This document shows, one piece after another, positions 1 through 64,000 of a DNA stretch of 64,000 bases. The stretch lies in NCBI GenBank assembly GCA_000004985.1, contig GG738847.1, one strand, 5' to 3'. The position numbers were made by a program, and so were the translations under genes. The notes below the pieces were generated by a model that saw nothing but the letters and a program-made list of their open reading frames with translations, had not been told where the DNA came from and searched no databases. How positions within the stretch are numbered: the stretch's first letter is position 1; each line of letters opens with the position of its first letter. Source of the DNA: Naegleria gruberi (taxonomy: Eukaryota).

Positions 1-513
1 TCCACAATTAACTCATTACAACTCGATGATAATACTAATGAATAGGTCATTAATTCAGAAAATTCACTCGCATTATACTCCTTCTTACTCTTCTTTTTAT
101 CATTCACCAACTTGTTAAACTTATCCAAAATTGTCTTTTCATTATATTCCTGTTTTTTCCTCAGTGCTGTCACACTCTCCACTCTCCACAATCCACTCAG
201 TACGTTATACATCAGCAAGGCTCTCTTCTTGAATTTACTATGATAATATTGATAGTGCAAGGCTGTAGAGCTGAATTTAATTCCCTTCGTGTCTGCACTC
301 GTTGATAAGAGTTTCATTTGTTCGTGGGCAGTTTCCGTCTCTTGAATAGTGAAAGGTTTGCCATCATTTTGTCTGATGACTTCTTCAAGAATACTCACTT
401 GTGCATTGTCGAACCATTGGGCTATAGGATTTTTCAAATTTTGATATTTAATGGTTCATCATCGGAATGTGAAAATACATACTTGATGATTTGGTATTCT
501 TTTGTTTAGACAT
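1..513 (-). CDS. GINS complex subunit Psf1-like protein, 5' part only (gene continues beyond window start). Exons: 483..513 (ATG at 513) and 1..421. Intron 422..482 (GTATGT...TAG, 61 nt).
   Basis: Minus-strand translation MSKQKNTKSS|TQWFDNAQVSILEEVIRQ...IKFSSTALHYQYYHSKFKKRALLMYNVLSGLWRVESVTAL has no stops to the window edge. The segment IKFSS...RALLMY...LWRVESV aligns by eye with Psf1 [31 protein letters not shown]. Splice phases are consistent. Confidence 0.5.
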
Positions 514-729
514 TTTTTTTAATAAGAATAATTGAAACAAAGTTTTGTAAAGGAACAAAAGGCAAAAGACTACAGCACCACAGGTTCCCAAGTAATGATG
601 TGGCTCGATGTTGCTCAATTTCTCGTGTGGTGAAAGAAGCCTTAATTTATGAATTATATCTTAGAAAGAAGAGAAATTAGTACTAATGTTATCACATTAA
701 GTAATCATAACTTATTATGTAAGCAAGAA

Positions 730-802
730 GCCGACATAGCTCAGTTGGGAGAGCGTAAGACTGAAGATCTTAAGGTCCCTGGTTCGATCCCTGGTGTCGG
801 CA
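730..802 (+). tRNA. tRNA-Phe (anticodon GAA)
   Basis: GCCGACATAGCTCAGTTGGGAGAGCGTAAGACTGAAGATCTTAAGGTCCCTGGTTCGATCCCTGGTGTCGGCA. Acceptor, D and anticodon stems are perfect, the anticodon loop is CTGAAGA, and the T-loop is TTCGATC. There is one U51:U63 mismatch in the T-stem. The sequence is near-identical to animal tRNA-Phe. A T6 run follows. Confidence 0.88.
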
Positions 803-804
803 AA

Positions 805-810
805 TTTTTT
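805..810 (+). terminator. Oligo-T run, likely Pol III terminator for tRNA-Phe
   Basis: TTTTTT lies 3 nt after the tRNA 3' end. Confidence 0.5.
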
Positions 811-955
811 CTTTATGTATTTCATGATAACTAAAGTGTTTTAATTACATTATCATCGAAAGTTTCAAAATAGAAGGTTGTGAAATAGTTAAATTTATTT
901 TGTTATTAATATTTCTCACTTATTACTAAGAGTGTGAGCAAATGCCAAAATTAAT

Positions 956-1924
956 TTACAAGGAAGGTTTGACGATTGGCTTTGATGACTTCTTGCATGT
1001 CTTTCTCTTGATACAAATCTTCTTCTTGATTGACTTGCAACACTTCTTCTTTCCACCAACAAATTTGAATTTCTTACAAATTTTCTTACCCTTTGAACGT
1101 TTCAAACACTTCTTATAATACTTCTTCTTGATACATCTTGGAGGAATGATAATTGACTTGGCACAATACTTCTTCTTTTGATATTTGACACATTTGGAAA
1201 CAGTCTTCTTGTGCTTACAGAACTTGATGGTCTTATGCTTGGCACAGAAGAATTTCTTCTTAATGAGACAACACTTCTTAACTGATTTTCTCTCCTTACA
1301 ATATTTAACCTTCTTATACTTGGCACATTTCTTAGCCCATGAAACTATCTTGCACTTTTTAACATATCTACATTTGGCAACCTTCTTATTGTAGGAATCA
1401 ACAGTGTACTTGTCGCAAACCTTCTTCTTTTCACACTTCTTGATTGGAACCTTCTTGAATTTCTTGCAGACCTTCTTAAATCCCTTCTTGACACACTTGT
1501 TAATAATCTTGTGTTTGGCACAGAATTTCTTGAAGCCCTTCTTGATGCAAATCTTCTTTGTTCCATAAGAATCACAAACTTTCCAATACTTCTTCTTGGC
1601 ACATCCAACTACTTTGTATGCATGCAAGACGCATTTCTTTGTTGGCTTGCTATACTTGTCACATTTGGAATATTTCTTATGTTTGAGACATTTGCCAGCA
1701 CCGACAATGGCATATTGATCACAGACTTTCTTTTGACCAACGAGTTTGTGCTTTAAACACTTCTTAATCCACTTGTGCTTTAAGCATTTTCTCTTACAAA
1801 TCTTTGGCTTGTGATACTTGTCAACAACGACTGGAGGTTTAGTTTGATAGCTGTCACTTGCTTGAACAGAGAGGATGGCAAGCAAGAGTAGAATTGCAAT
1901 TGAAAAGATTAGATTTGCTTTCAT
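956..1924 (-). CDS. Secreted lysine/cysteine-rich repeat protein (322 aa; signal peptide MKANLIFSIAILLLLAILSVQA)
   Basis: True ATG start. The N-terminal hydrophobic segment is followed by about 300 aa that are roughly 30 percent Lys and 14 percent Cys, with a reiterated K-K-C-x(4-8) pattern. No similarity to a known family was recognised. Confidence 0.7.
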   Translation of the reverse strand: MKANLIFSIAILLLLAILSVQASDSYQTKPPVVVDKYHKPKICKRKCLKHKWIKKCLKHKLVGQKKVCDQYAIVGAGKCLKHKKYSKCDKYSKPTKKCVLHAYKVVGCAKKKYWKVCDSYGTKKICIKKGFKKFCAKHKIINKCVKKGFKKVCKKFKKVPIKKCEKKKVCDKYTVDSYNKKVAKCRYVKKCKIVSWAKKCAKYKKVKYCKERKSVKKCCLIKKKFFCAKHKTIKFCKHKKTVSKCVKYQKKKYCAKSIIIPPRCIKKKYYKKCLKRSKGKKICKKFKFVGGKKKCCKSIKKKICIKRKTCKKSSKPIVKPSL

Positions 1925-2240
1925 TTTTTGTTATTGGATGGAATAGTTCAACAGAAGGGTGCTAATTTAAACCATTTCTAATAGTTTTTCATTTGGAACA
2001 AGCTCAAAAAGTTAGATGTAAGGTTCCAAATTTGGATAGAAAACTGATATCCATACGAACTTGAACTAATTCAATTTACTAATTTACAATTACCTAATAC
2101 TATTCAAATATCAACTCATACTTCAAATTTAAAATTTCTCAAAAATCAACAATTCAGAGCAAGAAAGTTAATAATGTTGACGAATCCAAACAATAGATTG
2201 GTTTATAAAAAAGAACATTACCATTCGTTAAAGAATTCAT

Positions 2241-5200
2241 TTATTTACTCAGAAAAAGAGAATATTTGATGGAAATATTGGTGTGCATTGAAGAAAGTTT
2301 TGTTCCTTCATCAGGAAGCTTGTCACATTCATCAATTACCTTTTGAACTAGATGGTGGATTGAAACATCCTTATTTCTCGTACTTTTCGCCTTGAGAGAA
2401 CTCTTGGAAATGATTAACAAATGAACAATGCTGTCCATAGAAGAAAGTCTCTCAGCAAATGATTCCCAATATTTTTCCATATTGTAATGAACACTGCTCA
2501 ATCTTCTCATACTCAAAAACTTGGATGTACTCTTCTCAGTTGAAGAAGGAGAAGAATAAATAGATGCTGTGGAAATAGCTAGTGGATTATTGGCAGTAGC
2601 ATCAATTCTTGTTAAATTTTGTGAAGTTCTTGTAATTTCTTGTTGATTCTTCTTCTTTGCTTCCAAAATCTTCTTTTGAAGTAGTGGATCACGAATATCT
2701 TGTTCTTCAATTAGTAAATCTTTCAATCTTTGTATTGCTACATAGAGTGCTGTCTCTCCATATAAATTAGTTTTCTCAATTGAATATCTGTAATGTCTTG
2801 GATCTAGTCTTCTCTCCTTCAAAATAAATGAACTATTTTCATGATGTGCTTGATCCTCTTCACTGCTTTCATTGATGGTTGGTCTTCTCCTTCTGAAAAA
2901 TCTACCAGATCTCGGCTCTGAATCCCTTGGAGTTTGTTGATCTTCAGGTGTAGTAGCACTTTGAGATCTTCTTGGAGTTTTGATGAGGTTGGAGAGTTTT
3001 TCAAATCCTTTTTTGAATCTGGCAGTACCTGGGCTTTGTTGAGGACTTGGTTGTGGCGAAATTTTCTTTTCAATTAATGAAACTTTCAACTGTGGAATAT
3101 TCACTCTGCCACTATCTTGTAATGATGTAGATGTTCCACCAAGTTGGAAAGCAAGTTTGGCATTAGAAGGAAAGACTGTAGTATTAATGTCAGAGTCACT
3201 TGAGGACATTTGCTTTGAAACAGCTGTCAATCCCAAATCTGAAACATCCGTAGCTGAACAATCAGTATGTCTTCTGAAAGGAACCAGAGTTCTTCTCTTT
3301 TGTTGAATATCATCTTGATTCTCAGTGGCAACTGAGAGGAATAGCTCTACAACATTCGAATTATTAAACCAACATGCCAAGTGGAGTGGAGTGAATCCCT
3401 CATACTTGTCTGGTTCGTAAAATAATTTCTGATAGAGATCTTCTGGCAGTGAGAGGGCACATAAATGTAAGAATACAACATTATTGGACATGGCTGCCAG
3501 ATGGAACAAGTTCAATCCATGAGCAATAGTCTTGACAGTACAACATGCCTTATAATCAATTTCATTCAAGAGGTATAACCACACTCTCATATAATTCTTT
3601 CTTTCAGCATCAGTTAAATCCTTATTCCAATTTCTAGAGTTGGTTCTAATGAATTTTTCCAGTGATCCCAATGGTGAATTTGGATAATAGGAAGGTTGAT
3701 ATCTCTCCAAGAACTCATCAGTCTCCATCTTGTCATTGTAATGCACAGAAAGAACACTTCTCATTAGAGCAGTTAGACCATTATCATCTCTCATATTGGC
3801 AAAAGTAATTGGCTCTGTATAGAAATCAATTAATAATTTCACAATTTCTGGATATCCTTTTGATGCTGCAATATGAAGTGATGTGACTCCAGAATCTCTC
3901 TTCTTGAGGGTAGGTGAAACCCCCAACAAGATCATTGTTTCTATGGATTTGTAATCTCTAGCATCTGCAGCCAAGTGAATAGCTGCATTACCATAGGTGT
4001 CCTTTCTGGCCCAGTCCAACTTTTTAACACCTGTTTTGGAGAGAGCCGTCAAGAGCATTGTCAAAACATCACAATTTCCTTTTGTGGCTGCTACATGAAG
4101 AGCTGTTCCTTCAATCTTGTTTGTGTAATTGAGATTAATGTCAAACTTGCTCAACATCAGTGCAACAACCTCAACTTGATTATATTGAATTGCTATCTGA
4201 AGTAATGAATTACCATTATGATTATCTCTTATATTGTTCACATTTGTATCATCGAGAACGCACTCCAACAATGCAACACAACCACTCTTAGTAGCATGAA
4301 TGATAATGTTAGAGTTCTTAGCTACTTCTGAAAGTGGAGTCAGCTTGGGAATGTAAAATGATAGAGATGATCCAACTTGTTTCAGAGGAGTACTCACGCT
4401 TATTGGTGCAGCTCCCTTTGTTGGTGTTGATGGATCTTTTAGAGCAGAGGCTGCTACCTGATTAGAAAAACTCAATAAATTGGAAGAGGAGGCTGCCTTG
4501 ATATGAATTGGAGAATTGGTGGAGGAACCTCTTCCAAACATGAGTTTAGTTGGAGTGTGAGGTGATTTGAGGTGTTCTACTAAGAGATCTGTTGCTGGTT
4601 TTGAAGCTTCTAGAGTAGGCACAGGTTTCTTTTGAGGAGAGAAGGCCAATCCATTATTATCCACTGCAGGTATTGGGCTTATTGGATTGATAGAATAATT
4701 GGTAGCACTTGCTGCAACACTATCACTAATGTGATGTTTGATATCGACAACAAAATCTTGGTGATGTGAAAATGATGAAGCTGCCATTGAATTGCTTCTT
4801 CTCTTTCCTTGGGCAGCTCTTTGTTTGGTATTCCTTCTTCTGGCTGTTTTGTTTCCCTGCTCATTGATGTGATTTGTAATTGAGGTCCCAACTCCAACTA
4901 TTGCTCCATAAACTGCTCCAATATCAATACGAGGTGTCAGTAAATCGTGATCATTATAACTTGTCACACTTGATATCGATCTAACAGAAATCATTCCATC
5001 ATGATGGAAAGGATCAGATTCATCCATAGAATTTTTAAAATTCAAATTGAGTGGATACTTTCCCTTTTCTGAATGAGATGGGGGGTGATCTGTTGTTGGA
5101 TTACTATTTACTCTATGATGTTGTGGTTTGTTATGTGCTGGTGATGTAGGGTATGAATGAGAATTATCTGTTATCACTGAAACTGCTGATAGAGGTGTTG

Positions 5201-6413
5201 GGCTATTATTAGTAGTATTAATGGTTGAAGTTGGAGCCACTATATTATCATTAAATACTGATATCTTTACAGGTGACAGAGTTGGTGAGGCAGTTAAATT
5301 GATATGAGAAAATGAATTATTATGATCATTGATTGGGGAAGACACTCTATGAATGTTGGAAGAAGGAGGGCTTGTTGTAAGATTAGAGGAATTATTTTGA
5401 GTTGGTGATGATACATTGGAGGAATTAGTTGGTGGTGGATTTGTTGCTTTTTGAATATTATTACCAATTTGATAATTGTTATCATTATTGAGAGGTGCTG
5501 AACTATTTGGAGAGGTTACATTAGTGGTTTTGGAGGATGAGGATGGAGTTGATACATGATAGAAAGATTGAGATTTCTGATTTAACAATTGAGAGGATGA
5601 AGTGTTAAAATTCACAGGCACTCTTCTACCATTAATAATGGCAACATTATTACCTGACAGTGAGGAAGGGGTGGATGGAGTTTTCATTGCATAATCTATT
5701 GCTCCACCATTGCTGGGTTTTGGAGTACAGACAATATCATTGTCCCAGCCCTGATTGTTTCGTTGTGGTTGTAGTGGTGATTGCAAATCGTGTAAACCAC
5801 TTGTAGGAGATACAAGTCTTTCTGCCGAAGGTGTCGATGGAGTTGGATAATTACTGGCATATCCTAGTCTATTGTTGTGTAATTTTGCCTCTCGTTCCAT
5901 AGTTTCATGAATTTGTTGTTTCTTCGTTTGGACATGATTCAAATAGTTTGCCAAATGCTTGAACATTTTCCCAGAAAGTAGTTTCCCATTATTATTCGAA
6001 TCTTCATGTGGTGAAGTTAGAGTATTGAGACTGGATGTATCATTGGAGCTTCTTGGTGTGATATTGTTTGAACTTCGTGGTGTGGATGGAGTTGTTGACA
6101 TTCCTCCAACAGATGAATTACATGAAGTGGGCGACAGGGCATTATTCCTCATCATGAAAGGCACATGTTGTTGTGATTGTAATGTTGGTTTAAATGTTGA
6201 AGTGCTATTATTACTTCCATTATTATTTGAATTATTATTCCTATTATCTCCATGTTGTTCTTGTTGTTGCTGCTGCGGTAACGAAGAATAGGATGAAGGA
6301 GAGAGAATGATGGAACCACTATTATTGTTATTATTAATTATGGAGGATGAAGAAGTTGTTGATTGAATGGTTGCCGAAGTTGTGGAAACCGTTTGAAGAT
6401 CAATACCATCCAA
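2241..6413 (-). CDS. Ankyrin-repeat protein with long N/S/T/Q-rich low-complexity regions (about 1390 aa in the window; 5' exon not located)
   Basis: Multiple ANK repeats (LHVAATKGNCDVLTMLL, AIHLAADARDYKSIETMILLG, SLHIAASKGYPEIVKLLI, TPLHLACWFNNSNVVELFL). The ORF track start at 6413 is a TTG, and the frame is closed by TAA at 6513-6515 with no in-frame ATG upstream. The first in-frame ATG is at 6155. Confidence 0.72.
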   Translation of the reverse strand: MDGIDLQTVSTTSATIQSTTSSSSIINNNNNSGSIILSPSSYSSLPQQQQQEQHGDNRNNNSNNNGSNNSTSTFKPTLQSQQHVPFMMRNNALSPTSCNSSVGGMSTTPSTPRSSNNITPRSSNDTSSLNTLTSPHEDSNNNGKLLSGKMFKHLANYLNHVQTKKQQIHETMEREAKLHNNRLGYASNYPTPSTPSAERLVSPTSGLHDLQSPLQPQRNNQGWDNDIVCTPKPSNGGAIDYAMKTPSTPSSLSGNNVAIINGRRVPVNFNTSSSQLLNQKSQSFYHVSTPSSSSKTTNVTSPNSSAPLNNDNNYQIGNNIQKATNPPPTNSSNVSSPTQNNSSNLTTSPPSSNIHRVSSPINDHNNSFSHINLTASPTLSPVKISVFNDNIVAPTSTINTTNNSPTPLSAVSVITDNSHSYPTSPAHNKPQHHRVNSNPTTDHPPSHSEKGKYPLNLNFKNSMDESDPFHHDGMISVRSISSVTSYNDHDLLTPRIDIGAVYGAIVGVGTSITNHINEQGNKTARRRNTKQRAAQGKRRSNSMAASSFSHHQDFVVDIKHHISDSVAASATNYSINPISPIPAVDNNGLAFSPQKKPVPTLEASKPATDLLVEHLKSPHTPTKLMFGRGSSTNSPIHIKAASSSNLLSFSNQVAASALKDPSTPTKGAAPISVSTPLKQVGSSLSFYIPKLTPLSEVAKNSNIIIHATKSGCVALLECVLDDTNVNNIRDNHNGNSLLQIAIQYNQVEVVALMLSKFDINLNYTNKIEGTALHVAATKGNCDVLTMLLTALSKTGVKKLDWARKDTYGNAAIHLAADARDYKSIETMILLGVSPTLKKRDSGVTSLHIAASKGYPEIVKLLIDFYTEPITFANMRDDNGLTALMRSVLSVHYNDKMETDEFLERYQPSYYPNSPLGSLEKFIRTNSRNWNKDLTDAERKNYMRVWLYLLNEIDYKACCTVKTIAHGLNLFHLAAMSNNVVFLHLCALSLPEDLYQKLFYEPDKYEGFTPLHLACWFNNSNVVELFLSVATENQDDIQQKRRTLVPFRRHTDCSATDVSDLGLTAVSKQMSSSDSDINTTVFPSNAKLAFQLGGTSTSLQDSGRVNIPQLKVSLIEKKISPQPSPQQSPGTARFKKGFEKLSNLIKTPRRSQSATTPEDQQTPRDSEPRSGRFFRRRRPTINESSEEDQAHHENSSFILKERRLDPRHYRYSIEKTNLYGETALYVAIQRLKDLLIEEQDIRDPLLQKKILEAKKKNQQEITRTSQNLTRIDATANNPLAISTASIYSSPSSTEKSTSKFLSMRRLSSVHYNMEKYWESFAERLSSMDSIVHLLIISKSSLKAKSTRNKDVSIHHLVQKVIDECDKLPDEGTKLSSMHTNISIKYSLFLSK

Positions 6414-7419
6414 CGAAAAGGGAATTGGTTGTTGTGCTACCTTTAAGGAGAGTCGTGTCGTGCAAATAGTTGGTGTTCCATCATCGTCATTGTCTTCTTC
6501 ATCGAGAATAAATTATTATTATTATCGGTTATTGAAACTCTTGATGATGGGTTATTATTGAAGAGTTTGCTTCTCCCGCCGTTTTAGATGATGAGAGAGT
6601 AGTCTCATTTTCTGAAGAGGAATGTTGCGGTGCGTGAAGGTTATCTGTTAGCACGATTTTGTTATTATCTAATGAGAGTGTGTTATTATTATTGATTTTT
6701 GGTGCTGATGATGGTGAAAGAAGAAGAAGGTGTTGTTGATGAATTTGTTATTGTCTTCTGTCCACTACTTAGAATGGGGTTTAGTGAGTCCATCAATAAT
6801 ATTTTGTTATCACTTCCACCATTGTCAGCAGGCCAACGTTGCATTTTTATTGATAGCTGACTTTTAATATTGGCAAGAGAACACAAAAATTGACAGTGTC
6901 GGTGCGAACCAATGTGTTGGAAATCATACGAGAGCTCTTTGCCGGTTCCAGCACTTTTCAGTCACAATCAAGATATTTCAAAATCCAAAATGCTGACTAT
7001 TATCCATTGTTTAATTTCCTTAACTAACTTGGTTCTTCATGAATGGATAAAGATCAATAATACATACAAAAGATGAATAAACACTAAACTATTTATTCTA
7101 TAAAGTTTGCGCAGAGCTTTGGATAACAAACCGTTTGTTGGTTATTTATTGTGAAAAGAATTATTAAAAAACAAGTCTCTGCGGATACTAAGTAAGCATA
7201 ATCGGATTAAAGCTCTCGGCACAAGTGGTTGCTCAATATTCCCATCTATCAACCATTGTCAAAATATCGACAAATATTCATATCGCTGTACATTTCAAAC
7301 GGAAACTATTCATGAATAAGATACGCACCAATTCAAAGAGACTTTAAAACAAAATATCTTCATCATCACATCAAGTTTTTCTGAACATCCTCAACAGTAG
7401 GATCATCAAGAATACCAGA

Positions 7420-9804
7420 ATGAATCGTAACATCGATTCCTCTCAAGTACATTTCAGGGCCACCAGCAGTTTGGATACTAGAACAACCCGCCATTTTCCC
7501 TTCTCTCGAACTCATACTGCCAGCCAAAACAAACGAAATAATGATGTACAAAACTCTTTCAATACATCAGCCAGCTATCCTTCCCCTTACAATCCCAATA
7601 AGAATAGTGATCCAAACAGTGTCAATCTATTCAATACACCTCTAAAATCAAAACCAATTCCCAATAATAATAATGCAAATATCTTTCCAAAACTTCCGAA
7701 TGGTAAGGGACAAGCACTCCCTCCTCTTCAAAACAAACCTCCACCAACAACAGCTTCCTCAGGGTCTAGAAAGAAGGATATCTCTTCAACTCTTGATGAT
7801 GAATTTGGTTCATCTGGACCATTAAATGAAATCAACTGGGAGAGAAAGACGAAGAAGAGACTGAAACCAATTTCTGCCTTTATCACTGAAACTATCAATG
7901 CTCAAGTGGCAGAAGAATCTGTAAATAGTTCAATCGTTACAACGGAAGAAGCAAGTAACAATGGAGGGGGAGGCACTTTCCTTACCGAACTCTCAAGATC
8001 AGCCTCTCCTATCGGAATGAATAGTAATAAGGAAAATAGAGTAGAAATTCAATCAAAGACTTTCTTCAAACAAAATCGAGCACCAACCACTAATCAAACA
8101 AATTTGGAACTCTATGTTGAGGATCCATTCGATGTTACTGATAGAAACAGTTGTGTCAAGAAAGCAATTAGTGGAACCATTAGACGTGTAAATATATTAA
8201 CACACAAAAAATTCGAGTATTGGAAAAACAACTCTGATAACAAGTTTGTAGCTTCTGAACTTTTGACCAAGTTTCCTCAACAGGAGCTCGATGCCAGTTA
8301 TCAAAGATCCCTTATGAGTAGGGCTAAGGAGTTAGACGACAGGCCTGATTTCACCAGACAAACCTTGGAACTGTTATTTTTGCCATTTAAAACTTTTGAG
8401 AATAATAATTTAGTGGAAACATCACTCAATCCAGAAGCAGAACAATCAGCTGCTCAAATCAACTCAGATGATGTTCAGAATACAGGTCCAAAGAGGGTTG
8501 CAGATAAAAAATTTGAAGACAAAATAGATGAAGAACTCAAACGAAGTGATGTGGTATTTAAGGAATTATTTACCAAATCCTATCAAATGGCCAAATCAAC
8601 GATAACACATTCTTCAACTCTCAAAAATCCACTAGTTGGTATTTTGGCAGGATCAGACTTCTTACCTGCCTATCAATCCGAATATGTGACAATAGCAAAG
8701 CCAAAAGCAAAGAGAAAGGTGTTAAATAGTGATGTTTGGAGGAATGAATTTCTCGATGCTCAAATCAACCACCAACAAGATTTGCTTAACATTCTGGATA
8801 CAAGATATGGAAATAGATACATTGTTGAACAGTCTCAAATTTATTTGGAAAAGTTGGTTCAAAGATCAGTGAAACGATCTGAGAGATTTGCTCTCAATGG
8901 CCTCAATGAAACTATTCAAAGAAAGCCTGGAGATATAACTTTTGAATCATTTTGGGATAGATACAGTAAAACTTTGGAAGTGGAAAAGACACAATTTTAC
9001 CAGACAGTGCTTTTCTACAGAAGGTTATTGTTTCACTTGGAAACAATTCAAATTCCATCACCCGACAATTCTTATCTGATAAGATTACTCGAGAGTATAA
9101 GATTAAGACTAATTGAGAATCCAAGACAAGAATTGACAAAAGAGCATATTTTCTTTAGTAATATCAAACCATTGGTCGAGGAAATGTCAAGGTTTGATAA
9201 GCTTCATCCTGAAGATGGTGGAAGATTGGATGCATTCTTCAGTAATAGAGAGACCATTAAGGTTATTCAATTTTTTATTGCCGAGCTCAATATTAACAGT
9301 GATGATTTGTTTACAAACTTCTTACTCAAATTGAGAATTAAACATACAAAGGTTCTGGATGAGCTAAGAACCAGGCTTAAAGAAAGAGAAAGACAACAAC
9401 AAGCACTGATCAAGAAGGTTGATCTCTTCCTTGTAGATGGTGCGGAAAAGAACTTTATCAGAGCGATGGTTATGGCTCTCCAACCTCACTCTGCACTGGC
9501 TGGTTCTTTAATTGTGAAGAAGGGTGATACTGCCAATGAAATGTTTTTCATTCTCAAAGGTTTTGTTGAGGTTATCACAGAGGGCATTGATCCAAAAGTC
9601 ATTGCTACATTGGATGAAGGTAAATTCTTTGGGGAGGTTGGTGTCGTTCTCGATCAGACTAGAATGGCCACTGTAAGGGCTGGGTCGCACTGTGACTTGT
9701 TTGTGCTTAGTAAGAGTGCATTGAAGAGAATTGAGGAAGAATTTCCAGAACCTTGTCAAAAGATTAGGGATAAGGCAATTGAAAGACTTAACTCTGTAAA
9801 ATAA
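7420..9804 (+). CDS. Cyclic-nucleotide-binding (CAP_ED) domain protein (794 aa as called; N-terminal 45 aa doubtful)
   Basis: The C-terminus MFFILKGFVEVITEGIDPKVIATLDEGKFFGEVGVVLDQTRMATVRAGSHCDLFVLSKSAL matches the cNMP-binding fold with FGE...RTATV. The region around the ATG at 7420 uses rare codons and overlaps a better-looking antisense ORF (see findings). Confidence 0.68.
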   Translation: MNRNIDSSQVHFRATSSLDTRTTRHFPFSRTHTASQNKRNNDVQNSFNTSASYPSPYNPNKNSDPNSVNLFNTPLKSKPIPNNNNANIFPKLPNGKGQALPPLQNKPPPTTASSGSRKKDISSTLDDEFGSSGPLNEINWERKTKKRLKPISAFITETINAQVAEESVNSSIVTTEEASNNGGGGTFLTELSRSASPIGMNSNKENRVEIQSKTFFKQNRAPTTNQTNLELYVEDPFDVTDRNSCVKKAISGTIRRVNILTHKKFEYWKNNSDNKFVASELLTKFPQQELDASYQRSLMSRAKELDDRPDFTRQTLELLFLPFKTFENNNLVETSLNPEAEQSAAQINSDDVQNTGPKRVADKKFEDKIDEELKRSDVVFKELFTKSYQMAKSTITHSSTLKNPLVGILAGSDFLPAYQSEYVTIAKPKAKRKVLNSDVWRNEFLDAQINHQQDLLNILDTRYGNRYIVEQSQIYLEKLVQRSVKRSERFALNGLNETIQRKPGDITFESFWDRYSKTLEVEKTQFYQTVLFYRRLLFHLETIQIPSPDNSYLIRLLESIRLRLIENPRQELTKEHIFFSNIKPLVEEMSRFDKLHPEDGGRLDAFFSNRETIKVIQFFIAELNINSDDLFTNFLLKLRIKHTKVLDELRTRLKERERQQQALIKKVDLFLVDGAEKNFIRAMVMALQPHSALAGSLIVKKGDTANEMFFILKGFVEVITEGIDPKVIATLDEGKFFGEVGVVLDQTRMATVRAGSHCDLFVLSKSALKRIEEEFPEPCQKIRDKAIERLNSVK

Positions 9805-9879
9805 ATTAATTTATTTTTAAACTGCAACAACATTAAAATACAATCCCGCTCAAATAAAACTCTAACAACTACAAAAAAA

Positions 9880-10707
9880 ATGAACGTAAAGGAGATGTTT
9901 GATAGTGTGGCCCTCAGCCTCATTGCCTTTCTTGAATCACATGAAGGAGTAAAAAATGTTCAATTATTTGAAACAAAACCAACAGCACAAGCTCAAATAG
10001 ATAATTGGGAAAAAACAAACAAGACACAATTACCATCGGAACTTAAATCATTCTTATTATACTCGAATGGATTTCTTTTAAAATGGAAAATTAGTTTATC
10101 TGATGAAAAGGAAGTTCAGATGGGATACATGTCAATACATTCTATTGAAAAAATTGTGGAAGTGAAAAAGAAGGATGATGACACTGAATCTTCTCATCCT
10201 TTCCATTCCGCATTCGAGCTTAGCAATTCAACAAGTCATTGTAGTGGTAGAGTGTGTTTTGTATATAAGGACAGTCCACAAAATCCTGCTTCGGCTGAGA
10301 TATGGTACCAAGATCTTGGCCTTAATTGGTGGTTTATTTCCAAGACCTTTGTCGAATATTTCAGATTAATGATTCTGCATTTGGGATTACCGAATTGGCA
10401 GATGGTTTTTACTGATACCGGTCTTCCCTCAATAACAAAACAATGGATTCGGTTCTTGTCACCTCAAAGATTAATAATTGATTTGAGCAGAGTATGCTTA
10501 AATAGCGAGTCTCTAATGGAATTACCAGAGGAAAGTATGAATCAATTATTTAGAGTTGAATCCGTTTCCAGACTCAAAGAACTCCAAAACCAAAACAAGA
10601 AAAAGAAGAAGAAGGTTGTAAAAAAGAAGGCAAAGATTGATTTGAAAAAATTGGATGCCATGGCTTCAAAGACTAAAAAGAAAGAAAAGGTTGTAGAGAA
10701 GAAATAG
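9880..10707 (+). CDS. SMI1/KNR4 (SUKH) family protein with K-rich C-terminal tail; possibly TPGS2-like
   Basis: ATG start. LPSELKSFLLYSNGFLLKW matches the SMI1/KNR4 signature LP.dy..Fl...NG. Confidence 0.55.
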   Translation: MNVKEMFDSVALSLIAFLESHEGVKNVQLFETKPTAQAQIDNWEKTNKTQLPSELKSFLLYSNGFLLKWKISLSDEKEVQMGYMSIHSIEKIVEVKKKDDDTESSHPFHSAFELSNSTSHCSGRVCFVYKDSPQNPASAEIWYQDLGLNWWFISKTFVEYFRLMILHLGLPNWQMVFTDTGLPSITKQWIRFLSPQRLIIDLSRVCLNSESLMELPEESMNQLFRVESVSRLKELQNQNKKKKKKVVKKKAKIDLKKLDAMASKTKKKEKVVEKK

Positions 10708-10733
10708 TTTGATTTTACTGTACATTGTGTTAT

Positions 10734-11591
10734 TTACATTTTTTCCATTTGTTCTCGTTCCTCTGAATAACGAATTGAGAGGTACCACTTTTGAGCATGA
10801 CTAGCACATTGTCTTCTACCTCTAGTTTTGACATACTTGGTACTAATCATCTTCCAGTTGTGACCGCATTCCTTTAAGCCCTTCAAAAATCTTTGATGTT
10901 CATCATCTGACCACCATCCAGTATTGAATTGACCCTTTGTAGTGTGCTTCTTCTTCTTTCTAATGACAGGAGTTGTGGTTGTGGTCTTTTTCTTAACTTG
11001 TTTTGGAGATGATTGCTTTTTTGGTTTCTTGACTTCCTCTGATGACGAACAAGAGGAGACTGTTTCATCGTCGTCATGACTATCACTTGGTTGAGTATAT
11101 TCTTCCTCTGCATCTTCTCCAGAATCAGATGAGGTTAAAGGAGAATCCAATTCTTCTTTCTTCTCTTTGTATTCTTTGATTTCGTTTGTTGAAAATTGGT
11201 CTTGCAAGGAATCGATTGATTTTGTTGGACTAGTTAACGACTCGGCATACCATCTATTGATCATCATCTTTCTTGGTTTGGAGATTCCAACACCAGAGTA
11301 TGTACAAGCAAGATCCCAAGCTGTGTTGTTACTGTTTGATTTCGATCCCTTTTGGTGATGGTTGTTGGAGAAGGTCATTGTAAAACTGCTTGTGCCGATT
11401 GATGGTGGTAGATTATTAGTTTGGGAAGGAACATATTGATTAGTTACGGAGCATGATGTAGTTGTGGAGAGGAGTGAGTGGATGTTCCTTTTCACTTCCC
11501 AAAATAATGACTTGCTTTCTTTGTAAATGTCTCTTATTGGACTATGCTTGATGGACAATACAATAATCCTGAAATTTAGGATGAACCTCAA
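10734..11591 (-). CDS. Myb/SANT DNA-binding protein, SHAQKYF class (start uncertain; first ATG at 11378)
   Basis: C-terminal GWWSDDEHQRFLKGLKECGHNWKMISTKYVKTRGRRQCASHAQKWY is a single Myb repeat with the SHAQK(Y/W) motif. The ORF track start at 11591 is TTG with an in-frame TGA three codons upstream. Confidence 0.65.
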   Translation of the reverse strand: MRFILNFRIIVLSIKHSPIRDIYKESKSLFWEVKRNIHSLLSTTTSCSVTNQYVPSQTNNLPPSIGTSSFTMTFSNNHHQKGSKSNSNNTAWDLACTYSGVGISKPRKMMINRWYAESLTSPTKSIDSLQDQFSTNEIKEYKEKKEELDSPLTSSDSGEDAEEEYTQPSDSHDDDETVSSCSSSEEVKKPKKQSSPKQVKKKTTTTTPVIRKKKKHTTKGQFNTGWWSDDEHQRFLKGLKECGHNWKMISTKYVKTRGRRQCASHAQKWYLSIRYSEEREQMEKM

Positions 11592-11938
11592 ATGAATTCA
11601 TTGAATAATAGGTCATCTTTGCAAAATGTCATCATTGAAAGATGACCTATTGAAAAGTAATGGATCTAGTACTGAAAGAGATCTTTGTTAGTACTAACGA
11701 ATATTCTTTGGACGAATCATTTCAATTAATTGATACAATATAATATTCAAATCTTCAATATTCGAATGATTACGTTTTAACTGAAAATTTCATAAGTCTC
11801 AATTAAATTTTAATACTTTTAATACTTGAACCTTCATTTCACAGTTCACTGTTACAATTCAATTTGAAACTAAACTGTATAAATTTAAAAATAGAACAAA
11901 ATTCATAAAAAATATCAAAATATCAACCTTGAAACAAT

Positions 11939-12677
11939 ATGAAGTCTTCATCATCTTCTAATAGTGGAATTGCATTTGGAAAGGAATCTGTTCTCTTACT
12001 TGAAAATGTATTTTCTGATATTGATCCTCGATTTGTCCTTCAGGTAAGAAAGGGAGATTTGACCATGGAAAAAGTCGATGTCATTGTGAATGCTGCTAAC
12101 TGTAGACTTCAACACATGTCTGGTTTGGCCGGAGCTATTGTAAAGGTATGTATGATCATGATCTGTATTTTAATTTTTTGATTTTATGATGATGCTATGA
12201 AATAATAATAATTAATTCTAGAATGGAGGTCAAATTATTCAGAAGGAAAGTAATAAATTGATTAAAGATTTGGGAAGAGAATTAGAAAATGGTGAAGTTG
12301 TGGAAACAATTAGTGGAGATTTACCTTGTAAAACATTATATCACGCTGTAGGACCTATTTGGAGTAGTAGAAAGGCAAATGATTTCAAAACTCTTGGAGC
12401 TGAACAGGAAGATTTCGAATTGGGAATGTGTGTTGAAGCCTCACTTAATATGGCAGTAGAATCTGGTTTGTCTAGCATTTCTCTTCCTGCCATTTCGTCT
12501 GGAATTTTCGGTTTCCCAAAGGATAGATGTGCCAAGGTATTGTTTAATACGGTGACTGAGTTTTTGAAATCCAACAAGGATAACATTAAGGCCGATCGAT
12601 TTGAGGTCAGATTTACCAACTTTGATGATGAGACATGTAATATTTTCTCTAAGGAATTCAAGAGTAGATTTAATTAA
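11939..12677 (+). CDS. Macro (ADP-ribose-binding / deacylase) domain protein, 220 aa. Exons 11939..12145 and 12222..12677. Intron 12146..12221 (GTATGT...TAG).
   Basis: GDLTMEKVDVIVNAANCRLQHMSGLAGAIVK|NGGQIIQ...LYHAVGPIW...ISLPAISSGIFGFP are classic Macro motifs. The splice restores the frame. Confidence 0.8.
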
Positions 12678-12844
12678 ATATCACCTTATTTATCTATCCA
12701 TAAAAACCTAATAGTACGAAGTTGTCTTTATAATCTTCCTCAATGAGATTGGGTTTATGATCGTGTTTTTTCTCAATTGATAGTCCAACATGAAACTTGG
12801 CCCAATCTCCTCTTCCAATTTGAATTTTGTTCAAGTTAGTGCTC

Positions 12845-13981
12845 TCAATCTTGTGGATTAGTCGTAAACACAACGAATTCTCCAGTATCCAATCGGTAAA
12901 ATGAATGTGTAAAATATTCCATGGCGTATAGCCAGTAAGAGCACAATCCACCTCCGATAGTAGTTGTCCAGTCATACATAATCAAGTGATCATAGTGTTT
13001 TGCAGAGAAATTCTCCTCATCTTCAATTCCAAGAAATTGTCTTCTTAGTTTAGGATAGGTTGTTGGAAGTAATGGATCTGGTGTGTAGGCAAACCAATGA
13101 TGATAGGTAAGAATATCAGAAAACGTTTTCAATGGCTCTAAAATTGAATTATTAAGTGGCGTAAAGTTGAAAACGGATGGATCTGAACGAGTGTGGAATA
13201 TTATCTCATTATAATTAGGTGGAGGTGGGTTATCTGTTCTAAAGGTTTTAAATTCATCCAATATGTTCAATAATAAATCAATAGTTCTCATCTCTTTAAT
13301 AATATCTGTCATGAAGTTATTGACAAATCCATGTTTCTTTGGTGGTTCTGATTCAGAATTGGTTGGAAACATCTTATTCCAAATATTTACAATAAAATTT
13401 GATGTGTTAGGAGTATGAAGCTTTGTGTATGGATCAATTGCTTCATTTGAATAAATAACCTCAACATTTGATGTATAAGCAAAATGAGAGAGGAGGCAAA
13501 ATTTGTGAAATTTCATCATTACATTATTATTCTCTTTCGAACAAAAATCTCTCAACATCCATCCAATAATTCTACATGGTTGAGTGATAGAATATTCCAT
13601 ACATCCCCCATAATTAATAAACTGGCCATAAATCTCATTAGAAAAATCATTAGAACTTTTTAAAACCATTGGGTTGAACAGTAATTCCTTAAATAATTCC
13701 AAACAGGAAACAGTTCCCCTTTTACCCTTAATATAATTTCTAAAATCACCAAATGAGTCCCAAATATTGACAACCCTCACACTCGTACTACCATCATCAT
13801 TATTAATAAATAATTTTTTACAAATATTAAACAATTCATTGGAGTAAATAAAATCATCACATTCTAGGAGTAAATTACATATGTGAGAGTTGACTTGTCT
13901 CAATGAAGCGATCGAGGGCTGATCAAGAAAGATGCAAACTTCAGAGAGCAGAAAGGAATCATACAGTATTTCTCTACCCAT
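12845..13981 (-). CDS. Hypothetical protein with F-box-like N-terminus (378 aa)
   Basis: ATG start and a long ORF with organism-typical codon usage. The N-terminal LLSEVCIFLDQPSIASLRQVNSHICNLL resembles an F-box. No other domain was recognised. Confidence 0.5.
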   Translation of the reverse strand: MGREILYDSFLLSEVCIFLDQPSIASLRQVNSHICNLLLECDDFIYSNELFNICKKLFINNDDGSTSVRVVNIWDSFGDFRNYIKGKRGTVSCLELFKELLFNPMVLKSSNDFSNEIYGQFINYGGCMEYSITQPCRIIGWMLRDFCSKENNNVMMKFHKFCLLSHFAYTSNVEVIYSNEAIDPYTKLHTPNTSNFIVNIWNKMFPTNSESEPPKKHGFVNNFMTDIIKEMRTIDLLLNILDEFKTFRTDNPPPPNYNEIIFHTRSDPSVFNFTPLNNSILEPLKTFSDILTYHHWFAYTPDPLLPTTYPKLRRQFLGIEDEENFSAKHYDHLIMYDWTTTIGGGLCSYWLYAMEYFTHSFYRLDTGEFVVFTTNPQD

Positions 13982-14042
13982 TTTTTTTGATTGTGCATTT
14001 GTAAAATTGATTTAGCATATGTTCTTGCTAAATCAAAAGAAG

Positions 14043-14050
14043 AAAAAAAA
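14043..14050 (-). terminator. Oligo-T run (A8 on plus strand), likely Pol III terminator for tRNA-Gln
   Basis: T8 lies on the minus strand about 20 nt downstream of the tRNA 3' end. Confidence 0.45.
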
Positions 14051-14070
14051 TTCATGGCTCGCCACGTTTA

Positions 14071-14141
14071 CCGTCTCGGGAGGAATCGAACCTCCGTCAA
14101 TGGATTCAAAGTCCACTATGCTACCATTACACCACGAGACG
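14071..14141 (-). tRNA. tRNA-Gln (anticodon UUG)
   Basis: Minus strand CGTCTCGTGGTGTAATGGTAGCATAGTGGACTTTGAATCCATTGACGGAGGTTCGATTCCTCCCGAGACGG. All four stems pair, the anticodon loop is CTTTGAA, and the D and anticodon arms are near-identical to animal tRNA-Gln. The first base pair is the unusual C1:G72. Confidence 0.82.
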
Positions 14142-14337
14142 AGCACATTTATGATATTTCGATACGAATAATTAACTGGATTGGAACATAAAAGCACACG
14201 ACATTCTTGTTACATATTGAAAAGTAGTGTAGTATCGTCTTCATTTCCCCAATACTCCAAATTGGTAAAATATTTAGTATGAACAACCGTTTCGAATAAA
14301 TTTCTTGCTTAATCACTGATTCAACAAAATTCGGAAA

Positions 14338-14416
14338 AAGTTACCCAAACATGAACTTGTCCTTCACTGAAATAACGTTGCCAAACGTTCTCCAATTTCA
14401 CTAACGTTACCCAAAC
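14338..14416. promoter_or_regulatory. Three direct copies of AACGTT(A/G)CC(C/A)AAAC in the tRNA-Gln / G-alpha intergenic region
   Basis: Copies at 14338..14350, 14374..14386 and 14403..14416. Copies 2 and 3 share extended flanks (TTCACT..AACGTT). Confidence 0.3.
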
Positions 14417-14951
14417 ACTTTACAATATTCTTACCACACAACACAATAACTCTCAAAAAGAACAATCATCTCTCAAGTGTTCATTCATCTTATGTTTCAC
14501 TTATATATGATGATATCAATATCTTTTTCAATCATTACATATGATATCAAATGATTTGTTTTTATGTAAAAAAAAAGAATTCTCTATATCTCTAGTCATA
14601 AAAGGCGTTTATTCAATGAATATTATGTTTGTTCCTCACTCACTTTTCATTGTTTTATGAAAATGATGAAGGGGTGTTTGAGGTATTTTAATGTTGAATC
14701 TGTTGTGCTGATGAAATTAGGTCCTCACAAATGCCATCATAAACTGCTACAAGTCAGCCATCACTATCCCTTTAAAAAAAACAACTCAAAAAAATTTTCC
14801 AACAACAACTACCCCAATTATCCAACAAATTTGCGAGAGGTATCTCAGTCCCCAGTAAATTTTAGACAACTTTATACATTGGATAATACATCACCTAAAC
14901 TAGACTAATCCTCCCTCACTTTACGAATATATAACATCATCCTTCTTCAAC

Positions 14952-16510
14952 ATGTGCTTTGGAAATTCAGAGAGCAAGAAGCCAGCTACCACCCAACCTA
15001 CACAACCTACACAGCCAGTAGCAGCAGCTAAACCACCTAAAAAGATTCTTCTCGTAGGTGCTGGTGATTCTGGAAAGAGTAAGTAATTATACAAAATGTA
15101 TTGATATGATTCATCACAATTATTGTTTATTCTCTCCACCAAACTTTCTCATGTATTAATTTTGCTCCTTGGTATTGATGATTCACTGAATATGTTTACG
15201 TGATGATACCACAACCTTCTACTATACTTTTTTTGGAAATTTTTGCAATATAATGATAATCATCCTACTATTGACACTTGTTTGCTGTTGTGCATGTGGT
15301 CATGATAATGATATTCTGTTCCTTGATGATGCGAATCGAAACTTTCCCTCCAAATCTTTTCCGTAAATTTTACATATTCATGAAAAATGGCTCAATTTGA
15401 AATGGTGGCCCATGTATGATGAATGTGCTATTCGTACTACTATTTTGATCACAATGCTAATATTGTTGTTGTTGTTGTTATTATTGATGAATGATATGAT
15501 ATTCATCATAATAATAATATTATTGTTATCAAATAATATATAGGTACCATCTTTAAACAAATGAGATTAATCTATAATAATGGATTTACAACTGATGAAA
15601 AGGCTAAAGTTAGACCAATGATCTATGAGAACATTCTCCGTAACATGATGGTTCTTATTCAAGCTACCAAGACACTTTCGCTTCAAATTTCTACAGAAGA
15701 AAATAGAGAACGTGCCGAAAAGATTGAAAGTTTAGAACAAAAGATTCTTCTTGCTCCAGACAGAGTTTGGGATTCTAATTTGGCTCAAGATATTGCTGAA
15801 TTGTGGAAGGAACCAGCCATTCTTCAAGCCATGTCGAGAAGAAACGAATTCCAAATTGAAGATTCTGCTTCATACTACTTTGATAACTTGGAAAGAATTG
15901 GTCTTTCTGATTATATGCCAAGTGAAGAAGATGTCGTCAGAGCTAGAATTAAGACAACTGGTCTTATTGAACAACCATTTACTTTCAAGAATCTTCCATT
16001 CTGTATGATCGACGTTGGTAAGTATTCCGAGTTTATTGAGATATTCTAACAATAATAATAGGTGGTCAAAGAACCGAACGTAAAAAGTGGATTCACCACT
16101 TCCAAGGAGTTGATAGTATCTTGTTTGTTTGTTCATTGAGTGAATTTGACCAAAAATGTTACGAAGATGATACAACTAACAGAATGAAGGAAAGTTTACA
16201 ACTCTTTGCTGATTACATCAACTCAAAGTGGTTTGCCGATACTTTAGTTTATTTGCTTTTCAACAAACACGACTTGTTCTTGAGAAAGATTGAAAATGGT
16301 GCCAGATTAGTTGATACATTCGAAGATTATAAAGGACCAGAAAATGATGGAGAAGCTGCTAAAGATTTTATCAAGGAAACTTACAAGGAAAAGGATACTG
16401 AAAACAGACTCAGAAATGTCTTCTTTGTTACTGCTTTGGATAAAGCCAATCTGAAGGAACGTCTGGAAGAAATTGTTGCTGACATGATCTCTGCTGAGAA
16501 CGATGTCTAA
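14952..16510 (+). CDS. Heterotrimeric G-protein alpha subunit (349 aa). Exons 14952..15078, 15544..16017, 16062..16510. Introns 15079..15543 (GTAAGT..TAG) and 16018..16061 (GTAAGT..TAG, 44 nt).
   Basis: KILLVGAGDSGKS|TIFKQMRLIY (P-loop), DVG|GQRTERKKWIHHFQGVDSILFV (switch II), LLFNKHDLF (NKxD), TALD (TCAT-like). Splice phases 1 and 1 are consistent, and the frames match track ORFs 15561.. and 16121... Confidence 0.85.
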
Positions 16511-16854
16511 GTGAAGGAAGAATAATTTATCACTGCATCTATTTAGAAAATCCTAAACATTCTTGTAATTCATATTAATCCTCACCAATTTTGCATTTCC
16601 ACTCATTATAATCTCACTAAGTTGTAGTTTTAACAATAAAAATCCAAAACAAATTATTTAAAATACCTTTCGTTTTATTAGCCGTTCGCCATTTACAGAA
16701 AAGGTCCTTACTAAACTTTGTTTTTGCCTTTGTGAACTATCAGCAAAAATGTTCTAAAACGATTCTGAGCGTTTTGGGAAATGTTGTCATTAATTAATTT
16801 TGATAAAATGCACCAAAATATACAAATAATTTGAAAAGAATATTTCTAGTTTAT

Positions 16855-19170
16855 TTATTTAAGTTCTGTAACAGCAAGCCCATTCTTGTGAACCAAAGTC
16901 TCTGCATCTTGGACAGCCTTTTTCTTGGCTTCTTGTTGAGTGAAAAGTTTCTTTTGTTTATCTAGAGCCTTAGAAAGATTCTTCTTGGCACTCTTTGTCA
17001 CTTCGACACCATCCTTATCCTTAGTTGGGAGGCCAGTTTCATCCCATTCAGAGAACTGGGAAGCATATTCTCCTTGTTTGAAAAATTCGAGTGGATCAAT
17101 CAATGATGTTTCGTATTCTTTTTGAGCAGTGGCAAGTTTTTCTTCAGATTTCTTGAGAGCATCAAGTTTGGCTTGTTTTTCATTTGCTTTCTTTTCTTCT
17201 CTTTCTCTCAAAAGTTCATTCTTATCGGCCAACTTCCAAGATGTTGTTTCCTTCTTATCTTCTAATCTAATTCCAAGACCTGGAAGAACATCATCTCTCA
17301 AAGAATCACAAGTTTGTAAAATTCTTTGTTCCTTCTTGTCATTCTTGTCACGAGCAATGTTTCTAATTTCAGATCTAAAGTCAGAGAGAGCATTAATGAT
17401 TGGAGCAACATTTTCTTCATAGCTTTCACCTCCAGAAACTGGGAAACCGAATGTATCAACACCATCAACCAAACCAAAAACTGAGAAAATTCTAGTGACA
17501 TAGTAACCAACTTGCTTCAAAAGTGGAACACTTGGATACTTTGGAGCATCAGCACTGTGTTGATCACCTCCTTGTTTGACAAATTCATTGAATTTTTCAA
17601 CATTCTTCTTTTCCAAATAAGTGTTAGTTGCCTTGATCAAAGATTGGAGAGTTATCATACATTTAATGGTATCGAATGAATTTCTCAAAGCAGTATCAAC
17701 GTCAAGTTTGCTCTTTGACAAGGTTTCACTCAATTCAAAATCAGCTTGATCCCATTTTTCAATACTCTTACCAGTCTTGGTAACATAATCTCTGAAAATA
17801 ATCTTTAAATTACCAAAGAATTCTTGGAATGATTTTTCAATAGACTTGGCATATTCCATAGTTGTTTCAGAATATTCCATTTCATCATCAAATTTACGAT
17901 AGAGGAACATCATTCTGATTTGACGAGCAGTGTACTTTTCAAGAGCTTGTCTAATGGTAATAAAGTTCTTCTTTGATTTAGACATGGACATTCCATCAAT
18001 GGACAAGTGACCAGTGTGAAGGAAATAATTGACCCATTGTCTTGAACCAAGATAAGCTTCAGATTGAGCAAGTTCATTATCGTGGTGAGGGAACTTCAAG
18101 TCGATACCACCACAGTGAACATCCAAAGTAGCATCATTAGCAGATCTACCAGCCAATTTAGCAGCTTGTTGAAGTGCATAACAAGCCATAGCACTACATT
18201 CAATGTGCCATCCAGGTCTACCTTTACCCCATTTACTATCCCATTCTGGTTCACCTGGCTTTGAGGTCTTCCACAAAGCAAAGTCCTTCTTTGATTTCTT
18301 TTTAAAAACTTTCTTTTCAGTTTCAGATTCACCTTCACCATCCATCAAACGTTCTTCACAATTAACATTCCATGGTTCCAATTTACCATAAACATGTTTT
18401 TGATTTTGTTGGAAAGCTTCAACATCAAAGTAAACATTTCCACCTTCTTCATAAGCAAAACCATTATCAATAATTTGTTGAATAAAACTAACAACTTCAT
18501 CAATATGTTCAGTAACTCTAACAAGAACTGTTGGTGTCTTGACTTGAAGTTGTTTCATATCTTCCCAGAACAAATGTTCATAATAACGTGGAACAGACAA
18601 AAAGTCTGGTTGAGAAATTAAATCAGCACTCAATCCAGCTTCAACAACAGCATTCACAAGTGCTTTAAATTCATCAAGAATTTGTCCCAATGTAAGTTGT
18701 TTAGCCTTTACCTTTTCTTCTTGATCAATCTTTAACTTTTGTTGCAAATTCAAAAGGTATTCTTGTAATTTACTATTTGATTCCGATGATGGAAGGCTTG
18801 TAAGTTTTTCTAAAAGTGATGAAGCATTATTTTCCAAGGCTACTCTATTACTCTTCTTGATAATCTTATCATCAATATCGGTAATATTTTCAATATAAAT
18901 AACATTAAAGTTGAAATAATCTTCCAAAATTCTGCGAACAATATCAAAACCAACATAGGTTCTGGCATGTCCCATATGACTCCAATCATAAACTGTTGGA
19001 CCACAAGTGTACCAAGTAATGGTATTACTATTGTCTTGTAAGATGAACTTTTCCTTCTGACAAGTCAAGGAATTGTACACTTCAATACCAGTGTCTCTTC
19101 CTTGTGGTTTGAACCATTCTGGTTGTTGTACTGATGGTTTTTGTCCACTTGTTGTTGTTTGTGGTAGCAT
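16855..19170 (-). CDS. Cysteinyl-tRNA synthetase (cytoplasmic type with K/E-rich C-terminal extension), 771 aa
   Basis: ATG start. Class I motifs are present: the HIGH-type region CGPTVYDWSHMGHARTYV, the KMSKS motif (LSIDGMSMSKSKKNF), and the zinc-binding CysRS core (WHIECSAM). Confidence 0.93.
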   Translation of the reverse strand: MLPQTTTSGQKPSVQQPEWFKPQGRDTGIEVYNSLTCQKEKFILQDNSNTITWYTCGPTVYDWSHMGHARTYVGFDIVRRILEDYFNFNVIYIENITDIDDKIIKKSNRVALENNASSLLEKLTSLPSSESNSKLQEYLLNLQQKLKIDQEEKVKAKQLTLGQILDEFKALVNAVVEAGLSADLISQPDFLSVPRYYEHLFWEDMKQLQVKTPTVLVRVTEHIDEVVSFIQQIIDNGFAYEEGGNVYFDVEAFQQNQKHVYGKLEPWNVNCEERLMDGEGESETEKKVFKKKSKKDFALWKTSKPGEPEWDSKWGKGRPGWHIECSAMACYALQQAAKLAGRSANDATLDVHCGGIDLKFPHHDNELAQSEAYLGSRQWVNYFLHTGHLSIDGMSMSKSKKNFITIRQALEKYTARQIRMMFLYRKFDDEMEYSETTMEYAKSIEKSFQEFFGNLKIIFRDYVTKTGKSIEKWDQADFELSETLSKSKLDVDTALRNSFDTIKCMITLQSLIKATNTYLEKKNVEKFNEFVKQGGDQHSADAPKYPSVPLLKQVGYYVTRIFSVFGLVDGVDTFGFPVSGGESYEENVAPIINALSDFRSEIRNIARDKNDKKEQRILQTCDSLRDDVLPGLGIRLEDKKETTSWKLADKNELLREREEKKANEKQAKLDALKKSEEKLATAQKEYETSLIDPLEFFKQGEYASQFSEWDETGLPTKDKDGVEVTKSAKKNLSKALDKQKKLFTQQEAKKKAVQDAETLVHKNGLAVTELK

Positions 19171-19433
19171 TTCTTTTTTTTCAAAGTAATTATTTTTAAA
19201 TTATTATTTTTTTTAATTTTATGTGTTTGGGTGATGGTGCAATTTTGTTATGAAACTTTAAATTTGAATTTCCCATCTAAATTTCACAACTTTCCAAGAA
19301 TAGATCCTGGCTCTTACAATTAAAAAGTACAGTAAGAAGAAGTAATTAAGAAGAAATAGGTTGACATCCAATAACTATTGGAATGATTTCTCTCACTTGA
19401 GACTTTATATAAATTCACACCCCTTAATTATTT

Positions 19434-22400
19434 TCACATCCACATTTCCTTTACAAGTCTTGACATGCCTTTTTCAAATTCTAATAAGAATATTTCCTCT
19501 GGAGTTTTACCTTCGTATTCATTGACAATGATAGGCTGTGGTGGTTCTTCATGTGTAACATTTACAGGAGTAGTTGTCTCAGTAAGTGGGTCATCCTCAG
19601 AATCTTCATCATCAGAAAGTTCAATTACTCTTTGTTCAACAACTGAAGAATTAGCATTATGGCCCTGTTGTTGGGAGGAAGGTTCTGACTTCTTATTGTC
19701 AACTGGTTCTTGTGTTTTGTTTTTGGACTTCTTTGCATCTTGTTGCTGTTTTTTCTTATTCTTGCTCTTGGAACCTTTCTTATTCTTCTTATTTTTCTTC
19801 TTTGGGTCTTCCTTTGGTGCTGTTGGCTGATCTTCTTTCTTTGTGGAATCACCTCTCAACAAATGTGAAATATCCTTCACTATTAATGGTTCATTATAAA
19901 CATTCTTTTGTGGTTTAGGTGGAACAGTATTTGTTGGCTTTGGAGAAGTAATTTTCTTATCATCCACTTGTTGATTATTCTTGCCATTGGCAGATGTACC
20001 CTTCTTGTCTTGGGACATGCCGACGATTCCAATACCAAGTATACCATTCATCAATTTAGAATAAAAGTCCTCATTAAAATCATTTGGAAGTTCTCCCTTC
20101 TTTTTCATTTCCATAAATCTCATAGTTTCCTCCCTAATTATTTCTTCTCTACTATTTCCATTTGATGATGGTTGTTGTGGTGGTTTAATTGATTTGATAG
20201 GTTCTGTCTGGATTGGTTTTGGTGGTTCAGAAACATCATGCCTAGAATCTAAGAAATTCAAAATCTTAAACTTGGTAAATACAAATTCACTAATATTGTC
20301 ACCATAGTCATTCAAGGTGATGTAAAATGTCCTAGCTTTTGCACTGACATCTCTCAGTGCCTCAAATTTACTATTAAATATAATATCTGTTAAAATTTCT
20401 TCACCCTTGTTCTTTTCAAATCTCTTTCTTCCACTCTCAAATCCCAATAATCCAGTCATTGTATTAATTGAATTGTATTGAAGCTCAATCAAGCTCATGT
20501 CAATTCCTGGCTTTCCAAAGGGACTATTAGGATTGGGTACCTTTTTAATAATATCCAATAAAAGCTCCAAATATCCTTTTGATATCAGTGTATTATTCAC
20601 TTGTTCCGAAATTTGTTTTAGTAAGAGAGGTTTTCCCCAACATTCAGGATTTTGACAACTATTACCAATGGTAATAATGGCAAAATTTTTAGCTTCCACA
20701 TCAATAATTTGATGGGAAAGCTTATACAATGCAATTAGTGTCTTTTCATCAGAAACTATTGCTTCCTTGACATCAAAATTCTCCACTGAAAGGTATGCAT
20801 AACATTGGGCAATATATACAGCTTTGACAACTGGCATTCGTTGAACAGCCAATGATCTAGAGACTTGTAGTAATATTGGAGATAGAGCCACAAGTCCATT
20901 CATTTCATAAATAGTTCTGCTAATATCTGAAGAGCCTCCTCTTGCAATAGAAGCAAGAGCAGAAACAGAGGCATCCAAAAGGTCACATAATTGATGATCG
21001 CACTCTCCAATGTCAAGAATTATATAATCGATCAAGGAAAGTTGTTGAATGATTTGTCTTAGAGCATCGCCATCCTCATATTGCACAATTCTTCTCCTGA
21101 GTGAACAATCAGTATCCACACTACACAAATCAGTTACTGCTCTTGTTGAGAAGAGTTTCAATTCTTGATCATCCCACAAACACAGAGAATCCAATATACT
21201 ATCAATACCATTTAAAATTAGAGATCGTTCCTCCTCTTCCTTGAATATTTCCTCCAGAACACTCTTGTTTTCCTTCTTATTTTGTATGTCTATTTTATCA
21301 AAATCTTCTGACATGGCCCTAGAGCATTCATTTACTGCACTAGCAATATAATCTACGAGTAATACTGCGCCCATACTCCTACAATTTATATCAGTGGGAG
21401 ATGAGGCAAGACAATAAATGTCCAAAATATTTAATCCAAAATCATTCTCATCATTTACAAGATCTTCGTCGTAATCGGTAAAGTTTTCAGAATTTTGAAA
21501 TTCCATCTCATTGGATATTTCTTCCATTGAAGGTTTATAACCAAAAACTTCTGCACATTTTTTCTTCTCATACTCCACAATAGATTTAGCATAATAATCA
21601 CAATATTTACAAATATTAACTACTGATTGTTCCAAGGCATCCAAATCACTTTTGGTTTTGTTTTGTTTCTTTGACATTTCATTAATATGATATGATGTTC
21701 CATGTAGAGTTCTCAGGCTATCAAAAACATCCTCCTTACTTCCCAAAAGTAATGTAAAGTCAATATCACACTTGTGTGAATGTCTTCCATTATTATTTTG
21801 ATAATTTTTTTCCTGGGAATCCATTTGTGAATTGATACTGACTTGTTCTAAAAGTGCTGTGAAATTCATATATGCTTCCTTATATTTCTTCATGCATATA
21901 AGAGCATGTCCTTTAATTATATAAGCCTTTTATAATTATTTTGATGAATTTTAAATTGATTGAATAAATATGAATATTAAATATTAATATAATACTTACT
22001 GAATGATAGGAAGAATTTTGTCGCAGAACTGAATCACAATCCACAACTGCTTTAGAATATACATGATGTCCGATAAATGCTATGGCTCTCAAAATATACA
22101 ATGTAAAGGTACAAGGAGAAAGTGGAAGAGAACTTGAAGAACAAGAAATATCATGAAAGCCCAGAGATGAGTGTAAATCCTGCCTATGTTGGTCATCATC
22201 AAAAAGTGTTGATTCCAATATAAAAGGAGGTTCCTGTGTTTGACAATTTTGTAGATCATCCAAGACTCCTCCTTCTTCATCATCCTTCACTATGGTAACA
22301 TATAAATTTTGTTTCAAACCGAGAGAGGTTGTAAAACATCCTATAGCAATTTCATACTTTTGATGATGAAGAAATGAAATTCCTTTAGTGTAGCCTGCAA

Positions 22401-22716
22401 TTATCTTTTTCAATGCAAACTTTTTTCGTTGTTCAAATATTGTGTTTGGTGTGGAATTATCCATTATATTCTGTTGGTCCATATTATCTGTTGATGATGA
22501 CACTACTAGTGATGATGAAGTTTCTATCATTTCTCGAGAAGGTGATGATGAATTTGCCTTTTCATGTTTGGCATTACTATGATTTTGTTGTGTAGTATTA
22601 TTATTATTATTTGATGATGTACTATTCTTTCGTTTTGGTGTTTGCTTTTTCGATTTCTTCTTATTTGCATCACCTTTTTGTTTTGATGATGACTTGGAGT
22701 CGGAATTGGATGGCAT
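19434..22716 (-). CDS. TPR-like/armadillo-like protein of about 1080 aa. Exons 22000..22716 (ATG at 22716) and 19434..21926. Intron 21927..21999 (GTAAGT...AAG, 73 nt). The ORF track split it into two ORFs.
   Basis: The upstream ORF runs straight into a GTAAGT donor after ...RQNSSYHS. The acceptor restores the frame into AYIIKGHALICMKKYKEAYMNFTALLEQ, completing a TPR-like helix pair. The C-terminus is a K-rich basic tail. Confidence 0.68.
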
Positions 22717-22878
22717 TTTATGTATTTTTTATTCTTGATAACAAAAATTGATGAGGGAAGACATTGCTTTTTGATCTACGGCAATAAGATTGATAATTTA
22801 TTAGTGGTCTTTCATTACTTCATAAACTATATTATAAATTAATAATAATAGCCATTCAATAATTCTTTAAAAGAAAAA

Positions 22879-24276
22879 ATGAGTTTTGATGGTTTTGAAG
22901 AAATTGCAAGCACGTTGATTCAAGCCAATCACGTGAAACAAGCTTTGCAAGCTGTAAACAAACAGCAAAAGATGTACAAAACACTCCTCTCACAAAGACA
23001 ATTACCAAAGGAGGGATTTTCGGATCAACAGATTGAGTCCTTGCTTTCCTTCTTTGCATCAATGGATACGAATAATTATGAAAATCATATCGGAATTGGA
23101 GAAAGAGAAGGAAGAGTGTTTAGTAAATTGGTGGAAAAGAGACACTTCTACCTCAGTCATGGTATTGGAAGATCTGGAGAATTAACATCAAATCAACCAA
23201 AAGCAGCTGGATCCTCTATTATTTTACAGTTGTGTAACTATCTTGTCAATCATGCAATTCAATTAGCAGGATGTAAAAATGTAAAGAAATCAATTGTTGT
23301 GCCAATGTGTACAGGAATGACACTTGCCTTGTGTCTGAGATCCTTGGCCAACAGTTTGGAACAGCCCAATAAGAAGTATGTCATTTGGCCAAGAATAGAT
23401 CAACAATCTGTCCTCAAATCTATTGACACTGCTGGATTTACACCAATAGTCATTGAGAATGTTTTAAATGAGGATGGATCTATTGAGGCAAATCTACAAT
23501 CTATTGAAAGCAAGATACAACAAGTTGGAGCTGAAAATATTTTGTGTGTCTTGTCGACAACAAGTTGTTTTGCACCTCGAGTTCCAGATGATGTTTTTGA
23601 AATTGGAAAGATTTGTTTCAAGTATGGAATTGGACAAGTTGTAAATAATGCCTATGGAGTTCAATCAAAAATAATTATGGAGAGAATTAACAAGACAATT
23701 GCCAGTTCAAAATCAACCATTACTTGTTTCGTTCAGAGTACTGATAAGAACTTTATGGTACCTGTCGGAGGAGCTGTTGTTTCCAGTGGTAGTGATATCA
23801 CCTTTATTGATAAGGTGTCGAAAATATATGCAGGAAGAGCATCCATGACACCAATTCTTGACCTATTCATCACTCTTCTATCAATGGGTAAAGATGGATG
23901 GGAGAAGCTTCTCGCAGAACGAGAGGTGCTATTTCAACATTTTGTTTCTGAGATTGAATCCAAATTAACCAATACCCAATCTAAATTTTCCTTAATACGA
24001 GGCTCTTTACAGAGAAACCAAATTTCATTTGCTCTTTCCATTGATTTACCAAAGGAGGAGGCACTAAAGGTGGGCGTATCGCTTTTTTACAGAAATTGTA
24101 CTGGTCCTCGGGTAGTTCTGAAAGGTAGCTCAAAAACAGTACTCCCCCATCTTTCATTTGTTGGATATGGTTCTCATACTGATTCCTATCCTCATCATTA
24201 CATTACGCTTGCTTGCGCTATTGGTATTGAAAAGGAGGAAATTGAATCCTTCTTAACCTTGCTTAATAAAGTTTAA
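22879..24276 (+). CDS. SEPSECS: O-phosphoseryl-tRNA(Sec) selenium transferase (SepSecS, SLA/LP family), 465 aa, single exon
   Basis: GIGEREGRVFSKLVEKRHFYLSHGIGRSGELTSNQPKAAGSS, WPRIDQQS, STTSCFAPRVPD, VNNAYGVQS and the PLP-lysine context STDKNFMVPVGG align closely with SepSecS along the whole length. Confidence 0.9.
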   Translation: MSFDGFEEIASTLIQANHVKQALQAVNKQQKMYKTLLSQRQLPKEGFSDQQIESLLSFFASMDTNNYENHIGIGEREGRVFSKLVEKRHFYLSHGIGRSGELTSNQPKAAGSSIILQLCNYLVNHAIQLAGCKNVKKSIVVPMCTGMTLALCLRSLANSLEQPNKKYVIWPRIDQQSVLKSIDTAGFTPIVIENVLNEDGSIEANLQSIESKIQQVGAENILCVLSTTSCFAPRVPDDVFEIGKICFKYGIGQVVNNAYGVQSKIIMERINKTIASSKSTITCFVQSTDKNFMVPVGGAVVSSGSDITFIDKVSKIYAGRASMTPILDLFITLLSMGKDGWEKLLAEREVLFQHFVSEIESKLTNTQSKFSLIRGSLQRNQISFALSIDLPKEEALKVGVSLFYRNCTGPRVVLKGSSKTVLPHLSFVGYGSHTDSYPHHYITLACAIGIEKEEIESFLTLLNKV

Positions 24277-24520
24277 TCAAGACTACAATATATCTCACAT
24301 CATCCCGCGTACAGTAAGATACATCATTATACTACCGTAATAAATAAAATATTGGTCGGCCGAACTGCAATGATTGTTACCGGAATTTCTACCGGTCATC
24401 GCTCCTTCTATGTGTGACCATTCATGACATTGAGGGGTGTTGTGATGTTCACAAACAGACAAATCCTCAATGTTATTAAGGGCGGCGTAACTAGTTGAGA
24501 GATTCGTTGATAGGAAAAGA

Positions 24521-25030
24521 ATGTCTCAATGTTCTAGTGCTTCATCAGAGAGGTCGTTTGTTATTTCTTCTTCACTTTCAAATCATTGCCAAGCAAGACA
24601 AGAAGAATTTGAAGAAAATCTCGAAGAGAATACTATTATAAGCAATAGTGTAGATTTATTTTCTTCATCAACAACCTTATCAGCGAGCAGCAGAGATGAT
24701 GAGGATACTGATGATGACACTGAGAATGACTTGGATAACGATTCATCATCCACCACTGCTTCCAGTAGTATAGCAATTCCTTCTTCCCCCAAGAATTGTT
24801 ATCAAGATAATTTAATGGGTCCCTTCTCCTTCCCTCCCAAGACAAATATTCGTCATCATGAGCAACAACATCGTCATCGTCGTTCATTCATGAATGCTGC
24901 ATCAGACAATCGCAATACAACAATAACACACGCGTTGAATCATAGACCCTTCATCCACACACACAGAAACAGACCCTCTAGAATATTGGTATTTGATGAG
25001 TACAATAACGGAGATCAAGGGCAGGCTTAA
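24521..25030 (+). CDS. Hypothetical low-complexity acidic/Ser-rich protein (169 aa); may not be real
   Basis: ATG-initiated ORF with mixed codon usage and no recognisable domain. Confidence 0.3.
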   Translation: MSQCSSASSERSFVISSSLSNHCQARQEEFEENLEENTIISNSVDLFSSSTTLSASSRDDEDTDDDTENDLDNDSSSTTASSSIAIPSSPKNCYQDNLMGPFSFPPKTNIRHHEQQHRHRRSFMNAASDNRNTTITHALNHRPFIHTHRNRPSRILVFDEYNNGDQGQA

Positions 25031-25546
25031 TATCCAAAAATCTGTACTGACTCACCTTAATAAGATTCTCAATGGTAGCTTTAAAAATTTTGGAGATTTT
25101 CAGATTCTGACAAAATACTGATACTGATCAAGAATACCTTATTGAACAAATTGAGAAGCCAAATACAAGATTTGATTAAATCACATCTCTAATCAGATCC
25201 TGTTTATTAAATAAAAAAAACAATTTTGAATTAATTTACATTGATTGTTCTTGAATATTGTAAACATCTAGTTCACTGATAATGTTGAAATGATATTGAT
25301 CAATTTGGTTCAAGTAATTGGGTGTTGAGTTTCATGTTTTAGGATAACACTCATTAAAACTTCACTGCACCCATCAAAATTTATTATTTTTTAGTGTGAT
25401 GATGAATGGAAACTCGTCCATCATATCGATGTTGTCATCTAACTTCTGTCAGACATCACTATTCAAAAAAAAACCTCTCTTCACACCAACACCATCGATC
25501 AAGCAAAACTGTTCGATATTTACACAACACAAAATAATAATTCATC

Positions 25547-27836
25547 ATGTCTACCAAACGAGGAAAGGAAGCCATTCTCAAATTCTGTCAACGTGCCTGT
25601 CAAGAACGTGGCGTTGAAGTAAAGAATTTATCAACATCTTTTGCTGATGGTTTGGCATTTGCTGCCATCGTTGATAGTGTATGTATTGATTCTTTTAACA
25701 TTCCCTAACCTTCCTCTTTCACTTTTTTGTATTCTATATATGATTTAACTCTTTCTAACATTATAGCAAAGACCAGAACTCTTGACAAACATGGGTTTAA
25801 CTTTCAAGACCATCCAGGATGATTTTGGTCGTGTTGAAAGACTTCAATGGGCTTTCGATCAAGCAGAACAATTGGGCATTCCACGTCTATTGGATCCAGA
25901 AGATATCGATCCAGAAAAACCAGATGAAAGATCCATCATTACATATCTCTCGGCTGTTTATAAATTCTTTAAGGAAAATGCAGGATCAGGTGCTGCTTCT
26001 TCTGAACAACAAGCCTCCGAAACAACTTCTGCCGCCACTTCTCCAGAAGCTACTGCAGCAGAAACAACACCAATTGAACAACAATCAACTACAGAAGAAA
26101 ATGGCGCCACTTCTACTACTGAAGAGGCTGTGGTTGTAGAACCAACTGCTGCTACTGCTGAAGAGACACCAGCTGCTGTTGTAGAAGAGACACCAGTCGA
26201 ACCAACACCTTCACCAACAACTGAAGAGCAACCAACTGAAGAAACAACTCAACAACCAACTGAAGAAGCTACTGTCGTTGAAGCTGTTGTTGAGTCTGGA
26301 ACTAATGAACTTGTTGCTGAAAAGACTGAATTGACTGATGATGAAAAATTGATTTTACAAGATAATACTGAAGTTCATGTTGATGTTGTTACTCCACAAC
26401 CAAGTGTTGAAGAAACTTTCCCATCTTCTCTTTCCACAACTGCTAGTGCTGGAGGTGCTTCAATTGCTGAAGAGCAATCACTCTCAGAAACTAAATCAGA
26501 TAGCTCATCTGATTCTGAAGAAGAAGAATCTGTTCCTGTTGTTGATAAAAGATCACCACGTCGTGTTACTGAAAGAGTTGCAAGTGTTGTTTCTCAAGTT
26601 ACTGCAACAACTCCAACTAGAGATTGGTCCTTTGATGATTCTGATGATGAGGATAATTCATCTCGTGGTCGTAATACTGGATCTTCATTGGCTTCTCAAG
26701 AAAGAGTTAATGAATTGAGAGATAAGATTGAACAACTCAAGCAAAATGTCAAGCAAGAACAACTTGATAAGGAACGTCTCAAGAAGCGTGAAATGGAATT
26801 GGAAAATGAACTTCAAAAGTATTTGAATGATTTGAAACGTGCTCGTTCTGAAGTTGAAGAAGCCAAATTGCAAGGAAAGCAAGAAAAGGAGTTGGAATAC
26901 GAAGCTCGTCACAAGGTTGAAATTGAAAAGTCTAACCTTTACAATGAAAACAGAAAGTTGTTGGAAACTATTTCTGATTTGGAAAGACAAGTTAGAGAAA
27001 ACCAACAAGGTGAAAAGTCATTGAATAAGGATATTCAAAAATTGCAAAGAACTATTGAAAAACTTCAAGCTGAAAAGAACAGTGAAGTTGAAGACAAGCT
27101 CAGATTGGAAAATGACGTTTCTGATTTGAAGAGACAATTAACTACTGTTACTTCTCAATTCAAGACTTCCCAACAAGTTAGCTCAAATGCTGAACTAGAA
27201 TTACAATCATTGAAGAACTTCTTTGAAAAGGAAAAGAGAAACAGAAAGTTGCTCAACCAAGAAATTAAGGATCTCAAAGGTGAACGTGATGCATTGACCC
27301 TTGAATTGGAAGATGTTCGTGATGAAATTCACAAGTTTGAAATCCGTATCAAGGAAGTTGAAATGGAAAAGGAACAAGAAGCTAGAAAACTCAAAGTTGA
27401 ATTGGAAGAAAGAGTTAATATGGATAATCGTATGAAGCAAATCAGAAAGGACGTTACTGACATGAAGTACAAGGTTGAACAAGAAAGACAAAACGTTCTC
27501 ACTGTTGAAGCTCAAAAACGTAAGCTCGAAGAAGAACTTGCTCTTTCACACACCAAGTATGACCAATTACAACAAGAATTCTCTGCTATGAAGAGAGAAG
27601 TCAAGAAGGCCGAACGTGAAGTTCAAAAGGCTGAAAAGAGAGCTGACACTGAAGAACAACGTTCAAATGAATTGAAGGTTCAACAAAATCAATTGCGTGA
27701 TGAAATTCGTCAATGGAAAGAAAAGGTTACAAAGGCTGAATTCGAAACTGACAAGGTCAAGAGAGAAAAGGAAAGCCTTGAAAGAACTATCAGAGAATTA
27801 GAGTTGCAACTCTCATTCAAATCAAGCAGTTTTTAA
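25547..27836 (+). CDS. Calponin-homology (CH) domain protein with T/E/P-rich linker and long C-terminal coiled coil (733 aa). Exons 25547..25678 and 25767..27836. Intron 25679..25766 (GTATGT..TTCTAAC..TAG).
   Basis: AILKFCQRACQERGVEVKNLSTSFADGLAFAAIVDS|QRPELLTNMGLTF...ITYLSAVYKFF is a CH domain. The C-terminal 400 aa form heptad-rich E/K/L coiled coil. Confidence 0.8.
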
Positions 27837-27874
27837 ATTTGTAAATCATAAAATGAACCAATATTTTGGTAAAT

Positions 27875-30800
27875 TTATTGTTGTTCTTGATTAAGATTGA
27901 CTTGACGAGCTTGATTTTCATTGATAGAGTAAATATCTACCATTTGGAGTGGAATTGGATTAACTCTACGCTTTGATTCTTGTTCGGTTGGGACTACAAA
28001 TACGCTCTTCTTGCCTTCCTTTGGATCTTCTTTAATTTGAACCTTAATATAATATCCTCCATCCTTATGCTTAACAATATTTGCATGGTGAAGCATTGGA
28101 TCATCAGAAATTTGACCATTGTTAACATAAGGTTCTCTTGGAAGTTGACCAACAGGGAATCTCTCTGGTTTTGGTTTAATTTCACCTCTTGGATAAGCTC
28201 TATTATTTGCAGGTTCAACAGTTGGAGGATAATTTTTAAATGTTGCTTGATTATCACCCGGATATGGATTACTAACGTAATTTGTTCTTGAATCAATATA
28301 TGAAGCATTGTTTCTTGCCTCTGAATAACCATTATTTCTTGATTCTGAATAGGCATTATTTCTAGTTTCAACGTAAGAGTTGTTTACGCGCAAGTTATTA
28401 TTGGCTTGACTATTGGATTGGTATGAACTGCTTTGCATTTGAGTACTTGAAATCTTATTATTCATACCAATATTCAATGTGTTTGGAAGATCAGGTCTAA
28501 CAACAGGTTCTTGAGATCCATCATTAAAGTAAGTCTTATAAGTTGTTTCATAAATACCAACTGTTGAGGCTTTTCCATAGCCTGAATAATCAATTTCAGA
28601 ACTCACATTCTTCAATCTATTTTCAGCAACTTCATTTCTGGCAACATATGTGCTTGCAACTTTTGGTTTTTGATTTTCAACAACAATTGAAACTGGTCGA
28701 ACAATTTCCGGTTTTTGTGGTTGTTCATATACTGGAGGGTCAAATCTTGGAGGACTGATATAATCATTAACTGGAACAACTCTTGGAGGAGTTTCATAAG
28801 AGTTATTATTGGATTGAGCAAATTCATTTCTTTGTCTATTTTCAACAACTCTACTTTCAACAACAGTGGCCTTATTATTATTACTAATACCAACAAAATC
28901 GCCGTCAACTCTCCAAACAGGACCTGAACTGATTGGGAGAGGTTGTTCTTGAGTACCATCATTCTTATAATAGGTCTTGTAAGTTGTTTCATAGGTTCCT
29001 GTTGTTGATTTACCATAGTTAGAATGGTCAATTTCTGTAGAGGAATTCTTCATTCTGTTTTCATTCATAGCATTAACTGATTCAACTCTAAGGTTAAGAT
29101 TGGCTTGTCCTGTAACTATGTTATTTCTATCTTGGACAATTGATCTCTCATTGTAATAGACAATGTCGTTCTTCTTATTGTTATCAACTACGTATGAAGA
29201 ATCTGTTTGATTATTATAGCTGGAAAGTTGAGATTGTTCATGCATGTATTTTTCTTGCATTCTGTACGCATCTCTATTTTCAACATATTCTTCATTAATA
29301 TAAGAATCATTGACAACTCTTTCAGGAATTGGTTGAGGGATTGGTTGAGAAACGACTTGCTGTGTCATAATTGGCTTTGGAATTACAGGAACAATTGGTT
29401 GATGAATGACTGGTTGCGAGTTTGTTTGTGGAGGAGGAACTGAAGATCTATTAACAACTTCAGTAACTCTTGCTGCTTGGTCAGTGTTAACATAGTTCGA
29501 TGAATTGTTATGAACAACTTTTTCGTAGTATCCTTCATGTTGATCATTCATGTCAGTCATTGAAGATTGGTTATGGATAACAGACTTTTCAATATTGACA
29601 CGTCCATTATCATTAACAGTTTTAACAATTTCAGATCTGGAGCCATTATTATCTGTAACAGTTGTCTTGACTGTTTCATAGGAACTGTAATTGTTGTTTT
29701 GTCCACTCTTATTATTGACAACTTGTTCTGTTTCAACAGTTTTAGTTTCCAACTTGACAGCAGTGGTATTAGCACCCTTTGTTATATCAATATTTCTATC
29801 ATTAGAGCTCTTATTAACAACAGTCTTGGTTTCAGACTTAGTTTCAGTTGATTCAACGGACTTTCTATTTTGGTTTGCATTTTCTGGAGGTGTTCTCTTA
29901 ACCTTTTTAGCTTCGGTCTTCTTCTTGGCTTCGGTCTTACTCTTGGCTTCAATCCTACTCTTAACTTCATTCTTAGAATTAGAAGCAACCTTTTGCAAAA
30001 CGTGTTTACTTTCTTCTGTCTTTGGGGATGGCTTCTTAATTAATTGAGGTTCAGATTTAGTCTTCTTAGTTTCAGGAGCTGAAATACTTCTACTTGGGTT
30101 TGCCATTTTAACTGGTTTAGCTTCTTGTCTTTTAACAATCTTCCCAGGTGGTGAACCATTTCTTGCTCTATTGTTTACTGCCTTTACAATTCTTTCATTT
30201 GCTTGCATTCTTTCTTGATTAACATCTTTTTGTTGTTGAAGGAGGTTATTTTTTGATTTACGTTCATAAAAATTGATTTTTCCATTATTATTATTCTTAG
30301 CTTGTTCATTCTTGTTGTGGTAGTGTGTCTTTGTTTCAGTTGTAATTTTGCCATTATCATTAATTTCAATTGTGATTTCAGTTCTAGTACCTCGCTCATC
30401 AGTGATAGTTCTCCTTGTTTCCTTCTTTATAATGTTATGTTCAGAGAATTGATTATTCTTTGAACGATTATTGACAACTGCTTCTTGGTTGTTGTAACTC
30501 TCGTCATAATCTTCAGAACGTTCAACATTAGTTCTTTTTCCATTCACCAATGTACTCTTTTCAACATTAACCTTTCCATTATTATTCACACCCTTAACTA
30601 TTTCTGTTCTTGTTCCATTTTCATCTGTAACTGTACGCTTTGTTTCATAAGTGCTGTAGTTGGAAGATTCTGAATCATTCTTCTTGGCTTTCTTTTCCAC
30701 CACATAATTTTCTTCCTGTTGGTTATTCTTTGATTGGACCTTAATAGGTTTCTTTGGTTTTGGTGGAATGAATTGTGGTTTTTGTTTGACAACCTTTTCT

Positions 30801-33800
30801 TCAACCACATAAGAAGGTTCTTGTTTAACAACCTTTTCAACAATTGTTTCTTGTTGTGGGATGAACTTTGGTTGTTGCTTTACAATCTTTTCTTCTTCAA
30901 CAATTTGACTGTGTTTCTCTTCAGAATGAATTCTTTCGTCATAGGAAGATCTCCTATTAATATTACCATTGTCATTAACTTCCTTTACAACTTCAGTTCT
31001 TGTTCCATTATTATCACTAACAGTTTTAGAAGACTCGAATGAGCTGTAACTTGAACTCCTTGTTCTGGAACCATTAAGCTTATCTTCAGTAAAGTGTTCT
31101 GGAAGAGACAGAATGTTTTTAGATGAGGTGTGCATAGTTTGGTGTATTTCTTGTTTTGGTTCATAGCTATTCTTTGATGTGACGATCTTTTCTTCATCAT
31201 AATCTTCTGTTGCAAAAAGTTGATCTTCAACGCTCTCCTCGACAGCTTCTTGTTCTTTTTCTACAACATATTTAGCAGAATCTTTTCTGATAAATCTTGG
31301 TTCTTCAATATGTTCTTCAACTTCATTTTCTTCGATGTATTGAGATTTTTGCTTAATCAATGGCTTACTTGGTTTTGGAGGGCTAACTACCTTTGGAACA
31401 TGTCTTGGTTCATCTATTAGCTTTTCTTCGACACGTTTTGGCACATGATGAATTGCAGTCTCTCTTGGCTTTGGGCTAACAACCTTTGGAAGATAAACTG
31501 GTTCATCAATCTTTTCTTCAACCTCATAGGAAACGTGTTCGACAGTATCTCTTGGTGAAGGAGAGAATTCATTTCTTTGTCTAACAATTTTCTCTTCTAC
31601 TATTGTTTCTTGTGGTGTTTCTTCTACAGCCTTTTCCTCTACGTGGAGCAATGCCTCTTGGTCATAATGTTGAGTCTCTCCATAGCTAGAAGTTACTCTA
31701 CTCCTGCCAGTGCTTCTTCTTGCAGAAGCATATGATCTTCTGGATGAACATTTGGATTCCTTCTCCTTTTCGGATAATTCAGTCAAGAATGGAGGAGCAA
31801 AGTAATCATCACTAGTGCTTTGTTTTGTAATGAAAGTGCTGTTAAACTCTTCTTGAGCAATTGGTGCAGTGTTCTTTGCATGATTACTAACTGCTTGTTC
31901 TTCTTCAATCATAAAGGATGGTTCGACATATTCTTGCTTTACAACACCAGCCTTCTTGTCATTTTCATAAACACTCTTTTCAATATTAACTTTTCCATTA
32001 TCGTTCACTCCCTTAATAATTTCTGTTCTTGTTCCATTATTGTCACTAACAGTATTTGAAGATTCATAAGTACTATAGTTTGTGTAGAATCCACCAGTCT
32101 TTAATCTGGCATCGCCAAGATGTTCTTGAGTTAAAATCTGACCATTATTATTAGATGATTCATAAGTACTATAACTTGTACTATATCCAGTCTTGATGGC
32201 TCTGACATCACCATGATGTTCCTGAGAAGAATATTCCCCGGTATGAAGATTTCTGGAAGCATTAGTAACACCTCTATCATTGTTCATAGCATTTGGATAA
32301 ACATCATAACCATTACCTGAAACAACCTCAGAGTGACCATTTTGAGAAAACACCTTTTCCACATTGACTTTACCATTGTCATTGACCCCTCTTATGGTTT
32401 CAGTTCTCGTTTGTCCATTTTCATCAGTGTAAGTTCTTGTTGTTTCATAGGTACTATAGTTATTAGAATAGCCAGCATTCGAATTGGTTCTATTTTGAGC
32501 AGCAGAAACAGCAACAAGTTCATGCTTTTCACGGCTTCCTTTAGAAGAGAATGGCGATTCAGTTCTTGAAGATTTGCTGCTTTGGTTTCTTGAACCATAC
32601 GTATTAATCTTGTTTGTGTAATATTGGGCATTACTGTTTGAAACAGTTCTTGAGTACTCATTGAAATCTTCATTATGATAGTCATCCAATGTTGTTGACT
32701 CTTGATTCATCTCATCAACTGTTTGGTGATATTCATACCCTCTGTTAGTTTCAGAGTGGGATTTCATAAATGGTACATGTTCATGTTGCTCACGAGCATA
32801 ATTAATAGCTTGCCTACTTCCGTGAGAAGAGGAATAATGACTACCTTTAAAGCTACTACCTCTACTGTATTCTCTTTTTTCTTCTTCACTGTTACTTCTA
32901 CTGGTGAGAGTACGATAGCTTCCTGTATCCTTAATATCAGCCATTGACCTCATATGTTCGTAATTGACAACAGAATGTCCTCCTTCTTTAGTCTCTGTTA
33001 TCATTTGTCTATTTTGCATTTCCTCGGTGCTGACAAAGGTACCACCCTCTTTCCTATAGGCATGAGCACTGGTTGTTTGTCTTGCCACTCCTTCCAACAT
33101 ATTTTGATTGCTTGCATATTGGCTATCAGACGAATTGGTTGTTGTATTGGTTGTGGTGGTTACAACTTTCTTACCTCCATTCTTCTCTAACATTTCAATA
33201 TCAGTGTCGACAGCTTTTGCCACCAACATGATTGTCCCGTCCTTCATTCTCTTACCAACGTACACTACCTTCTTTTTGACAACTACATCTTGTTGGTATT
33301 TCTTCTTGTAATAGCAGCAGCATACGGCCACACAAATGAATGTAATAGTAAAAACACAACAAACCAATAAGATACCACCTGCAACGCAAATAATGATAAT
33401 ATAGGAAACATAGGTGACGGTAGTTGTTTCCATCACGAAAACATTGGTCAAATGATTACATTTACATTTAACAAGTGAAGAATTCAAGGAGGTGTAAGTG
33501 CAATTTGTTGTGGAAAAAGTTGCCAAGCTTGCTGCAGAATCTTCAAAATTAGCACAGTAGAAAATTCTTGATTGAACTACATATGAAAATGATTGTTGAG
33601 TTAGGTCATGAACAATGTTGGTGGTATTCACTGGAATGATATATTCTATACCTTCCCCATTAAACGAGACAGGATTATCAGTAATGGCAAGAGAGACAAT
33701 TGGAGAAACGGCACTTGATAATTTGTAAGTAGATGGTAAGCTTGTCTTGAGAGGGGTGTTCAACTTCTTGTTGAGACCAATGATATCATCAGAAACAATT

Positions 33801-36800
33801 AAAGCATGGGCGAAAGGCTTTGTAATAATTGTTGTCTGAGGTGAGAAGAGAGAAGTAGAGATGGATGTAGATGATTCAACTTGTAAAAGAGTTGCTTGAT
33901 AATTGTATAGAGTACTCTTTCCAACAGTTGAATGGTAGAACGACCCTCTGACATATTCTGGATAATTTACATTGATTTCTCTTGCTCTCAAAAGAGAGAA
34001 TTTCTTCATAATTCTAAAGACCTTGATACCGTTAGAATAACCTCCTCCATTTCTATCATAAATATAATGATATACATTATTTAAACATTTGATCAAGAGA
34101 TTATAAAGTTCAATAGGTATTCCAAGATCTGAAACTAATAAGGCATCATCCATAAATTTGTCCAAAGTTGTTAAGGCTTGAGAAATTGTTATGTTACTGA
34201 GATATGGATAGTTTGTTATGAGAGAATCTATGGCAATAGATACCATGATGACATAATCTTGATCAACTACAACATTAGTTCCATTGAAAACTTGGAGCAT
34301 GCTTCTCAATAGCGTTGACTTATCCATTTGAATATTATCATATTCGGTCACATGAACATCACAATTGTTTCCTACATATCCATCGGCGCATTTACAAGCT
34401 CCAGATGTTGTTTGTATACCATTTGTACACTCCTTTGCAGTGGAGAGTAAATCGAGCCCATTAAGAGCAGAGTTGAGCAAAACAGAATCAATTTTTGAAG
34501 TTGCAGATGATTGATAGAAACTCTTTCCAAAAGCACCAGAAGTGAGATATGAATCACTTAAAGAATTAAAACCTTGTGACTTTTCTAATACAAGGGTGAC
34601 ATTTGAAGCTACTGCAGGTAAAGTTACAGTAATGTCCTTGTAAATTGTCGTTGTTGATTCAGTGGTAACATCAATAATATCAAAGAAAACGGTTACCTTA
34701 TTGGAAAGTGTTGGACCTGGCAATTTAGTAGAAAAGAAATTACCCTTATTGTAGAGAGAAACTTTTAAATTGGCTCTATCATCTATATAACCAAACCTAA
34801 AATCTATATTATTGATCGAGCTCTTACAATTCAAACAATAAAACTGAAATTGTGATTCCATAGCACTACCACTGGTTGGTGAAATGTCACAATTACACAC
34901 TTTTGGAGAGATGCCCACTTGGAAGTTGTAAGTTAGTTGGGTGGATTGACTGATTGTTCCGTCGTTAACCACTACTCGCAAAACATTAGAAGAACCTTCT
35001 GTTAACTTAGAAGAATCAACCTTTACAGTTTGAGATGACCCTGATTGAATTATTCCTGAGTATAAAGTAACGCCGTTCAAACTCCATGTTGAATTTGTCT
35101 TGTCAGAGAAAGATGTCACAAATATTTGTGAGACGAAATTCTTTCCTGGAGCTATTACTGACGATTTTGGTTCAATTGTAACAAAGTTTACAACTGGAGG
35201 AATTGTTTGAAAATAAATGGTTATGCCCTTGGTTATGCTTCTCATATCTGACTTTACAATTTGGAGAGAAATATCAACGGATCTTGGAATGATATCGAAT
35301 AAAGAAGTGGAAACTGTAAAGTAAGTCTTTTTGGTGTTGGAAATGGCACTTAGTAAGGTGAGAAGACGAGGAGAGGTATTATCTAAACAGGTCCAGGTCC
35401 ACGTCTCTGATGAGAGTGTGTTGAATATTGATTCTGGATCAGAATAGTCAACTTGAACTGTTGTGTAATCTGATTTAGCTTCATATTTCATCAAGTTCAA
35501 AATTAAATTAGGAGATTGAGTGTTGAGTGTAATGATACTTGATGTCTTTGTGCTTTGATCCAAAGCATAATATGCGGAAACTTTAAATGTATATGTATTA
35601 CTACCAAATGTTGTCAATTTTGGAATAAAAAGATCATTATATGAATCTACATTATATGCAACACTTGGTCCACTCAATTGAGACCATTCGACCACTATTG
35701 TATCACCATTAGCCCTACAGGATGAGTGCTCAACAAATTTGTTAATCAGTAATGGAAATTGATTTGAGTATTTAGTCAGAGTGTATTGATCCTTTGCAAT
35801 TGTTAAAATTGGCAATACTTTTGTTGATTTCACAAAAGTACTAGAGTAAACTATGATACTATCCTTACTGAGGTATTCACTTCTTACTTGAAGTCTCATC
35901 TTGTAACTTCCGGCAGCGAGAGAGGAATCCAAAGTAATAAAGGCGCTATTAGCAAATGATGTGGATACCACACTCAAAGATGATGAATCCACCACTGCCC
36001 AGTTGTAGGTTAATGCCTTTCCATCTACCGAATAACTTTGAGAACCGTCAACAAGAATGGTATCACAAGAACTGAAGGTATCTACTGCTGGAAGTCTTAT
36101 TGTTGCTATTGGTGTTGCAATAACTGCTGGTGGATTAATAACAAAACTCAAATATGTTATAGTATTAGAAGATGTGGAATTATCAAAAGCACCGGCATTA
36201 ATTCTCAAATTACTAACCCCAGATTGAAGAGAAAAATCAATTGATCCAAACTTGATGAGAAAACGATACGTAGACTTGTCCAAGTAAAAACATCTCACAC
36301 TCGCACTGGTTCCATAAAGATCTCCAGATAAATCAGATGGATGTAAAACTTTGGAGCATGAGAGTTCAGAACCAGTAAAAGATGAAGGGGAATGAAAGAC
36401 GAATGAAATTCCTCTAAAGTCATCAGTTATTGTAGCAGGACCCGCAGCAGATGTGGCACATTTCTCTCCGTAGTATCCATTTTTACATGTATTACATGAA
36501 GCTCCCGTCCAATAACCTTCATCAGCATTGGAGTAACAAACACATGAATCAGAGACATCACATTCTCCATGACTTGAACAAGTTGTTTCTTTTGAGCATG
36601 CAGTGATTTCTTTTGAGTTGTATCTCCTTGTTGTTCGTCGTGGAGTGAATGAAACACCTTTCAAGAGTATATTTCCACCTTGTCCAACAATATACACCTT
36701 ACCGTCAATCTGTGTACTGGTGATGGAGGAAAGTTCATCAGTGAAGAGTTTACCCTTGAATACGCCACCTCTTATTTCACTTGATTTTGCGACGAAAACC

Positions 36801-37480
36801 AGATTATCAATTGAAGCATGTCTTGAGAGTTGGACATCCAAATGGTCAATAATGAGTCTTCCTTCTTCACTATTTGGAAACTTAAGAACCACCTCCTCAC
36901 TCCCCTTTACCACCAGGGTTGGTGGATTCACTTCGTTTGTTTGTGCAGCAAACCATCCATTCTCAAAGCAATAAATATTGCCTCCCTCAACTTGTAAAAG
37001 TGGCAAGTTGGAATCTGATGATGAAAATGTAAAATCGCATGGAGTGTCCATATATTGAGAGTAGGTTTTCCTTGCTGATGAATAAAGTTGTGTGGAGAGC
37101 TGGTCTCCATAGTGGAAAGAACCTCCGTTTTCAGTTAAGAATTGATGAGGAGATAATAAGCCTATCGACGAAACACTTGCTCCACTCACTTTTAGCGAAC
37201 AAGTTGAATCAACATGAACAAAATTTTGACCATTAACAAAGACATATTCTGCTAATGGGTCTTCTACTTTTGATGAACAAAACTTGCCACCAAATCCTGA
37301 ATAACAAAGACAAGTATCTTGATATGTACAAAAACCATGTCCTGAACAGACCCTACTTTTTTCACTCGAGTCTATTCCATTACATGTATATGAAAAAACT
37401 AGTCCTAGATTTAATAATAATAATAATAAAACGGTCGCTAACTTTGCCATTAAGGCTGGCCAGCGCAAATTCCTTGTCAT
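27875..37480 (-). CDS. Giant single-pass membrane receptor (about 3200 aa): signal peptide, EGF-like modules, REJ/PKD-like region, GPS motif, one TM, and about 1400-aa repetitive cytoplasmic tail. Single exon.
   Basis: The ORF track start at 37561 is TTG. Real ATGs lie at 37480 (MTRNLRWPALMAKLATVLLLLLLNLGLVFS) and 37450. EGF-like: CSGHGFCTYQDTCLCYSGFGGKFC, CNTCKNGYYGEKC, CKCADGYVGNNCD. GPS: VKCKCNHLTNVFVM, directly before the TM IIIICVAGGILLVCCVFTITFICVAV. Confidence 0.8.
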   Translation of the reverse strand: MTRNLRWPALMAKLATVLLLLLLNLGLVFSYTCNGIDSSEKSRVCSGHGFCTYQDTCLCYSGFGGKFCSSKVEDPLAEYVFVNGQNFVHVDSTCSLKVSGASVSSIGLLSPHQFLTENGGSFHYGDQLSTQLYSSARKTYSQYMDTPCDFTFSSSDSNLPLLQVEGGNIYCFENGWFAAQTNEVNPPTLVVKGSEEVVLKFPNSEEGRLIIDHLDVQLSRHASIDNLVFVAKSSEIRGGVFKGKLFTDELSSITSTQIDGKVYIVGQGGNILLKGVSFTPRRTTRRYNSKEITACSKETTCSSHGECDVSDSCVCYSNADEGYWTGASCNTCKNGYYGEKCATSAAGPATITDDFRGISFVFHSPSSFTGSELSCSKVLHPSDLSGDLYGTSASVRCFYLDKSTYRFLIKFGSIDFSLQSGVSNLRINAGAFDNSTSSNTITYLSFVINPPAVIATPIATIRLPAVDTFSSCDTILVDGSQSYSVDGKALTYNWAVVDSSSLSVVSTSFANSAFITLDSSLAAGSYKMRLQVRSEYLSKDSIIVYSSTFVKSTKVLPILTIAKDQYTLTKYSNQFPLLINKFVEHSSCRANGDTIVVEWSQLSGPSVAYNVDSYNDLFIPKLTTFGSNTYTFKVSAYYALDQSTKTSSIITLNTQSPNLILNLMKYEAKSDYTTVQVDYSDPESIFNTLSSETWTWTCLDNTSPRLLTLLSAISNTKKTYFTVSTSLFDIIPRSVDISLQIVKSDMRSITKGITIYFQTIPPVVNFVTIEPKSSVIAPGKNFVSQIFVTSFSDKTNSTWSLNGVTLYSGIIQSGSSQTVKVDSSKLTEGSSNVLRVVVNDGTISQSTQLTYNFQVGISPKVCNCDISPTSGSAMESQFQFYCLNCKSSINNIDFRFGYIDDRANLKVSLYNKGNFFSTKLPGPTLSNKVTVFFDIIDVTTESTTTIYKDITVTLPAVASNVTLVLEKSQGFNSLSDSYLTSGAFGKSFYQSSATSKIDSVLLNSALNGLDLLSTAKECTNGIQTTSGACKCADGYVGNNCDVHVTEYDNIQMDKSTLLRSMLQVFNGTNVVVDQDYVIMVSIAIDSLITNYPYLSNITISQALTTLDKFMDDALLVSDLGIPIELYNLLIKCLNNVYHYIYDRNGGGYSNGIKVFRIMKKFSLLRAREINVNYPEYVRGSFYHSTVGKSTLYNYQATLLQVESSTSISTSLFSPQTTIITKPFAHALIVSDDIIGLNKKLNTPLKTSLPSTYKLSSAVSPIVSLAITDNPVSFNGEGIEYIIPVNTTNIVHDLTQQSFSYVVQSRIFYCANFEDSAASLATFSTTNCTYTSLNSSLVKCKCNHLTNVFVMETTTVTYVSYIIIICVAGGILLVCCVFTITFICVAVCCCYYKKKYQQDVVVKKKVVYVGKRMKDGTIMLVAKAVDTDIEMLEKNGGKKVVTTTTNTTTNSSDSQYASNQNMLEGVARQTTSAHAYRKEGGTFVSTEEMQNRQMITETKEGGHSVVNYEHMRSMADIKDTGSYRTLTSRSNSEEEKREYSRGSSFKGSHYSSSHGSRQAINYAREQHEHVPFMKSHSETNRGYEYHQTVDEMNQESTTLDDYHNEDFNEYSRTVSNSNAQYYTNKINTYGSRNQSSKSSRTESPFSSKGSREKHELVAVSAAQNRTNSNAGYSNNYSTYETTRTYTDENGQTRTETIRGVNDNGKVNVEKVFSQNGHSEVVSGNGYDVYPNAMNNDRGVTNASRNLHTGEYSSQEHHGDVRAIKTGYSTSYSTYESSNNNGQILTQEHLGDARLKTGGFYTNYSTYESSNTVSDNNGTRTEIIKGVNDNGKVNIEKSVYENDKKAGVVKQEYVEPSFMIEEEQAVSNHAKNTAPIAQEEFNSTFITKQSTSDDYFAPPFLTELSEKEKESKCSSRRSYASARRSTGRSRVTSSYGETQHYDQEALLHVEEKAVEETPQETIVEEKIVRQRNEFSPSPRDTVEHVSYEVEEKIDEPVYLPKVVSPKPRETAIHHVPKRVEEKLIDEPRHVPKVVSPPKPSKPLIKQKSQYIEENEVEEHIEEPRFIRKDSAKYVVEKEQEAVEESVEDQLFATEDYDEEKIVTSKNSYEPKQEIHQTMHTSSKNILSLPEHFTEDKLNGSRTRSSSYSSFESSKTVSDNNGTRTEVVKEVNDNGNINRRSSYDERIHSEEKHSQIVEEEKIVKQQPKFIPQQETIVEKVVKQEPSYVVEEKVVKQKPQFIPPKPKKPIKVQSKNNQQEENYVVEKKAKKNDSESSNYSTYETKRTVTDENGTRTEIVKGVNNNGKVNVEKSTLVNGKRTNVERSEDYDESYNNQEAVVNNRSKNNQFSEHNIIKKETRRTITDERGTRTEITIEINDNGKITTETKTHYHNKNEQAKNNNNGKINFYERKSKNNLLQQQKDVNQERMQANERIVKAVNNRARNGSPPGKIVKRQEAKPVKMANPSRSISAPETKKTKSEPQLIKKPSPKTEESKHVLQKVASNSKNEVKSRIEAKSKTEAKKKTEAKKVKRTPPENANQNRKSVESTETKSETKTVVNKSSNDRNIDITKGANTTAVKLETKTVETEQVVNNKSGQNNNYSSYETVKTTVTDNNGSRSEIVKTVNDNGRVNIEKSVIHNQSSMTDMNDQHEGYYEKVVHNNSSNYVNTDQAARVTEVVNRSSVPPPQTNSQPVIHQPIVPVIPKPIMTQQVVSQPIPQPIPERVVNDSYINEEYVENRDAYRMQEKYMHEQSQLSSYNNQTDSSYVVDNNKKNDIVYYNERSIVQDRNNIVTGQANLNLRVESVNAMNENRMKNSSTEIDHSNYGKSTTGTYETTYKTYYKNDGTQEQPLPISSGPVWRVDGDFVGISNNNKATVVESRVVENRQRNEFAQSNNNSYETPPRVVPVNDYISPPRFDPPVYEQPQKPEIVRPVSIVVENQKPKVASTYVARNEVAENRLKNVSSEIDYSGYGKASTVGIYETTYKTYFNDGSQEPVVRPDLPNTLNIGMNNKISSTQMQSSSYQSNSQANNNLRVNNSYVETRNNAYSESRNNGYSEARNNASYIDSRTNYVSNPYPGDNQATFKNYPPTVEPANNRAYPRGEIKPKPERFPVGQLPREPYVNNGQISDDPMLHHANIVKHKDGGYYIKVQIKEDPKEGKKSVFVVPTEQESKRRVNPIPLQMVDIYSINENQARQVNLNQEQQ
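28530..32480 (-). repeat. Intragenic tandem protein repeats in the cytoplasmic tail of the giant receptor (at least 8 degenerate units of about 35-40 aa)
   Basis: Repeated units: NYSTYETKRTVTDENGTRTEIVKGVNNNGKVNVEKS; YSTYESSNTVSDNNGTRTEIIKGVNDNGKVNIEKS; YSSYETVKTTVTDNNGSRSEIVKTVNDNGRVNIEKS; and terminal YETTYKTY(Y/F)xNDG(T/S)QE units. Confidence 0.6.
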
Positions 37481-38858
37481 TTTTTTGTTTGCTGACCGTA
37501 ACAAACTAAGCTTTAAACTTTCACAAGACTTTGTGAACAAATTAAGGTGGAGCGTTTCCAAACGAGGCCTCTTCAGTTACTTCTGCACTCGATAACTTAG
37601 TTTCCTTCTCCGATCCCAATACTTCCTTAAGGGAATTGATGCCTTGTTAGATTTTCGGTTACTGATATTCTCGCTGTGTTTTTTTGCCGCAACAATCAAT
37701 TCATCACTTCCCTTAATTTTTTCCTCTTTGTAGTTTAACCAACGCCAATAATAATGTAAATAGGTTGTGTAATCATTGACTGAATAGGAAACTTGAGACA
37801 TTGGCTAAAAAACTTAATGAAATATATTTCATACCTCACCTAGAAATCAAGGCCTAAAAGCTAAGTTGACTTCTAATTAGAAGGCAGGAGTGATTTTTTT
37901 TTTTCTCTGGGGTTTTCTATTGAAAATCAAATTAGAAGTGGAAATAAATGGTAATCTTGCTCAAACTCAACATAACAAACTGGGAAATTCTTTAACTGGC
38001 ATTGATGAAAAAAGTTCTGATGAACTATTAAGTTTCCACCTTTCTTCAAGTCATTTCGGTATAGAATTCATTCTCTTTACTAAACTATTTTGAACAAACA
38101 CTTTATGGAAGTGCCGCTCAATAAAAAGTACCTCAATCATTACTAACAACAAACAAAATAACTTTTCCATCTTTGTTGATAACAATTACTAATAATATGA
38201 TCAATAAAACTGTTCCATCCTTAATACTTCAAAGGGTCAATATAAATTACCAAAGAAACCATTTTGTATTGATGCGGATCTTTTAACACTATTAACAGAT
38301 TTTATCTACCCTTTCCTATGCGCGTCATGGTTCAACATTGAGAAAAACTCATCACCAATAACGACAAATAAGAATTGACGATGCTTTTAAATACAAAAGT
38401 GGCTCCTCTAGCTGATTGTGTCTGCTTTCACCCAACAAGTCCAAGTTACTTGGCGTTTTTGTTTGCATCTCCCTGATGTACTTGTTGTTAACTTGCGTAG
38501 AATAATTAGAGAAAAAAAACAACGCAACTTTGCAGGTATTGAAGGTATAAATCACAACAACAAGCCTTTGAAAAATTAATTGATACTCTGCGGTTTGGAT
38601 TCAACCTCAAATACCAATCATACAACAATAGTACGAGAGTGTGTGAACGCATTGTTTAAACTTGTTTCAAGTATCTTCATAGTCACCGTTTAATTCTCTC
38701 TTCGAATATATTAGCATTTTGTGATCAAACAAGCCTTCCGAAATTTACCCTCTTTGATCATCACAACCACCACATTTTGTATACTACTGCTACCAATCGC
38801 TAATACTTCCATCAAATCTCCACACAATTGTAACATATAACTCTCCTAGGAATACACC

Positions 38859-41156
38859 ATGTTTTTCGAACCATCCCCACCAAACTTTTGCCTTCATAGA
38901 CATCCCTCCTCCTCTTCTTCATCTCCCAACCAAAATACACGTACAGCTTCTGCAGATCCAACATTGGAAGCTACTCGTTTGAGAAATCTCCTTGATAGTC
39001 AACAACACCTTTGTGTGGCATCATCACCTCTTTCAACTCTTAGATCCACAAGCCTCCAATCCAATTCATCACCAACAAATTTGTCAACCAGCCTACCGTC
39101 ACCCAACACAACTATCCAACAACCTCAAATAGATTCCGCCTTTTTCAATCACCTAAAAGACAACCTGAAAGTCATTAGGGACATTTTGATGGGAGATGAA
39201 GAGTTTTGTATGAAGACATTGTCGACCAATATTACCCTAGACGCCTCGTCATGCAATTTGTTCAAAGATTCACTCGATGGTGTGTTGAAATATTTGAACA
39301 ATTCCTTTTTTCAAAACCGCTCTAATTCCACAGCAATTGAACATTTAAATAGCCTAGTGGATGTTAAATCAACCTTGAAAGATAACCCTTGTAGTACAAC
39401 ATCCCAAGATCACATCTTCCAAAACAACTTTTTCCTTTTTTATAAGTTTTGCGTGAGAGCACTCTTTATCCAAAGTATCATTGAAAATCCAGAATTGTAT
39501 TCCAAATCTGGAGATGAATTGAGAAATAGACTCTCTATTGATGATTTGGCTGTTGCCATTGACTTTTTTGAAAATAGAGATTTCTACCATTCTAACTCTC
39601 CAAATGCCAACTCTAATTTTAACTTGTTTGGTTTGTGCCATCAAATTCCAACTCCTAATAATCCTCCTCAATTGATTAATTCTGATGAACCAACTCAAAA
39701 GAGAAAACTTTCTCAATTCTTATCTGATAATGAAGAATACTCACCATTATTGGAGTCTGTAGATTGTGAAGAATCCAAGATAAAGAGAAGAAAATACAAC
39801 ATTGCTGTACTTTCGAGCTTTAACATTGACAAGACTACAACAGAGATTAGAGACCTTTTCCATCCATGCTTGAGATCATTCTATGACCAAGTTAATGAAG
39901 GATTAAAAGCCTATCGGGAAGAAATGCTCTCTGAAAAGAATCAATCCAAGACTTCTATGGATGATGCCATTTTGGGTACAGAACTTGTTTGTAAATATAG
40001 AGCAAAGGAGTCATACTTCCATTTCCTTGAATCTGTCAAGAAGAATCCATACAATTATCATGCCTACTTCCAACTTTTAGAAGTATTTAGGTTAATGGAT
40101 AAGAATATTGAAACTATGAAATGGTTAAGAATTGGTATTGTGAGATGCGACGAAGAACTTAACTATTTAAATACCCTCTACGAAATTGCCAATAGTCCAT
40201 TGATGAACATGAAAAGTTCTCCAAGTGGAATTGAACTACTTTCCACTTTTACAACCCTCATCAAAAAGACAAAGGCTGTCAGAGAAGTATTCTTCGGTTG
40301 CCTCCACCACTTTACTCACAATCCAAGTCCTAACGAACACTTTTTCAGTGCCATAGAGAAAGATAGCCAATGCTTTTATGGACACTATTTTATTGGTATG
40401 CTAACTGGTTTTAACAAACTTTCGTCAAGGAATCAAATGGCTCCAATTCATTTCCTCGACAATTCTTTGAATGCCATCAAGGAATCACATGCTTTTGGGT
40501 TCAGAGGTATTATACCTGCTGCTGCATATTTTGATTCTTGTGATGTTGAAATGACATATGGTAATTCCATGCTTCAACCTTTTGTATATTACATGATTGG
40601 TCTTCTTAAATGGAGAGTCAATGACGTTAAGGCGACCATGCAAAACTTTAATAAGGCTCTAGAATGTAATGAGAATTTAATTCTAATTTACTTGAATAGA
40701 GTAACACTCTTCCAACAAACCAAGTACTTTGACAAGGCCCTAAAAGATAATAATGTTCTAATGAATATTATCTGGAAACATTCACCTCTAAGCGAAATTA
40801 GATCTGAACTTTCAATGGCCTACCTAAATCAAGCTCTTCTCCTTCTAGATATGAAAGAGAAAAATATTAACCTGGTCGTAGAGTCATTAGAAAAGTCTTT
40901 TGAGACTTATCCAATGAATATTTGCGCTCTTGACTGGTTGTGTGGTATTCAAACAAACAGACAATCACTATCTCTAGAGAAGTACGAAAAGTATGCTGAA
41001 CAAGTCTATGAGTACATGGAAAGATTAGAAAGAGACGAAATGATTCGATTCTGCAAACTCCAAGCTCACATGTACAGATTGTTCAGCAGTGACAAACTGG
41101 CCAAGTGGCAAAAAATGTTAAATAATTTCGGAAATATTAACTCACGAACACATTAG
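38859..41156 (+). CDS. Hypothetical protein, 765 aa, Ser-rich N-terminus and helical TPR-like C-terminal half
   Basis: ATG start and a long uninterrupted ORF with typical codon usage. No specific family was recognised. Confidence 0.5.
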   Translation: MFFEPSPPNFCLHRHPSSSSSSPNQNTRTASADPTLEATRLRNLLDSQQHLCVASSPLSTLRSTSLQSNSSPTNLSTSLPSPNTTIQQPQIDSAFFNHLKDNLKVIRDILMGDEEFCMKTLSTNITLDASSCNLFKDSLDGVLKYLNNSFFQNRSNSTAIEHLNSLVDVKSTLKDNPCSTTSQDHIFQNNFFLFYKFCVRALFIQSIIENPELYSKSGDELRNRLSIDDLAVAIDFFENRDFYHSNSPNANSNFNLFGLCHQIPTPNNPPQLINSDEPTQKRKLSQFLSDNEEYSPLLESVDCEESKIKRRKYNIAVLSSFNIDKTTTEIRDLFHPCLRSFYDQVNEGLKAYREEMLSEKNQSKTSMDDAILGTELVCKYRAKESYFHFLESVKKNPYNYHAYFQLLEVFRLMDKNIETMKWLRIGIVRCDEELNYLNTLYEIANSPLMNMKSSPSGIELLSTFTTLIKKTKAVREVFFGCLHHFTHNPSPNEHFFSAIEKDSQCFYGHYFIGMLTGFNKLSSRNQMAPIHFLDNSLNAIKESHAFGFRGIIPAAAYFDSCDVEMTYGNSMLQPFVYYMIGLLKWRVNDVKATMQNFNKALECNENLILIYLNRVTLFQQTKYFDKALKDNNVLMNIIWKHSPLSEIRSELSMAYLNQALLLLDMKEKNINLVVESLEKSFETYPMNICALDWLCGIQTNRQSLSLEKYEKYAEQVYEYMERLERDEMIRFCKLQAHMYRLFSSDKLAKWQKMLNNFGNINSRTH

Positions 41157-41244
41157 TGTTAATAATAAACACAAAATATTGCACAAAGTTAATAGTTGCA
41201 ATATATAAATAATAATAGTTAATTTTTCCAAAGCCTTTTAAAAA

Positions 41245-44177
41245 ATGAAGTCAGCAACAATAACATCATCTTCGCTGTTGATGATGGCAACTTTGCTTTT
41301 CATAATAATATCAAGTGCAAGTGCCATCCTACAAAGTGAAGCCAATACATTTGATTGGATGAAGGAAAATGTAGGAAGAGTAAAATTGGTAGAATCTGGA
41401 TTTTCCAACAAGGCTCTTTCTGTTGTAGCCACAAACAAGGCTGTTTTGGCAGGTTTGAGTATTAGAACAGGCGAGTTAAGTATGTACAAAATTATTTATT
41501 GAATAGTAGAATCAACACACTTACTATGAAAATTGTTATTTAAAATAGTTTGGAGAAGAGTTTTTAATGATGATGAAAATATTGACAGATTATATTCAAT
41601 CGGGAATGATAAAATAGCATCTCTTTCATCTTCATCATCCAAGAGATATGTTAGAGTATGGAATGCTTTAGATGGTAGTCTTTTATATGATATTAATTCC
41701 CTCTCATCTTCATCAGATATTTTGTCTTTAGGAGAAAAGGTAATCATCTCTACAGGAAGTACCCTCCTTTTGAAGGATATCAAGACTGGAGCTGAAAAGT
41801 GGAAGGTATCCTCATCAAACGAAAGGTAAGTATACATTCCGGATAGTGTTAGTAATTTATTGTTAAAAGGGTTGTCTTTGCCAAGTTAGTTTTGCTCGAA
41901 AAGAATGTCAATGCTATTCAAGCTGAATTGAGTGCAGATAGTAATACTATTTCAAAACTTGTTGTAAAGGCTTTAAATACTGATAGTGGAGCTTTGACTG
42001 TGAAGAGTACCATTGATTTGTCATCTTTCTCTCTCACTGTTGAAAGTTTGAATGATTATACTGGTGAACAAGTTATTTTCAAAACAACAAACAAACTTAT
42101 TTATTTCAATGTGAATACTTCTGAATCTAAGGAGGAAGACATTTCTCAACCAGAAAAGATTTCATCATCCACAAATTTGGACGGAACTACTTATCATGCT
42201 TCTATTCAAGAACAAACAGCTACAACTATTAAGATCGTTGTTAAAAAAGCTAATGATGTTTTAGTACAATATGATGCTCCATTGGACATTAAAAAGCACG
42301 GAAAGGCTCAATCTATTTTCTTCCAATTATTCAAGAATTTGGAAAGTAATAACAATCAATTGATTCATAGATTTATTGTAGTTACTGAGGATGATTCTAT
42401 TATTGGATTTAAAGAAAATCAACAACTTTGGAAGAGAGAAGAATCACTTGCTTCTGTTGATGAAATTAAATTTGTTGAATTCCCAGTTCATCACACTGTT
42501 AAATCAGGTAATGGCGTTGCTAGTTTTGGAAACAGAATTTCAACTCAAATTGTTCAAGCTACTGACCTTATTCAAAAGGCTATTGATTATGTGAATGCAC
42601 TTTCTGGTAAGAAGAATAATGGCGAGGGTGGAGATGAAAGCCTCAGATTTGTTCAAGATAGACTTGGTTTCCAAAAGCTTGTAATTCTCAAATCCAAGAC
42701 TGGTAAGATTTTGGCTCTTCACACCTCTGATGGCCATCTTGTTTGGTCTCTCTTCATCAAGGGTGAACTTGAGAAACATATTGATACTTCTTCTACTCTT
42801 AAGATTAACCTATTCATTACCAAGGATCAAGTTCTTAAAGATGATATTAAGATTAGATCACAAGCTACCATCATTGTTTCTGACAATAAGAAGAGTGTTG
42901 CCATTGTTATTGATGCTTTGAATGGACAGGTTTTGACAGTCACTCCACTTCCTTATGTATACACTGATGCTGTTTTACTTCCAACTACAAGCGAAGATAG
43001 AGTTCATCCACTTCTTTTGGTGGATACTGAACTTAATGTTCATATCTTCCCAGAAACTAAAGAAATTATCCAAAATGTCAAGTCATTCCCACTCAATATT
43101 CATTTCCACACCAGGGATGCTGCTCAAGGAAAGCTTTCAGGATACATTTGGAATGTCAATCAAACCAAGTTGACTAACACTTGGTCAGTTTCTCTCAACT
43201 CTCCAATAGTTGCTTTCGCATCTCCACAAGCTCTCTTGAATGAGAATATCTATACTGGCATTATTGTAACTGCTTCTGGTAATGTATTGTACAAGTATCT
43301 TAATCCATCCATGTTTGCTGTTGCTACTATTGAAAAGGAAGCTACTGAATATCCAGTTTTGCGTGTTTATGTTATTGACGGTACTACAGGTGAAGTTCTC
43401 CACCAAATTCATAACGAAGATGCTGTTGGACCTGTTAATATGGTTTTGGATGAAAATACTCTTGTTTATCAATATACGAATGCTAAACAAATGAGACACG
43501 AGTTGACCACTGTTGAATTATTTAACAATGGTACTGATTTCCAAAAGAAAGGTTTCGGATCAATTTTAATGGAAAAGTTATTCGGAAGCAAAGAAGCTGG
43601 AGTTTTCACATCATTCGGATATAGTAAGCCAACTTCTAGAAAGAATACTTATATTTTACCATTCGGTGTAAGATCTATTGGCGTTACAAAGACCACTATT
43701 GGTGTCACCAACAAACAATTCATTTGTAAGTATATTTTACTCTGAGAAATCAATTATTAACAATAATTAATAGTGTCCCTTACTAATGACCAAATTTATT
43801 TGGTTGACAAGAAGATAATCGATGCAAGAAGACCAAGAAATCCAACTGCTGCATCAGATGAAATTGCCGAAGGTTTAATGCCATATAACCCATACATTCC
43901 ATTTGTTTCACTCAATGTTCCAACCTATAACAAACCAGTTAGCAGAGTTAAACACATTCAAACTAGTCCATCAATTCTTGAATCAACTACATTGATGGCC
44001 TCCTCTGGATTGGATGTCTTCTTCACTAGGTTGTCACCATCTAAAAAGTTTGACATTCTCAATGAAGATTTCAGTTATGCCATGTTGATCATTTCTACCT
44101 CTGCACTTTTCATTTCAGTTTTTGTTGCCAAATACTTAGCCAACAAGAAGGAGGTCCAATTGAAGTGGAGCATGTAA
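41245..44177 (+). CDS. EMC1: ER membrane protein complex subunit 1 (EMC1), 923 aa. Exons 41245..41479, 41549..41825, 41870..43725, 43774..44177. Introns of 69, 44 and 48 nt.
   Basis: Signal peptide, then ILQSEANTFDWMKENVGRVKLV (compare EMC1 [22 protein letters not shown]), then TGEL|IWRRV. Internal VYVIDGTTGEVLHQIHNEDAVGPVNMVLDENTLVYQYTNAKQMRHELTTVELF matches the EMC1 PQQ-like region. C-terminal FTRLSPSKKFDILNEDFSYAMLIISTSALFISVFVAKYLANKK is the DUF1620/TM end. All splice phases are consistent with the track ORF frames. Confidence 0.8.
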
Positions 44178-44235
44178 AAACACGTATTGTCATTTCGAGT
44201 TGCAATTATATTAATCTATTTAAATATTAAAAAAA

Positions 44236-47200
44236 ATGTTTTTCAATTTCATGTATCCTTTTCTGAGGACATTCTCGGCTAAATCTTCTCTGAAATCACC
44301 TCAACATGTTACTCCTAATTGTAGTAGTGATGCTATCAAACAAGACCTTTCGGAGGAGGATACAATCGAACAATTAATTCGGAACAATATTGAAAACCAA
44401 ACAAAAATCTCTCCTCATACACAACCAATTTTAAACATCAAACAACACCATCACATCCATAGTAATGGCAGTAATAATGGAAATTTATTAATATTTTCGG
44501 ATTTTATTTCGACCTTTTTCAAATCGTTTATCAAGACTTTGATACCCTTGTTCATATCCAAGATTTGTCAACTCTTTCAGACTGTACTTGTAGGATCAAT
44601 ACTCTCATTGATTGATAGTAGAGCAAATAGTGTGTTGATGGATTTATTTAATTTTGATTTGAAACTTGGTGTTTATTGTTTATTACTTTTTGTAAATAGA
44701 ATTTTAATTGGAATTACATTGAGATGGCACTTTAATGTTCAGAGTGTATTTTCACATCAGGTCAGCTTTAATTTATACTCATTGGTATATGAGAGATGTA
44801 TGAAATGTACAATGAGAAGCTCAACTTTGAATTATTCATCAATTTCGAGTGAGATTACACAAATTGAGAGAACAGTTTCTCAAGCCCATAGCTTACTTTC
44901 ACACATATTTCATTTGGTTGGTGCCATGTTAATTATACACTTTCAATATCATAGCACCTTGCTTACAATAGTGTTCATAATAATTTGCATTTTAACAATA
45001 CCTATTAATTTATATTTGCAATCTAAAAATTCGCAATTTACCAACAAGAAGAATGAAAAATCCAATGAAAGGAATGGAACACTTGCTCATTTTCTCAATT
45101 GTTTCAAACAGGTCAAATCATTAGTTTGGGAATCTTACATTTTGGAACGGATTAAACGAATCAGAAGAAATGAATTGGATTATTTATTCAATTTATATTG
45201 GGTGGATAATATTATTAATTGCATCTGGTATATTTTACCATTCACCATTACTTTTATCATTTTATTGGTATCCAAAGTAATGAATCAACCTACGGACGAA
45301 AAGTCAATATTTACAATTTTGGTATTATTGGATGGTATTTCAGTTCCAATTTTCGAGCTTCCTAAATGTTTAAATCAAGTTATCTATGCCAAGCACTGTT
45401 TGGATAGATTGAATAATTTGTTTTCCAATCTTTGTAATAGGTTTGATTCTGAGAAAATTTCTCCAGCTGAATCTCTAGCTCAGAACAAGTTAATTGAAGT
45501 TCATACTGGAACTAAATTGAAAACTCAGGGAAAGACGCAGATCGTTTCACTAATTACAGAATTTATCATCAACTCGGGTGAATGGACTGCACTAAGAGGA
45601 AAGAGTGGTTCTGGAAAGACATCCTTCATTTTCTCAGTGTTAGACTCGTATCAACAACATGGTGATGGAATTATTCGAATGGCTAATGATTTAAAGATTA
45701 TCTACACACCACAAGATCCATTCATTGTGAATGGTACAATACTGGAAAATATTACTTTTGGATTACCTTTGGATGAGGAAATTTATAATAGAGTCCTCAA
45801 AGAATCCCAATTAGTTTTTGATTTGGATCAATGGTGTACTGTTCTAGGAGATGAGGAGGCAAATCAAAAAGTATGTGGCTACTTTGGTAACAATATTTCT
45901 GGTGGACAGAAAGTGAGAGTCAATCTGGCAAGAGGCCTCTACAAGTTCTACTATTCTAAAAAAACTGAACCCCAAGACTGTAAATACTTGCTGATTTTTG
46001 ATGAGATTTTCAATCCATTGGATCCTACTGTAACTACAGTGATTATGGAATCATTTAGGAGAAAATTGAAGAATTTGAGTGATACCTCTGTTCTATTTTC
46101 CATAAGTGACTCAAGATATGATTCCTATTTGGACAGAGTCTATGATATTGTCGAAGGAAACATTAGTGAGGGCATCTTGAATGCACACCATGAAGATCTC
46201 ACTGAAAGAGAATTTTCCTCTCCAAAAAAAGAGAAACGCTTTGTAAGAGTATCAAGTAATTTATCAGAATTATCTACTCAATCACAATCTGAAGATGGTA
46301 TACAAGAGAGAATGTTTTCACCATTTGAAATTGCCAAATTCTATCTCACCTCAAAAAGTAGTATTTACACACTTGGTCCAACGTTATTTTTTTTAATAGT
46401 TTCACAAATTTTCAAATCCTCTACCAATTCCCTGTTTGGATTTTTCAATGATTATCTATATTTATTTGTTTTACTTGGATGTTTGAGGGTGGTTGTGGAA
46501 TTATGCCTTGGATACTTTTGGGGAATTAAATGCTACAAAACCAGTAGCATGATTCACAATCATGCTCTCAATAAGGTTATGCACGTTCCACTGAGCTATT
46601 TTGTAAATTCGAGCTCTAATCATTCAGAAAAGAAAGATAGATATGGAGATGTTATTGAAAGATTTTCAACCAATATGAACACACTTGACAGATCGATACC
46701 ATGGCTTTTGAAGGAGGCTTCTCAGAAATGGTTAGAGTGTTTGGGTTCTCTCATCACATTGCTCTTGTACATTGCTGGGGCCAGTTTTTGGGTGGTTTTA
46801 TTTTCACTTATTATTACAATAGTAATTATTGTTGAGTCGAGAAGATATTATCATCTCTACTCGAAAACAAAAGATGAATTGTCCCTCATACTTTCTGATA
46901 AGAGAGCATTAATGTCTCAATTGTTTATGGAGTCCACTCATCCAACAGCTCTCATCATGATTCAGAGCTATAATCAAGTCGATTATTTTAATAGGAAATT
47001 CAGACAGTCAGTTTCCAGCACATTGAACGTATCATATGCCTTTAACACTTGCACTGATTGGATTGGTGTAAGATTGGAGTGTTTAATTTCTCTACTATTA
47101 TTCATACCATTCATGTATTTGGTACAAGCTGTTTGTGAGGATAGCTGTCAAGACGCGAACAAGCAGAACTTGCATTATGCAGGTATTTTGCTCACAACTT

Positions 47201-48105
47201 GTATTGAATTTTTCAATAGATTTTTATGGACACTTGTGGTTTCAACAAGAGTCGAATCTGAACTACCATTCATTGGTAAAATTATCAGCTATATTCATTT
47301 GAAAACAGAGGATGAGGAGCAACACAGTGAAAAAGTCATGCCCTCTTCAGCTACTTGTCAATCTTTGGAATTGGAATCTGTATCGTGTAAAAATATCCTG
47401 AATAGTGTCTCTTTCAGGATTAACCCATGTGAAATGACTGGTATTATTGGAAGAACTGGATCAGGGAAGAGTTTTGCACTCTCATGCATTCACAGATATT
47501 GGTATCCTATTGAGGGATCCATTTACCTTGATGGAAGAGATATTTTCAATTACGATACAGATACTTACAGAAATTGTGTTTCAATGATCCCTCAAGATAC
47601 AAGTTTCATGATTGGATCAACACTGAGGGAACATTTCGATGAGAATAATTATTTTACCGATAATGAAATATTGGAAGAGATTGAAAAATTCCAAATTGTC
47701 ACATCAAGTATCAATCTCAATAAGATAATTAATAAGGAAGAGGATTTGAAAATTGAAAAACCAATAATTTACGTTATCAGAGCTATTCTCCTTGTATCTA
47801 AACTTTCTCTCGAACATTCCAAGAGACCCAAGATTTTACTTTTAGATGAAATTACCTCAAACTTGGACAATCAAAACACACAAAATATTGTTGATAGTGT
47901 CAAGAGAATGAATAGAGAATATGGGTTAACAGTTGTGTGGGTAACACATCAATTGAGTTGTTTGAAAGCTTGTGATAATTTACTTTGTTTTGATTCTGGA
48001 AGAGTGATTGAAGAAGGAAAAGTGGAACAATTATTGAATAATCCAATATCGAATAGTTATTCCTTGTTCAGAATGAATAATTACAATACTAATAATACAA
48101 ATTAA
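44236..48105 (+). CDS. ABC transporter, full-size ABCC-like (TMD-NBD-TMD-NBD), 1289 aa
   Basis: NBD1: Walker A GKSGSGKTS, signature ISGGQKVRVNLARGLY, Walker B LLIFDEIF. NBD2: Walker A GRTGSGKSF, Walker B ILLLDEITSNLD, with a degenerate signature. There are two clusters of hydrophobic helices. Confidence 0.85.
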   Translation: MFFNFMYPFLRTFSAKSSLKSPQHVTPNCSSDAIKQDLSEEDTIEQLIRNNIENQTKISPHTQPILNIKQHHHIHSNGSNNGNLLIFSDFISTFFKSFIKTLIPLFISKICQLFQTVLVGSILSLIDSRANSVLMDLFNFDLKLGVYCLLLFVNRILIGITLRWHFNVQSVFSHQVSFNLYSLVYERCMKCTMRSSTLNYSSISSEITQIERTVSQAHSLLSHIFHLVGAMLIIHFQYHSTLLTIVFIIICILTIPINLYLQSKNSQFTNKKNEKSNERNGTLAHFLNCFKQVKSLVWESYILERIKRIRRNELDYLFNLYWVDNIINCIWYILPFTITFIILLVSKVMNQPTDEKSIFTILVLLDGISVPIFELPKCLNQVIYAKHCLDRLNNLFSNLCNRFDSEKISPAESLAQNKLIEVHTGTKLKTQGKTQIVSLITEFIINSGEWTALRGKSGSGKTSFIFSVLDSYQQHGDGIIRMANDLKIIYTPQDPFIVNGTILENITFGLPLDEEIYNRVLKESQLVFDLDQWCTVLGDEEANQKVCGYFGNNISGGQKVRVNLARGLYKFYYSKKTEPQDCKYLLIFDEIFNPLDPTVTTVIMESFRRKLKNLSDTSVLFSISDSRYDSYLDRVYDIVEGNISEGILNAHHEDLTEREFSSPKKEKRFVRVSSNLSELSTQSQSEDGIQERMFSPFEIAKFYLTSKSSIYTLGPTLFFLIVSQIFKSSTNSLFGFFNDYLYLFVLLGCLRVVVELCLGYFWGIKCYKTSSMIHNHALNKVMHVPLSYFVNSSSNHSEKKDRYGDVIERFSTNMNTLDRSIPWLLKEASQKWLECLGSLITLLLYIAGASFWVVLFSLIITIVIIVESRRYYHLYSKTKDELSLILSDKRALMSQLFMESTHPTALIMIQSYNQVDYFNRKFRQSVSSTLNVSYAFNTCTDWIGVRLECLISLLLFIPFMYLVQAVCEDSCQDANKQNLHYAGILLTTCIEFFNRFLWTLVVSTRVESELPFIGKIISYIHLKTEDEEQHSEKVMPSSATCQSLELESVSCKNILNSVSFRINPCEMTGIIGRTGSGKSFALSCIHRYWYPIEGSIYLDGRDIFNYDTDTYRNCVSMIPQDTSFMIGSTLREHFDENNYFTDNEILEEIEKFQIVTSSINLNKIINKEEDLKIEKPIIYVIRAILLVSKLSLEHSKRPKILLLDEITSNLDNQNTQNIVDSVKRMNREYGLTVVWVTHQLSCLKACDNLLCFDSGRVIEEGKVEQLLNNPISNSYSLFRMNNYNTNNTN

Positions 48106-49079
48106 TCTGAGGAGGAATCACTTAAATCCGAATCATCTGAAATATCTGAGAAGGTTTCTTGCTTTTTTCTCGTGTGCTTGAGCTTAGTAGCAGAGGAATG
48201 ATTTAAGAGTTTTCTATTACCTTGATTATTACTGTTAGTTGATTTCTTTGACTTTCGGAAGAGTTTCAATCGAGTGATAAACTTTTGGGCCAATTTGGAG
48301 TTTTTCAATTTCATGCAATCTCTTGCTACAACAATTAACACAACAACAATGCAAAAACTCAATACGAAAACTGAAGTTGGATCGGAGAGGAATGTATAAT
48401 CATATTTTGTTGGATAGAGTTTTGAATTGACACAGTACCTTCTCGATTTTCTGTTATCCTTAGTTCGAGTGAAAATTGGTTTTGATTGAATGTAGGTGTA
48501 GTCATCGGGAGAAATTGGTGTATACTCAATTCCATCCTGGCATACCTGACACACTCCATGGATACATTGCAGACCATCAAATCCACACAGATTTTTCAGA
48601 CTAAGATAAGTGAAAGGATGCTCAATTTTGGTGCAAGTCTCTCCAACCAGAGGATGCAAGGAAAGAGGTTTACAGGTTCCATCCTCTGTGCAATAATCTC
48701 CAATGGGACATTGATAGTTATTCAGAAGGGATGCGTCTTGTGGATCTTCGCAAACTCGTCCTATAGCTGTCTGCTTACAAATGTTAATTTTATAATTACT
48801 GATAATGCTAGAGTACAAAAGAGTAGTTGGAATACATTCACCACACACAAAAGTGGTACTGTTTGGATAATAAAATACACTATTGATAGGACATCCCCTA
48901 TTGAAAGATGCCAGGTCATTCCTTAATGCAATACTTGACTCTATGATTCCATTACAAGATCCTGATTTTATTCCTCCACTATATATACATGATGATGATA
49001 AAACAAAACAATCATTATGAATCCACAGCACAACTATTGAAAGAAGAAAAACCAATGAACGATCAAGCCCAATGGACAT
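48102..49079 (-). CDS. Cysteine-rich type-I membrane protein (signal peptide, Cys-rich ectodomain, one TM, K-rich/acidic-Ser tail), 325 aa
   Basis: ATG start. There are about 30 Cys in the ectodomain, the TM is VFVLSFCIVVVLIVV, and the C-terminus is SDISDDSDLSDSSSD. The 3' end overlaps the ABC gene stop by 4 nt. Confidence 0.6.
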   Translation of the reverse strand: MSIGLDRSLVFLLSIVVLWIHNDCFVLSSSCIYSGGIKSGSCNGIIESSIALRNDLASFNRGCPINSVFYYPNSTTFVCGECIPTTLLYSSIISNYKINICKQTAIGRVCEDPQDASLLNNYQCPIGDYCTEDGTCKPLSLHPLVGETCTKIEHPFTYLSLKNLCGFDGLQCIHGVCQVCQDGIEYTPISPDDYTYIQSKPIFTRTKDNRKSRRYCVNSKLYPTKYDYTFLSDPTSVFVLSFCIVVVLIVVARDCMKLKNSKLAQKFITRLKLFRKSKKSTNSNNQGNRKLLNHSSATKLKHTRKKQETFSDISDDSDLSDSSSD

Positions 49080-49154
49080 GTTTTTTTAAGGTAATTTCCT
49101 TTTATATTTTACAATTTATTTAGCTGGTAACTAGTTGTTATTATTACAAGAGTC

Positions 49155-51932
49155 TTATTCAGATATCTCTACCACTTCCTTAGGTGGAGATTTAGGATTA
49201 TCATCAGTGTTGTTGCTTAGAGGCTTTTTCAACTTTGCTTGTAGTTCCAGAATGTTTGAAAGTCTCGTCTCAATATCGTCACATGTTTCCTTTTGTTCAT
49301 GCAACATTTTAGCAATCTTTTTTAGATTGTTTGGATCTGATGGTGTAGAGTTGAGTGCATCGGCAGCATTTTCGAAAGCGACTGTTATAGCATGAATATT
49401 TGTTTTGGTTGACTTGATATGCTCGTCCGAATTTTCTACAAATTGTTTGAGTAAAGATAGCTCATCATTCACCTCCTTGAGCTTGGACTCATAGTCTCCT
49501 CTGACCTTTCTATTGTCCATCTCTGTATTTTTCTTCAGCTCTGCATTGACAACTTCCAACAAACTAGCTCTGTTGCTGAGTTCTTCATGCTGTTGTTGGA
49601 TCTTTTTGTAATCCTCAAGAGCCTTCTTCTCGCGTTCCAAGTCCTGTTGAGCACATAAAAGCTCATATTTGACGTCATCCATTTCCTTTGTAAAGGTGCT
49701 CTTGTCAGATAAAGCAAGACTTAGCTTTCTTTCTAGTTCTTTGTACAGATCAGCTCTTCTTTCAGGATCATTATCCTTATATAAATCAATCTCGTCATTT
49801 AAAATATCAATCCTAGCTTGCAAAGATCCAATAATATGATCCTTTTGCTCAAGGTGAGCATTACCTTGTTGGTATTTGCACTTGATTTCTTCGTATTTGT
49901 TGGAAAATTCAGTATTCAAGTCTGACAACTTTGCATTTTCTTCCATAAGAGTTTTGAGTTCCTTTTGAAGCTTATTGGCATTGTCTTTGTGTTGGTTGTT
50001 TGTGGCCTTGTATTTAGTGAGGAGTCTCTTGTATTTGTCAATTTGTTCGGCTTGGGAATTTTGAGTGTTTTCTAATGCTCTCTTGATTAAGAGATCATGA
50101 TTCTCTTGTTCCAGCATCTCTATTCTTTCAAATTGTTCCTTGATTATATTGTGAACTCTTTCCAAATCAATTTGAGATCCTTCTTTTTCTTCAGTCATTT
50201 GCTTTGCTTGTTTGTCAATAATTCTTTGGAGTTCCGTCTTTTCTTGATTCCAACCATTCTTCATTGCATCAATATTCTTCTTTTCTTCTCTTAATGAAGC
50301 GATTTCATCGTGTTCTCTATTAAATTTATCTTGAAGTTCCTCGTAAAGTTTTTGGAGAGCTTCCAATTTTTCATCTAGTTCTTGGGTTGTTCTATCCTTC
50401 ACTCGAATAGATTCCTCAAGTATTGTTACATTCTTTTCTAAATCAACTTCAATCCTATCCTTATGTTCAATTTCTCTTGAGGCTTGTTCGTATTTTTCTT
50501 TCCACAGGATGTTTTCTTGGCTTTCTTCAAGAGCTTTGATAAGGTTTATCTGCTCCTTTTCCAAACGATCAAACCTTTCTTTCCATAATTTAATATCATA
50601 TTCGAGTTTATCTGCAAGTTTTGTTTTTTCCTCAATGGATGATTCTAGTGTACAATTATGATCAGTCAAAGATTTGATTTGTGATTCCAACAATGAAAAA
50701 TGTTTCTTTTGACTATCAATTAACCTAGATCTGTCTGACTCGAGTTGTCTTACCAGTACAGTTAATTTGTGGTTTTCCTTTTCCAAGTCTGATTGAGACT
50801 CAGAAGTGGTACTCCTTTCAGAAATTACCTTAAGAGCCTCTGCTAGCTCTTCTCTATGTCTATCCTCTAATTGTTTTAATAGGATGTTTACTTCCTTTTC
50901 AACACTCTCCAAATTATCCTTATATTGCTTCTTGTTTTGTTCGATCTGCAAGAGCAAGGATTCAATTTCATTCTCTCTTGTCTTTTCTAAAATCAAGAAT
51001 TGATCATTGAAATTGATAAGCATAGCTCTCTTTTCTTCTAACATCTTGAGACATTTATCACATTCTTTCTTCTCCTGGTCTGTAGCTGCTGTTTTTGGTA
51101 ACTCCAAGGGTGGGATTTGTACTACTGCTGTTGATGATTGGGATGTATTCGAAGTAAAAGGGCTACTATTTGTTGTTGATGGTGTTGAGGGTGGTGTTGA
51201 CATTATTGCTGTGAATTCTTGTTGGCCAATATCTGTCTCCACCTCCTTATCTTTAACTTCCTTATTTTCAATGTGATGCTTTTGTTGGAGTGCCTTGTAT
51301 TTGGTCTGATATTCAGACACAAAGCTCTTCATTTGATTTGTATAATTTTGTTCAGTATCCTTATAGTATCTTTCCAATTCTTCAACAGATGAAATATATT
51401 TTGCCTTCATCTCATCAATAATGTGAATATATTGTTGGACTTGTTGTTTTGCAAAAGGGAGAGGAACATAAATTTCATCGTTCATCGTAACCACATTCTG
51501 AGTTCCTTCCAGCTCTATGAGTGGTTTTGTATTGGCAATATCCTGTAAACCTTTTGTTAAATCATCTGATGATGGTCTTGTTAGGGTTGATACACTTCTG
51601 GCACTTGAAGATCTTCGGGCAAAGCTTTTTCTTCTTGTTCTTCCCTCAGCAGGAGAGGAGGCTGAAGTTTTAGGTCCACTATTAATTAAAGCTTGTTTCC
51701 TCAAATCTTGTTCCTCACCAACACTTCTTGGGCTTATTTGAGGGCTTCCCGAGTGAAGAGGAGTTTCAAGATGAGTATTCTCACTATTAAAAGCATCTCT
51801 CAGAAAAGATGGTATTCTTGGTGAATTGAGAGGAGAGCTCTCTCCACCACCAGATAAATATTCTTCATCAGAGAGACCAGAACCACCTCCCTCAGAAGGT
51901 TGTCTAGCAAACCATGAACTGATAAAACTCAT
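49155..51932 (-). CDS. Long coiled-coil protein, 925 aa
   Basis: ATG start. The Ser/Pro-rich N-terminus is followed by about 700 aa of E/K/L/Q heptad-rich sequence. Confidence 0.65.
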   Translation of the reverse strand: MSFISSWFARQPSEGGGSGLSDEEYLSGGGESSPLNSPRIPSFLRDAFNSENTHLETPLHSGSPQISPRSVGEEQDLRKQALINSGPKTSASSPAEGRTRRKSFARRSSSARSVSTLTRPSSDDLTKGLQDIANTKPLIELEGTQNVVTMNDEIYVPLPFAKQQVQQYIHIIDEMKAKYISSVEELERYYKDTEQNYTNQMKSFVSEYQTKYKALQQKHHIENKEVKDKEVETDIGQQEFTAIMSTPPSTPSTTNSSPFTSNTSQSSTAVVQIPPLELPKTAATDQEKKECDKCLKMLEEKRAMLINFNDQFLILEKTRENEIESLLLQIEQNKKQYKDNLESVEKEVNILLKQLEDRHREELAEALKVISERSTTSESQSDLEKENHKLTVLVRQLESDRSRLIDSQKKHFSLLESQIKSLTDHNCTLESSIEEKTKLADKLEYDIKLWKERFDRLEKEQINLIKALEESQENILWKEKYEQASREIEHKDRIEVDLEKNVTILEESIRVKDRTTQELDEKLEALQKLYEELQDKFNREHDEIASLREEKKNIDAMKNGWNQEKTELQRIIDKQAKQMTEEKEGSQIDLERVHNIIKEQFERIEMLEQENHDLLIKRALENTQNSQAEQIDKYKRLLTKYKATNNQHKDNANKLQKELKTLMEENAKLSDLNTEFSNKYEEIKCKYQQGNAHLEQKDHIIGSLQARIDILNDEIDLYKDNDPERRADLYKELERKLSLALSDKSTFTKEMDDVKYELLCAQQDLEREKKALEDYKKIQQQHEELSNRASLLEVVNAELKKNTEMDNRKVRGDYESKLKEVNDELSLLKQFVENSDEHIKSTKTNIHAITVAFENAADALNSTPSDPNNLKKIAKMLHEQKETCDDIETRLSNILELQAKLKKPLSNNTDDNPKSPPKEVVEISE

Positions 51933-52263
51933 CTTTTCAACAGCTCCCGGGCAAGATATATTAAGCTGTAATCTTAATTTTTTGAAAAATGGGTGGGTAA
52001 TTTAAGAGTAATAATGATCACATATTTTGTACTGGATAGCCAGGACTACTACTGTAGCTGCAATAAAAGCATAAATGACCAGTCACTTTGAATGATGATA
52101 GTTGTAGTGGGCAATAATGTCGATCCATCAATTAATCCACAATGATGACAATTAGTATTGATTGAAGCTCATACCTTCATAGAGTTGAGATTATTGTTGT
52201 TAATCAATTCATATTATGTAATTCTAAAAAATTGAGCAAATATTACAAAAAGTTCCATAGAGT

Positions 52264-53524
52264 TTAATCTACATCATCATTTTCAATAAAATCAGCCTTC
52301 TGTTCCTCCAATTCTAATAATCTCATTTGTTCCTCAATCTCGCTCTGTGTGAGAGAAATATCATCGTCTATTTCATCTTCATTCTCATCGTGATGCACAT
52401 GAACATCATCATCGTCAATCTCAACTTCATAATCATCATCTTGATGTTCCTCTTCTTCCTCTTTGAGTTTTTCTAATTGCTTCTTTTGTTGTTCAATTTG
52501 GAAGTTACGTAAGATTTCTTCTTGTTCCGCATCTGCTTTTTGTTTTCTTTTAAGGTCTTCAGCTTCTTCTTCTTTTCTCTTCTTTTCCTCTTCCTCATAT
52601 GCTGCTTTAGAAAGAGCAATGGCTCTCTCCAATTCATCCTCCTCTCTATTTCTAAAACTATTATTATACATGAACATTGAAGGTGGTTCATACTCTTCTT
52701 CCTCCTCATCACATTTTTCCATTAATGCTTGTGCTTCCTTGTTTTCTGGTTGCTCTTTTAACACAATTGCCAAGTAGGTCTTTGCTCTTTGAAACTCTTT
52801 ATAAAAGTAGAAGCATTTAGCCATAATGTAGACAGATTTAGTATTTTGTAAAACTCTGTATGCATTCTAAATTTAGGTTAAATGTTTGATCAAAAATAAT
52901 CATCAAGGAATGCAATTAAATAATTAGTGTTGTCACTCCCTACTACTTACTTGGGCACATCTAAATGCTTCACCAACATTTCTCATTTCCAACATTACTA
53001 AAGCAGCATTGTTAAATGTATCACGAACCAGTTCTTCAGCTTGATGAAATTGCTCCCTATTTAAACGATTATTAATAATTTGAAATGTTATCTACTTACT
53101 TTGTAGCAGAGATATTTGTATACTTGTTCTCCTTTAAATTGAACCATACTTCTAGAACCTTGTTATAAAATGGAATAGCCTGAAAATTTCAAATGTCATT
53201 ATCTAAAACAGTTTTACTTTCACTTACATCTTCATAACTATTTTTTTTAAACATGGCATTACCGGCCTCCTTGTTCTCTCTTATTCTTGCGATTAACTCT
53301 TCAAAACTAGTTGATCATCACAAGTTTTCCGAATTTTGATCCAATTTATTCCATTAAAAAACAACTACAAACCTTGAAAATTGTACAACTGATTCTACAT
53401 TTTCATCGGCATCTAATTCGGTTCCGTCGTATTCTGGTTCCTTGTGTTGCTCAGCCTGTTGATCACTGGTGGCACCGTTTGGTGTTGAATTATTGTTGGT
53501 GGCTGAATCTTCGGTTGATGTCAT
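52264..53524 (-). CDS. TPR-repeat protein (TTC1-like, 3 TPRs) with acidic C-terminus containing a UIM. Exons 53373..53524, 53228..53306, 53100..53179, 52950..53056 (frame problem, see findings), 52264..52866.
   Basis: MTSTEDS...VVQFS|S FEELIARIRENKEAGNAMFKKNSYED|AIPFYNKVLEVW...|...FNNAALVMLEMR NVGEAFRCAQ|NAYRVLQNTKSVYIMAKCFYFYKEFQRAKTYLAIVLKEQPENKEAQ. The UIM-like motif is EEDELERAIALSKAAYEEEE. Introns are 66, 48, 43 and 83 nt with GTTTGT or GTAAGT donors. Confidence 0.65.
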
Positions 53525-53815
53525 TTTTTTATAACAATCAAGTTCCACTGTGCATTCAACAAGCAGGTTAGTCTAGACCTTCTCTTCATCAAATAATAAG
53601 AATAGACTAATGTTCATCAAAAATGTTAGTTGAGTGTTGTTAGAATAGACAAGTGTTGGTGTAATTTTGATATTAGTATAAAGTTTCATCCCATCATCAG
53701 CATCAACATGAGAATAATCTATTAAATTTTTGAATATTGTGTGATGATGCAAATTTTAAAGTACAAAAAAATATTTGAATATTGACCCAACAACAAGCAA
53801 CAACAATACTTAACA

Positions 53816-56146
53816 ATGGGTTTTGATAAGAATACTACCGTGTGTGTTCGGAATTTAAGTCCTGAAGTTACTCAAAAGATAGGTTTGATTTTAAATTCAT
53901 CATTTTCTTACAGACAATGTTTACGATTTGGAAAAGTTCTTCCGATTGCGAGTAGGTGATGTAAAGAAAGTAGTACTTGTTACGGATAAACAAACAGAGA
54001 AGAGCAAGGGATTTGCATTTGTTGAATTGTACGTTTTTACTAATAGTTTTTGATGAATTAAATCTGTGGATAGTCCTATTGCAATTTTGGCAAGTGAATG
54101 TTTGAGCAAGTGTAATGGAGCTTCTTTGAATGAAAAGACAATTACTGTTAGACCATATACCGATAAGAAGGAATCTTTGGATAAAAAGAAATCAACCAAG
54201 GAAAAGAAGGAAAAGAAACCAAAAGAAAATGATGTCTTGAGCAAGGATGATCCATTCTATGTTAGTTCAAGTGACGATGAAGATGAAGAAGAAGAAGATA
54301 AACCAGATAAGAATGGAATTTTCCCTAACAGAGTTTTAGTGGTTGCCAGACTTGCAAAATCTATGAATTGGGATCAAGCTATGCAAGCTCTCCAAGAAAA
54401 GTTCAGTAAAATTGGTAAACTGAATAATATCAGAATGCCAAAACAGGGAAGGTTAGTAATTGAATTGTTAAAAATTATACTGAACTCTAATTTCTATTCA
54501 GTAATCACAAGGGATATGCTTTTATCGAATTTAGAAAGGCAAAACATGCCAAGAGAGCTTTGGATTGGGCCAAAAAGAATACAAAGATGAGTGTAGCTTG
54601 GAAAGTTGACCGTGATCAATATGTCAAAAAGAAGCAAGACGCTTTCCTTAAAAAGAAGGAAGAAGAATTCGATAAGGAACAAGAAAAATTCCAAAAACAC
54701 ATGAAAAAGTATACTGAAGGAGAAAAATCTGACGATGAAGAGGATGATGATATTGAGGAACCTGAGGAATATTTTGGAGAGAAGGAAAAGGAATCTAAGA
54801 GTAGTTTGGATGAATTATTTGATGGAGAGGAAAAGGAAGAATCCGATGATGAAAAGGATGATGCTGACGCAGATGAGGACAATCAAGATGATGATGTCGA
54901 AGAGGGTGATGAATCTGATGAGGAGGATCAAGATGATGACATGAGTGTTGGCGAAGAAGATGCTGATGAACAAATGGAAGATGCCGAAAAACCAGAAGGA
55001 GAAGAAGAATCTAAGGAAAAGAAGGAGCAAACAGCTGCTGACTTTAAAAAGACAGTTTTCGTCCAAAATTTACCATTCCAAGCTGGTGTAGATGAAATTA
55101 AGGCCATATTTGAAAAGCACTATGGTTTGGTTGCCTATGTTGCCATTGTTGCCAAGACTGATGGTTTATCAAGTGGTAAAGCTTTCGTCAAATTCAAGAG
55201 ATTCAAGGATGCCAAGAAATGTATCAGAGAAGCCGAAGGAAATCTCATTGAAAAACAACCAGAAAAGAAGAAGGCCTCTGAAAAGATTTCCAAAGAACCA
55301 GAAGAAGAAGAGGAAAGAAATGTTGGTGAAGTTCTTTTGGATGGTAGAAAGTTGCTCATTGCTAGAGCCATCTCTAAGCAATCATCCCAAGAAATTAACA
55401 AGAAGAAGGAAAAGAAGGACGATCCAAGAAATTTGAGATTGGCCAAAATTGGTTTCATTGCTGCCAACAGTCCAGAGGCTAAGGACATGCCAGCTGAACA
55501 CTTGAAGAAGATTCAAAAGAATTGGGCTGAAAAGAATACCAAGCTCAATAATCCAATCTACCACATTTCTCCAACCAGACTTGCTATTCAAAACTTGCCA
55601 AAATCATGGACTGACAAGGATTTGAAGAATCTCGTTTTGGATAAGATTAAATATGATGAAGCTTTGGGTAAAGGAAAGAAACCAAAATTGATTCAAGTCA
55701 AGATTGCTAAGGATAAGGATAGCAAGCAAAGCAAGGGATTCGGCTTTGTAGAATTTGAAAAACATGAAGCTGCTTTGTGTGCTCTCGAAAGACTTAACAA
55801 TAATCCAAAAATTCTCAATCCAAGAGTCAAAGATAATAAGGTTGCCTCAGCAGCTCGTCTCATTGTCGAATTTGCAGTTGAAAATACTATGAAATTGACC
55901 ATTCTCCGAAGGCATCAAACTAACTCTCACAGAGAGAAGGACGATTCTAACATGATATCAGAATTTATTAAGAATAGATACGATCAATCATCCTCATCTT
56001 CAGCTGGTCGTTCCAGACCACCATCACGTGGAGGTAATTACAATAGAAACAATGATAGAAATCAAAAGAGACAAAGAGGTGGTAATGATAACAAACGAAA
56101 ACGTCAAGATAATAATTTTAGAGGTGCAAAGAAGACCAAAAAATAA
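53816..56146 (+). CDS. RNA-binding protein with two RRM domains plus acidic and K/R-rich regions (734 aa). Exons 53816..53882, 53914..54028, 54074..54451, 54502..56146. Introns of 31, 45 and 50 nt.
   Basis: RRM1 is split by an intron: TVCVRNLSPEVTQKI|DNVYDLEKFFRLRVGDVKKVVLVTDKQTEKSKGFAFVEF. A further RRM is KTVFVQNLPFQAGVDEIKAIF...SSGKAFVKF, and a third RRM-like module ends at SKGFGFVEFEKHEAA. The introns carry a TACTAAT-like branch motif. Confidence 0.72.
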
Positions 56147-56241
56147 AATTACTATTTAAAGAAGATACTTATTTGTGGGCAGAAAGAGATTTTCCTTGTT
56201 TTGAAAATTTGCTCAAACTGTAAAAAAAAGTTTGGTTTCAA

Positions 56242-57658
56242 ATGAGCACTCAACCAACATCAACATTACTTTCACCAAGTCTTTCAAATGATAACCTCCT
56301 TCTCGAACCATCTGAAACCTTGTGTGTAGTGACAGGAATCAATGGTTTCATTGCAAGACATTTGGCTTTCCAATTGTTATGTAAGGGATATCGTGTTGTT
56401 GGTACTATTCGACCACCTCCCAATGAAGAATCATTCCCAAGCACTGATGCCTACATTCTCTCCAAACTTCCCTACATTAATCATTGGTTACAAATCTTTG
56501 AAAATCAACTCTCCATTCAAGTAATTGACTTTACTCAGGATGAAAATGCCAAGACACTTGAGAAAATCTTTGAAGGTGCCTATTGTGTCTTTCACACTGC
56601 AAGTCCTGTCTTTTTCAACTCAGAACCACCATCTGAGGAGGAGGCAGAGGAAATGTACTACAAACCAGCAGTGAATGGAACAAGATTGGTATTGGAGGCT
56701 TGTGAAACAAGTAAAGTCACTCGAGTTGTATTAACCAGTAGTACTGCAACATTGTTCAATCCTTACAATCCTCCAAGGTATGTTATTTTCCTATTTAGTC
56801 AATCTCAAATTAACAAACTTGACAATGAATTTTACACATAATCATCATGATAAAATTGTGTTGATTAGAAGTGGCATTGTATCAGAATGTGATTGGAATC
56901 AATCTAGTAAACTAACAGATGCAATGGGTGCCTACAGAATTTCAAAAGTCAAAGCTGAAAGATTTGCCTGGGAATTTTGTAGATATTTAACTTCTTCACA
57001 CAAGATTCAATTGGTAACTGTTCTACCAACCTTTGTAATTGGACCTCCATTCCCCAACAAGGTATTCGATCAAGAAGAATCCAATCAAATTCTCTGCGAA
57101 AAGGTTGAGAAAATGATTCAAGATTTGACAAGCTCTGAAGAATCGATTGATGTTTTGAAGAAATCTGTTCTAACTTCTTCCATTCTTGAAATTTATAAGA
57201 TTCTCCTTCAAAATGAAGATACCTCCATTGTATTCAACTCTGATAATGTTGGAATTGTTGATGTAAGAGATGTTGCCAATTGTCACATTCTAGCAATGGA
57301 AAAAAGACAAGCCAAAGGAAACAGATTCATTTGTTGTCACTCCACAAGAAACTATGTTGAAACTTTCAATAGAATTGCACAAGTTTTCAGAGAAGACTTT
57401 CATGTTGAGAATGTTAACTTTCTTCCAATTTATGATTCCAACTCAACTGGTGAGTTTTCAATCCAAATGAAAAAGATTGATGGATCCAAAGCTGAGAAAA
57501 CTCTTGGATTGAAATATACTCCATTCGAAAGGACGATTAGAGACATGTGTCAATCATTTGCTGAATTGAAATTTGTAAACTCAAGACCTTCAAGAGAAGA
57601 TGAAAAAACCTCCCAAAGAGAAAGATATACAGTCATGACGGATACACTCTTTCCTTAG
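56242..57658 (+). CDS. NAD(P)-dependent extended SDR (GRE2 / cinnamoyl-CoA reductase-like aldehyde reductase), 441 aa. Exons 56242..56777 and 56869..57658. Intron 56778..56868 (GTATGT...TAG).
   Basis: Rossmann motif VVTGINGFIARHL, then CVFHTASPV, then catalytic YxxxK (YRISKVKAE). The acceptor is chosen at the first AG; an AG three nt downstream is equally frame-compatible. Confidence 0.78.
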
Positions 57659-57759
57659 ATTTATATTATGCTCGTCATTACAATATACAATACTCCAAAT
57701 ATGTAAATAACATATTTTAATACTTTACAAAAATCAATCAATTTATTAAAATAAAAAAA

Positions 57760-58311
57760 ATGCCTGTTGATCTAATCGCCTCTCGCCTTCTCTCTGGTAT
57801 TTCCCTGCTCGGATTCCCATCATTTTCCAAAGGATTACTTGATCCTCCGATTGAATCACCCAAGAAGAACCCACAAGATCCATCAAACCCCAAAGTGAAA
57901 CTCTCCAAGCAATGGATGAAACTCTATGGATTGAAGGAGTTAGCCTTGGGTGTGGGTTGTATTGGATCATTTACATTCTATTCAACGCCTATTCATATTA
58001 AATTCCTTCTCCAGATTGGAGTACTTTTAGATGGAGCTGAATTGTGTTATGAATTGATGTATTTGTATTATTGGAGAGGAGTAATAAGTAGGAGGGTGAT
58101 GATTTGGTGGAGTGGAAAGGCTTTGTACTCATTGACGAGTGGCATGTTTTGGTCTGGAATATTGGCCTTGGCTAGTTTGTTTAAAAAGGATCAACCAAAG
58201 GCTTATCTCATGTTGGATGAGATTATGTTTCCTTCTTATATTGCTTTTTGGATGATGTTTTCATTTGTGGGAAATATAATTAATGGAAATAAGAGAGAAG
58301 CAATGAAATAA
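57760..58311 (+). CDS. Small hydrophobic protein (183 aa, about 4 predicted TM helices), hypothetical
   Basis: ATG start, codon usage typical of the window, several 20-aa hydrophobic stretches. Confidence 0.45.
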   Translation: MPVDLIASRLLSGISLLGFPSFSKGLLDPPIESPKKNPQDPSNPKVKLSKQWMKLYGLKELALGVGCIGSFTFYSTPIHIKFLLQIGVLLDGAELCYELMYLYYWRGVISRRVMIWWSGKALYSLTSGMFWSGILALASLFKKDQPKAYLMLDEIMFPSYIAFWMMFSFVGNIINGNKREAMK

Positions 58312-58485
58312 GGAGGAAATTGTGGAGTGTGATGGATAAATGAATAGATTTGTTGACATTCAACTTGAGTTAATAAGACAAGATTGGAAATTGGAAATTG
58401 AACCCTTGACATAATACAAGAATTATAAACCCTAAAAGTAGAGAGAATCGTGCATTTTTAATGATTATATTTTATTATAAATTGA

Positions 58486-59631
58486 TTACCACCTAAAAAC
58501 GAAATATGCTAGGGATAATATGAAAATTGAAAGAAGAGCCTTTCTCACAAATGAATATCTATCATTTACATGATTTTCAGTGAGATTTATAGCTTCTTCC
58601 TTAATTGCTTGATGTTGTTTCAATAGGTCACTTTGATTTTCATACCTTTTCAATTGAACTTTCATTCCAAAGTGATCAGAATAGAATAGATAATCCTTTC
58701 TATTGATATTCCCGAATAGAATATTAAAGAGGGTGTACCAGAGTGGTGTATTTAAAGGTTCAGCACTTAAATGTTTGGAAGATTCATGAATTGGCTTGTT
58801 CGCAAAGAGTTTCATTGGTTGACAAGCTCCAAGAGTGTTTGAGTTTCGAATAAGAATTCTATCCAATCTCATTCTCCTCTTTTCCATTCCTAGATATTTA
58901 AATCTAATGAAACTGTTAATCAGTGGATCGAACGTATACCCCTTATCACTTCTGGTCTCTTTCCAAACATCTCTAAATCCAATTTCCTCAATGATTTCGT
59001 CTTCACTTTCGGCATGAAGATTTAAATCTCCCAAAATGATCACCTGATCCATTTCTTGAACATATGAATTGTTGGCAATTGATTTCAATTCGGTTTTTCT
59101 CTGTTCAACATTCTTTGCATAAGCAAGAGTATGAGCTGAAATCATGCACAATTTTTCAGTGCTGTCACATTCAAAGGTTGCCAAAACAAAATGCTTAGAA
59201 ATTGGATTTTCAATCAAATGAACAGCTATTGGGCAAACTTTAGATAAGATTAAATTGCCTTGAAATCCACTTCCCAAACTCTTATTGACAGAATCTGTCA
59301 CATCATCATTGACAATGTCAGTAAAGAAATAGTTCTTTGAAAAGAATTCAGAATCTTGTAATCTCTTCAAAAACCTTGGAGTCACTTCATTCAAAGCCAG
59401 TACATTAAAATTCTCCTCTTCCAACAACTTGACCGTGTGAACAAATCTTTCGTCATCTCTAATAATAATCGATCGAATAATTTTGTACTTTTCGTCCATA
59501 ATATTTAAAGAACCCAATTTGAATGAGTCATTTATGGAAAGCCCTTGATGTGATGTATCAAATTGTACAGTGATCCATTTTTTAGTATTTGAATCAAACT
59601 TGAAAGGTTTCACTTCTTTGATTTGCGTCAT
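58486..59631 (-). CDS. Endonuclease/exonuclease/phosphatase (EEP) family phosphodiesterase with C-terminal TM anchor (TDP2 / neutral-sphingomyelinase-like), 381 aa
   Basis: EEP motifs LALNEV, ISAHTL, VIILGDLNLH, RLDRILIR and YSDHFG. The C-terminal TM is ALLSIFILSLAYFVF. Confidence 0.72.
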   Translation of the reverse strand: MTQIKEVKPFKFDSNTKKWITVQFDTSHQGLSINDSFKLGSLNIMDEKYKIIRSIIIRDDERFVHTVKLLEEENFNVLALNEVTPRFLKRLQDSEFFSKNYFFTDIVNDDVTDSVNKSLGSGFQGNLILSKVCPIAVHLIENPISKHFVLATFECDSTEKLCMISAHTLAYAKNVEQRKTELKSIANNSYVQEMDQVIILGDLNLHAESEDEIIEEIGFRDVWKETRSDKGYTFDPLINSFIRFKYLGMEKRRMRLDRILIRNSNTLGACQPMKLFANKPIHESSKHLSAEPLNTPLWYTLFNILFGNINRKDYLFYSDHFGMKVQLKRYENQSDLLKQHQAIKEEAINLTENHVNDRYSFVRKALLSIFILSLAYFVFRW

Positions 59632-60177
59632 TTTTTTTGATTTTGTTATTGTAATCGAGTTCCAATTGAGTGAATTTATTTGGAATTGGAAAATCGTGCA
59701 ATTCTCCTTGTAGATGAAATTTCAATAATTTAAATTTGCATTTGTTGTACTATCAACATGTTTACAACATTTACATGGAACTCGATTGAATTTCAATTAT
59801 TCCGAATTGACTTGATTGAAATTGAACCATATTTTGATTGGATTAATATTTGTTGCAGATATGGTCTATAACTATTCAAAAATGTTTAACAGAGAAAGCT
59901 TTGCTTATTCATCCATATTGAGTTATTGTCAGGTGGTGGTGGAAGATAATGTGATTTTGTAAGTTTGATGAGCAATCAAGGATCGGATCAGAATGGAATA
60001 CGACTCACTTCAAGTATTATACAAAACATCCATGATTATGTTTTAATTATTACTAAAACACAAAGATGATGATTTTGAAAATACATAGAAAATAAAAAAG
60101 CAAAGATAACAAACAGGACCTCCCTTTTAAGATTTAATTTAAATAATTATATTTCAATTATATTAGTAAATTTATTG

Positions 60178-61035
60178 ATGATGATGATGAATTTCAATCA
60201 AAAGGATCAAAAACCGAGTAAACAAATAATTTCCACTCCCGAACTACTCAACAATTGGAGAAACTCACTTGATCAATGCTATGAACAAGCTAAATATGAT
60301 TTCTACACTTGTATGAATGAACATTTTCCCAATTCTTACAATATCTATAATAATAATACAAATGTAAATACAACAACCACCAATATTAACAATAATACCA
60401 GCAATACAATGAATAATAATAATACTATTAAAGGAATAAAACTATGGGAAAAAAAGAAGGAAATTAGAGAAGTGGAACAAGTGACCTCACTCTTTAGAAA
60501 TTCACCTCCCGAATCAAACTTTTACAAATGGCTTGGAGTTTCAGAGTTTGAATATTCGAATGGATCTATTGTGGAATTGTTTTCGTATATTACAAAGGAA
60601 AATGATATGGAACAGAGGAGAAAGTGGGATCCAGATTTGGAGGAATTGAAGAGTATTGCCATGTTGGATGAAAAGAATTGGAGAATTTGCTTTCAGGTTT
60701 ACAATACTAATACTAGATTTGTTTCGAATAGAGAATTTGTGATTCAGTATGATATTTATGAGGAATGTGAAAATGTAGCATGGTTGATATGTCAGTCAGT
60801 TTCTGATTTTCCAGAAATGGAGGATTCACAAGCTCCCTATCGAAGAGGAAATGTTAGAGGTTTTGTTCATTCAGTTGCTTGGAGAATTGAAAAGATAAAT
60901 AATGGAGAGAAATTCAAATTGAGTTTTTGTATTCACTCAGATCCAGGAGGTATGATTAGTTCAACCATTTACAATCTCGTCAGTGAGAAACAAGCCCTGA
61001 ATACCTATCGAATTATTAAGGCAATAAATTTGTAA
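60178..61035 (+). CDS. START/Bet v1-like lipid-binding domain protein (N-rich linker), about 285 aa
   Basis: The track start at 60175 is TTG; the first ATG is 60178. REFVIQYDIY...RRGNVRGFVHSVAWRIE...GGMI resembles the START-domain C-terminal half. Assignment is tentative. Confidence 0.45.
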   Translation: MMMMNFNQKDQKPSKQIISTPELLNNWRNSLDQCYEQAKYDFYTCMNEHFPNSYNIYNNNTNVNTTTTNINNNTSNTMNNNNTIKGIKLWEKKKEIREVEQVTSLFRNSPPESNFYKWLGVSEFEYSNGSIVELFSYITKENDMEQRRKWDPDLEELKSIAMLDEKNWRICFQVYNTNTRFVSNREFVIQYDIYEECENVAWLICQSVSDFPEMEDSQAPYRRGNVRGFVHSVAWRIEKINNGEKFKLSFCIHSDPGGMISSTIYNLVSEKQALNTYRIIKAINL

Positions 61036-61215
61036 TTTTGTTAAAGTGAACTGCTTTCTATTGAATTCAGTAGAACAGATCTATCAGTCTGTGCTTTTAG
61101 GTGAAGTGAGGTTGAGGTGGTAATTTTCTGCAATGTTGATCGATAGATTTCTTTTATCGATTTGTATCCCAAAAAGGAATTAAAAAAAATTAAAAAATTA
61201 TATAATTTATATTAT

Positions 61216-62864
61216 TTAGAAAAGTGGAATACCAGCTTCAGCATCACTTTCGACACCACATTCATCAGAACCTCTCAAAATCTTAAAGTAACCATTGTCT
61301 CCCCAAGTTGTTGACCAACTGTTCTTAATCTTCCAATATGGAGTACCATTTTCAACACCCCAACCAACCATCAAGACAGCATGATTGACAACTTCAAAGT
61401 GTGGAATCATTTCATCTTCAGAGAGACCTTGAGCCTTCAATTCTTCAGCAGTAACGTGCTTGTAAACACCGTGCTTGTAGTTTCTCAAATCTGGATAAAC
61501 TTCGAACCCAATAGCAAGTGGACCATTTTGATAAATTTCGTGCATCATGGACAATTCGTGAGAGTTACCATAATAACCACCAACAAAGTAATAGTTTGAA
61601 GAATGGAGACGTTGTTGTCTATTGACTGGACATTGATTGCTGCACTTTCCGAGATCGTGTCCTTGATATGGGTCACAACTTTCAACAGTAAGACCATAAT
61701 CCATAGCATATTTACCAACGAGGAATGGGAAACCACCATCACATCCTTGAGAATAAGCAGAACAATCAACAATGTCTTGTGGTGAGTAAACTGGGACTTG
61801 AGTAAGGTTGGAAGGAATTCTAACTCTACTGCCAAACATGTCACTTGAACTGAAAGCGTAGCAAGATCCGCATTGCTTTTTCCATATTTGGTAATTCAAT
61901 TAAATAAATGTCCATATTTGAATAAATAAATAAAAAATAAATAAAAAAAATAAATAAAAAATAATTAAAAAAAACATACCTCTTGATTTCTGACTGGGAC
62001 AACAAAGTCACGTCCATTAACATTAGTCCAATCGAATTCAGTTGGGAGAGAAGCTCTCAACTTTTCAGCATCTTGAGATTCGAATTGACCAGTCTTACCA
62101 TTGAAAAGGGTAACCTTATCAGCATTCATAGCTCTGAGCTTGGCTTGTTGCTTCTTCAAGTTTCTAGTCTTTTGATAACTTCTTCTGTATGAACCAGTAA
62201 TTCTCTTCAATTCAGCAAAGGTCATACCTTCGAATTGCTTGTGAGCAGTAGCCTTCCATGTGGATTGAGCCTTATTCAATGCTTGAATATATCTGTCATT
62301 GTTAACAAAGACGGTGGAGTGTTCAAAATCTCTCTTAATCTTTTCTTCAGCATGGTCAATGGAGTGAACAGTCTTAGCTTGGAAGCTTGATGACTTGAAT
62401 CCCTTGAAACAACCCCACTTCTTAGCTGGAATAGAGTTATCGTGATAAGTACCAACAAAGGTTTGGTCACAGTGAGAAGTAACAATGGTGTGATTGTTAA
62501 CATTAGCTTCAGTATAGTTGAAGAATGCAAAGTACTTCAATCCGTCAACTTTAATTTCCATACCTTGGTCATAAACCATAGTGAAATGACCACGGACAGT
62601 TGGTTTACCCATCAAGATGGCAATATTTGGTTCAGAGAGTTTAATAGTAACAGTGTCGAGCTTGGTTGTTGGCAATTGCTTCTTATCAATAGAACATTGA
62701 TTATAAATAACTTGGTTATCATAGTTTGGTTCGGTCTTGTAGAAAGTCCAGGTACCGTAAACATTTTCATACAAGCAGTGGACTGGAATGTCGGCCAAGG
62801 CTAATTGGCAAGCAACACCCAAGAAGAAAACTGCTGCGAGAATCTTGGCGAATTGTGATTTCAT
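61216..62864 (-). CDS. CTSC: Cathepsin C / dipeptidyl peptidase I (514 aa): signal peptide, exclusion domain and papain-family catalytic domain. Exons 61980..62864 and 61216..61875. Intron 61876..61979 (GTATGT...AAG, 104 nt, AT-rich).
   Basis: Exclusion domain DIPVHCLYENVYGTWTFY (compare DTPANCTYLDLLGTWVFQ). Junction DFVVPVRNQE|QCGSCYAFSSS (active-site Cys context). Papain motifs follow: catalytic His region NHAVLMVGWG and YWKIKNSWSTTWGDNGYFKILRG. Confidence 0.88.
61900..61975. repeat. Simple A-rich repeat (AAATAAA-like units) inside the cathepsin C intron
   Basis: aataaataaataaaaaataaataaaaaaaataaataaaaaataattaaaaaaaa. Confidence 0.6.
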
Positions 62865-63155
62865 TTTTTTAAAGCTAAAAAAAAAATTTGAAAAAATCGG
62901 AGCGTTAATTTTGTAAACGGAGTTGGGACTGAGAAAATTTTTTATTAGATGTTTTTGATTGGCTCCGTTTTGAATGTTGATGTTTTGTGTAGTTTACATC
63001 TGAGGATGATGCATGATAGAGATGAACATTGTAAAGTTTGGTTCAAGTTGTTTGTGTGCCGCCATTGGTGTGTGAAATGTGTTGGTGGAAGAGATACTTG
63101 GATGGTTGCTACTGTCCAATGATAAATAATTAGTTTTAAACCAATTTCCATAGTT

Positions 63156-64000
63156 CTATTCTGTGAGGAATGGAAGAACCTTATCAATTTTTTGTCTACA
63201 CTCGGTCAGTAAATTGTGAATGGCTTCTGTGTGGAGGTAATTCTTTCGTGTGAATAGATTGAAACAATTATCAATTTGGTTCTTTCTCATGTACATGAGT
63301 GGGAAGGTTCGGGAGAGTGGTGAGTATTCTTTAACCAAGTCTGGATACACTTTGTTAATATCCTCTTCTTTCAATGTTCCATTCTCAATTTGTTGTTGAA
63401 CTACTTGTTGAATTTTTGCGTGGACAACATTCATTAAATTGCATGTAATCTTGTACAGGTTTCTATACTCGACGTAGAGATTGAAAAATTCTGGAACGTA
63501 ATGTTTCACCAATTTGAGATCAGTGGTCATTTCAGAAAGTGTAGACAAGTCGCCTCCACTATTTACAAGTTCTTGAACACTTTCAGAGAGGAAGGATTTC
63601 AAATTTCTAACCATTTCAATCATGTACATTTGATTATTTTCAGAGTCTACACTAGTTTCTTGAGTTTCTGAATCTCTGAAAAGTTCCAAATACGACATGC
63701 TATAATAAATACCAGTTTCAATCTTGACTCTTACAAAATCTTGATCACACAAAATAAATCCAGAATATCTTTCCGGATCCATTGTAGAAAAGTCATTGGC
63801 TAGCTCCATATATTTTTCAAAAACTTTAAATAATGGCAAGTTGACACAAATATCATCTGGTTTCTTTCTCCACATGTTTGCATTGAGAGGTCTCTTTTTT
63901 GGTTTGTATTTGGTCTGTTCTACAATATCAAAGTAAGGACCTTTTGGTATAATTTCAATAATTTCTGGATGTTTCCAATTGTATCTTTCTGCGTGTGGTT
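63156..64000 (-). CDS. Hypothetical helical protein, C-terminal 280 aa only (ORF open to the window edge)
   Basis: The frame is continuous from 64000 (…PHAERYNWKHPEIIEIIPKGPYFDIVEQTKYKPKKRPLNANMWRKKPDD…) to the stop at 63156. Codon usage is typical. No domain was recognised. Confidence 0.5.
   Translation of the reverse strand, partial: PHAERYNWKHPEIIEIIPKGPYFDIVEQTKYKPKKRPLNANMWRKKPDDICVNLPLFKVFEKYMELANDFSTMDPERYSGFILCDQDFVRVKIETGIYYSMSYLELFRDSETQETSVDSENNQMYMIEMVRNLKSFLSESVQELVNSGGDLSTLSEMTTDLKLVKHYVPEFFNLYVEYRNLYKITCNLMNVVHAKIQQVVQQQIENGTLKEEDINKVYPDLVKEYSPLSRTFPLMYMRKNQIDNCFNLFTRKNYLHTEAIHNLLTECRQKIDKVLPFLTE

What the first reader, a model, noticed from the sequence alone, without database searches (positions are those of the whole stretch)
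956..1924. Extremely lysine/cysteine-rich secreted protein with KKC-type periodic repeats
After a canonical signal peptide, about 300 aa are roughly 30 percent Lys and 14 percent Cys, arranged as C-x(3-8)-K-K-C reiterations with almost no acidic residues. The strongly cationic, disulfide-rich secreted character suggests an antimicrobial, extracellular-matrix/eggshell or nucleic-acid/polyanion-binding role. No family was recognised. Because the reverse strand is K-codon complementary, it yields several spurious antisense ORFs.
Basis: seen in the sequence. Interest (0 to 1): 0.55.

Follow-up and report, generated by a model that had tools for sequence, protein, structure and literature searches.

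The report
Unannotated polylysine-like, cysteine-periodic secreted Naegleria protein
This is a real gene, missing from the Naegleria gruberi reference annotation, for a secreted protein that is one-third lysine with a cysteine about every ninth residue; it belongs to an undescribed family found only in Naegleria (including the brain-eating N. fowleri), and its function, most plausibly a cross-linked cyst-wall or matrix component, is untested.

Summary
Window 956-1924 (-) is an intact 322-codon ORF. Cys-Cys spacing is dominated by 9 residues, beyond any shuffle.

It is a real gene. An ortholog gives dN/dS 0.13. A second ortholog keeps 31/32 Cys although synonymous sites are saturated. A paralog has a frame-preserving GT..AG intron. 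The CDS avoids poly(A) tracts despite 108 Lys codons.

The window is N. gruberi NEG-M, but this ORF is not in the public protein set. A roughly 95% identical copy is mis-modelled as a chimera (NAEGRDRAFT_76199).

A profile search of 1.84 billion proteins found only 19 relatives. Every one that carries a name is from Naegleria: N. gruberi (4 further annotated paralogs, dispersed), N. fowleri and N. lovaniensis. No Pfam, PDB or literature match exists.

All 7 Asp sit in D-x-Y motifs, and paralogs carry tandem VDTYKPPKK tails.

Best guess (inferred, about 0.35-0.4): an extracellular cyst-wall or matrix building block cross-linked through Cys and Tyr and binding anionic polymers. Rivals are an antibacterial polycation, an adhesive and a polyanion packager. 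Function needs stage-resolved expression and localisation data.

The parts
956..1924 (-). Complete single-exon CDS (322 codons + TAA) of the Lys/Cys-rich secreted protein
   Evidence: ORF list and translation. It is the only frame without internal stops. It is colinear with the intact ortholog L005 18-998 and with L004. dN/dS is 0.127.
1859..1924 (-). Signal peptide, aa 1-22 (MKANLIFSIAILLLLAILSVQA|SD)
   Evidence: Hydropathy profile and -3/-1 rule. AF2 models a helix at 3-21. An N-terminal hydrophobic leader is present in all full-length family members.
1799..1858 (-). Cys-free N-terminal segment of the mature protein with two D-x-Y...KP motifs (SDSYQTKPPVVVDKYHKPKI)
   Evidence: The same (V)D[ST]Y motif opens the mature part of the paralogs.
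995..1798 (-). Cys-periodic, Lys-rich core, aa 43-310: 32 Cys, modal spacing 9, unit roughly C-x-K-x-K-x-x-K-K-C. Includes the conserved landmarks IVGAGKC, PPRC and FVGGKKKC.
   Evidence: Cys positions and spacing. Autocorrelation against shuffles and 9-mer logo. 30/32 and 31/32 Cys are conserved in orthologs. Nearly invariant Cys columns run across the family.
1391..1414 (-). Central conserved DKYTVDSY motif (aa 171-178), preceded by Cys170, between the two halves of the core
   Evidence: D171, Y173, V175 and Y178 are invariant in alignment A1. All 7 Asp of the protein lie in D-x-Y, against 0.39 expected.
959..994 (-). Cys-free basic C-terminal tail (KKSSKPIVKPSL). No hydrophobic GPI or TM signal.
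   Evidence: Paralogs carry tandem [VI]D[ST]YKP(PKK) repeats at this position.
1925..2240 (-). 316-bp upstream intergenic region (presumed promoter/5'UTR) between this gene and the stop of the upstream ankyrin-repeat gene
   Evidence: It is not conserved with the ortholog's upstream region (110 of 345 alignment columns identical), in contrast to the CDS.

Best explanation
SHOWN:
- Window 956-1924 (-) is a genuine, intron-less, protein-coding gene of Naegleria gruberi NEG-M that is missing from the public gene set.
- It encodes a protein with a signal peptide and no membrane anchor.
- The roughly 35-kDa mature part is a polylysine-like polycation (net charge about +104) built on a conserved scaffold of 32 cysteines spaced about 9 residues apart.
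- It belongs to an undescribed multigene family. Every member that carries a name is from Naegleria, and the rest are unnamed environmental or metagenome sequences.

INFERRED (most likely mechanism):
- The protein enters the secretory pathway. Its 32 Cys form a dense set of intra- and/or intermolecular disulfides that rigidify an extended, beta-hairpin-rich rod.
- It is deposited outside the cell as a structural building block, most plausibly of the cyst wall or another extracellular matrix layer.
- There the Lys carpet binds anionic polymers or surfaces electrostatically.
- The D-x-Y / [VI]D[ST]YKP motifs at the termini and centre serve as Tyr-based (and possibly Lys-based) cross-linking or docking sites. 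This would resemble the periodic-Cys oocyst and cyst-wall proteins of other protists and the Tyr/Lys/Pro repeats of plant cell-wall PRPs and mussel foot proteins.

Confidence that it is a real secreted family member is above 0.9. Confidence in the wall/matrix function is about 0.35-0.4.
For: Real gene:
- 322 stop-free codons, P about 6e-11 by base composition.
- The ortholog in L004 is 74% identical, with dN/dS 0.127 at dS 1.1 and 30/32 Cys kept.
- The complete ortholog in L005 is 62% identical with 31/32 Cys kept, while synonymous sites are saturated (pS 0.84, pN 0.25).
- The upstream DNA is not conserved.
- The paralog in L001 has a GT..AG intron that restores the frame.
- No A-run exceeds 5 nt and there is no AAA-AAA pair among 108 Lys codons. 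AAG is used in 55/65 Lys in runs but only 25/43 isolated Lys. The permutation fraction is 0.013 at fixed codon counts and 0 of 5000 against background usage.

Organism and annotation: four other window ORFs are exact matches to N. gruberi NEG-M proteins on a 941,567-bp scaffold, while this ORF has no exact entry. The homology search found nothing closer than 73% identity (P0001, an unnamed environmental sequence) or 88% over 48% of the query (P0002, the chimeric NEG-M model).

Family:
- Only 19 hits among 1.84e9 representatives.
- Named members are NAEGRDRAFT_67458, _64980, _66117, _57793, _76199, N. fowleri FDP41_004030 and FDP41_008345, and N. lovaniensis C9374_009239.
- The nine full-length members tabulated each have 31-40 Cys per core domain. 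All 12 members tabulated have pI 9.2-10.3.

Wall/matrix lean:
- The Cys scaffold is what the whole family conserves, even in paralogs with only 13-14% Lys.
- D-x-Y is massively enriched: 7/7 Asp here, and in 7 of the 8 members of the three D-x-Y-bearing subfamilies none of 2000 shuffles reached the observed count; the eighth (P0028) gave p = 0.004.
- Paralogs end in 4x KVDTYKPPK or 3-4x IDSYKP.
- There is no TM or GPI signal and no N-glycan sequon.
- AF2 models are all-beta long hairpins, though at low confidence.
- Selection is purifying rather than diversifying.
Against: - There are no expression, localisation or biochemical data for any family member. None of the accession numbers occurs in the searchable literature or in the supplements checked.
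- Such extreme Lys content is not typical of known protist wall proteins.
- The AF2 models are low confidence (mean pLDDT 43.8 and 57.1) and have no structural neighbours, so the 'rod of disulfide-laddered hairpins' is only a suggestion.
- The composition of the Naegleria cyst wall could not be checked here (the Werth & Kahn 1967 paper is not held).
- The polycationic nature fits antimicrobial or adhesive roles equally well.
- The D-x-Y motif is absent from the 700-aa subfamily.
Confidence: 0.4

Rival explanations
1. Polycationic antibacterial or bacteria-agglutinating effector. The protein is delivered to phagosomes or secreted. Its roughly +104 charge binds and disrupts or clumps anionic bacterial envelopes, acting like protamine, polylysine or eosinophil cationic proteins. 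The disulfides give stability in the phagolysosome.
For: It has a signal peptide, extreme positive charge and almost no acidic residues. Naegleria is a bacterivore (established knowledge). K/R is conserved at 95/108 Lys positions in the ortholog.
Against: - At 35 kDa with a rigid 32-Cys periodic scaffold, it is unlike known antimicrobial peptides.
- There is no Pfam match to defensin or saposin-type families.
- dN/dS of 0.13 shows purifying rather than the diversifying selection common in immune effectors.
- Paralogs keep the scaffold while dropping to 13-14% Lys, so the scaffold rather than the charge is the family's core.
- It is not among the proteins identified from the N. fowleri trophozoite lysate and conditioned-medium 2-DE study. 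This is weak evidence, because pI >10 proteins run off such gels.
Confidence: 0.2
2. Secreted surface adhesive ('natural polylysine'). It glues amoebae or cysts to negatively charged mineral or organic surfaces. Lys displaces surface cations and Tyr (possibly oxidised) and Cys provide cohesion, as in mussel foot proteins.
For: The family composition is K + Y + C rich. The N. fowleri paralog has 20% K, 11.6% Y and 8.4% C. Tandem VDTYKPPKK / IDSYKP tails recall the mfp-1 decapeptide and PPVYK wall proteins (resemblance recalled from general knowledge). The protein is secreted and has no anchor.
Against: There is no evidence of DOPA formation or of a suitable oxidase. The window member itself has only 5.3% Tyr and has lost the C-terminal Tyr repeats. 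There are no expression data.
Confidence: 0.12
3. Intraluminal polyanion packager. It condenses an anionic cargo (acidic polysaccharide or mucoid plug material, polyphosphate, or nucleic acid) inside secretory vesicles, as basic proteins do in other secretory granules.
For: Charge density is about +1 per 3 residues together with a signal peptide. This overlaps mechanistically with the wall hypothesis.
Against: No cargo is known. The conserved, elaborate Cys scaffold and D-x-Y motifs are not needed for simple charge neutralisation.
Confidence: 0.1
4. Metallothionein-like metal-binding protein.
For: It is rich in both Cys and Lys.
Against: - It has a signal peptide, which implies an oxidising compartment.
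- Single Cys lie 9 residues apart, not in C-x-C or C-C clusters. There are only two CC pairs.
- It has 17 Tyr, 10 Phe and 3 Trp.
- No Pfam metallothionein family matches.
Confidence: 0.03
5. Spurious ORF, or the opposite strand is the functional one.
For: Composition is low-complexity-like, several antisense ORFs exist, and the ORF is not annotated in the reference.
Against: - dN/dS is 0.127 in this frame.
- Cys columns are conserved across species at 25-78% identity.
- A paralog has a frame-preserving intron.
- All other frames contain 7-28 stops.
- The signal peptide is conserved.
Confidence: 0.01

Closest known systems
Uncharacterised Naegleria 'predicted proteins' NAEGRDRAFT_67458, _64980, _66117, _57793, _76199; N. 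fowleri FDP41_004030 / FDP41_008345; N. lovaniensis C9374_009239
   Same: True homologs (E 1e-57 to 1e-11 single-sequence, stronger with a profile). They share the signal peptide, the roughly 32-Cys periodic core, the IVGxGKC / PxRC / FVGGKKxC landmarks and a basic pI.
   Different: The window protein is the most Lys-rich member (33.5% against 13-25%). It lacks the Tyr-repeat C-tail and the central insertions of subfamilies B and C, and it is itself unannotated. None of the family has a described function.
Apicomplexan oocyst wall proteins (Cryptosporidium COWP / Toxoplasma OWP)
   Same: Secreted proteins whose hallmark is cysteines at regular roughly 10-12-residue intervals and which form a disulfide-cross-linked resistant wall (general knowledge). 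The window protein has the same kind of periodic single-Cys architecture.
   Different: No detectable sequence relationship: the profile search returned only Naegleria or Naegleria-like sequences. COWPs are not polycationic and have His-rich type II repeats. A wall location for the Naegleria protein is not shown.
Giardia cyst wall proteins (CWP1-3, and the basic C-terminal extension of CWP2)
   Same: Secreted, Cys-containing, disulfide-linked wall proteins of an excavate protist. CWP2 carries a strongly basic tail (general knowledge).
   Different: CWPs are leucine-rich-repeat proteins, and no LRR or any other Pfam domain is found here. Here the basic character pervades the whole protein.
Tyr/Lys/Pro repeat structural and adhesive proteins (plant PRPs with PPVYK; mussel foot proteins mfp-1 and mfp-6)
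   Same: Lys + Tyr (+ Cys in mfp-6) rich, secreted, and cross-linked through Tyr. The family's VDTYKPPKK / IDSYKP tandem tails resemble these short repeats (resemblance from memory).
   Different: Analogy of composition only. There is no homology, the core here is a long Cys-periodic domain, and Tyr modification is untested.
Midkine / pleiotrophin heparin-binding factors and cationic Cys-stabilised antimicrobial proteins
   Same: Secreted, Lys-rich, disulfide-rich, beta-structured and polyanion-binding.
   Different: No Pfam match to PTN_MK or defensin-type families. This protein is several-fold larger, periodic, and far more basic.

Membership tests
Naegleria Lys/Cys-periodic secreted protein family (undescribed; defined here) | Significant full-length sequence similarity to other members | tested here: met
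   P0003 E 2.6e-57 with 45% identity over 88% of the query. P0004 and P0005 E 1e-15 to 1e-11. Profile hits.
Naegleria Lys/Cys-periodic secreted protein family (undescribed; defined here) | N-terminal signal peptide and no membrane anchor | tested here: met
   judged by the hydropathy and -3/-1 rule. SignalP was not available.
Naegleria Lys/Cys-periodic secreted protein family (undescribed; defined here) | About 32-Cys core with 9-10-residue spacing and the conserved landmarks (IVGxGKC, PxRC, FVGGKKxC, central D-x-Y) | tested here: met
   Alignments A1 and A2. Cys spacing.
Apicomplexan oocyst wall proteins (COWP/OWP) | Sequence homology to type I / type II Cys-rich repeats | tested here: not met
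   The profile search of 1.84e9 proteins returned no named non-Naegleria relatives. No Pfam hit at E<=1.
Apicomplexan oocyst wall proteins (COWP/OWP) | Regular cysteine periodicity in a secreted protein | tested here: met
   Modal spacing of 9; lag-9 autocorrelation 16 against a shuffle maximum of 11. This is analogy only.
Apicomplexan oocyst wall proteins (COWP/OWP) | Localisation in the resistant wall / wall-forming vesicles | not testable with these tools
   No localisation or stage-specific expression data were found.
Giardia cyst wall proteins | Leucine-rich repeats followed by a Cys-rich region | tested here: not met
   No LRR or other Pfam domain. Leu is only 4.3% of residues.
Metallothioneins | Cytosolic, C-x-C / C-C clusters, no aromatic residues | tested here: not met
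   It has a signal peptide, single Cys every 9 residues with only two CC pairs, and 17 Y + 10 F + 3 W. No Pfam hit.
Cys-stabilised cationic antimicrobial peptides (defensin-like) | Small (<10 kDa) domain with 6-8 Cys in a family-specific pattern | tested here: not met
   The mature protein is 300 aa (35.2 kDa) with 32 Cys. No Pfam hit.
Cys-stabilised cationic antimicrobial peptides (defensin-like) | Antimicrobial activity | not testable with these tools
   Needs a protein assay.
Midkine/pleiotrophin | PTN_MK_N / PTN_MK_C domains | tested here: not met
   No Pfam match at E<=1. No PDB sequence match.
DOPA/Tyr cross-linked adhesive or wall proteins (mfp, PRP) | Tandem short Tyr/Lys/Pro repeats | tested here: inconclusive
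   Such repeats are present in paralogs P0029 and P0006. The window protein has only isolated D-x-Y..KP motifs.
DOPA/Tyr cross-linked adhesive or wall proteins (mfp, PRP) | Tyr oxidation or cross-links | not testable with these tools
   Requires mass spectrometry or biochemistry.

The most novel reading that the evidence does not exclude
This family could be the hitherto unidentified proteinaceous scaffold of the Naegleria cyst wall, or of a secreted bio-adhesive. That would make it a new class of extracellular material: a polylysine-like beta-hairpin rod laddered by about 16 disulfides and locked by D-x-Y / VDTYKPPKK Tyr cross-links. It is found only in Naegleria, including N. fowleri, and is nearly invisible to routine tryptic proteomics and 2-DE.
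Probability: 0.25. Interest if true: 0.65.

Novelty: new variant of a known kind. Interest (0 to 1): 0.42.

Why it matters
- No protein component of the Naegleria cyst wall or matrix turned up in the literature searched here. If this family is one, it would give molecular handles (antibody targets, diagnostics, wall-disruption strategies) for N. fowleri cysts, because two paralogs exist in that pathogen.
- It corrects the N. gruberi NEG-M annotation by adding one missing gene and flagging one chimeric model.
- It is a natural example of a translated gene with 108 Lys codons that visibly avoids poly(A) tracks.
- It explains why such proteins escape proteomics. Only 7 tryptic peptides of 7 aa or more exist, covering 22% of the mature protein, and the pI is above 10.
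- The sequence design (polylysine on a periodic disulfide scaffold) may interest biomaterials research.
- If it turns out to be an ordinary lineage-specific secreted protein of minor function, the interest is modest.

Tried and rejected
Searches that found nothing:
- Pfam on the protein and 9 family members, no family at E<=1 beyond noise.
- PDB sequence searches with profile A1 and with P0031.
- Foldseek against PDB with the better model, best E 3.6, meaningless. The afdb50 library was unavailable.
- TRF, no DNA tandem repeat.
- tblastn of the family against the window, no second copy in the 64 kb.
- Viral contig scan.
- First metagenome scan, none. The alignment A2 was too divergent for pattern scanning. 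The second scan gave one useful locus, L005.

Structure: the two AF2 runs had mean pLDDT 43.8 and 57.1, too low to trust.

Context: gene neighbourhoods of paralogs and orthologs (L001-L007) showed no informative or conserved neighbours and no tandem arrays.

Literature: ten searches found no paper mentioning any family accession and no Naegleria cyst-wall protein study. The supplements of PMC9035749 and PMC9959186 hold none of the IDs. The list of proteins identified in the N. fowleri 2-DE secreted-protein study lacks them. The Werth & Kahn 1967 cyst-wall composition paper is not held.

Other:
- A search with the extra N-terminal Cys-rich domain of the 707-aa paralog returned nothing, not even the source protein, so that result is uninformative.
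- Elevated GC3 (0.49 against 0.25-0.35) was first considered a sign of high expression. I rejected that reading because the excess is AAG used specifically inside Lys runs.
- N- and C-halves of the core show only weak to moderate similarity (E 1e-8 to 1e-2). This may reflect an ancient internal duplication, but composition bias makes it uncertain.
Full report
**1. Observation**

The minus strand of window 956-1924 carries one uninterrupted ORF: ATG at 1924-1922, TAA at 958-956, 322 aa. The other five frames of the interval contain 7-28 stops. At the window's base composition, 322 stop-free codons have a probability of about 6e-11.

- The protein starts with MKANLIFSIAILLLLAILSVQA|SD. This has a basic n-region, a 15-residue hydrophobic core and a V-x-A cleavage motif.
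- The remaining 300 residues are 35.7% Lys, 10.7% Cys (32 Cys), 2% Arg and only 7 Asp + 2 Glu. Net charge is about +104, computed pI 10.2 and mass 35.2 kDa.
Everything else is as described.
- 14 of 31 successive Cys-Cys distances are exactly 9, and two more are CC+8. The Cys autocorrelation is 16 at lag 9 and 10 at lags 18 and 27. The largest value at any lag in 5000 shuffles was 11.
- The unit is roughly C-x-K-x-K-x-x-K-K-C.
- TRF finds no DNA tandem repeat, so the periodicity is an old protein-level feature, not a recent expansion.
They are by-products of AAG/AAA complementarity.

**2. It is a real gene**

- A contig from another Naegleria-like genome (L004) carries a colinear ortholog with 74% amino-acid identity. 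Nei-Gojobori gives dS 1.11, dN 0.14 and dN/dS 0.127. 30/32 Cys are identical, and 95/108 Lys are kept as K/R.
- A second, complete ortholog (L005 18-998, 326 aa, 62% identity) has saturated synonymous sites (pS 0.84) but pN of only 0.25. It keeps 31/32 Cys and is 32% K + 7% R.
- The 316-bp upstream region does not align with that of L004 (110/345 columns identical), unlike the CDS.
- Paralog loci L001 and L002 contain GT..AG introns whose removal restores the family reading frame.
- The coding strand has no A-run longer than 5 nt and no AAA-AAA codon pair, although 65 of the 108 Lys codons lie in KK+ runs. AAG is used for 55/65 Lys in runs but only 25/43 isolated Lys, and the window's background is 55% AAG.
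- Only 1.3% of permutations with the same codon counts have so short a longest A-run, and 0 of 5000 draws with background codon usage do. This looks like selection against poly(A) tracks in a translated mRNA. It also explains the raised GC3 (0.49 against 0.25-0.35 for neighbours) without invoking high expression.

**3. Organism and annotation status**

- Four other ORFs of the window are exact matches to N. gruberi strain NEG-M proteins from one 941,567-bp scaffold. One of them is SepSecS NAEGRDRAFT_60240.
- The Lys/Cys-rich ORF has no exact entry in the roughly 15-billion-sequence collection. The homology search of its 5.8 billion clusters found no near-identical one either.
- The closest entries are an environmental fragment (P0001, 73%) and NAEGRDRAFT_76199 (P0002).
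- NAEGRDRAFT_76199 is a chimeric model on a 39.8-kb scaffold. It joins a SAM/PB1 N-terminus to the last roughly 150 residues of a copy that I estimate, by eye, to be about 95% identical.
- The SAM/PB1 part is not in this window.
- So the gene is unannotated in the reference, and its allele or duplicate is mis-modelled.

**4. The family**

- A single-sequence search found 5 relatives.
- An HMM profile run against 1.84 billion representative proteins found only 19 at E<=1e-3, one of which (P0019) is a spurious repeat match.
- A second profile search found 12.
- Every member that carries a name is from Naegleria:
  - N. gruberi NAEGRDRAFT_67458 (45% identity), _64980, _66117 and _57793. The last is 707 aa, with an extra N-terminal 4-Cys-repeat region.
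  - N. fowleri FDP41_004030 and FDP41_008345.
  - N. lovaniensis C9374_009239.
- The remaining members are unnamed environmental or metagenome sequences.
- The N. gruberi paralogs sit on different scaffolds and none is in this window, so they are dispersed rather than tandem.
- All full-length members have a signal peptide. The nine full-length members tabulated have 31-40 Cys per core domain, at conserved columns.
- They share landmarks (IVGxGKC near the N-terminus, P-x-R-C and FVGGKKxC near the C-terminus). All 12 members tabulated have pI 9.2-10.3.
- Lys ranges from 13% to 33.5%, and the window protein is the extreme. What the family conserves is the Cys scaffold. The polycationic character is strong in subfamilies A-C and weaker in the 700-aa subfamily.
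- None of the accessions appears in any searchable paper or in the supplements inspected.
- No Pfam family, PDB sequence or PDB fold matches.

**5. Further anatomy**

- All seven Asp of the protein lie in D-x-Y: DSY, DKY, DQY, DKY, DSY, DKY, DSY. Four of these follow a Cys directly. The shuffle expectation is 0.39.
- The motif is similarly enriched in subfamilies A-C. In 7 of their 8 members none of 2000 shuffles reached the observed count; the eighth, P0028, gave p = 0.004. It is absent from the 700-aa subfamily.
- In the paralogs the mature N-terminus opens with (V)D[ST]Y. The C-terminus ends in tandem repeats such as 4x KVDTYKPPK (P0029) or 3-4x IDSYKP (N. fowleri P0006). The window protein keeps the N-terminal and central motifs but has a plain basic tail.
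- There is no N-glycosylation sequon and no hydrophobic C-terminus.
- AF2 with 5 or 13 sequences gives all-beta models made of long hairpins. Mean pLDDT is only 43.8 and 57.1, so this is a hint, not a structure.
- N- and C-halves of several members align weakly (E 1e-8 to 1e-2). This is compatible with an ancient internal duplication but is confounded by composition.

**6. Mechanism**

Shown: the protein is secretory-pathway, soluble (no anchor), strongly polycationic, has a Cys-periodic scaffold, and is under purifying selection.

Inferred: in the oxidising secretory pathway, 32 Cys will form many disulfides. One Cys every roughly 9 residues along extended strands is the design seen in disulfide-cross-linked resistant walls (apicomplexan COWPs), rather than in small globular toxins or antimicrobial peptides.

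Terminal Tyr/Lys/Pro motifs resemble the cross-linking repeats of plant PRPs and mussel foot proteins. This resemblance is recalled from general knowledge and was not tested here.

I therefore favour, at about 0.35-0.4, an extracellular structural role. The most plausible site is the cyst wall or an associated matrix or plug layer. There the Lys carpet would bind anionic polymers, and Cys and Tyr would provide covalent cross-links.

The rivals are:
- an antibacterial or agglutinating polycation (0.2);
- a surface adhesive (0.12);
- an intraluminal polyanion packager (0.1);
- a metal binder (0.03);
- an artefact (0.01).

Purifying selection, the large size and the fact that the scaffold is conserved more than the charge argue against the antimicrobial model, but do not exclude it.

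**7. Why it may have been overlooked**

Gene callers skipped it. Trypsin would cut the mature protein into 109 pieces, of which only 7 are 7 aa or longer (22% of residues). Its pI exceeds the range of standard 2-DE gels. Its absence from the proteins identified in the 2-DE study is therefore weak evidence.

**8. Verdict**

This is an unannotated member of an undescribed family seen only in Naegleria and Naegleria-like sequences. The proteins are secreted, Cys-periodic and polycationic. In kind it is a new variant of the periodic-Cys extracellular structural protein theme, with no homology to any described family.

Interest is moderate (0.42). It would be higher if the family proves to be the Naegleria cyst-wall scaffold.

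Noticed in passing
window 956-1924 (-) versus the public N. gruberi NEG-M gene set: The window is N. gruberi NEG-M: four ORFs are exact matches to NEG-M proteins on a 941,567-bp scaffold. This ORF, however, has no exact or near-identical protein entry, so it is a gene missed by the reference annotation.
   Followed up: yes
P0002 = NAEGRDRAFT_76199 (39.8-kb NEG-M scaffold; not in the window): The gene model is a chimera. A SAM/PB1-domain N-terminus is fused to the last roughly 150 aa of a copy about 95% identical (my estimate) to the window protein. The copy is either the other haplotype or a recent duplicate.
   Followed up: partly
L004 (Logan SRR32051688), codon aligned with Gly107 of the window protein: The otherwise intact 74%-identical ortholog has an in-frame TGA where the window has GGA. 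This could be an assembly error, a nonsense allele or a pseudogene. A Sec codon is unlikely because other homologs have Gly or Thr at that position.
   Followed up: partly
window 956-1924 (-), coding strand: The CDS avoids poly(A) tracks. It has 108 Lys codons but no A-run longer than 5 nt and no AAA-AAA pair. AAG is used in 85% of Lys in runs against 58% of isolated Lys.
   Followed up: yes
window 956-1924 (-) and paralogs P0029, P0006, P0022, P0010: Every Asp of the window protein is part of a D-x-Y motif. Paralogs end in tandem KVDTYKPPK / IDSYKP repeats. The motif is absent from the 700-aa subfamily (P0016, P0031).
   Followed up: partly
window 730-802 (+) and 14070-14142 (-): tRNA-Phe(GAA) lies 153 bp beyond the 3' end of the gene, on the opposite strand. 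tRNA-Gln(TTG) lies further along the window.
   Followed up: no
window 2241-6413 (-): The long ORF immediately upstream (listed as 1390 aa from a TTG start; true start not determined) has ankyrin repeats (Pfam Ank_2 7e-28) and long poly-N / poly-Q / Ser-rich low-complexity regions. A paralog locus (L002) also has an ankyrin-repeat neighbour, but in a different orientation, so this is probably coincidence.
   Followed up: partly
window 22879-24276 (+) and 16855-19170 (-): The window carries SepSecS (selenocysteine synthesis, PF05889, 4e-117; exact match to NAEGRDRAFT_60240) and a class I Cys-tRNA synthetase. The presence of SepSecS suggests that Naegleria makes selenocysteine.
   Followed up: no
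window 27875-37561 (-): This is a 3228-aa ORF with no Pfam domain apart from a marginal Teneurin-like EGF hit (2.3e-5). It is a giant uncharacterised protein.
   Followed up: partly
P0031 / P0030 / P0023 residues ~95-385 (not in the window): The 700-aa subfamily has an extra N-terminal region made of roughly 40-aa repeats with 4 Cys each (CP-x6-9-C-x15-20-C-x4-C). It has no Pfam or PDB match. A homology search with it returned nothing, not even the source protein.
   Followed up: partly

What the first reader, a model, noticed from the sequence alone, without database searches (positions are those of the whole stretch)
22879..24276. Selenocysteine-synthesis enzyme SepSecS present, so the organism should encode selenoproteins
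The 465-aa single-exon ORF matches SepSecS across its length, including the PLP-lysine context STDKNFMVPVGG and the GIGEREGR, WPRIDQ and STTSCFAPRVPD blocks. SepSecS is only retained in lineages that insert Sec. This predicts tRNA-Sec, PSTK, SPS2, eEFSec, SBP2 and SECIS-bearing selenoprotein genes elsewhere in the genome. That helps narrow the organism, since fungi and land plants largely lack the pathway. Cysteinyl-tRNA synthetase lies 3.7 kb upstream (16855..19170); this is probably coincidental.
Basis: partly seen in the sequence, partly recalled or inferred. Interest (0 to 1): 0.6.

Follow-up and report, generated by a model that had tools for sequence, protein, structure and literature searches.

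The report
Naegleria gruberi selenocysteine synthase gene (SepSecS)
This is the intact, already annotated gene for the enzyme that makes selenocysteine on its tRNA in the amoeboflagellate Naegleria gruberi, whose selenocysteine machinery was published in 2013, so the finding is correct but ordinary.

Summary
Window 22879..24276 (+) is an uninterrupted 465-codon ORF with all four quoted motifs. It matches Pfam SepSecS (PF05889, E=4e-117) and the NCBIfam equivalog TIGR03531 (539.8 bits, cut-off 224.85). It aligns end to end with human SepSecS (E=3e-115, 45% identity). Its predicted fold superposes on human SepSecS (TM 0.90); the best non-SepSecS PLP enzyme reaches TM about 0.55. Every catalytic residue I checked against the crystallographic and mutagenesis literature is present, including the PLP lysine (K290), the Asn that replaces the usual Asp (N256) and the three arginines (R76, R98, R320).

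The protein is 100% identical to XP_002682354.1 (NAEGRDRAFT_60240) of Naegleria gruberi, which UniRef already names O-phosphoseryl-tRNA(Sec) selenium transferase. The inference that the organism uses selenocysteine agrees with published work (da Silva et al. 2013; Mariotti et al. 2015). It cannot be tested inside this window, which holds no tRNA-Sec, SECIS element or selenoprotein-family gene. The neighbouring CysRS gene is real, but it is absent from the 10 kb either side of SepSecS in N. fowleri and N. lovaniensis, so that adjacency is coincidental.

Verdict: already known, low interest. The only oddities are two substitutions at positions that are otherwise conserved, human K173→Q and A143→C. 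Whether they lie next to the active site rests on my recollection and on homology.

The parts
22879..24276 (+). Complete single-exon coding sequence of O-phosphoseryl-tRNA(Sec) selenium transferase (SepSecS), 465 aa plus TAA stop. It equals N. gruberi XP_002682354.1 / EFC49610.1 / NAEGRDRAFT_60240 / UniRef100_D2V118.
23746..23748 (+). Codon AAG for Lys290, the PLP Schiff-base lysine (human Lys284, M. maripaludis Lys278), within STDKNFMVPVGG.
   Evidence: Alignment to 3hl2. Invariant in 120/120 homologues. Role taken from PMC2275076 and PMC3541580.
23167..23202 (+). Phosphate-binding loop, Gly97-Lys108 (human Gly96-Lys107). It includes Arg98, Ser99 and Gln106, which correspond to the M. maripaludis residues Arg94, Ser95 and Gln102 that bind the sulfate/phosphate.
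   Evidence: R, S and Q each invariant in 120/120
23104..23106 (+). Codon for Arg76 (human Arg75, M. maripaludis Arg72). This arginine binds the PLP phosphate from the neighbouring subunit and is essential in the archaeal enzyme. It lies inside the GIGEREGR block.
23836..23838 (+). Codon for Arg320 (human Arg313, M. maripaludis Arg307). This active-site arginine occupies the position of the catalytic Cys of SepCysS and CsdB.
23644..23646 (+). Codon for Asn256 (human Asn252, M. maripaludis Asn247). This Asn contacts the PLP pyridine nitrogen in place of the Asp found in other fold-type I enzymes.
   Evidence: N in 119/120
23401..23406 (+). Codons for Gln175-Gln176. Gln175 is the eukaryote-typical Gln at the archaeal His166 position, which stacks on PLP. 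Gln176 replaces the Lys (human Lys173) found in 113 of 120 homologues.
22717..22878 (.). A 162-bp AT-rich intergenic region shared with the divergently oriented upstream gene. It is the presumed bidirectional promoter and 5' UTR region (inferred only).
24339..24344 (+). AATAAA hexamer 63 nt after the stop codon, a possible polyadenylation signal (inferred only).

Best explanation
The ORF is the functional nuclear gene for SepSecS of Naegleria gruberi. SepSecS is a fold-type I PLP enzyme. From what is known of the human and archaeal orthologues, it should act as an (alpha2)2 tetramer. It binds O-phosphoseryl-tRNA(Sec), which is made by SerRS and then PSTK. It forms an external aldimine between the Sep amino group and the PLP held on Lys290, then eliminates phosphate to give a dehydroalanyl-tRNA intermediate. 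The phosphate is held by Arg98, Ser99, Gln106 and Arg320. The enzyme then adds selenium from selenophosphate, supplied by SPS2, to give Sec-tRNA(Sec). EFSec and SBP2 deliver that tRNA to UGA codons of SECIS-bearing selenoprotein mRNAs. Shown here: gene integrity, family membership, conservation of all catalytic residues checked, the fold, and orthology within Naegleria. Inferred from orthologues and literature: the enzymatic activity, the oligomeric state, and the presence of the rest of the pathway in this genome.
For: Family and equivalog HMMs score far above their cut-offs. The alignment to human, mouse and archaeal SepSecS crystal-structure sequences is full length. The AlphaFold model has mean pLDDT 84.4 and pTM 0.85. 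It superposes on human holo-SepSecS 7l1t with TM 0.90 and rmsd 2.5 A over 457 columns. All 23 top PDB hits are SepSecS, and the next hit is a PLP decarboxylase at TM about 0.55. R76, R98, S99, Q106, Q175, D289, K290 and R320 are each identical in 120/120 homologues, and N256 in 119/120. These are the residues shown by mutagenesis or structure to matter in M. maripaludis SepSecS (PMC2275076). Orthologues at 72-73% identity sit in the same micro-synteny in N. fowleri and N. lovaniensis, which points to purifying selection. The literature on the N. gruberi Sec machinery, SPS2 and a predicted Sec-containing TrxR agrees.
Against: There is no direct contrary evidence. The window itself contains no other Sec component: no tRNA-Sec, no SECIS hit even at E<=1, and no selenoprotein-family ORF. 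The pathway context therefore rests on papers, and the key one (da Silva 2013) could not be read in full. Three conserved positions differ from the human enzyme: K173->Q176, Y334->W341 and T397->Y404. W and Y are common at the last two positions among protists. AlphaFold confidence is low in residues 69-78 and 93-99, which include the Arg76 block and the start of the P-loop. That loop is also disordered in substrate-free crystal structures.
Confidence: 0.95

Rival explanations
1. The gene is a SepSecS orthologue retained as a relic, or repurposed for other PLP chemistry or a moonlighting role, in an organism that no longer inserts selenocysteine.
For: Parts of the Sec machinery can outlive the trait. 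Plant-parasitic nematodes kept SecP43 after losing Sec insertion (PMC4114682). No Sec-related partner lies in this window.
Against: In those same nematodes SecS and PSTK themselves were lost, and the authors use them as signatures of the trait. Every catalytic residue checked is intact, and the protein is 72-73% identical across three Naegleria species. N. gruberi has SPS2, which correlates perfectly with selenoproteins in eukaryotes. A Sec-containing TrxR is predicted in Naegleria.
Confidence: 0.02
2. The ORF encodes a different fold-type I PLP enzyme, such as SepCysS, a cysteine desulfurase/selenocysteine lyase, or a group II decarboxylase, that merely resembles SepSecS.
For: All of these share the fold, and Foldseek lists PLP decarboxylases and S1P lyases at E about 1e-13.
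Against: Only the SepSecS family passes in Pfam and NCBIfam, at equivalog level. TM is 0.90 to SepSecS against about 0.55 to the other enzymes. The SepSecS-specific Arg (R320) occupies the position of the catalytic Cys of SepCysS and CsdB, and the N-terminal extension helices are present.
Confidence: 0.01
3. The Heterolobosea-specific substitutions (human K173->Q/L and A143->C) change how the enzyme handles the selenium donor or its specificity, for example its tolerance of thiophosphate.
For: Q176 and C144 are minority states: 4/120 and 10/120. They are confined mostly to Naegleria, Willaertia and their closest database relatives. By homology, C144 sits in the segment whose Gly backbone contacts the PLP phosphate. 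Canonical SepSecS active sites are noted for lacking Cys.
Against: All residues shown to be essential are unchanged. As I recall, and I could not check it here, Palioura et al. 2009 found human K173A and K173M mutants active in vivo. I made no structural measurement of C144 relative to PLP. Acrasis, another heterolobosean, keeps K at this position.
Confidence: 0.02

Closest known systems
Human/mouse SepSecS (SLA/LP antigen; PDB 3hl2, 7l1t, 7mdl, 3bc8)
   Same: 45% identity over 441 aligned positions, end to end (query 12-463 against human 11-455). Same fold (TM 0.90). It has the PLP lysine, the P-loop, Arg75/Arg97/Arg313, Gln105, Asn252 and Gln172 equivalents, and the N-terminal helical extension.
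   Different: It lacks the roughly 40-residue C-terminal tail of vertebrate SepSecS: 465 aa against 501, with the alignment ending at human 455. It carries K173->Q, A143->C, Y334->W and T397->Y. The variable-arm contacts Q268 and R271 are K and S here.
SepSecS of Naegleria fowleri (P0002, FDP41_007983) and N. lovaniensis (P0003, C9374_006860)
   Same: 72-73% identity over the full length. The same upstream gene (about 1100 aa, divergent) and the same small downstream ORF are present. Q at human K173 and C at human A143 are shared.
   Different: The N. gruberi protein is 30-40 aa shorter. It lacks a low-complexity insertion after the long helix (alignment columns about 440-520) and a short C-terminal tail.
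Methanococcus maripaludis SepSecS (PDB 2z67)
   Same: Same family and fold (E=3.3e-63; TM 0.84; 31% identity). Lys278, Asn247, Arg72, Arg94, Arg307, Gln102 and Asp277 all have equivalents.
   Different: The archaeal His166 that stacks on PLP is Gln here, as in nearly all eukaryotes.
SepCysS and bacterial SelA
   Same: All are PLP-dependent, tRNA-bound amino-acid conversions. SepCysS also uses Asn at the pyridine-N position.
   Different: SepCysS uses an active-site Cys persulfide where this protein has Arg320. SelA acts on Ser-tRNA(Sec) and belongs to a different family. Neither family was hit by Pfam or NCBIfam.

Membership tests
SepSecS (O-phosphoseryl-tRNA(Sec) selenium transferase; Pfam PF05889, NCBIfam TIGR03531) | Full-length match to the family profile above the curated cut-off | tested here: met
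   PF05889 scores 391.6 bits against 21.1, covering profile 1-386 of 389. The TIGR03531 equivalog scores 539.8 bits against 224.85, covering profile 1-442 of 444.
SepSecS | PLP Schiff-base lysine (human K284, archaeal K278) | tested here: met
   K290 lies in STDKNFMVPVGG and is invariant in 120/120 homologues.
SepSecS | Asn instead of Asp at the PLP pyridine nitrogen (archaeal N247, human N252) | tested here: met
   N256 is present.
SepSecS | Three conserved active-site arginines plus the phosphate-loop Ser and Gln (archaeal R72, R94, R307, S95, Q102), and no catalytic Cys at the R307 position | tested here: met
   R76, R98, R320, S99 and Q106 are all present and each invariant in 120/120.
SepSecS | Fold-type I PLP fold with the N-terminal helical extension that mediates tetramerisation | tested here: met
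   The AlphaFold model has pLDDT 84.4 and helices at residues 3-13, 16-39 and 49-61. TM is 0.90 to human SepSecS 7l1t. Tetramer formation itself was not modelled.
SepSecS | tRNA(Sec) acceptor-end contacts (human F396, T397, R398) | tested here: inconclusive
   F403 and R405 are conserved. T397 is Y404, at a variable position where T occurs in only 56 of 120 homologues.
SepSecS | [quoted passage not shown] | not testable with these tools
   This needs an enzyme assay or selA complementation.
Eukaryotic Sec-insertion trait (organism level) | Co-occurrence with tRNA-Sec, PSTK, SPS2, EFSec, SBP2 and UGA/SECIS selenoprotein genes in the same genome | not testable with these tools
   Only this 64-kb window is available, and it holds none of them. 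The literature supports the trait in N. gruberi: SPS2 genes with coordinates in PMC4561486, and da Silva et al. 2013 as cited.

The most novel reading that the evidence does not exclude
The Naegleria/Willaertia SepSecS lineage has altered the surroundings of its active site. It lost the near-universal Lys at human position 173 (Q or L instead) and gained a Cys at human position 143. By homology, position 143 lies next to the Gly that contacts the PLP phosphate; the placement of K173 near the active site is from my recollection of the human structure paper. The change could alter selenium-donor handling or sulfur/selenium discrimination, perhaps linked to the unusual methyltransferase-SPS2 and NifS-SPS fusions reported in N. 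gruberi.
Probability: 0.03. Interest if true: 0.35.

Novelty: already known. Interest (0 to 1): 0.08.

Why it matters
It matters little beyond correct annotation. The gene confirms that the window comes from a Sec-using eukaryote, and its exact match identifies the organism as Naegleria gruberi. The gene is already in GenBank and UniProt under the right name, and the species' selenocysteine machinery has been described since 2013. For Naegleria biology the Sec pathway has some applied interest, because the predicted Sec-containing thioredoxin reductase is discussed as a drug target in pathogenic amoebae. This window adds nothing new to that.

Tried and rejected
1. An exact-product contig look-up for the window protein returned nothing. 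I identified the organism through the homologue search and the cluster look-up instead.

2. I looked for Sec-pathway partners inside the window. ARAGORN found only tRNA-Phe and tRNA-Gln. Rfam at gathering thresholds found only those two tRNAs. Rfam at E<=1 added three sub-threshold hits that look like chance (sau-13, MIR5298, SL1) and no SECIS or tRNA-Sec. Pfam scans of 24 other large ORFs found no selenoprotein family or Sec factor.

3. I tested a functional link between CysRS and SepSecS. CysRS is absent from the ±10 kb around SepSecS in N. fowleri and N. lovaniensis, so I rejected the link.

4. I could not read da Silva et al. 2013 (PMID 23603359) or Palioura et al. 2009 (PMC2857584); neither is held. 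Their content is cited only through other papers or marked as my recollection.

5. A literature search for Naegleria together with PSTK, SECIS, EFSec, SBP2 or tRNASec found no open-access paper combining them.

6. I ran no further search on PSTK or SPS2 of Naegleria. Only the top 120 hits are listed, and I had no Naegleria-like query sequence, so the result would not have been informative.

Full report
**Observation.** Window 22879..24276 (+) is an uninterrupted ORF of 465 codons. It starts at an ATG in an A-rich context (aaaagaaaaaATG) and ends in TAA. Four in-frame stop codons lie just upstream of the ATG. Met1 aligns with Met1 of orthologues from other protists and animals, so the ORF is complete at its 5' end. 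The window is AT-rich (32-38% GC) and carries long ORFs encoding low-complexity proteins, so it is eukaryotic.

**Identity of the protein.**
- Pfam gives a single family, SepSecS PF05889, at 391.6 bits and E=4e-117 over profile positions 1-386 of 389.
- NCBIfam gives a single equivalog-level model, TIGR03531 selenium_SpcS, at 539.8 bits against a curated cut-off of 224.85.
- Among solved structures the only hits are SepSecS: human (3hl2, 7mdl, 7l1t; E about 3e-115), mouse (3bc8; 1e-112) and Methanococcus maripaludis (2z67; 3e-63).
- The alignment to the human enzyme runs from query residue 12 to 463 (human 11-455), with 45% identity over 441 aligned positions.
- An AlphaFold2 model built on a 14-sequence alignment has mean pLDDT 84.4 and pTM 0.85.
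- Foldseek places that model on human holo-SepSecS 7l1t at TM 0.90 and rmsd 2.5 A. The first 23 PDB hits are all SepSecS. The next best are PLP decarboxylases at E about 1e-13 and TM about 0.55.

**Catalytic residues.** I mapped the query onto human numbering from the alignment. I then counted residues at each position in an alignment of the 120 best database homologues.

| Query residue | Human | M. maripaludis | Role | Conservation |
|---|---|---|---|---|
| K290 | K284 | K278 | PLP Schiff-base lysine | 120/120 |
| D289 | D283 | D277 | Partner of the first arginine | 120/120 |
| N256 | N252 | N247 | Asn replacing the usual fold-type-I Asp at the pyridine nitrogen | 119/120 |
| R76, R98, R320 | R75, R97, R313 | R72, R94, R307 | The three active-site arginines | 120/120 each |
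| S99, Q106 | S98, Q105 | S95, Q102 | Phosphate-loop Ser and Gln | 120/120 each |
| Q175 | Q172 | H166 | Eukaryote-type Gln at the PLP-stacking position | 120/120 |

The roles of these residues come from the archaeal crystal structure and mutagenesis study (PMC2275076) and from the human structures (PMC10164584; PMC3541580). Neither is met.

**Organism and prior annotation.** The protein is 100% identical over 100% of its length to a Naegleria gruberi protein. Its accessions are EFC49610.1, XP_002682354.1, NAEGRDRAFT_60240 and UniRef100_D2V118. NCBI calls it 'predicted protein', but UniRef names it O-phosphoseryl-tRNA(Sec) selenium transferase. The next ORF downstream, 24521..25030, is the next accession, XP_002682355.1, which confirms that the window is N. 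gruberi nuclear DNA. The deposited model has the same 465 residues, so the single-exon reading is also the annotated one. Orthologues in N. fowleri (72%), N. lovaniensis (73%), Willaertia magna (55%) and Acrasis kona (50%) head the hit list. Dictyostelids, ciliates, stramenopiles, animals and one chytrid fungus follow at 43-50%.

**Context and the CysRS neighbour.** The ORF at 16855..19170 (-) is a class-I cysteinyl-tRNA synthetase (PF01406, E=2.8e-107), 3.7 kb from SepSecS. I fetched ±10 kb around the SepSecS genes of N. fowleri (L001) and N. lovaniensis (L002) and ran tblastn with the N. gruberi neighbours.
- The divergent upstream gene is conserved, and a small ORF of similar size (178 and 170 aa) sits immediately downstream of SepSecS in both species. 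That downstream ORF gave no tblastn hit at 1e-5, so only its position is shared.
- The calponin-homology/coiled-coil gene at 25782..27836 is found further downstream in both species.
- CysRS gives no hit in either locus.

**The pathway inference.** Nothing else in the window belongs to the Sec system. There are only two tRNAs, Phe-GAA and Gln-TTG. There is no SECIS or tRNA-Sec match even at E<=1. None of the other long ORFs belongs to a selenoprotein or Sec-factor family. The prediction about the rest of the genome can therefore be judged only from the literature.
- A dedicated paper exists: da Silva et al. [quoted passage not shown] It is not held in the library.
- Mariotti et al. 2015 summarise it. 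N. gruberi SPS2 is fused to a methyltransferase domain and still performs the canonical selenophosphate synthetase function in genetic experiments. They list two Cys-type SPS loci with scaffold coordinates and a NifS-SPS fusion. [quoted passage not shown]
- Leitsch et al. 2021 cite the same paper for a large thioredoxin reductase in Naegleria with a predicted penultimate Sec.
- Otero et al. 2014 use SecS plus PSTK as the signature of the Sec trait.

**Mechanism.** Shown here: an intact gene, full family membership, conserved catalytic residues, a SepSecS fold, and conservation in sister species. Inferred from the characterised orthologues: the enzyme forms an (alpha2)2 tetramer through its N-terminal helices. 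It binds Sep-tRNA(Sec) and makes an external aldimine on the PLP carried by K290. It eliminates the phosphate held by R98, S99, Q106 and R320 to give a dehydroalanyl intermediate. It then adds selenium from selenophosphate to yield Sec-tRNA(Sec). I put 0.95 on this. The rivals are a relic or repurposed SepSecS, a different PLP enzyme, or a mechanistically altered lineage variant. Together they take the remainder.

**What is slightly unusual.** Human Lys173, which follows the PLP-stacking position, is Lys in 113 of 120 homologues. It is Gln in the three Naegleria species and Leu in Willaertia. Human Ala143 precedes the Thr-Gly whose backbone contacts the PLP phosphate. It is Cys here and in nine other homologues, including the other two Naegleria species and Willaertia. 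From memory, and unverified here because the paper is not held, Palioura et al. 2009 found human K173A and K173M mutants active in vivo, so I do not expect a functional consequence. The protein also lacks the vertebrate C-terminal tail and the low-complexity insertion seen in N. fowleri and N. lovaniensis.

**Verdict.** However, this is an already annotated gene of a pathway already published for this species. Novelty: already known. Interest: about 0.08.

Noticed in passing
window 19434..21893 (-) and 21913..22716 (-): These two adjacent minus-strand ORFs (819 aa and 267 aa) have no Pfam domain. Both match a single 1126/1150-aa gene lying divergently upstream of SepSecS in N. fowleri (L001 5954..9737) and N. 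lovaniensis (L002 6083..9719). In N. gruberi they are probably one gene, interrupted at about 21894..21912 by a short intron or by a sequence or model break.
   Followed up: partly
window 23404..23406 and 23308..23310: SepSecS Gln176 replaces the Lys found in 113/120 homologues (Q in three Naegleria species, L in Willaertia). Cys144 replaces the usual Ala (C in 10/120, including the Naegleria species and Willaertia). The significance is unknown.
   Followed up: partly
window 16855..19170 (-): This is a cysteinyl-tRNA synthetase (PF01406, E=2.8e-107) with a long Lys/Glu-rich C-terminal extension. The exact ORF product is not in the protein collection, so the deposited gene model probably differs, for example in its start codon or an intron. 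It is not syntenic with SepSecS in other Naegleria species.
   Followed up: partly
window 730..802 (+) and 14070..14142 (-): tRNA-Phe(GAA) and tRNA-Gln(TTG) genes are the only RNA-family matches above Rfam gathering thresholds in the window.
   Followed up: yes
window 27875..37561 (-): A very long ORF of 3228 aa shows almost no recognisable domain, only a marginal teneurin-like EGF match at E=2.3e-05.
   Followed up: no
window 61216..61899 (-) and 61965..62864 (-): A papain-family peptidase C1 ORF lies next to a cathepsin C exclusion-domain ORF on the same strand. They are most likely two exons of one dipeptidyl-peptidase I (cathepsin C) gene.
   Followed up: no
window 24521..25030 (+): This Ser/Asp-rich 169-aa ORF directly downstream of SepSecS is annotated as XP_002682355.1. 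ORFs of similar size (178 and 170 aa) sit at the same position in N. fowleri and N. lovaniensis, but tblastn finds no similarity at 1e-5. It is either fast-evolving or not homologous.
   Followed up: partly

What the first reader, a model, noticed from the sequence alone, without database searches (positions are those of the whole stretch)
27875..37480. Giant single-exon receptor combining EGF, REJ/PKD-like and GPS modules with one TM, an architecture not matching known GPS families
The GPS (GAIN) cleavage motif CKCNHLT|NVFV sits about 20 aa before the only predicted TM helix. Upstream are a signal peptide, tenascin-like EGF modules and a long Ig/PKD/REJ-like beta-rich region. GPS normally occurs in 7TM adhesion GPCRs or 11TM polycystin-1 proteins. 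Here it is in a single-pass protein with a roughly 1400-aa cytoplasmic tail. The gene is one uninterrupted 9.6-kb exon in a genome otherwise full of introns. The true start is an ATG at 37480, not the TTG at 37561.
Basis: partly seen in the sequence, partly recalled or inferred. Interest (0 to 1): 0.7.

Follow-up and report, generated by a model that had tools for sequence, protein, structure and literature searches.

The report
Naegleria single-pass REJ–GAIN receptor, giant tail
This 9.6-kb gene of a Naegleria amoeba encodes a real single-pass surface protein whose outside part is built like the polycystin-1 / sea-urchin egg-jelly-receptor ectodomain, ending in a self-cleaving-type GAIN/GPS domain; that design already has precedents and many Naegleria relatives, and the unusual part is an 1,810-residue disordered inner tail with repeats found nowhere else.

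Summary
The ORF is real: 27875..37480 on the minus strand, 3201 aa from the first ATG. It has a signal peptide and one transmembrane segment (aa 1357-1391), with no further hydrophobic segment.

The ectodomain reads EGF, ice-binding-like beta-helix, two EGF, an unassigned module, K319L-type PKD, REJ (56 bits; cutoff 25), EGF, then GAIN with CKCNHL|TNVF. Pfam GPS alone is below threshold (17-21 bits; cutoff 22.5). The GAIN call rests on a family profile that hits latrophilin-3 GAIN (E=2.4e-7) and on an AlphaFold model (pLDDT 81) whose 11 best PDB matches are all GAIN domains.

The window comes from a Naegleria of the gruberi group. Seven N. gruberi "predicted proteins" share the whole ectodomain at 37-40% identity. 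All are single-pass with tails of 64-184 aa. A jakobid protein and sea-urchin SpREJ1 show the same EGF/REJ/GPS/one-TM design, so the architecture is not unprecedented.

Three points of the finding need correction. The tail is about 1810 aa, not 1400. The window is not intron-rich (83% lies in long ORFs). REJ only appears when fragments are scanned.

The new features are the giant disordered tail with six orphan 41-aa repeats and the canonical His-Leu|Thr site, which the closest paralogues lack. Cleavage and function are inferred, not shown.

The parts
27875..37480 (-). Complete coding sequence: 3201 codons plus the stop at 27875-27877, with no interruption.
   Evidence: P(open by chance) is about 4e-105. 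Codon usage of both halves correlates r=0.95 with ten other window ORFs.
37394..37480 (-). Signal peptide (aa 1-29), with basic n-region and Leu-rich core.
   Evidence: Hydropathy peak 2.28 at aa 10-28; sequence.
37274..37354 (-). EGF-like domain 1 (aa 43-69), teneurin/tenascin type.
   Evidence: EGF_Teneurin 30.5 bits and EGF_2 22.4 bits. Reelin EGF match.
36611..37183 (-). Ice-binding-like (DUF3494) beta-helix domain (aa ~100-290).
   Evidence: A profile of this domain and its paralogue copies (A3) hits solved ice-binding/DUF3494 proteins at E=4.7e-9 to 1e-5. P0002 has a sub-threshold Pfam Ice_binding hit.
36458..36598 (-). EGF-like domains 2-3 (aa 295-341).
   Evidence: Second EGF_Teneurin stretch. 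Alignment to the mastigoneme protein OCM3 EGF.
36080..36457 (-). Conserved module of unassigned fold (aa 342-467).
   Evidence: Aligned end to end in paralogues P0001-P0004, P0008 and P0009. No Pfam hit.
35861..36079 (-). PKD (K319L-like) Ig-type domain (aa ~468-540).
   Evidence: Pfam is below threshold at 17 bits. Direct phmmer matches to proteins made of K319L-like PKD repeats.
34532..35698 (-). REJ domain (aa ~595-983).
   Evidence: PF02010, E=2.8e-15, 56.3 bits against a cutoff of 25, profile positions 14-442 of 452.
34361..34429 (-). EGF-like domain 4 (aa 1018-1040), directly before GAIN.
   Evidence: Four invariant Cys in alignment A1. The A1 profile hits teneurin EGF repeats at 1.8e-8.
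33425..34351 (-). GAIN domain (aa 1044-1352): helical subdomain A (aa 1044-1166) and beta-sandwich subdomain B (aa 1175-1351).
   Evidence: AF2 model with pLDDT 80.8 and pTM 0.79. The top 11 Foldseek PDB hits are all GAIN domains; best is BAI3 4dlo_A, E=8.6e-14. Profile hit to ADGRL3 GAIN at E=2.4e-7.
33437..33466 (-). GPS core CKCNHLTNVF (aa 1339-1348). Putative scissile bond L1344|T1345.
   Evidence: Pfam GPS 21.0 bits, below the 22.5 cutoff. Aligned with the ADGRD1 GPS, all four Cys matched. In the model, HLT sits in the loop between the last two strands.
33308..33412 (-). Single transmembrane segment with Cys-rich inner end (aa 1357-1391), followed by KKK.
   Evidence: Hydropathy 3.04; the only peak apart from the signal peptide.
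27878..33307 (-). Cytoplasmic tail (aa 1392-3201, 1810 aa). It is rich in N/S/E/K/T, has one Cys and one Trp, and is predicted disordered.
   Evidence: Composition. Uversky mean hydropathy 0.37, below the 0.413 boundary; zero stops against 48-303 in the other frames. No Pfam or PDB match.
32348..32470 (-). Tail repeat copy 1 (aa 1671-1711).
   Evidence: hmmsearch 69.7 bits.
31967..32089 (-). Tail repeat copy 2 (aa 1798-1838).
   Evidence: 75.9 bits.
30938..31063 (-). Tail repeat copy 3 (aa 2140-2181).
   Evidence: 69.0 bits.
30551..30670 (-). Tail repeat copy 4 (aa 2271-2310).
   Evidence: 77.3 bits.
30323..30448 (-). Tail repeat copy 5 (aa 2345-2386).
   Evidence: 66.3 bits.
29579..29701 (-). 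Tail repeat copy 6 (aa 2594-2634).
   Evidence: 68.9 bits.
28790..29074 (-). C-terminal duplicated module, copy A (aa 2803-2897).
   Evidence: 46% identity to aa 2949-3039, E=6e-18.
28364..28636 (-). C-terminal duplicated module, copy B (aa 2949-3039).

Best explanation
The gene encodes a type I, single-pass surface glycoprotein. It belongs to a Naegleria-expanded family whose ectodomain is homologous to the PKD-REJ-GAIN/GPS module of polycystin-1 and the sea-urchin REJ proteins.

Shown here:
- The domain order is signal peptide, EGF, ice-binding-like beta-helix, two EGF, an unassigned module, PKD, REJ, EGF, GAIN, one TM.
- An 1810-aa low-hydropathy tail follows, with six dispersed 41-aa repeats.

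Inferred by analogy with adhesion GPCRs and polycystin-1:
- The GAIN domain cleaves itself in the ER at His1343-Leu1344|Thr1345.
- The ~1344-aa N-terminal fragment stays held non-covalently through the last beta-strand (TNVFVME) on a C-terminal fragment made of a ~12-aa stalk, the TM and the tail.
- The outer modules bind a substrate, prey or another cell, and the REJ region acts as an extensible stalk.
- There is no 7TM or 11TM bundle to receive a tethered agonist. Information therefore has to pass through the single helix by clustering or by shedding of the N-terminal fragment.
- The disordered tail would serve as a multivalent docking scaffold through its repeats.
- The CCC-YY-KKK inner end of the TM is a likely palmitoylation and stop-transfer site.
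For: - ORF and topology.
- REJ at 56 bits; EGF above cutoff.
- PKD by direct homology to K319L-like PKD arrays.
- GAIN by sequence: ADGRD1 GPS alignment with all four Cys matched, E=0.0026. The family profile hits ADGRL3 GAIN at E=2.4e-7 over about 200 positions.
- GAIN by structure: AF2 model pLDDT 80.8. The 11 best PDB matches are all GAIN domains, best E=8.6e-14, TM-score 0.56.
- HLT lies in the loop between the last two strands of the model.
- Family: 291 relatives. The seven best are N. gruberi proteins at 37-40% identity over aa ~293-1350, all single-pass.
- More distant single-pass relatives carry the canonical CxCxHLTxFA motif, for example the Stygiella protein P0056 with Pfam GPS 38 bits.
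- The tail is coding and disorder-like and is built of repeats.
Against: - Pfam GPS is below its gathering score. The two Trp of the canonical GPS are Phe here (CANF...ATF).
- The seven closest paralogues lack the His. Two family members, P0004 and the more distant P0017, have Gly in place of the Thr nucleophile. Cleavage is therefore evidently dispensable in this family, and an HL|T motif alone does not guarantee cleavage.
- No transcript, protein or localisation data exist for this gene.
- No partner or motif in the tail could be identified. Simple motif scans were unremarkable, so the scaffold role is a guess from composition and repetition.
Confidence: 0.55

Rival explanations
1. The architecture is the same, but the GAIN domain does not cleave. 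It serves only as a rigid juxtamembrane stalk, as it probably does in the paralogues, and the protein acts as an uncleaved adhesin.
For: The seven closest paralogues have Q/K/R/T/S instead of His at P2. Two family members, P0004 and the more distant P0017, have Gly at P1'. The canonical GPS Trp residues are absent and Pfam GPS is below threshold. Uncleaved GAIN domains are known, for example the BAI2 structure 'in the uncleaved state'.
Against: This protein retains the full His-Leu-Thr triad that its paralogues lost. The more distant single-pass and multi-pass relatives also keep it, which suggests selection for it here.
Confidence: 0.3
2. Notch-like relay. Ligand or force removes the N-terminal fragment, the short stub is then cut within the membrane, and the 1810-aa tail or parts of it are released into the cytoplasm or nucleus as the signal.
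For: The protein is single-pass and a ~12-aa stalk would remain after GPS cleavage. The very large soluble tail has basic stretches. There is no 7TM or 11TM to receive a tethered agonist.
Against: This is entirely by analogy. No protease site, nuclear localisation signal or DNA-binding domain was identified, and there is no Pfam or PDB hit in the tail.
Confidence: 0.08
3. The long ORF is not one protein. The tail would be a separate gene, an in-frame retained intron or 3' region, or an assembly join, and the true receptor would have a short tail like its paralogues.
For: All relatives examined have tails of at most 184 aa. The tail has no relatives anywhere. No transcript data exist.
Against: The tail has 1810 codons without a stop, against 48-303 stops in the other five frames. 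Its in-frame codon usage matches other genes at r=0.95, against 0.67 and 0.57 off-frame. No stop separates the TM from the tail. The ORF ends 38 bp from the stop of the convergent neighbour.
Confidence: 0.05
4. It is a conventional polycystin-1-like or adhesion-GPCR-like multi-pass protein whose further TM helices were overlooked.
For: REJ and GPS normally accompany 11 TM. Multi-TM relatives exist in Heterolobosea, for example the Percolomonas protein P0043.
Against: The best hydropathy window anywhere in the tail is 0.76. There is no PLAT, PKD_channel or 7tm hit. All close paralogues are single-pass.
Confidence: 0.02

Closest known systems
Naegleria gruberi 'predicted proteins' XP_002673696, XP_002668922, XP_002669085, XP_002673599, XP_002674088, XP_002670695, XP_002673629 (uncharacterised)
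   Same: They share 37-40% identity over the whole EGF/PKD/REJ/EGF/GAIN ectodomain. All have a single TM right after the GPS-like motif. Several carry the same ice-binding-like domains.
   Different: Their tails are 64-184 aa, against 1810 aa here. They lack the His of HL|T. None carries the 41-aa tail repeat. None is more than 40% identical, so no orthologue is on record.
Sea-urchin receptor for egg jelly 1 (SpREJ1/suREJ1), PKD1 family
   Same: It has EGF, REJ, a GPS upstream of the TM and a single TM (PMC1934368).
   Different: SpREJ1 has C-type lectin domains, is 1450 aa in total and has no long tail. This protein has an ice-binding-like and a PKD domain instead. It is an animal sperm protein rather than one from a heterolobosean amoeba. 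I did not test direct sequence similarity to SpREJ1.
Polycystin-1 (PKD1) and PKD1-like proteins
   Same: The PKD - REJ - GAIN/GPS order immediately before the first TM is the same. In PC1 the HL|T site is autoproteolytic.
   Different: This protein has no PLAT domain, no 11-TM or channel-like region and no C-terminal coiled coil.
Adhesion GPCR GAIN domains (BAI3, BAI2, CELSR1, latrophilins, GPR110, CD97, GPR126, GPR56)
   Same: They are the best structural matches to the modelled GAIN domain and the best PDB sequence matches. The stalk sequence TNVFVME resembles TxFAVLM.
   Different: There is no 7TM and no HormR domain. Sequence identity is 10-14%. The GPS Trp residues are replaced.
Stygiella incarcerata protein EP01028_P006494 (P0056), a jakobid
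   Same: It has EGF, K319L-PKD, REJ, canonical GPS (CRCNHLTDFA, 38 bits), one TM and a 46-aa tail.
   Different: It adds VWD domains and has a short tail. It is only a distant relative (E=9.7e-14).

Membership tests
GAIN/GPS domain (Pfam GPS PF01825; fold defined by Arac et al. 2012, PMC3321182) | Two-subdomain fold: an N-terminal helical subdomain followed by a twisted beta-sandwich that contains the GPS strands. | tested here: met
   AF2 model with pLDDT 80.8 has five helices and then a beta-sandwich. The top 11 Foldseek PDB hits are all GAIN domains, best E=8.6e-14.
GAIN/GPS domain | Four conserved GPS cysteines. | tested here: met
   C1309, C1327, C1339 and C1341 are invariant in the 18-sequence alignment and align with the ADGRD1 cysteines.
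GAIN/GPS domain | Two conserved GPS tryptophans. | tested here: not met
   Both positions are Phe (CANF...ATF). Distant relatives P0031 and P0043 keep Trp.
GAIN/GPS domain | Cleavage triad His-Leu|Thr/Ser/Cys in the loop before the last beta-strand. | tested here: met
   H1343-L1344-T1345 lie between strands 1336-1341 and 1346-1351 of the model.
GAIN/GPS domain | Pfam GPS profile score at or above the gathering threshold (22.5 bits). | tested here: not met
   17.4 bits on the full-length protein and 21.0 bits on the fragment.
GAIN/GPS domain | Actual autoproteolysis. | not testable with these tools
   This needs protein biochemistry.
GAIN/GPS domain | Position immediately N-terminal to the first TM helix. 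| tested here: met
   About 12 residues lie between T1345 and the hydrophobic segment that starts at 1357.
PKD1 / REJ family (polycystin-1-like) | REJ domain. | tested here: met
   PF02010, 56.3 bits, E=2.8e-15, nearly full profile length.
PKD1 / REJ family (polycystin-1-like) | PLAT/LH2 domain after TM1. | tested here: not met
   No Pfam hit of any kind in aa 1401-3201 at E<=5.
PKD1 / REJ family (polycystin-1-like) | Eleven TM helices with a channel-like C-terminal six. | tested here: not met
   Only one TM; the tail hydropathy maximum is 0.76. SpREJ1 and SpREJ2 also lack this region, with 1-2 TM.
Adhesion GPCR | 7TM domain (family B2) following the GAIN domain. | tested here: not met
   There is a single TM and no 7tm Pfam hit.
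Naegleria single-pass EGF-PKD-REJ-GAIN family (unnamed) | Collinear similarity across the ectodomain and a single TM after the GPS-like motif. | tested here: met
   E=2e-246 to 4e-148 for P0001-P0007, aligned over query positions 143-1200. TM layout.
Naegleria single-pass EGF-PKD-REJ-GAIN family (unnamed) | Short cytoplasmic tail (tens to less than 200 aa). | tested here: not met
   1810 aa here against 64-184 aa in the paralogues.

The most novel reading that the evidence does not exclude
This would be a cleavage-competent GAIN domain wired to a single helix and a 1,810-residue disordered tail with lineage-specific repeats, rather than to a 7TM or 11TM bundle. It would represent a pre-metazoan, non-GPCR way of using GAIN autoproteolysis in a discoban amoeba. 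Shedding of the N-terminal fragment by force or ligand would trigger clustering of the tail, or its Notch-like release, as the signal.
Probability: 0.1. Interest if true: 0.7.

Novelty: new variant of a known kind. Interest (0 to 1): 0.4.

Why it matters
- It places the full PKD-REJ-GAIN/GPS module, with an intact His-Leu|Thr site, in Heterolobosea (Discoba). The paper that defined the GAIN domain named Dictyostelium and Tetrahymena as its non-animal examples.
- In this lineage the module sits mostly on single-pass proteins. This supports the view that GAIN predates its fusion to 7TM and 11TM bundles and originally worked in simpler receptors.
- Naegleria can be cultured and is increasingly tractable. 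A family in which one member keeps the catalytic triad while its paralogues have lost it offers a natural comparison for asking what GAIN cleavage does without a GPCR.
- The giant repeat-bearing tail is an unexplained addition.
- The practical lesson is that full-length Pfam scans and word-index searches both failed on this protein. Fragment scans and exhaustive HMMER were needed.

Tried and rejected
Protein and locus searches that found nothing:
- Word-index protein search with aa 1-1420: no hit. This was a sensitivity failure, because exhaustive HMMER later found 291 relatives.
- Exact-product look-ups of the giant protein, SepSecS, CysRS and two other window ORFs, and of N. gruberi P0154 and P0001: nothing on record. 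I therefore could not examine the syntenic N. gruberi locus or paralogue gene structures.
- Tail repeat profile against 5.8 billion proteins: 9 candidates, none scoring.
- Tail repeat profile and whole tail against PDB sequences: nothing.
- Two JGI metagenome scans, one with the tail and one with REJ-GAIN-TM: no relatives.
- tblastn of the protein against the window: no paralogue nearby.

Methods that failed or were unavailable:
- Single-sequence AlphaFold of aa 1001-1390: unusable, pLDDT 38. It was replaced by the alignment-based model.
- Full-length Pfam scan: missed REJ.
- Foldseek against afdb50: library not available.
- Whole-tail blastp against itself reported no repeat pairs. I replaced it with chunked searches.

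Ideas considered and rejected:
- A multi-pass polycystin or adhesion GPCR (hydropathy argues against it).
- A chance ORF (probability about 1e-105).
- A bacterial or viral origin (the neighbours are eukaryotic housekeeping genes, and CysRS is 96% identical to that of N. gruberi).
Full report
**1. The observation**

The window holds one open reading frame at 27875..37561 on the minus strand. It has 3228 codons counted from the TTG that a bacterial-code ORF finder reports (translation). The first in-frame ATG is at 37480, preceded by AAACAAAAAA, and gives 3201 aa.

It is followed at once by MTRNLRWPALMAKLATVLLLLLLNLGLVFS, a typical signal peptide. A second Met at codon 10 is the start used by a metagenome gene call and cannot be excluded.

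At 34.7% G+C, an open stretch of this length has a chance probability of about 4e-105. A Kyte-Doolittle scan finds only two hydrophobic segments:
- the signal peptide;
- aa 1357-1391, YVSYIIIICVAGGILLVCCVFTITFICVAVCCCYY, followed by KKK.

The best 19-residue window anywhere downstream scores 0.76, against 3.04 for the TM. So the protein has one TM.

Several results show that it is coding:
- it has no stop in 1810 codons, against 48-303 stops in the other five frames;
- its in-frame codon usage correlates r=0.95 with ten other ORFs of the window, against 0.67 and 0.57 off-frame.

**2. Domains of the ectodomain**

A Pfam scan of the whole protein gave only a marginal EGF hit and a sub-threshold GPS hit (17.4 bits; cutoff 22.5). 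Scanning fragments changed the picture:
- REJ PF02010 scores 56.3 bits (E=2.8e-15, cutoff 25) over aa ~595-983, covering profile positions 14-442 of 452;
- EGF_Teneurin scores 30.5 bits and EGF_2 22.4 bits, both above cutoff;
- GPS rises to 21.0 bits, still just below cutoff;
- PKD_4 and K319L-like_PKD remain sub-threshold at 17 bits.

The PKD call is nevertheless secure. Residues ~471-545 directly match many proteins that Pfam shows to be arrays of K319L-like PKD domains.

A profile built from aa 70-295 and the equivalent paralogue segments (A3) hits solved ice-binding/DUF3494 proteins at E=4.7e-9 to 1e-5. There is therefore an ice-binding-like beta-helix (aa ~100-290) between the first EGF and the next two.

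**3. Is the GPS part of a real GAIN domain?**

Three independent lines say yes.

(i) The best PDB sequence match of the ectodomain is the GPS region of ADGRD1 (E=0.0026), with all four cysteines and HLT aligned.

(ii) I built an 18-sequence alignment of aa 1001-1352 with its relatives (A1). Its profile hits the GAIN domain of latrophilin-3 at E=2.4e-7 over about 200 positions. It also hits ADGRD1, ADGRF1, CELSR1 and latrophilin-1.

(iii) AlphaFold2 with that alignment gives a confident model (pLDDT 80.8, pTM 0.79). It shows an EGF, five helices and then a beta-sandwich. Its 11 best Foldseek matches in the PDB are all GAIN domains: BAI3 (E=8.6e-14, TM 0.56), BAI2, CELSR1, latrophilin-1 and -3, GPR110, CD97, GPR126 and GPR56.

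In the model, His1343-Leu1344-Thr1345 lie in the loop between the last two strands (1336-1341 and 1346-1351). Arac et al. (PMC3321182) describe the GPS motif as five beta-strands tightly integrated into the GAIN fold; that the cleaved loop precedes the last strand is my own recollection of the GAIN structures.

The sub-threshold Pfam score has an explanation. Both canonical GPS tryptophans are Phe in this protein.

**4. Source organism and relatives**

The neighbouring genes are eukaryotic: SepSecS, CysRS, EMC1, a TTC21-like gene, an ABC transporter, and ankyrin and cNMP-binding proteins. The CysRS is 96% identical to that of Naegleria gruberi, 73% to N. fowleri and 63% to Willaertia. The window is thus from a Naegleria of the gruberi group, but not identical to the reference proteins.

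An ENA metagenome contig is 99.6% identical to window 34694-38770, with five indels that break the ORF there.

The exhaustive HMMER search with aa 151-1350 found 291 relatives, 24 of them at E<=1e-30. The seven best are N. gruberi 'predicted proteins' at 37-40% identity, aligned from the second EGF to the GPS. Among them:
- all seven have a single TM directly after a GPS-like motif, and tails of 64-184 aa;
- six of the seven were scanned with Pfam. Five show teneurin-type EGF plus REJ; the sixth (P0003) shows only the EGF families. K319L-PKD is sub-threshold in two of them (P0001 and P0004).

More distant relatives show the range of the family:
- a Stygiella (jakobid) protein with VWD, EGF, PKD, REJ, canonical GPS (38 bits), one TM and a 46-aa tail;
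- a Percolomonas (heterolobosean) protein with the same module followed by at least six TM.

No relative is more than 40% identical. No orthologue is therefore on record, and I could not reach the N. gruberi genome to test synteny.

**5. What is and is not unusual**

That does not hold:
- sea-urchin SpREJ1 has EGF, REJ, a GPS upstream of the TM, and one TM (PMC1934368);
- Drosophila Cirl has a 1TM isoform (PMC13197933);
- the database holds many single-pass REJ-GPS proteins.

The contrast with 'a genome otherwise full of introns' is also weak. 83% of the window lies in stop-free stretches of at least 150 codons, although some neighbours are split (partial CH and EMC1_C matches).

Two features are distinctive.

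First, the tail is ten times longer than in any relative examined. It is rich in N/S/E/K/T, has one Cys and one Trp, and has a mean hydropathy in the natively-unfolded range. It contains:
- six dispersed copies of a 41-aa repeat, consensus NYSTYETxRTVTDNNGTRTEIVKGVNDNGKVNxEKS, each scoring 66-77 bits;
- a duplicated ~95-aa module near the C-terminus.

Neither the repeat nor the tail has any detectable relative in 5.8 billion proteins, the PDB, Pfam or JGI metagenomes.

Second, this protein keeps the canonical His-Leu|Thr. Its seven closest paralogues have Q/K/R/T/S instead of His. Two family members, P0004 and the more distant P0017, have Gly instead of Thr. The distant relatives keep HLT. This protein has therefore most likely retained an ancestral cleavage site that its sisters lost.

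**6. Mechanism**

Shown: the topology, the domain order, the GAIN fold and the presence of the catalytic triad.

Inferred, by analogy with adhesion GPCRs and polycystin-1:
- ER autoproteolysis at L1344|T1345;
- non-covalent retention of the N-terminal fragment through the last strand;
- ligand or substrate binding by the EGF, ice-binding-like, PKD and REJ modules;
- signalling through a single helix by clustering or shedding, with the repetitive disordered tail as a docking scaffold.

The main rival is that the GAIN domain is only a structural stalk here, as it probably is in the paralogues. A Notch-like release of the tail is possible but has no direct support. A split gene or an artefactual tail is unlikely given the codon-usage and stop-codon statistics, but only transcripts can exclude it. 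A multi-pass protein is excluded by hydropathy.

**7. Verdict**

The sequence observation is largely correct and the domain reading was good. The architecture, however, is a variant of a known kind and not a new one. It is a single-pass PKD1/REJ-type receptor with a GAIN domain, and a member of a sizeable uncharacterised Naegleria family.

Its giant orphan tail and retained cleavage triad make it moderately interesting. So does the fact that it documents the full PKD-REJ-GAIN module in Discoba. I found no paper describing this Naegleria family.

Noticed in passing
window 36611-37183 (-), aa ~100-290: There is an ice-binding-like (DUF3494) beta-helix domain inside the ectodomain. It recurs in one to five copies in N. 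gruberi paralogues P0002-P0005 and in the unidentified relative P0063. DUF3494 domains are usually discussed as secreted antifreeze or adhesin proteins of bacteria, fungi and algae, not as modules of REJ/GAIN receptors.
   Followed up: partly
window 29579-32470 (-), aa 1671-2634: Six dispersed 41-aa repeats (NYSTYETxRTVTDNNGTRTEIVKGVNDNGKVNxEKS) have no detectable relative in any library searched. A duplicated ~95-aa module also lies at aa 2803-2897 and 2949-3039.
   Followed up: yes
whole protein (method): The Pfam scan of the full-length 3201-aa protein missed a 56-bit REJ match that appears when a 540-aa fragment is scanned. The word-index homology search returned nothing, while exhaustive HMMER found 291 relatives. 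Long proteins with low-complexity tails can defeat both shortcuts.
   Followed up: yes
L001 (ENA ERZ929261 contig k127_102041, 4073 bp) = window 34694-38770: A metagenome contig is 99.6% identical to the window, with 5 indels. Because of these, the gene is called there as a 183-aa product and a 733-aa product. The same organism is thus present in an environmental sample, and this is the only trace of the gene in the protein libraries.
   Followed up: partly
alignment A1; paralogues P0001-P0007, P0017: The seven closest N. gruberi paralogues (P0001-P0007) have lost the His of the HL|T cleavage triad. Two family members, P0004 and the more distant P0017, have Gly in place of the Thr nucleophile. 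The four GPS cysteines are invariant throughout.
   Followed up: partly
window 27837-27874: Only 38 bp separate the stop of the giant gene (27875-27877, minus strand) from the end of the convergent CH-domain ORF (25782-27836, plus strand). This leaves almost no room for two 3' UTRs unless they overlap.
   Followed up: no
window 16855-19170 (-) and the whole window: CysRS is 96% identical to that of N. gruberi, but none of five window ORF products tested is on record as an exact sequence. The giant protein has no counterpart above 40% identity. The source is probably a gruberi-group strain or species absent from the protein libraries, or the gene is unannotated in the reference.
   Followed up: partly
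window 19434-21893 (-) and 49155-51932 (-): Two long ORFs (819 and 925 aa) have no Pfam match at E<=0.001.
   Followed up: no
window 22879-24276 (+): There is a complete SepSecS (O-phosphoseryl-tRNA(Sec) selenium transferase) ORF, E=4e-117. The organism therefore has selenocysteine machinery.
   Followed up: no
window 30001-32000: The strong AT skew (-0.32) coincides with the tail-coding region. It presumably reflects the A-rich Asn/Lys/Glu codons on the minus strand, not a replication feature.
   Followed up: no

Follow-up and report, generated by a model that had tools for sequence, protein, structure and literature searches.

A dispersed 36-residue repeat with a predicted beta-meander fold in the tail of a REJ/GPS-type membrane protein of Naegleria gruberi

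MORN repeats occur in the cytoplasm, where their beta-hairpins, with turns that contain Gly, form flat, core-less sheets and serve as protein-interaction or membrane-proximal modules; their 23-residue units follow one another in strict tandem and carry the signature YxGxWxxGxxxGxG. WW domains are also cytoplasmic and are reused within one protein for docking. Each is a three-stranded antiparallel beta-meander of ~35–40 residues, and the signature consists of two Trp ~20–22 residues apart and a conserved Pro. Integrin beta-4, an adhesion receptor that crosses the membrane once, has an exceptionally long cytoplasmic tail. Small beta-rich modules in this tail, which are spaced by linkers, dock cytoskeletal adaptors; they are fibronectin type III domains of ~90 residues with a proper core. 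Single-layer beta-sheet repeats from surface proteins of bacteria (the G5 domains of IgA1 protease and SasG, and the central sheet of OspA) are likewise among the closest known systems to the repeat described here. Sequences are available for the designed minimal sheets Betanova (RGWSVQNGKYTNNGKTTEGR) and beta3s and for the ENGK turn of trpzip (PMC2696411). The designed three-stranded sheets have 20 residues and are only 9–36% folded (PMC2696411).

In this work, we analyzed a 64,000-nucleotide window of the Naegleria gruberi genome (assembly GCA_000004985.1, contig GG738847.1) and found a real and sharply bounded unit of 36 residues that is encoded repeatedly in one ORF of the minus strand (27875–37561; Met at 37480). 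A profile built from the clear copies detected six full units (67–83 bits each), which start at ORF residues 1698, 1826, 2168, 2298, 2374, and 2621 (Table 1). When each unit was held out and compared with the profile of the other five, it still scored 38–75 bits, versus ≤ 15.7 bits for any of 2,000 random 36-residue sequences that match the tail in composition, and pairwise BLAST between units gave E-values of 1e-8 to 1e-20. One truncated copy and a 13-residue scrap of the repeat (NNNGKINFYERKS) are also present. The copies span ~970 residues of low-complexity, charged, proline-rich sequence, with 76–347 residues from start to start, and the identity between their flanks (6–9%) is that expected by chance (7.1%). 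An earlier note on this DNA had located the motif correctly, in frame in one ORF of the minus strand, and the basic/proline stretches that it described between the copies are indeed there. However, it had counted at least eight tandem repeats, whereas we found six full copies and one truncated copy that are dispersed among unrelated linkers.

Table 1. Features of the host gene and its repeats within the 64,000-nucleotide window
Feature	Position	Strand	Remarks
Host CDS, Naegleria gruberi	27875..37480	minus	Complete, intron-less, 3,201 codons + stop (ORF list, translation)
N-terminal signal peptide MTRNLRWPALMAKLATVLLLLLLNLGLVFS	37391..37480	minus	One of only two hydrophobic segments in the host protein
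GPS-like motif ending CKCNHLTNVF	33443..33529	minus	~12 residues ahead of the membrane segment; CxCxHLT read directly
Single transmembrane segment	33311..33409	minus	Kyte-Doolittle maximum 3.04
C-terminal tail, ~1,811 residues	27878..33310	minus	Putatively cytoplasmic, from composition and topology
Unit r1 YSTYETTRTYTDENGQTRTETIRGVNDNGKVNVEKVF	32348..32458	minus	78 bits; held out 57 bits
Truncated unit r2 YSTYESSNNNGQ	32138..32173	minus	First strand only; 7.4 bits against half-unit profile; score reached by 0/500 shuffles
Unit r3 YSTYESSNTVSDNNGTRTEIIKGVNDNGKVNIEKSV	31970..32077	minus	83.5 bits; held out 75 bits
Unit r4 YSSFESSKTVSDNNGTRTEVVKEVNDNGNINRRSSY	30941..31048	minus	76.7 bits; held out 60 bits
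Unit r5 YSTYETKRTVTDENGTRTEIVKGVNNNGKVNVEKST	30551..30658	minus	81.2 bits; held out 74 bits
Unit r6 IIKKETRRTITDERGTRTEITIEINDNGKITTETKT	30326..30433	minus	Most divergent; 67.3 bits; held out 38 bits
Unit r7 YSSYETVKTTVTDNNGSRSEIVKTVNDNGRVNIEKSV	29579..29689	minus	77.2 bits; held out 58 bits
Short-type unit s1 (…NENRMKNSSTEIDHSNYGKSTTGTYETTYKTYYKNDGTQE)	28946..29074	minus	Separate two-copy repeat; 68% identical to s3, E 2e-16
Short-type unit s3 (…AENRLKNVSSEIDYSGYGKASTVGIYETTYKTYFNDGSQE)	28508..28636	minus	Second copy of the YETTYKTY-NDG-QE repeat
Linker repeat block A, EEKIV(K/R)Q…P.F.P units ending PPKPSKP	31262..31642	minus	Self-comparison; PxxPxK motif
Linker repeat block B, EEKIVKQQPKFIP…, ending PPKPKKP	30677..30922	minus	Self-comparison; PxxPxK motif

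The conserved turns and modeling strongly indicate that each unit encodes a three-stranded antiparallel beta-meander. The predicted strands (YSTYETxRTVT, TRTEIVKxVN, and KVNVEKS) are connected by a D-x-N-G turn and a D-N-G turn. In the six-unit alignment, G19, N32, and G33 are invariant and lie in these two x-N-G-x turns, and the likewise invariant D16 and R22 are predicted to pair on strands 1 and 2, where they are placed for a cross-strand salt bridge. AlphaFold2 run on this alignment gave strands at 5–15, 21–31, and 34–43 with a mean pLDDT of 80, so that the beta-hairpin character proposed in the earlier note agrees with both the conserved N-G turns and the model. In a 161-residue model that covers r5 and r6, the hairpins recur with pLDDT of only 50–64 in the units and below 50 in the linkers; therefore, the units may not fold alone, and the linkers are probably disordered. 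Conserved residues occupy both faces of the predicted sheet, such that no single binding face stands out. The structural neighbors of such meanders include sheets that make contacts between proteins (MKLP1-Arf6 and COMM domains), and all of these matches are non-significant; the fold searches thus yielded no true relative.

It seems unlikely that the units are instead disordered, phospho-regulated linear motifs, with the conserved Y-S-T-Y-E-T…T…T cluster as a multi-site kinase substrate or a phospho-dependent docking site; that the sequence is kept for recognition and not for folding appears no more probable. In favor of this reading, Ser, Thr, and Tyr account for 8–12 residues of each unit, E9 and T13 do not vary among the copies, the tail around the units seems disordered, and the model confidence in context is low (50–64). 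However, conservation is strictest in the D/R pair and in both N-G turns, which are signatures of structure and not phospho-acceptors, and conservation is even over the 36 residues, with beta-branched residues alternating in a strand-like manner. The pLDDT of 80 for the lone unit also argues for the meander.

Divergence among the copies is consistent with an old origin. The amino-acid identity between copies is 40–80%, the DNA identity is only 62–78%, and synonymous sites are saturated (pS 0.48–0.90; pN 0.13–0.42; dN/dS 0.08–0.48). Because of this saturation and the low dN/dS values, the copies are, as judged from their sequences, old duplicates under purifying selection and not an assembly artifact. 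The flanks have decayed to chance similarity and the 36-residue cores have not, which means that purifying selection must act on the cores. An assembly collapse, which the earlier note had considered, is ruled out, since the repeat region holds no tandem DNA array and the copies differ to the extent given above. The same data make it improbable that the units are functionless and were left behind neutrally by old internal duplications in a low-complexity tail that evolves fast. Several other repeat families in this tail, the lack of a homologue in the other species and proteins searched, and the lack of a detectable syntenic orthologue in N. fowleri would fit such remnants, but neutral sequences with saturated synonymous sites would hardly retain this amino-acid identity and dN/dS, nor would the cores remain conserved between flanks that have reached chance.

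Consistent with the earlier view that the repeat belongs to no described domain, we found nothing above threshold in Pfam (E up to 1 for the whole protein and up to 10 for each of the six units), and PDB sequence searches with the unit gave no significant match; the tail as a whole has no Pfam match and no PDB sequence match either. A repeat-profile search of a word-indexed library of 5.8 billion entries returned nothing. An exhaustive HMMER search of 1.84 billion representatives returned two matches, namely, a Gram-positive LPXTG surface protein and an FN3-repeat protein; both are spurious and sum weak matches (≤ 13 bits per copy) to '…DNGK…' hairpins. Among 138 pattern matches in a metagenome scan, none was confirmed. 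In N. fowleri and N. lovaniensis, we found no syntenic orthologue and no repeat beside the SepSecS and CH-domain genes, which neighbor the host gene in N. gruberi, and neither the repeat nor an orthologous tail at the locus of the best ectodomain homologue. A literature search on Naegleria REJ, GPS, or GAIN proteins found nothing relevant. As far as searchable data show, the repeat is thus confined to one protein of one species, and for this reason it opens no broad question.

The unit shares with MORN repeats the Gly-containing turns and, as predicted, the beta-hairpins and, if the tail is located as proposed below, the cytoplasmic setting. However, neither MORN (PF02493) nor YD/RHS (PF05593), the Pfam repeats named beforehand as possible identities, matched; the 36-residue length of the units, their distances of 76–347 residues, and the absence of the signature from the alignment also set them apart from MORN. 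Compared with WW domains, the unit would be an autonomous three-stranded meander of similar size, with predicted strands about twice as long. The WW signature is missing, no unit contains a Trp, only one Trp occurs in the whole tail, and the WW family (PF00397) has no Pfam match.

The model further strongly indicates that the unit lacks a real hydrophobic core, and for this reason it resembles designed minimal sheets such as Betanova. Both are antiparallel meanders with two Asn-Gly turns of two residues each (QNGK and NNGK in the design; ENGT and DNGK in the unit; PMC2696411), and both are polar, rich in Thr, Lys, and Glu, and almost without a hydrophobic core, as far as the unit is known from its model. 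The unit differs from the designed sheets in its predicted strands of ~10–11 residues, in its occurrence as six genetically encoded copies within a single protein, and in the purifying selection that acts on it; the two are not related by descent. If the unit is read as a natural mini-domain, the two Asn-Gly turns would be of type I', and the unit would be a natural counterpart of Betanova that was multiplied in a giant receptor gene.

The turns could also be read as loops that bind calcium or another metal, in the manner of EF-hand, dockerin, or DxDxDG loops, which would make the tail Ca2+-responsive. Loops of the EF-hand and dockerin type start with Asp (position 1), carry Gly at position 6 and an acidic bidentate ligand at position 12, and are flanked by helices. 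The invariant D, N, and E residues point in this direction, as does VNDNGKVN, which weakly resembles DVNDDGKVN of a dockerin loop (4fl4, E 0.8). However, the reading is highly improbable: the 4fl4 match is non-significant, no EF-hand or dockerin Pfam match appeared with E-values of up to 10 allowed, the loops have G, E, T, or I instead of Asp at position 1 and Lys in place of Asp or Glu at position 12, Gly is at position 4 of D-x-N-G and not at position 6, and the model is all-beta without flanking helices.

The host protein consists of a signal peptide, an EGF region, a REJ-like region, a GPS motif, one transmembrane segment, and an 1,800-residue tail. The ectodomain is homologous to EGF/REJ proteins of N. 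lovaniensis (E 2e-94), and over residues 322–1196 the identity to N. lovaniensis P0001, a carrier of Pfam REJ (PF02010), is 28.6% (E 1e-81); the host protein itself has no direct PF02010 match at E up to 1. The Pfam GPS profile scores 17.4 bits (E 0.0064), below its cut-off of 22.5 bits. Because of this order of signal peptide, EGF and REJ-like regions, GPS motif, and single transmembrane segment, we infer that the tail is cytoplasmic. This topology also fits the presence of only two hydrophobic segments, the Cys cluster and Lys-rich stretch (CCCYYKKKY) directly after the membrane segment, and the Cys contrast between ectodomain (35) and tail (one). N, S, E, V, and K are abundant in the tail, which has one Cys and one Trp and contains 32 sequons. 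That the tail is instead an extracellular, Thr/Asn-rich, flocculin-like glycosylated stalk, with a different topology or as a separate product, is very hard to credit: one of the six units has a Flocculin match (PF00624; 13.2 bits, E 0.11, below the 21-bit gathering cut-off) and N-Y-S and N-G-T sequons occur in most units, but these sequons are a by-product of an N-G turn with a Thr strand after it. Moreover, one uninterrupted ORF joins the signal peptide to the tail, the GPS motif stands directly before the membrane segment, where other GPS proteins also have it, and the Cys content and the KKK after the single segment (positive-inside rule) argue for a tail inside the cell.

The earlier assignment to the cytoplasmic tail of a GPS receptor is thus supported in that the repeats are C-terminal to the only transmembrane segment and the CxCxHLT motif is present. 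However, the protein is not an adhesion GPCR, because one hydrophobic segment follows the GPS motif where seven are required, and no hydropathy window of the tail exceeds 0.76 (Kyte-Doolittle scan). Polycystin-1, which has 11 membrane segments, the sea-urchin REJ proteins, and the Naegleria EGF-REJ family (for example, N. lovaniensis C9374_002875) were compared as REJ/GPS membrane proteins. The host resembles them in its ectodomain, with EGF repeats and ~870 residues at 25–29% identity to Pfam REJ carriers, and in the CxCxHLT motif that adjoins the membrane. Unlike the host, the Naegleria homologues found stop ~35 residues past the membrane segment, and none of the proteins compared has this tail or this repeat. 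The products of the genes beside the host gene match N. gruberi proteins with 100% identity. The 9.6-kb host gene itself may be absent from the deposited N. gruberi protein set; the owner of one GenBank accession that intervenes between the genes was sought, and the reconstructed spliced CH-domain neighbor gave no exact match.

We tentatively read the unit as a module of ~36 residues that is restricted to one lineage and maintained by selection, with a predicted meander fold and a putative role in multivalent docking or clustering. The units would be repeated, equivalent docking sites in the tail; each may recruit a single molecule of a cytosolic partner, or units of neighboring tails may join edge-to-edge. 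The tail would then be a multivalent, avidity-based scaffold that links a REJ/EGF sensor or adhesin on the outside to the cell cortex, and further docking sites may come from PPKPxKP motifs in the linkers. Integrin beta-4 is a functional analogy only, without a sequence or fold relationship to the unit. More doubtful is the stronger proposal that the unit is a new natural, free-standing, core-less meander mini-domain that arose in one N. gruberi lineage and is a multivalent cytoplasmic clustering or docking device of a REJ/GPS receptor. If the fold is as predicted, evolution would have retained, six times in one tail, a very small beta-sheet module without a hydrophobic core, of which nature offers few examples; this would be relevant to protein folding and design, and the practical value would be smaller. 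To our knowledge, nobody has characterized the REJ/GPS surface proteins of Naegleria, and the unit, if it folds as predicted, would give a first handle on how they connect to the cell interior.

Other repeats also occur in the tail. The shorter YETTYKTY-NDG-QE units, which follow the main copies, form a separate two-copy repeat without significant relationship to the main unit; as half-copies of it, their scores were reached by 45 and 59 of 500 shuffles, respectively. The linkers contain class-II PxxPxK motifs, and PxxP motifs are weakly enriched (nine observed versus 4.1 ± 1.9 expected).

A single unbroken minus-strand ORF (27875-37561; first Met at 37480; 3,201 codons) encodes a protein in which a 36-residue unit recurs along a long tail. 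Using a profile made from the clear copies, we found six full units (ORF residues 1698, 1826, 2168, 2298, 2374, and 2621; 67-83 bits each) and one extra copy cut off past the first strand (YSTYESSNNNGQ), whose score was reached by none of 500 shuffles. In leave-one-out scoring, which removes the circularity of the profile, every held-out unit scored 38-75 bits, whereas random 36-mers of tail composition (n = 2,000) reached at most 15.7 bits. Pairwise BLAST between units gave E-values of 1e-8 to 1e-20. The copies lie 76-347 residues apart, and the 36-residue flanks on both sides of the core are 6-9% identical among copies, compared with 7.1% expected from composition; judged from these alignments, the units are sharp islands within unrelated linker. 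The repeat described in the earlier note is thus sound in substance, but its count of at least eight copies and their tandem arrangement give way to six dispersed full units and a truncated one. A third correction concerns the short YETTYKTY-NDG-QE units near the C-terminus, which are not significantly related to the main unit (their scores against it were matched by 45 and 59 of 500 shuffles). These short units form a genuine pair of their own (68% identity over 43 residues, E = 2e-16).

That the unit is a conserved, repeated module with a strongly hairpin-coded sequence is well supported, and the long tail that holds it is probably disordered and probably cytoplasmic. One tentative reading, to which we give somewhat less than an even chance, is that the six units would act as equivalent docking elements along a flexible string. 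Each unit would engage a single copy of some cytosolic partner, or would pair by exposed sheet edges with units of neighboring tails. Behind the extracellular EGF/REJ sensor or adhesin, the tail would provide a multivalent platform for scaffolding or clustering. Two blocks of linker repeats that both terminate in PPKP(S/K)KP, a class-II PxxPxK polyproline motif, are consistent with such a scaffold. It seems rather doubtful that the unit is a natural core-less mini-sheet domain that mediates clustering and belongs to a gene absent from the annotation. Among the alternatives to docking, phospho-regulated linear motifs carry the most weight and are still unlikely.

The next alternative, that the units are neutral remnants of duplication, is improbable and is contradicted by the signal of selection. 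The copies are 62-78% identical in DNA, and Nei-Gojobori counts over 35 aligned codons gave pS of 0.48-0.90 (essentially saturated), pN of 0.13-0.42, and dN/dS of 0.08-0.48. The retention of 40-80% amino acid identity among these old duplicates, while their flanks decayed to chance, shows that the units are under purifying selection and that the reading frame holding them is translated. Tandem Repeats Finder reported no array of unit copies at the DNA level. With this divergence and the saturated synonymous sites, the repeats are not an artifact of assembly collapse, a concern raised in the earlier note.

Nine columns of the unit alignment are invariant (E9, T13, D16, G19, R22, E24, N30, N32, and G33). 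Two invariant groups form x-N-G-x turns located 13 residues apart (D-E/N-N-G-T and N-D-N-G-K), and the sequence between and around them alternates charged residues with Thr, Val, and Ile. When the register is counted out from the first turn, D16 faces R22, a likely cross-strand salt bridge. That the turn loops bind Ca2+ is very improbable, given that the defining ligand positions are absent. For the six-row alignment, AlphaFold2 predicted strands at 5-15, 21-31, and 34-43 with a mean pLDDT of 80; in a 161-residue native segment spanning the fourth and fifth full units (r5-r6), the same hairpins appeared at pLDDT 50-64, with linkers below 50. A three-strand fold is therefore well indicated but not secure. 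A lone unit may be only marginally stable; the designed three-stranded peptides Betanova (RGWSVQNGKYTNNGKTTEGR) and beta3s, which have the Asn-Gly turns in common with the unit, are 9-36% folded (PMC2696411).

The host protein starts with a hydrophobic signal peptide, followed by a Cys-rich ectodomain that has a teneurin-type EGF match and a long region with 25-29% identity to Naegleria lovaniensis proteins carrying Pfam REJ. A CKCNHLTNVF motif follows this REJ-like region, where Pfam GPS scored below its cut-off (17.4 bits, E = 0.0064). The second and last hydrophobic segment lies ~12 residues further on and leads into CCCYYKKKY and a tail of ~1,811 residues. Hydropathy of the tail is at most 0.76 throughout, N, S, E, V, and K are abundant, and it has one Trp and one Cys, whereas the ectodomain has 35 Cys. 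From this layout and composition, the protein is most naturally inferred to be of type I with its tail in the cytoplasm, a topology that contradicts the hardly credible alternative that the tail is an extracellular glycosylated stalk. A Cys cluster, CVAVCCCYYKKK (33299-33337, minus strand; ORF residues 1409-1421), lies at the presumed cytoplasmic end of the membrane segment and is of a type often palmitoylated; the N. lovaniensis homologs carry a similar MCCMC…RKKYKKK.

Pfam found nothing in the tail when the whole protein was searched (E ≤ 1) and nothing above threshold with single units (E ≤ 10); MORN, YD, WW, EF-hand, and dockerin were all absent, in agreement with the earlier note that no described domain is recognizable. 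Flocculin scored below its 21-bit cut-off on one unit (13.2 bits). Among PDB sequences, the unit profile matched nothing below E = 0.68 and the whole tail matched nothing. The unit was also not found in a word-indexed library of 5.8 billion proteins, JGI metagenomes, the remaining ORFs of the window, or the annotated proteins of N. gruberi, N. fowleri, and N. lovaniensis, whose proteomes are included in the libraries searched. By these searches, the unit is a new, orphan sequence family. In kind, a small beta-hairpin repeat in an interaction-prone tail varies a theme already represented by MORN, WW, and similar modules; confined to one protein of one species in the data searched, it would be neat and curious to a specialist but not surprising.

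An exhaustive HMMER search of 1.84 billion representatives returned two matches (P0006 and P0007), to bacterial surface and FN3 repeats. Both were rejected as relatives since their scores are sums of matches of at most 13 bits to DNGK hairpins. Their E-values of 1e-8 to 1e-10 were reached purely by adding 7-15 such weak matches ("TVTIGDNGKVEV" and "VRIRAVNDNGKS"), a caution for similar searches with short repeat profiles against highly repetitive bacterial surface or FN3 proteins.

Among annotated proteins, the extended tail with its repeat seems restricted to the N. gruberi lineage because the N. lovaniensis ectodomain homologs stop ~35 residues beyond the membrane segment, the best of them has unrelated genomic neighbors, and N. 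fowleri has a GCN5-like gene (acetyltransferase and bromodomain) rather than a REJ/GPS gene after the conserved CH-domain gene. We compared 19434-27836 of the window with the loci of N. fowleri (L002, 10001-18505) and N. lovaniensis (L001). The 819-aa gene, a 267-aa gene, SepSecS, a 170-aa gene, and the CH-domain gene keep their synteny, apart from one F-box gene that the sister species have in addition, and the break falls exactly at the giant gene.

Features annotated in the window, with the repeats of the tail
Feature	Position	Strand	Source or remark
tRNA-Phe(GAA)	730-802	+	Rfam
tRNA-Gln(TTG)	14070-14142	-	Rfam
Long ORF, 819 aa	19434-21893	-	no Pfam domain at E ≤ 0.001
CH-domain gene, two exons	25547-25678, 25767-27836	+	
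Tandem DNA repeat in tail, 24 nt x 2.4	28306-28363		in frame; SE(S/A)RNN(A/G)Y
Short 43-residue repeat, two copies	28508-28636, 28946-29074	-	…ENR(M/L)KN…SEID(H/Y)S(N/G)YGK…YETTYKTY…NDG(T/S)QE
Weaker third element, between the short copies	28787-28849	-	VVENRQRNEF…NSYETPP
Tandem DNA repeat in tail, 18 nt x 2.9	29910-29962		in frame; (K/S)KTEAK
Linker repeat family	31262-31642, 30677-30922	-	units EEKIV(K/R)Q…P.F(I/S)P
Long ORF, 925 aa	49155-51932	-	no Pfam domain at E ≤ 0.001

Rfam found nothing in the window besides the two tRNAs. Searching the 5.8 billion proteins gave no N. gruberi match to the 9.6-kb giant ORF (27875-37480, minus strand), although its neighbors matched at 100%. The adjoining SepSecS is identical to an N. 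gruberi protein over 465 residues (72-73% in N. fowleri and N. lovaniensis, 55% in Willaertia), and two more neighbors match N. gruberi entries exactly (EFC49611.1 and EFC49613.1). Between these two lie two genes but only one GenBank accession, EFC49612.1; therefore, one of the two, probably the giant ORF, seems to lack a deposited protein model. The CH-domain gene is convergent with the giant gene (stop codons at 27836 and 27875, 38 bp between) and has one 88-bp intron (GTATGT…TAG); in its product, a CH domain precedes an acidic region rich in Thr, Glu, and Pro and a long tail that resembles a coiled coil. The 819-aa ORF has conserved counterparts in both N. fowleri and N. lovaniensis (58-80% identity).
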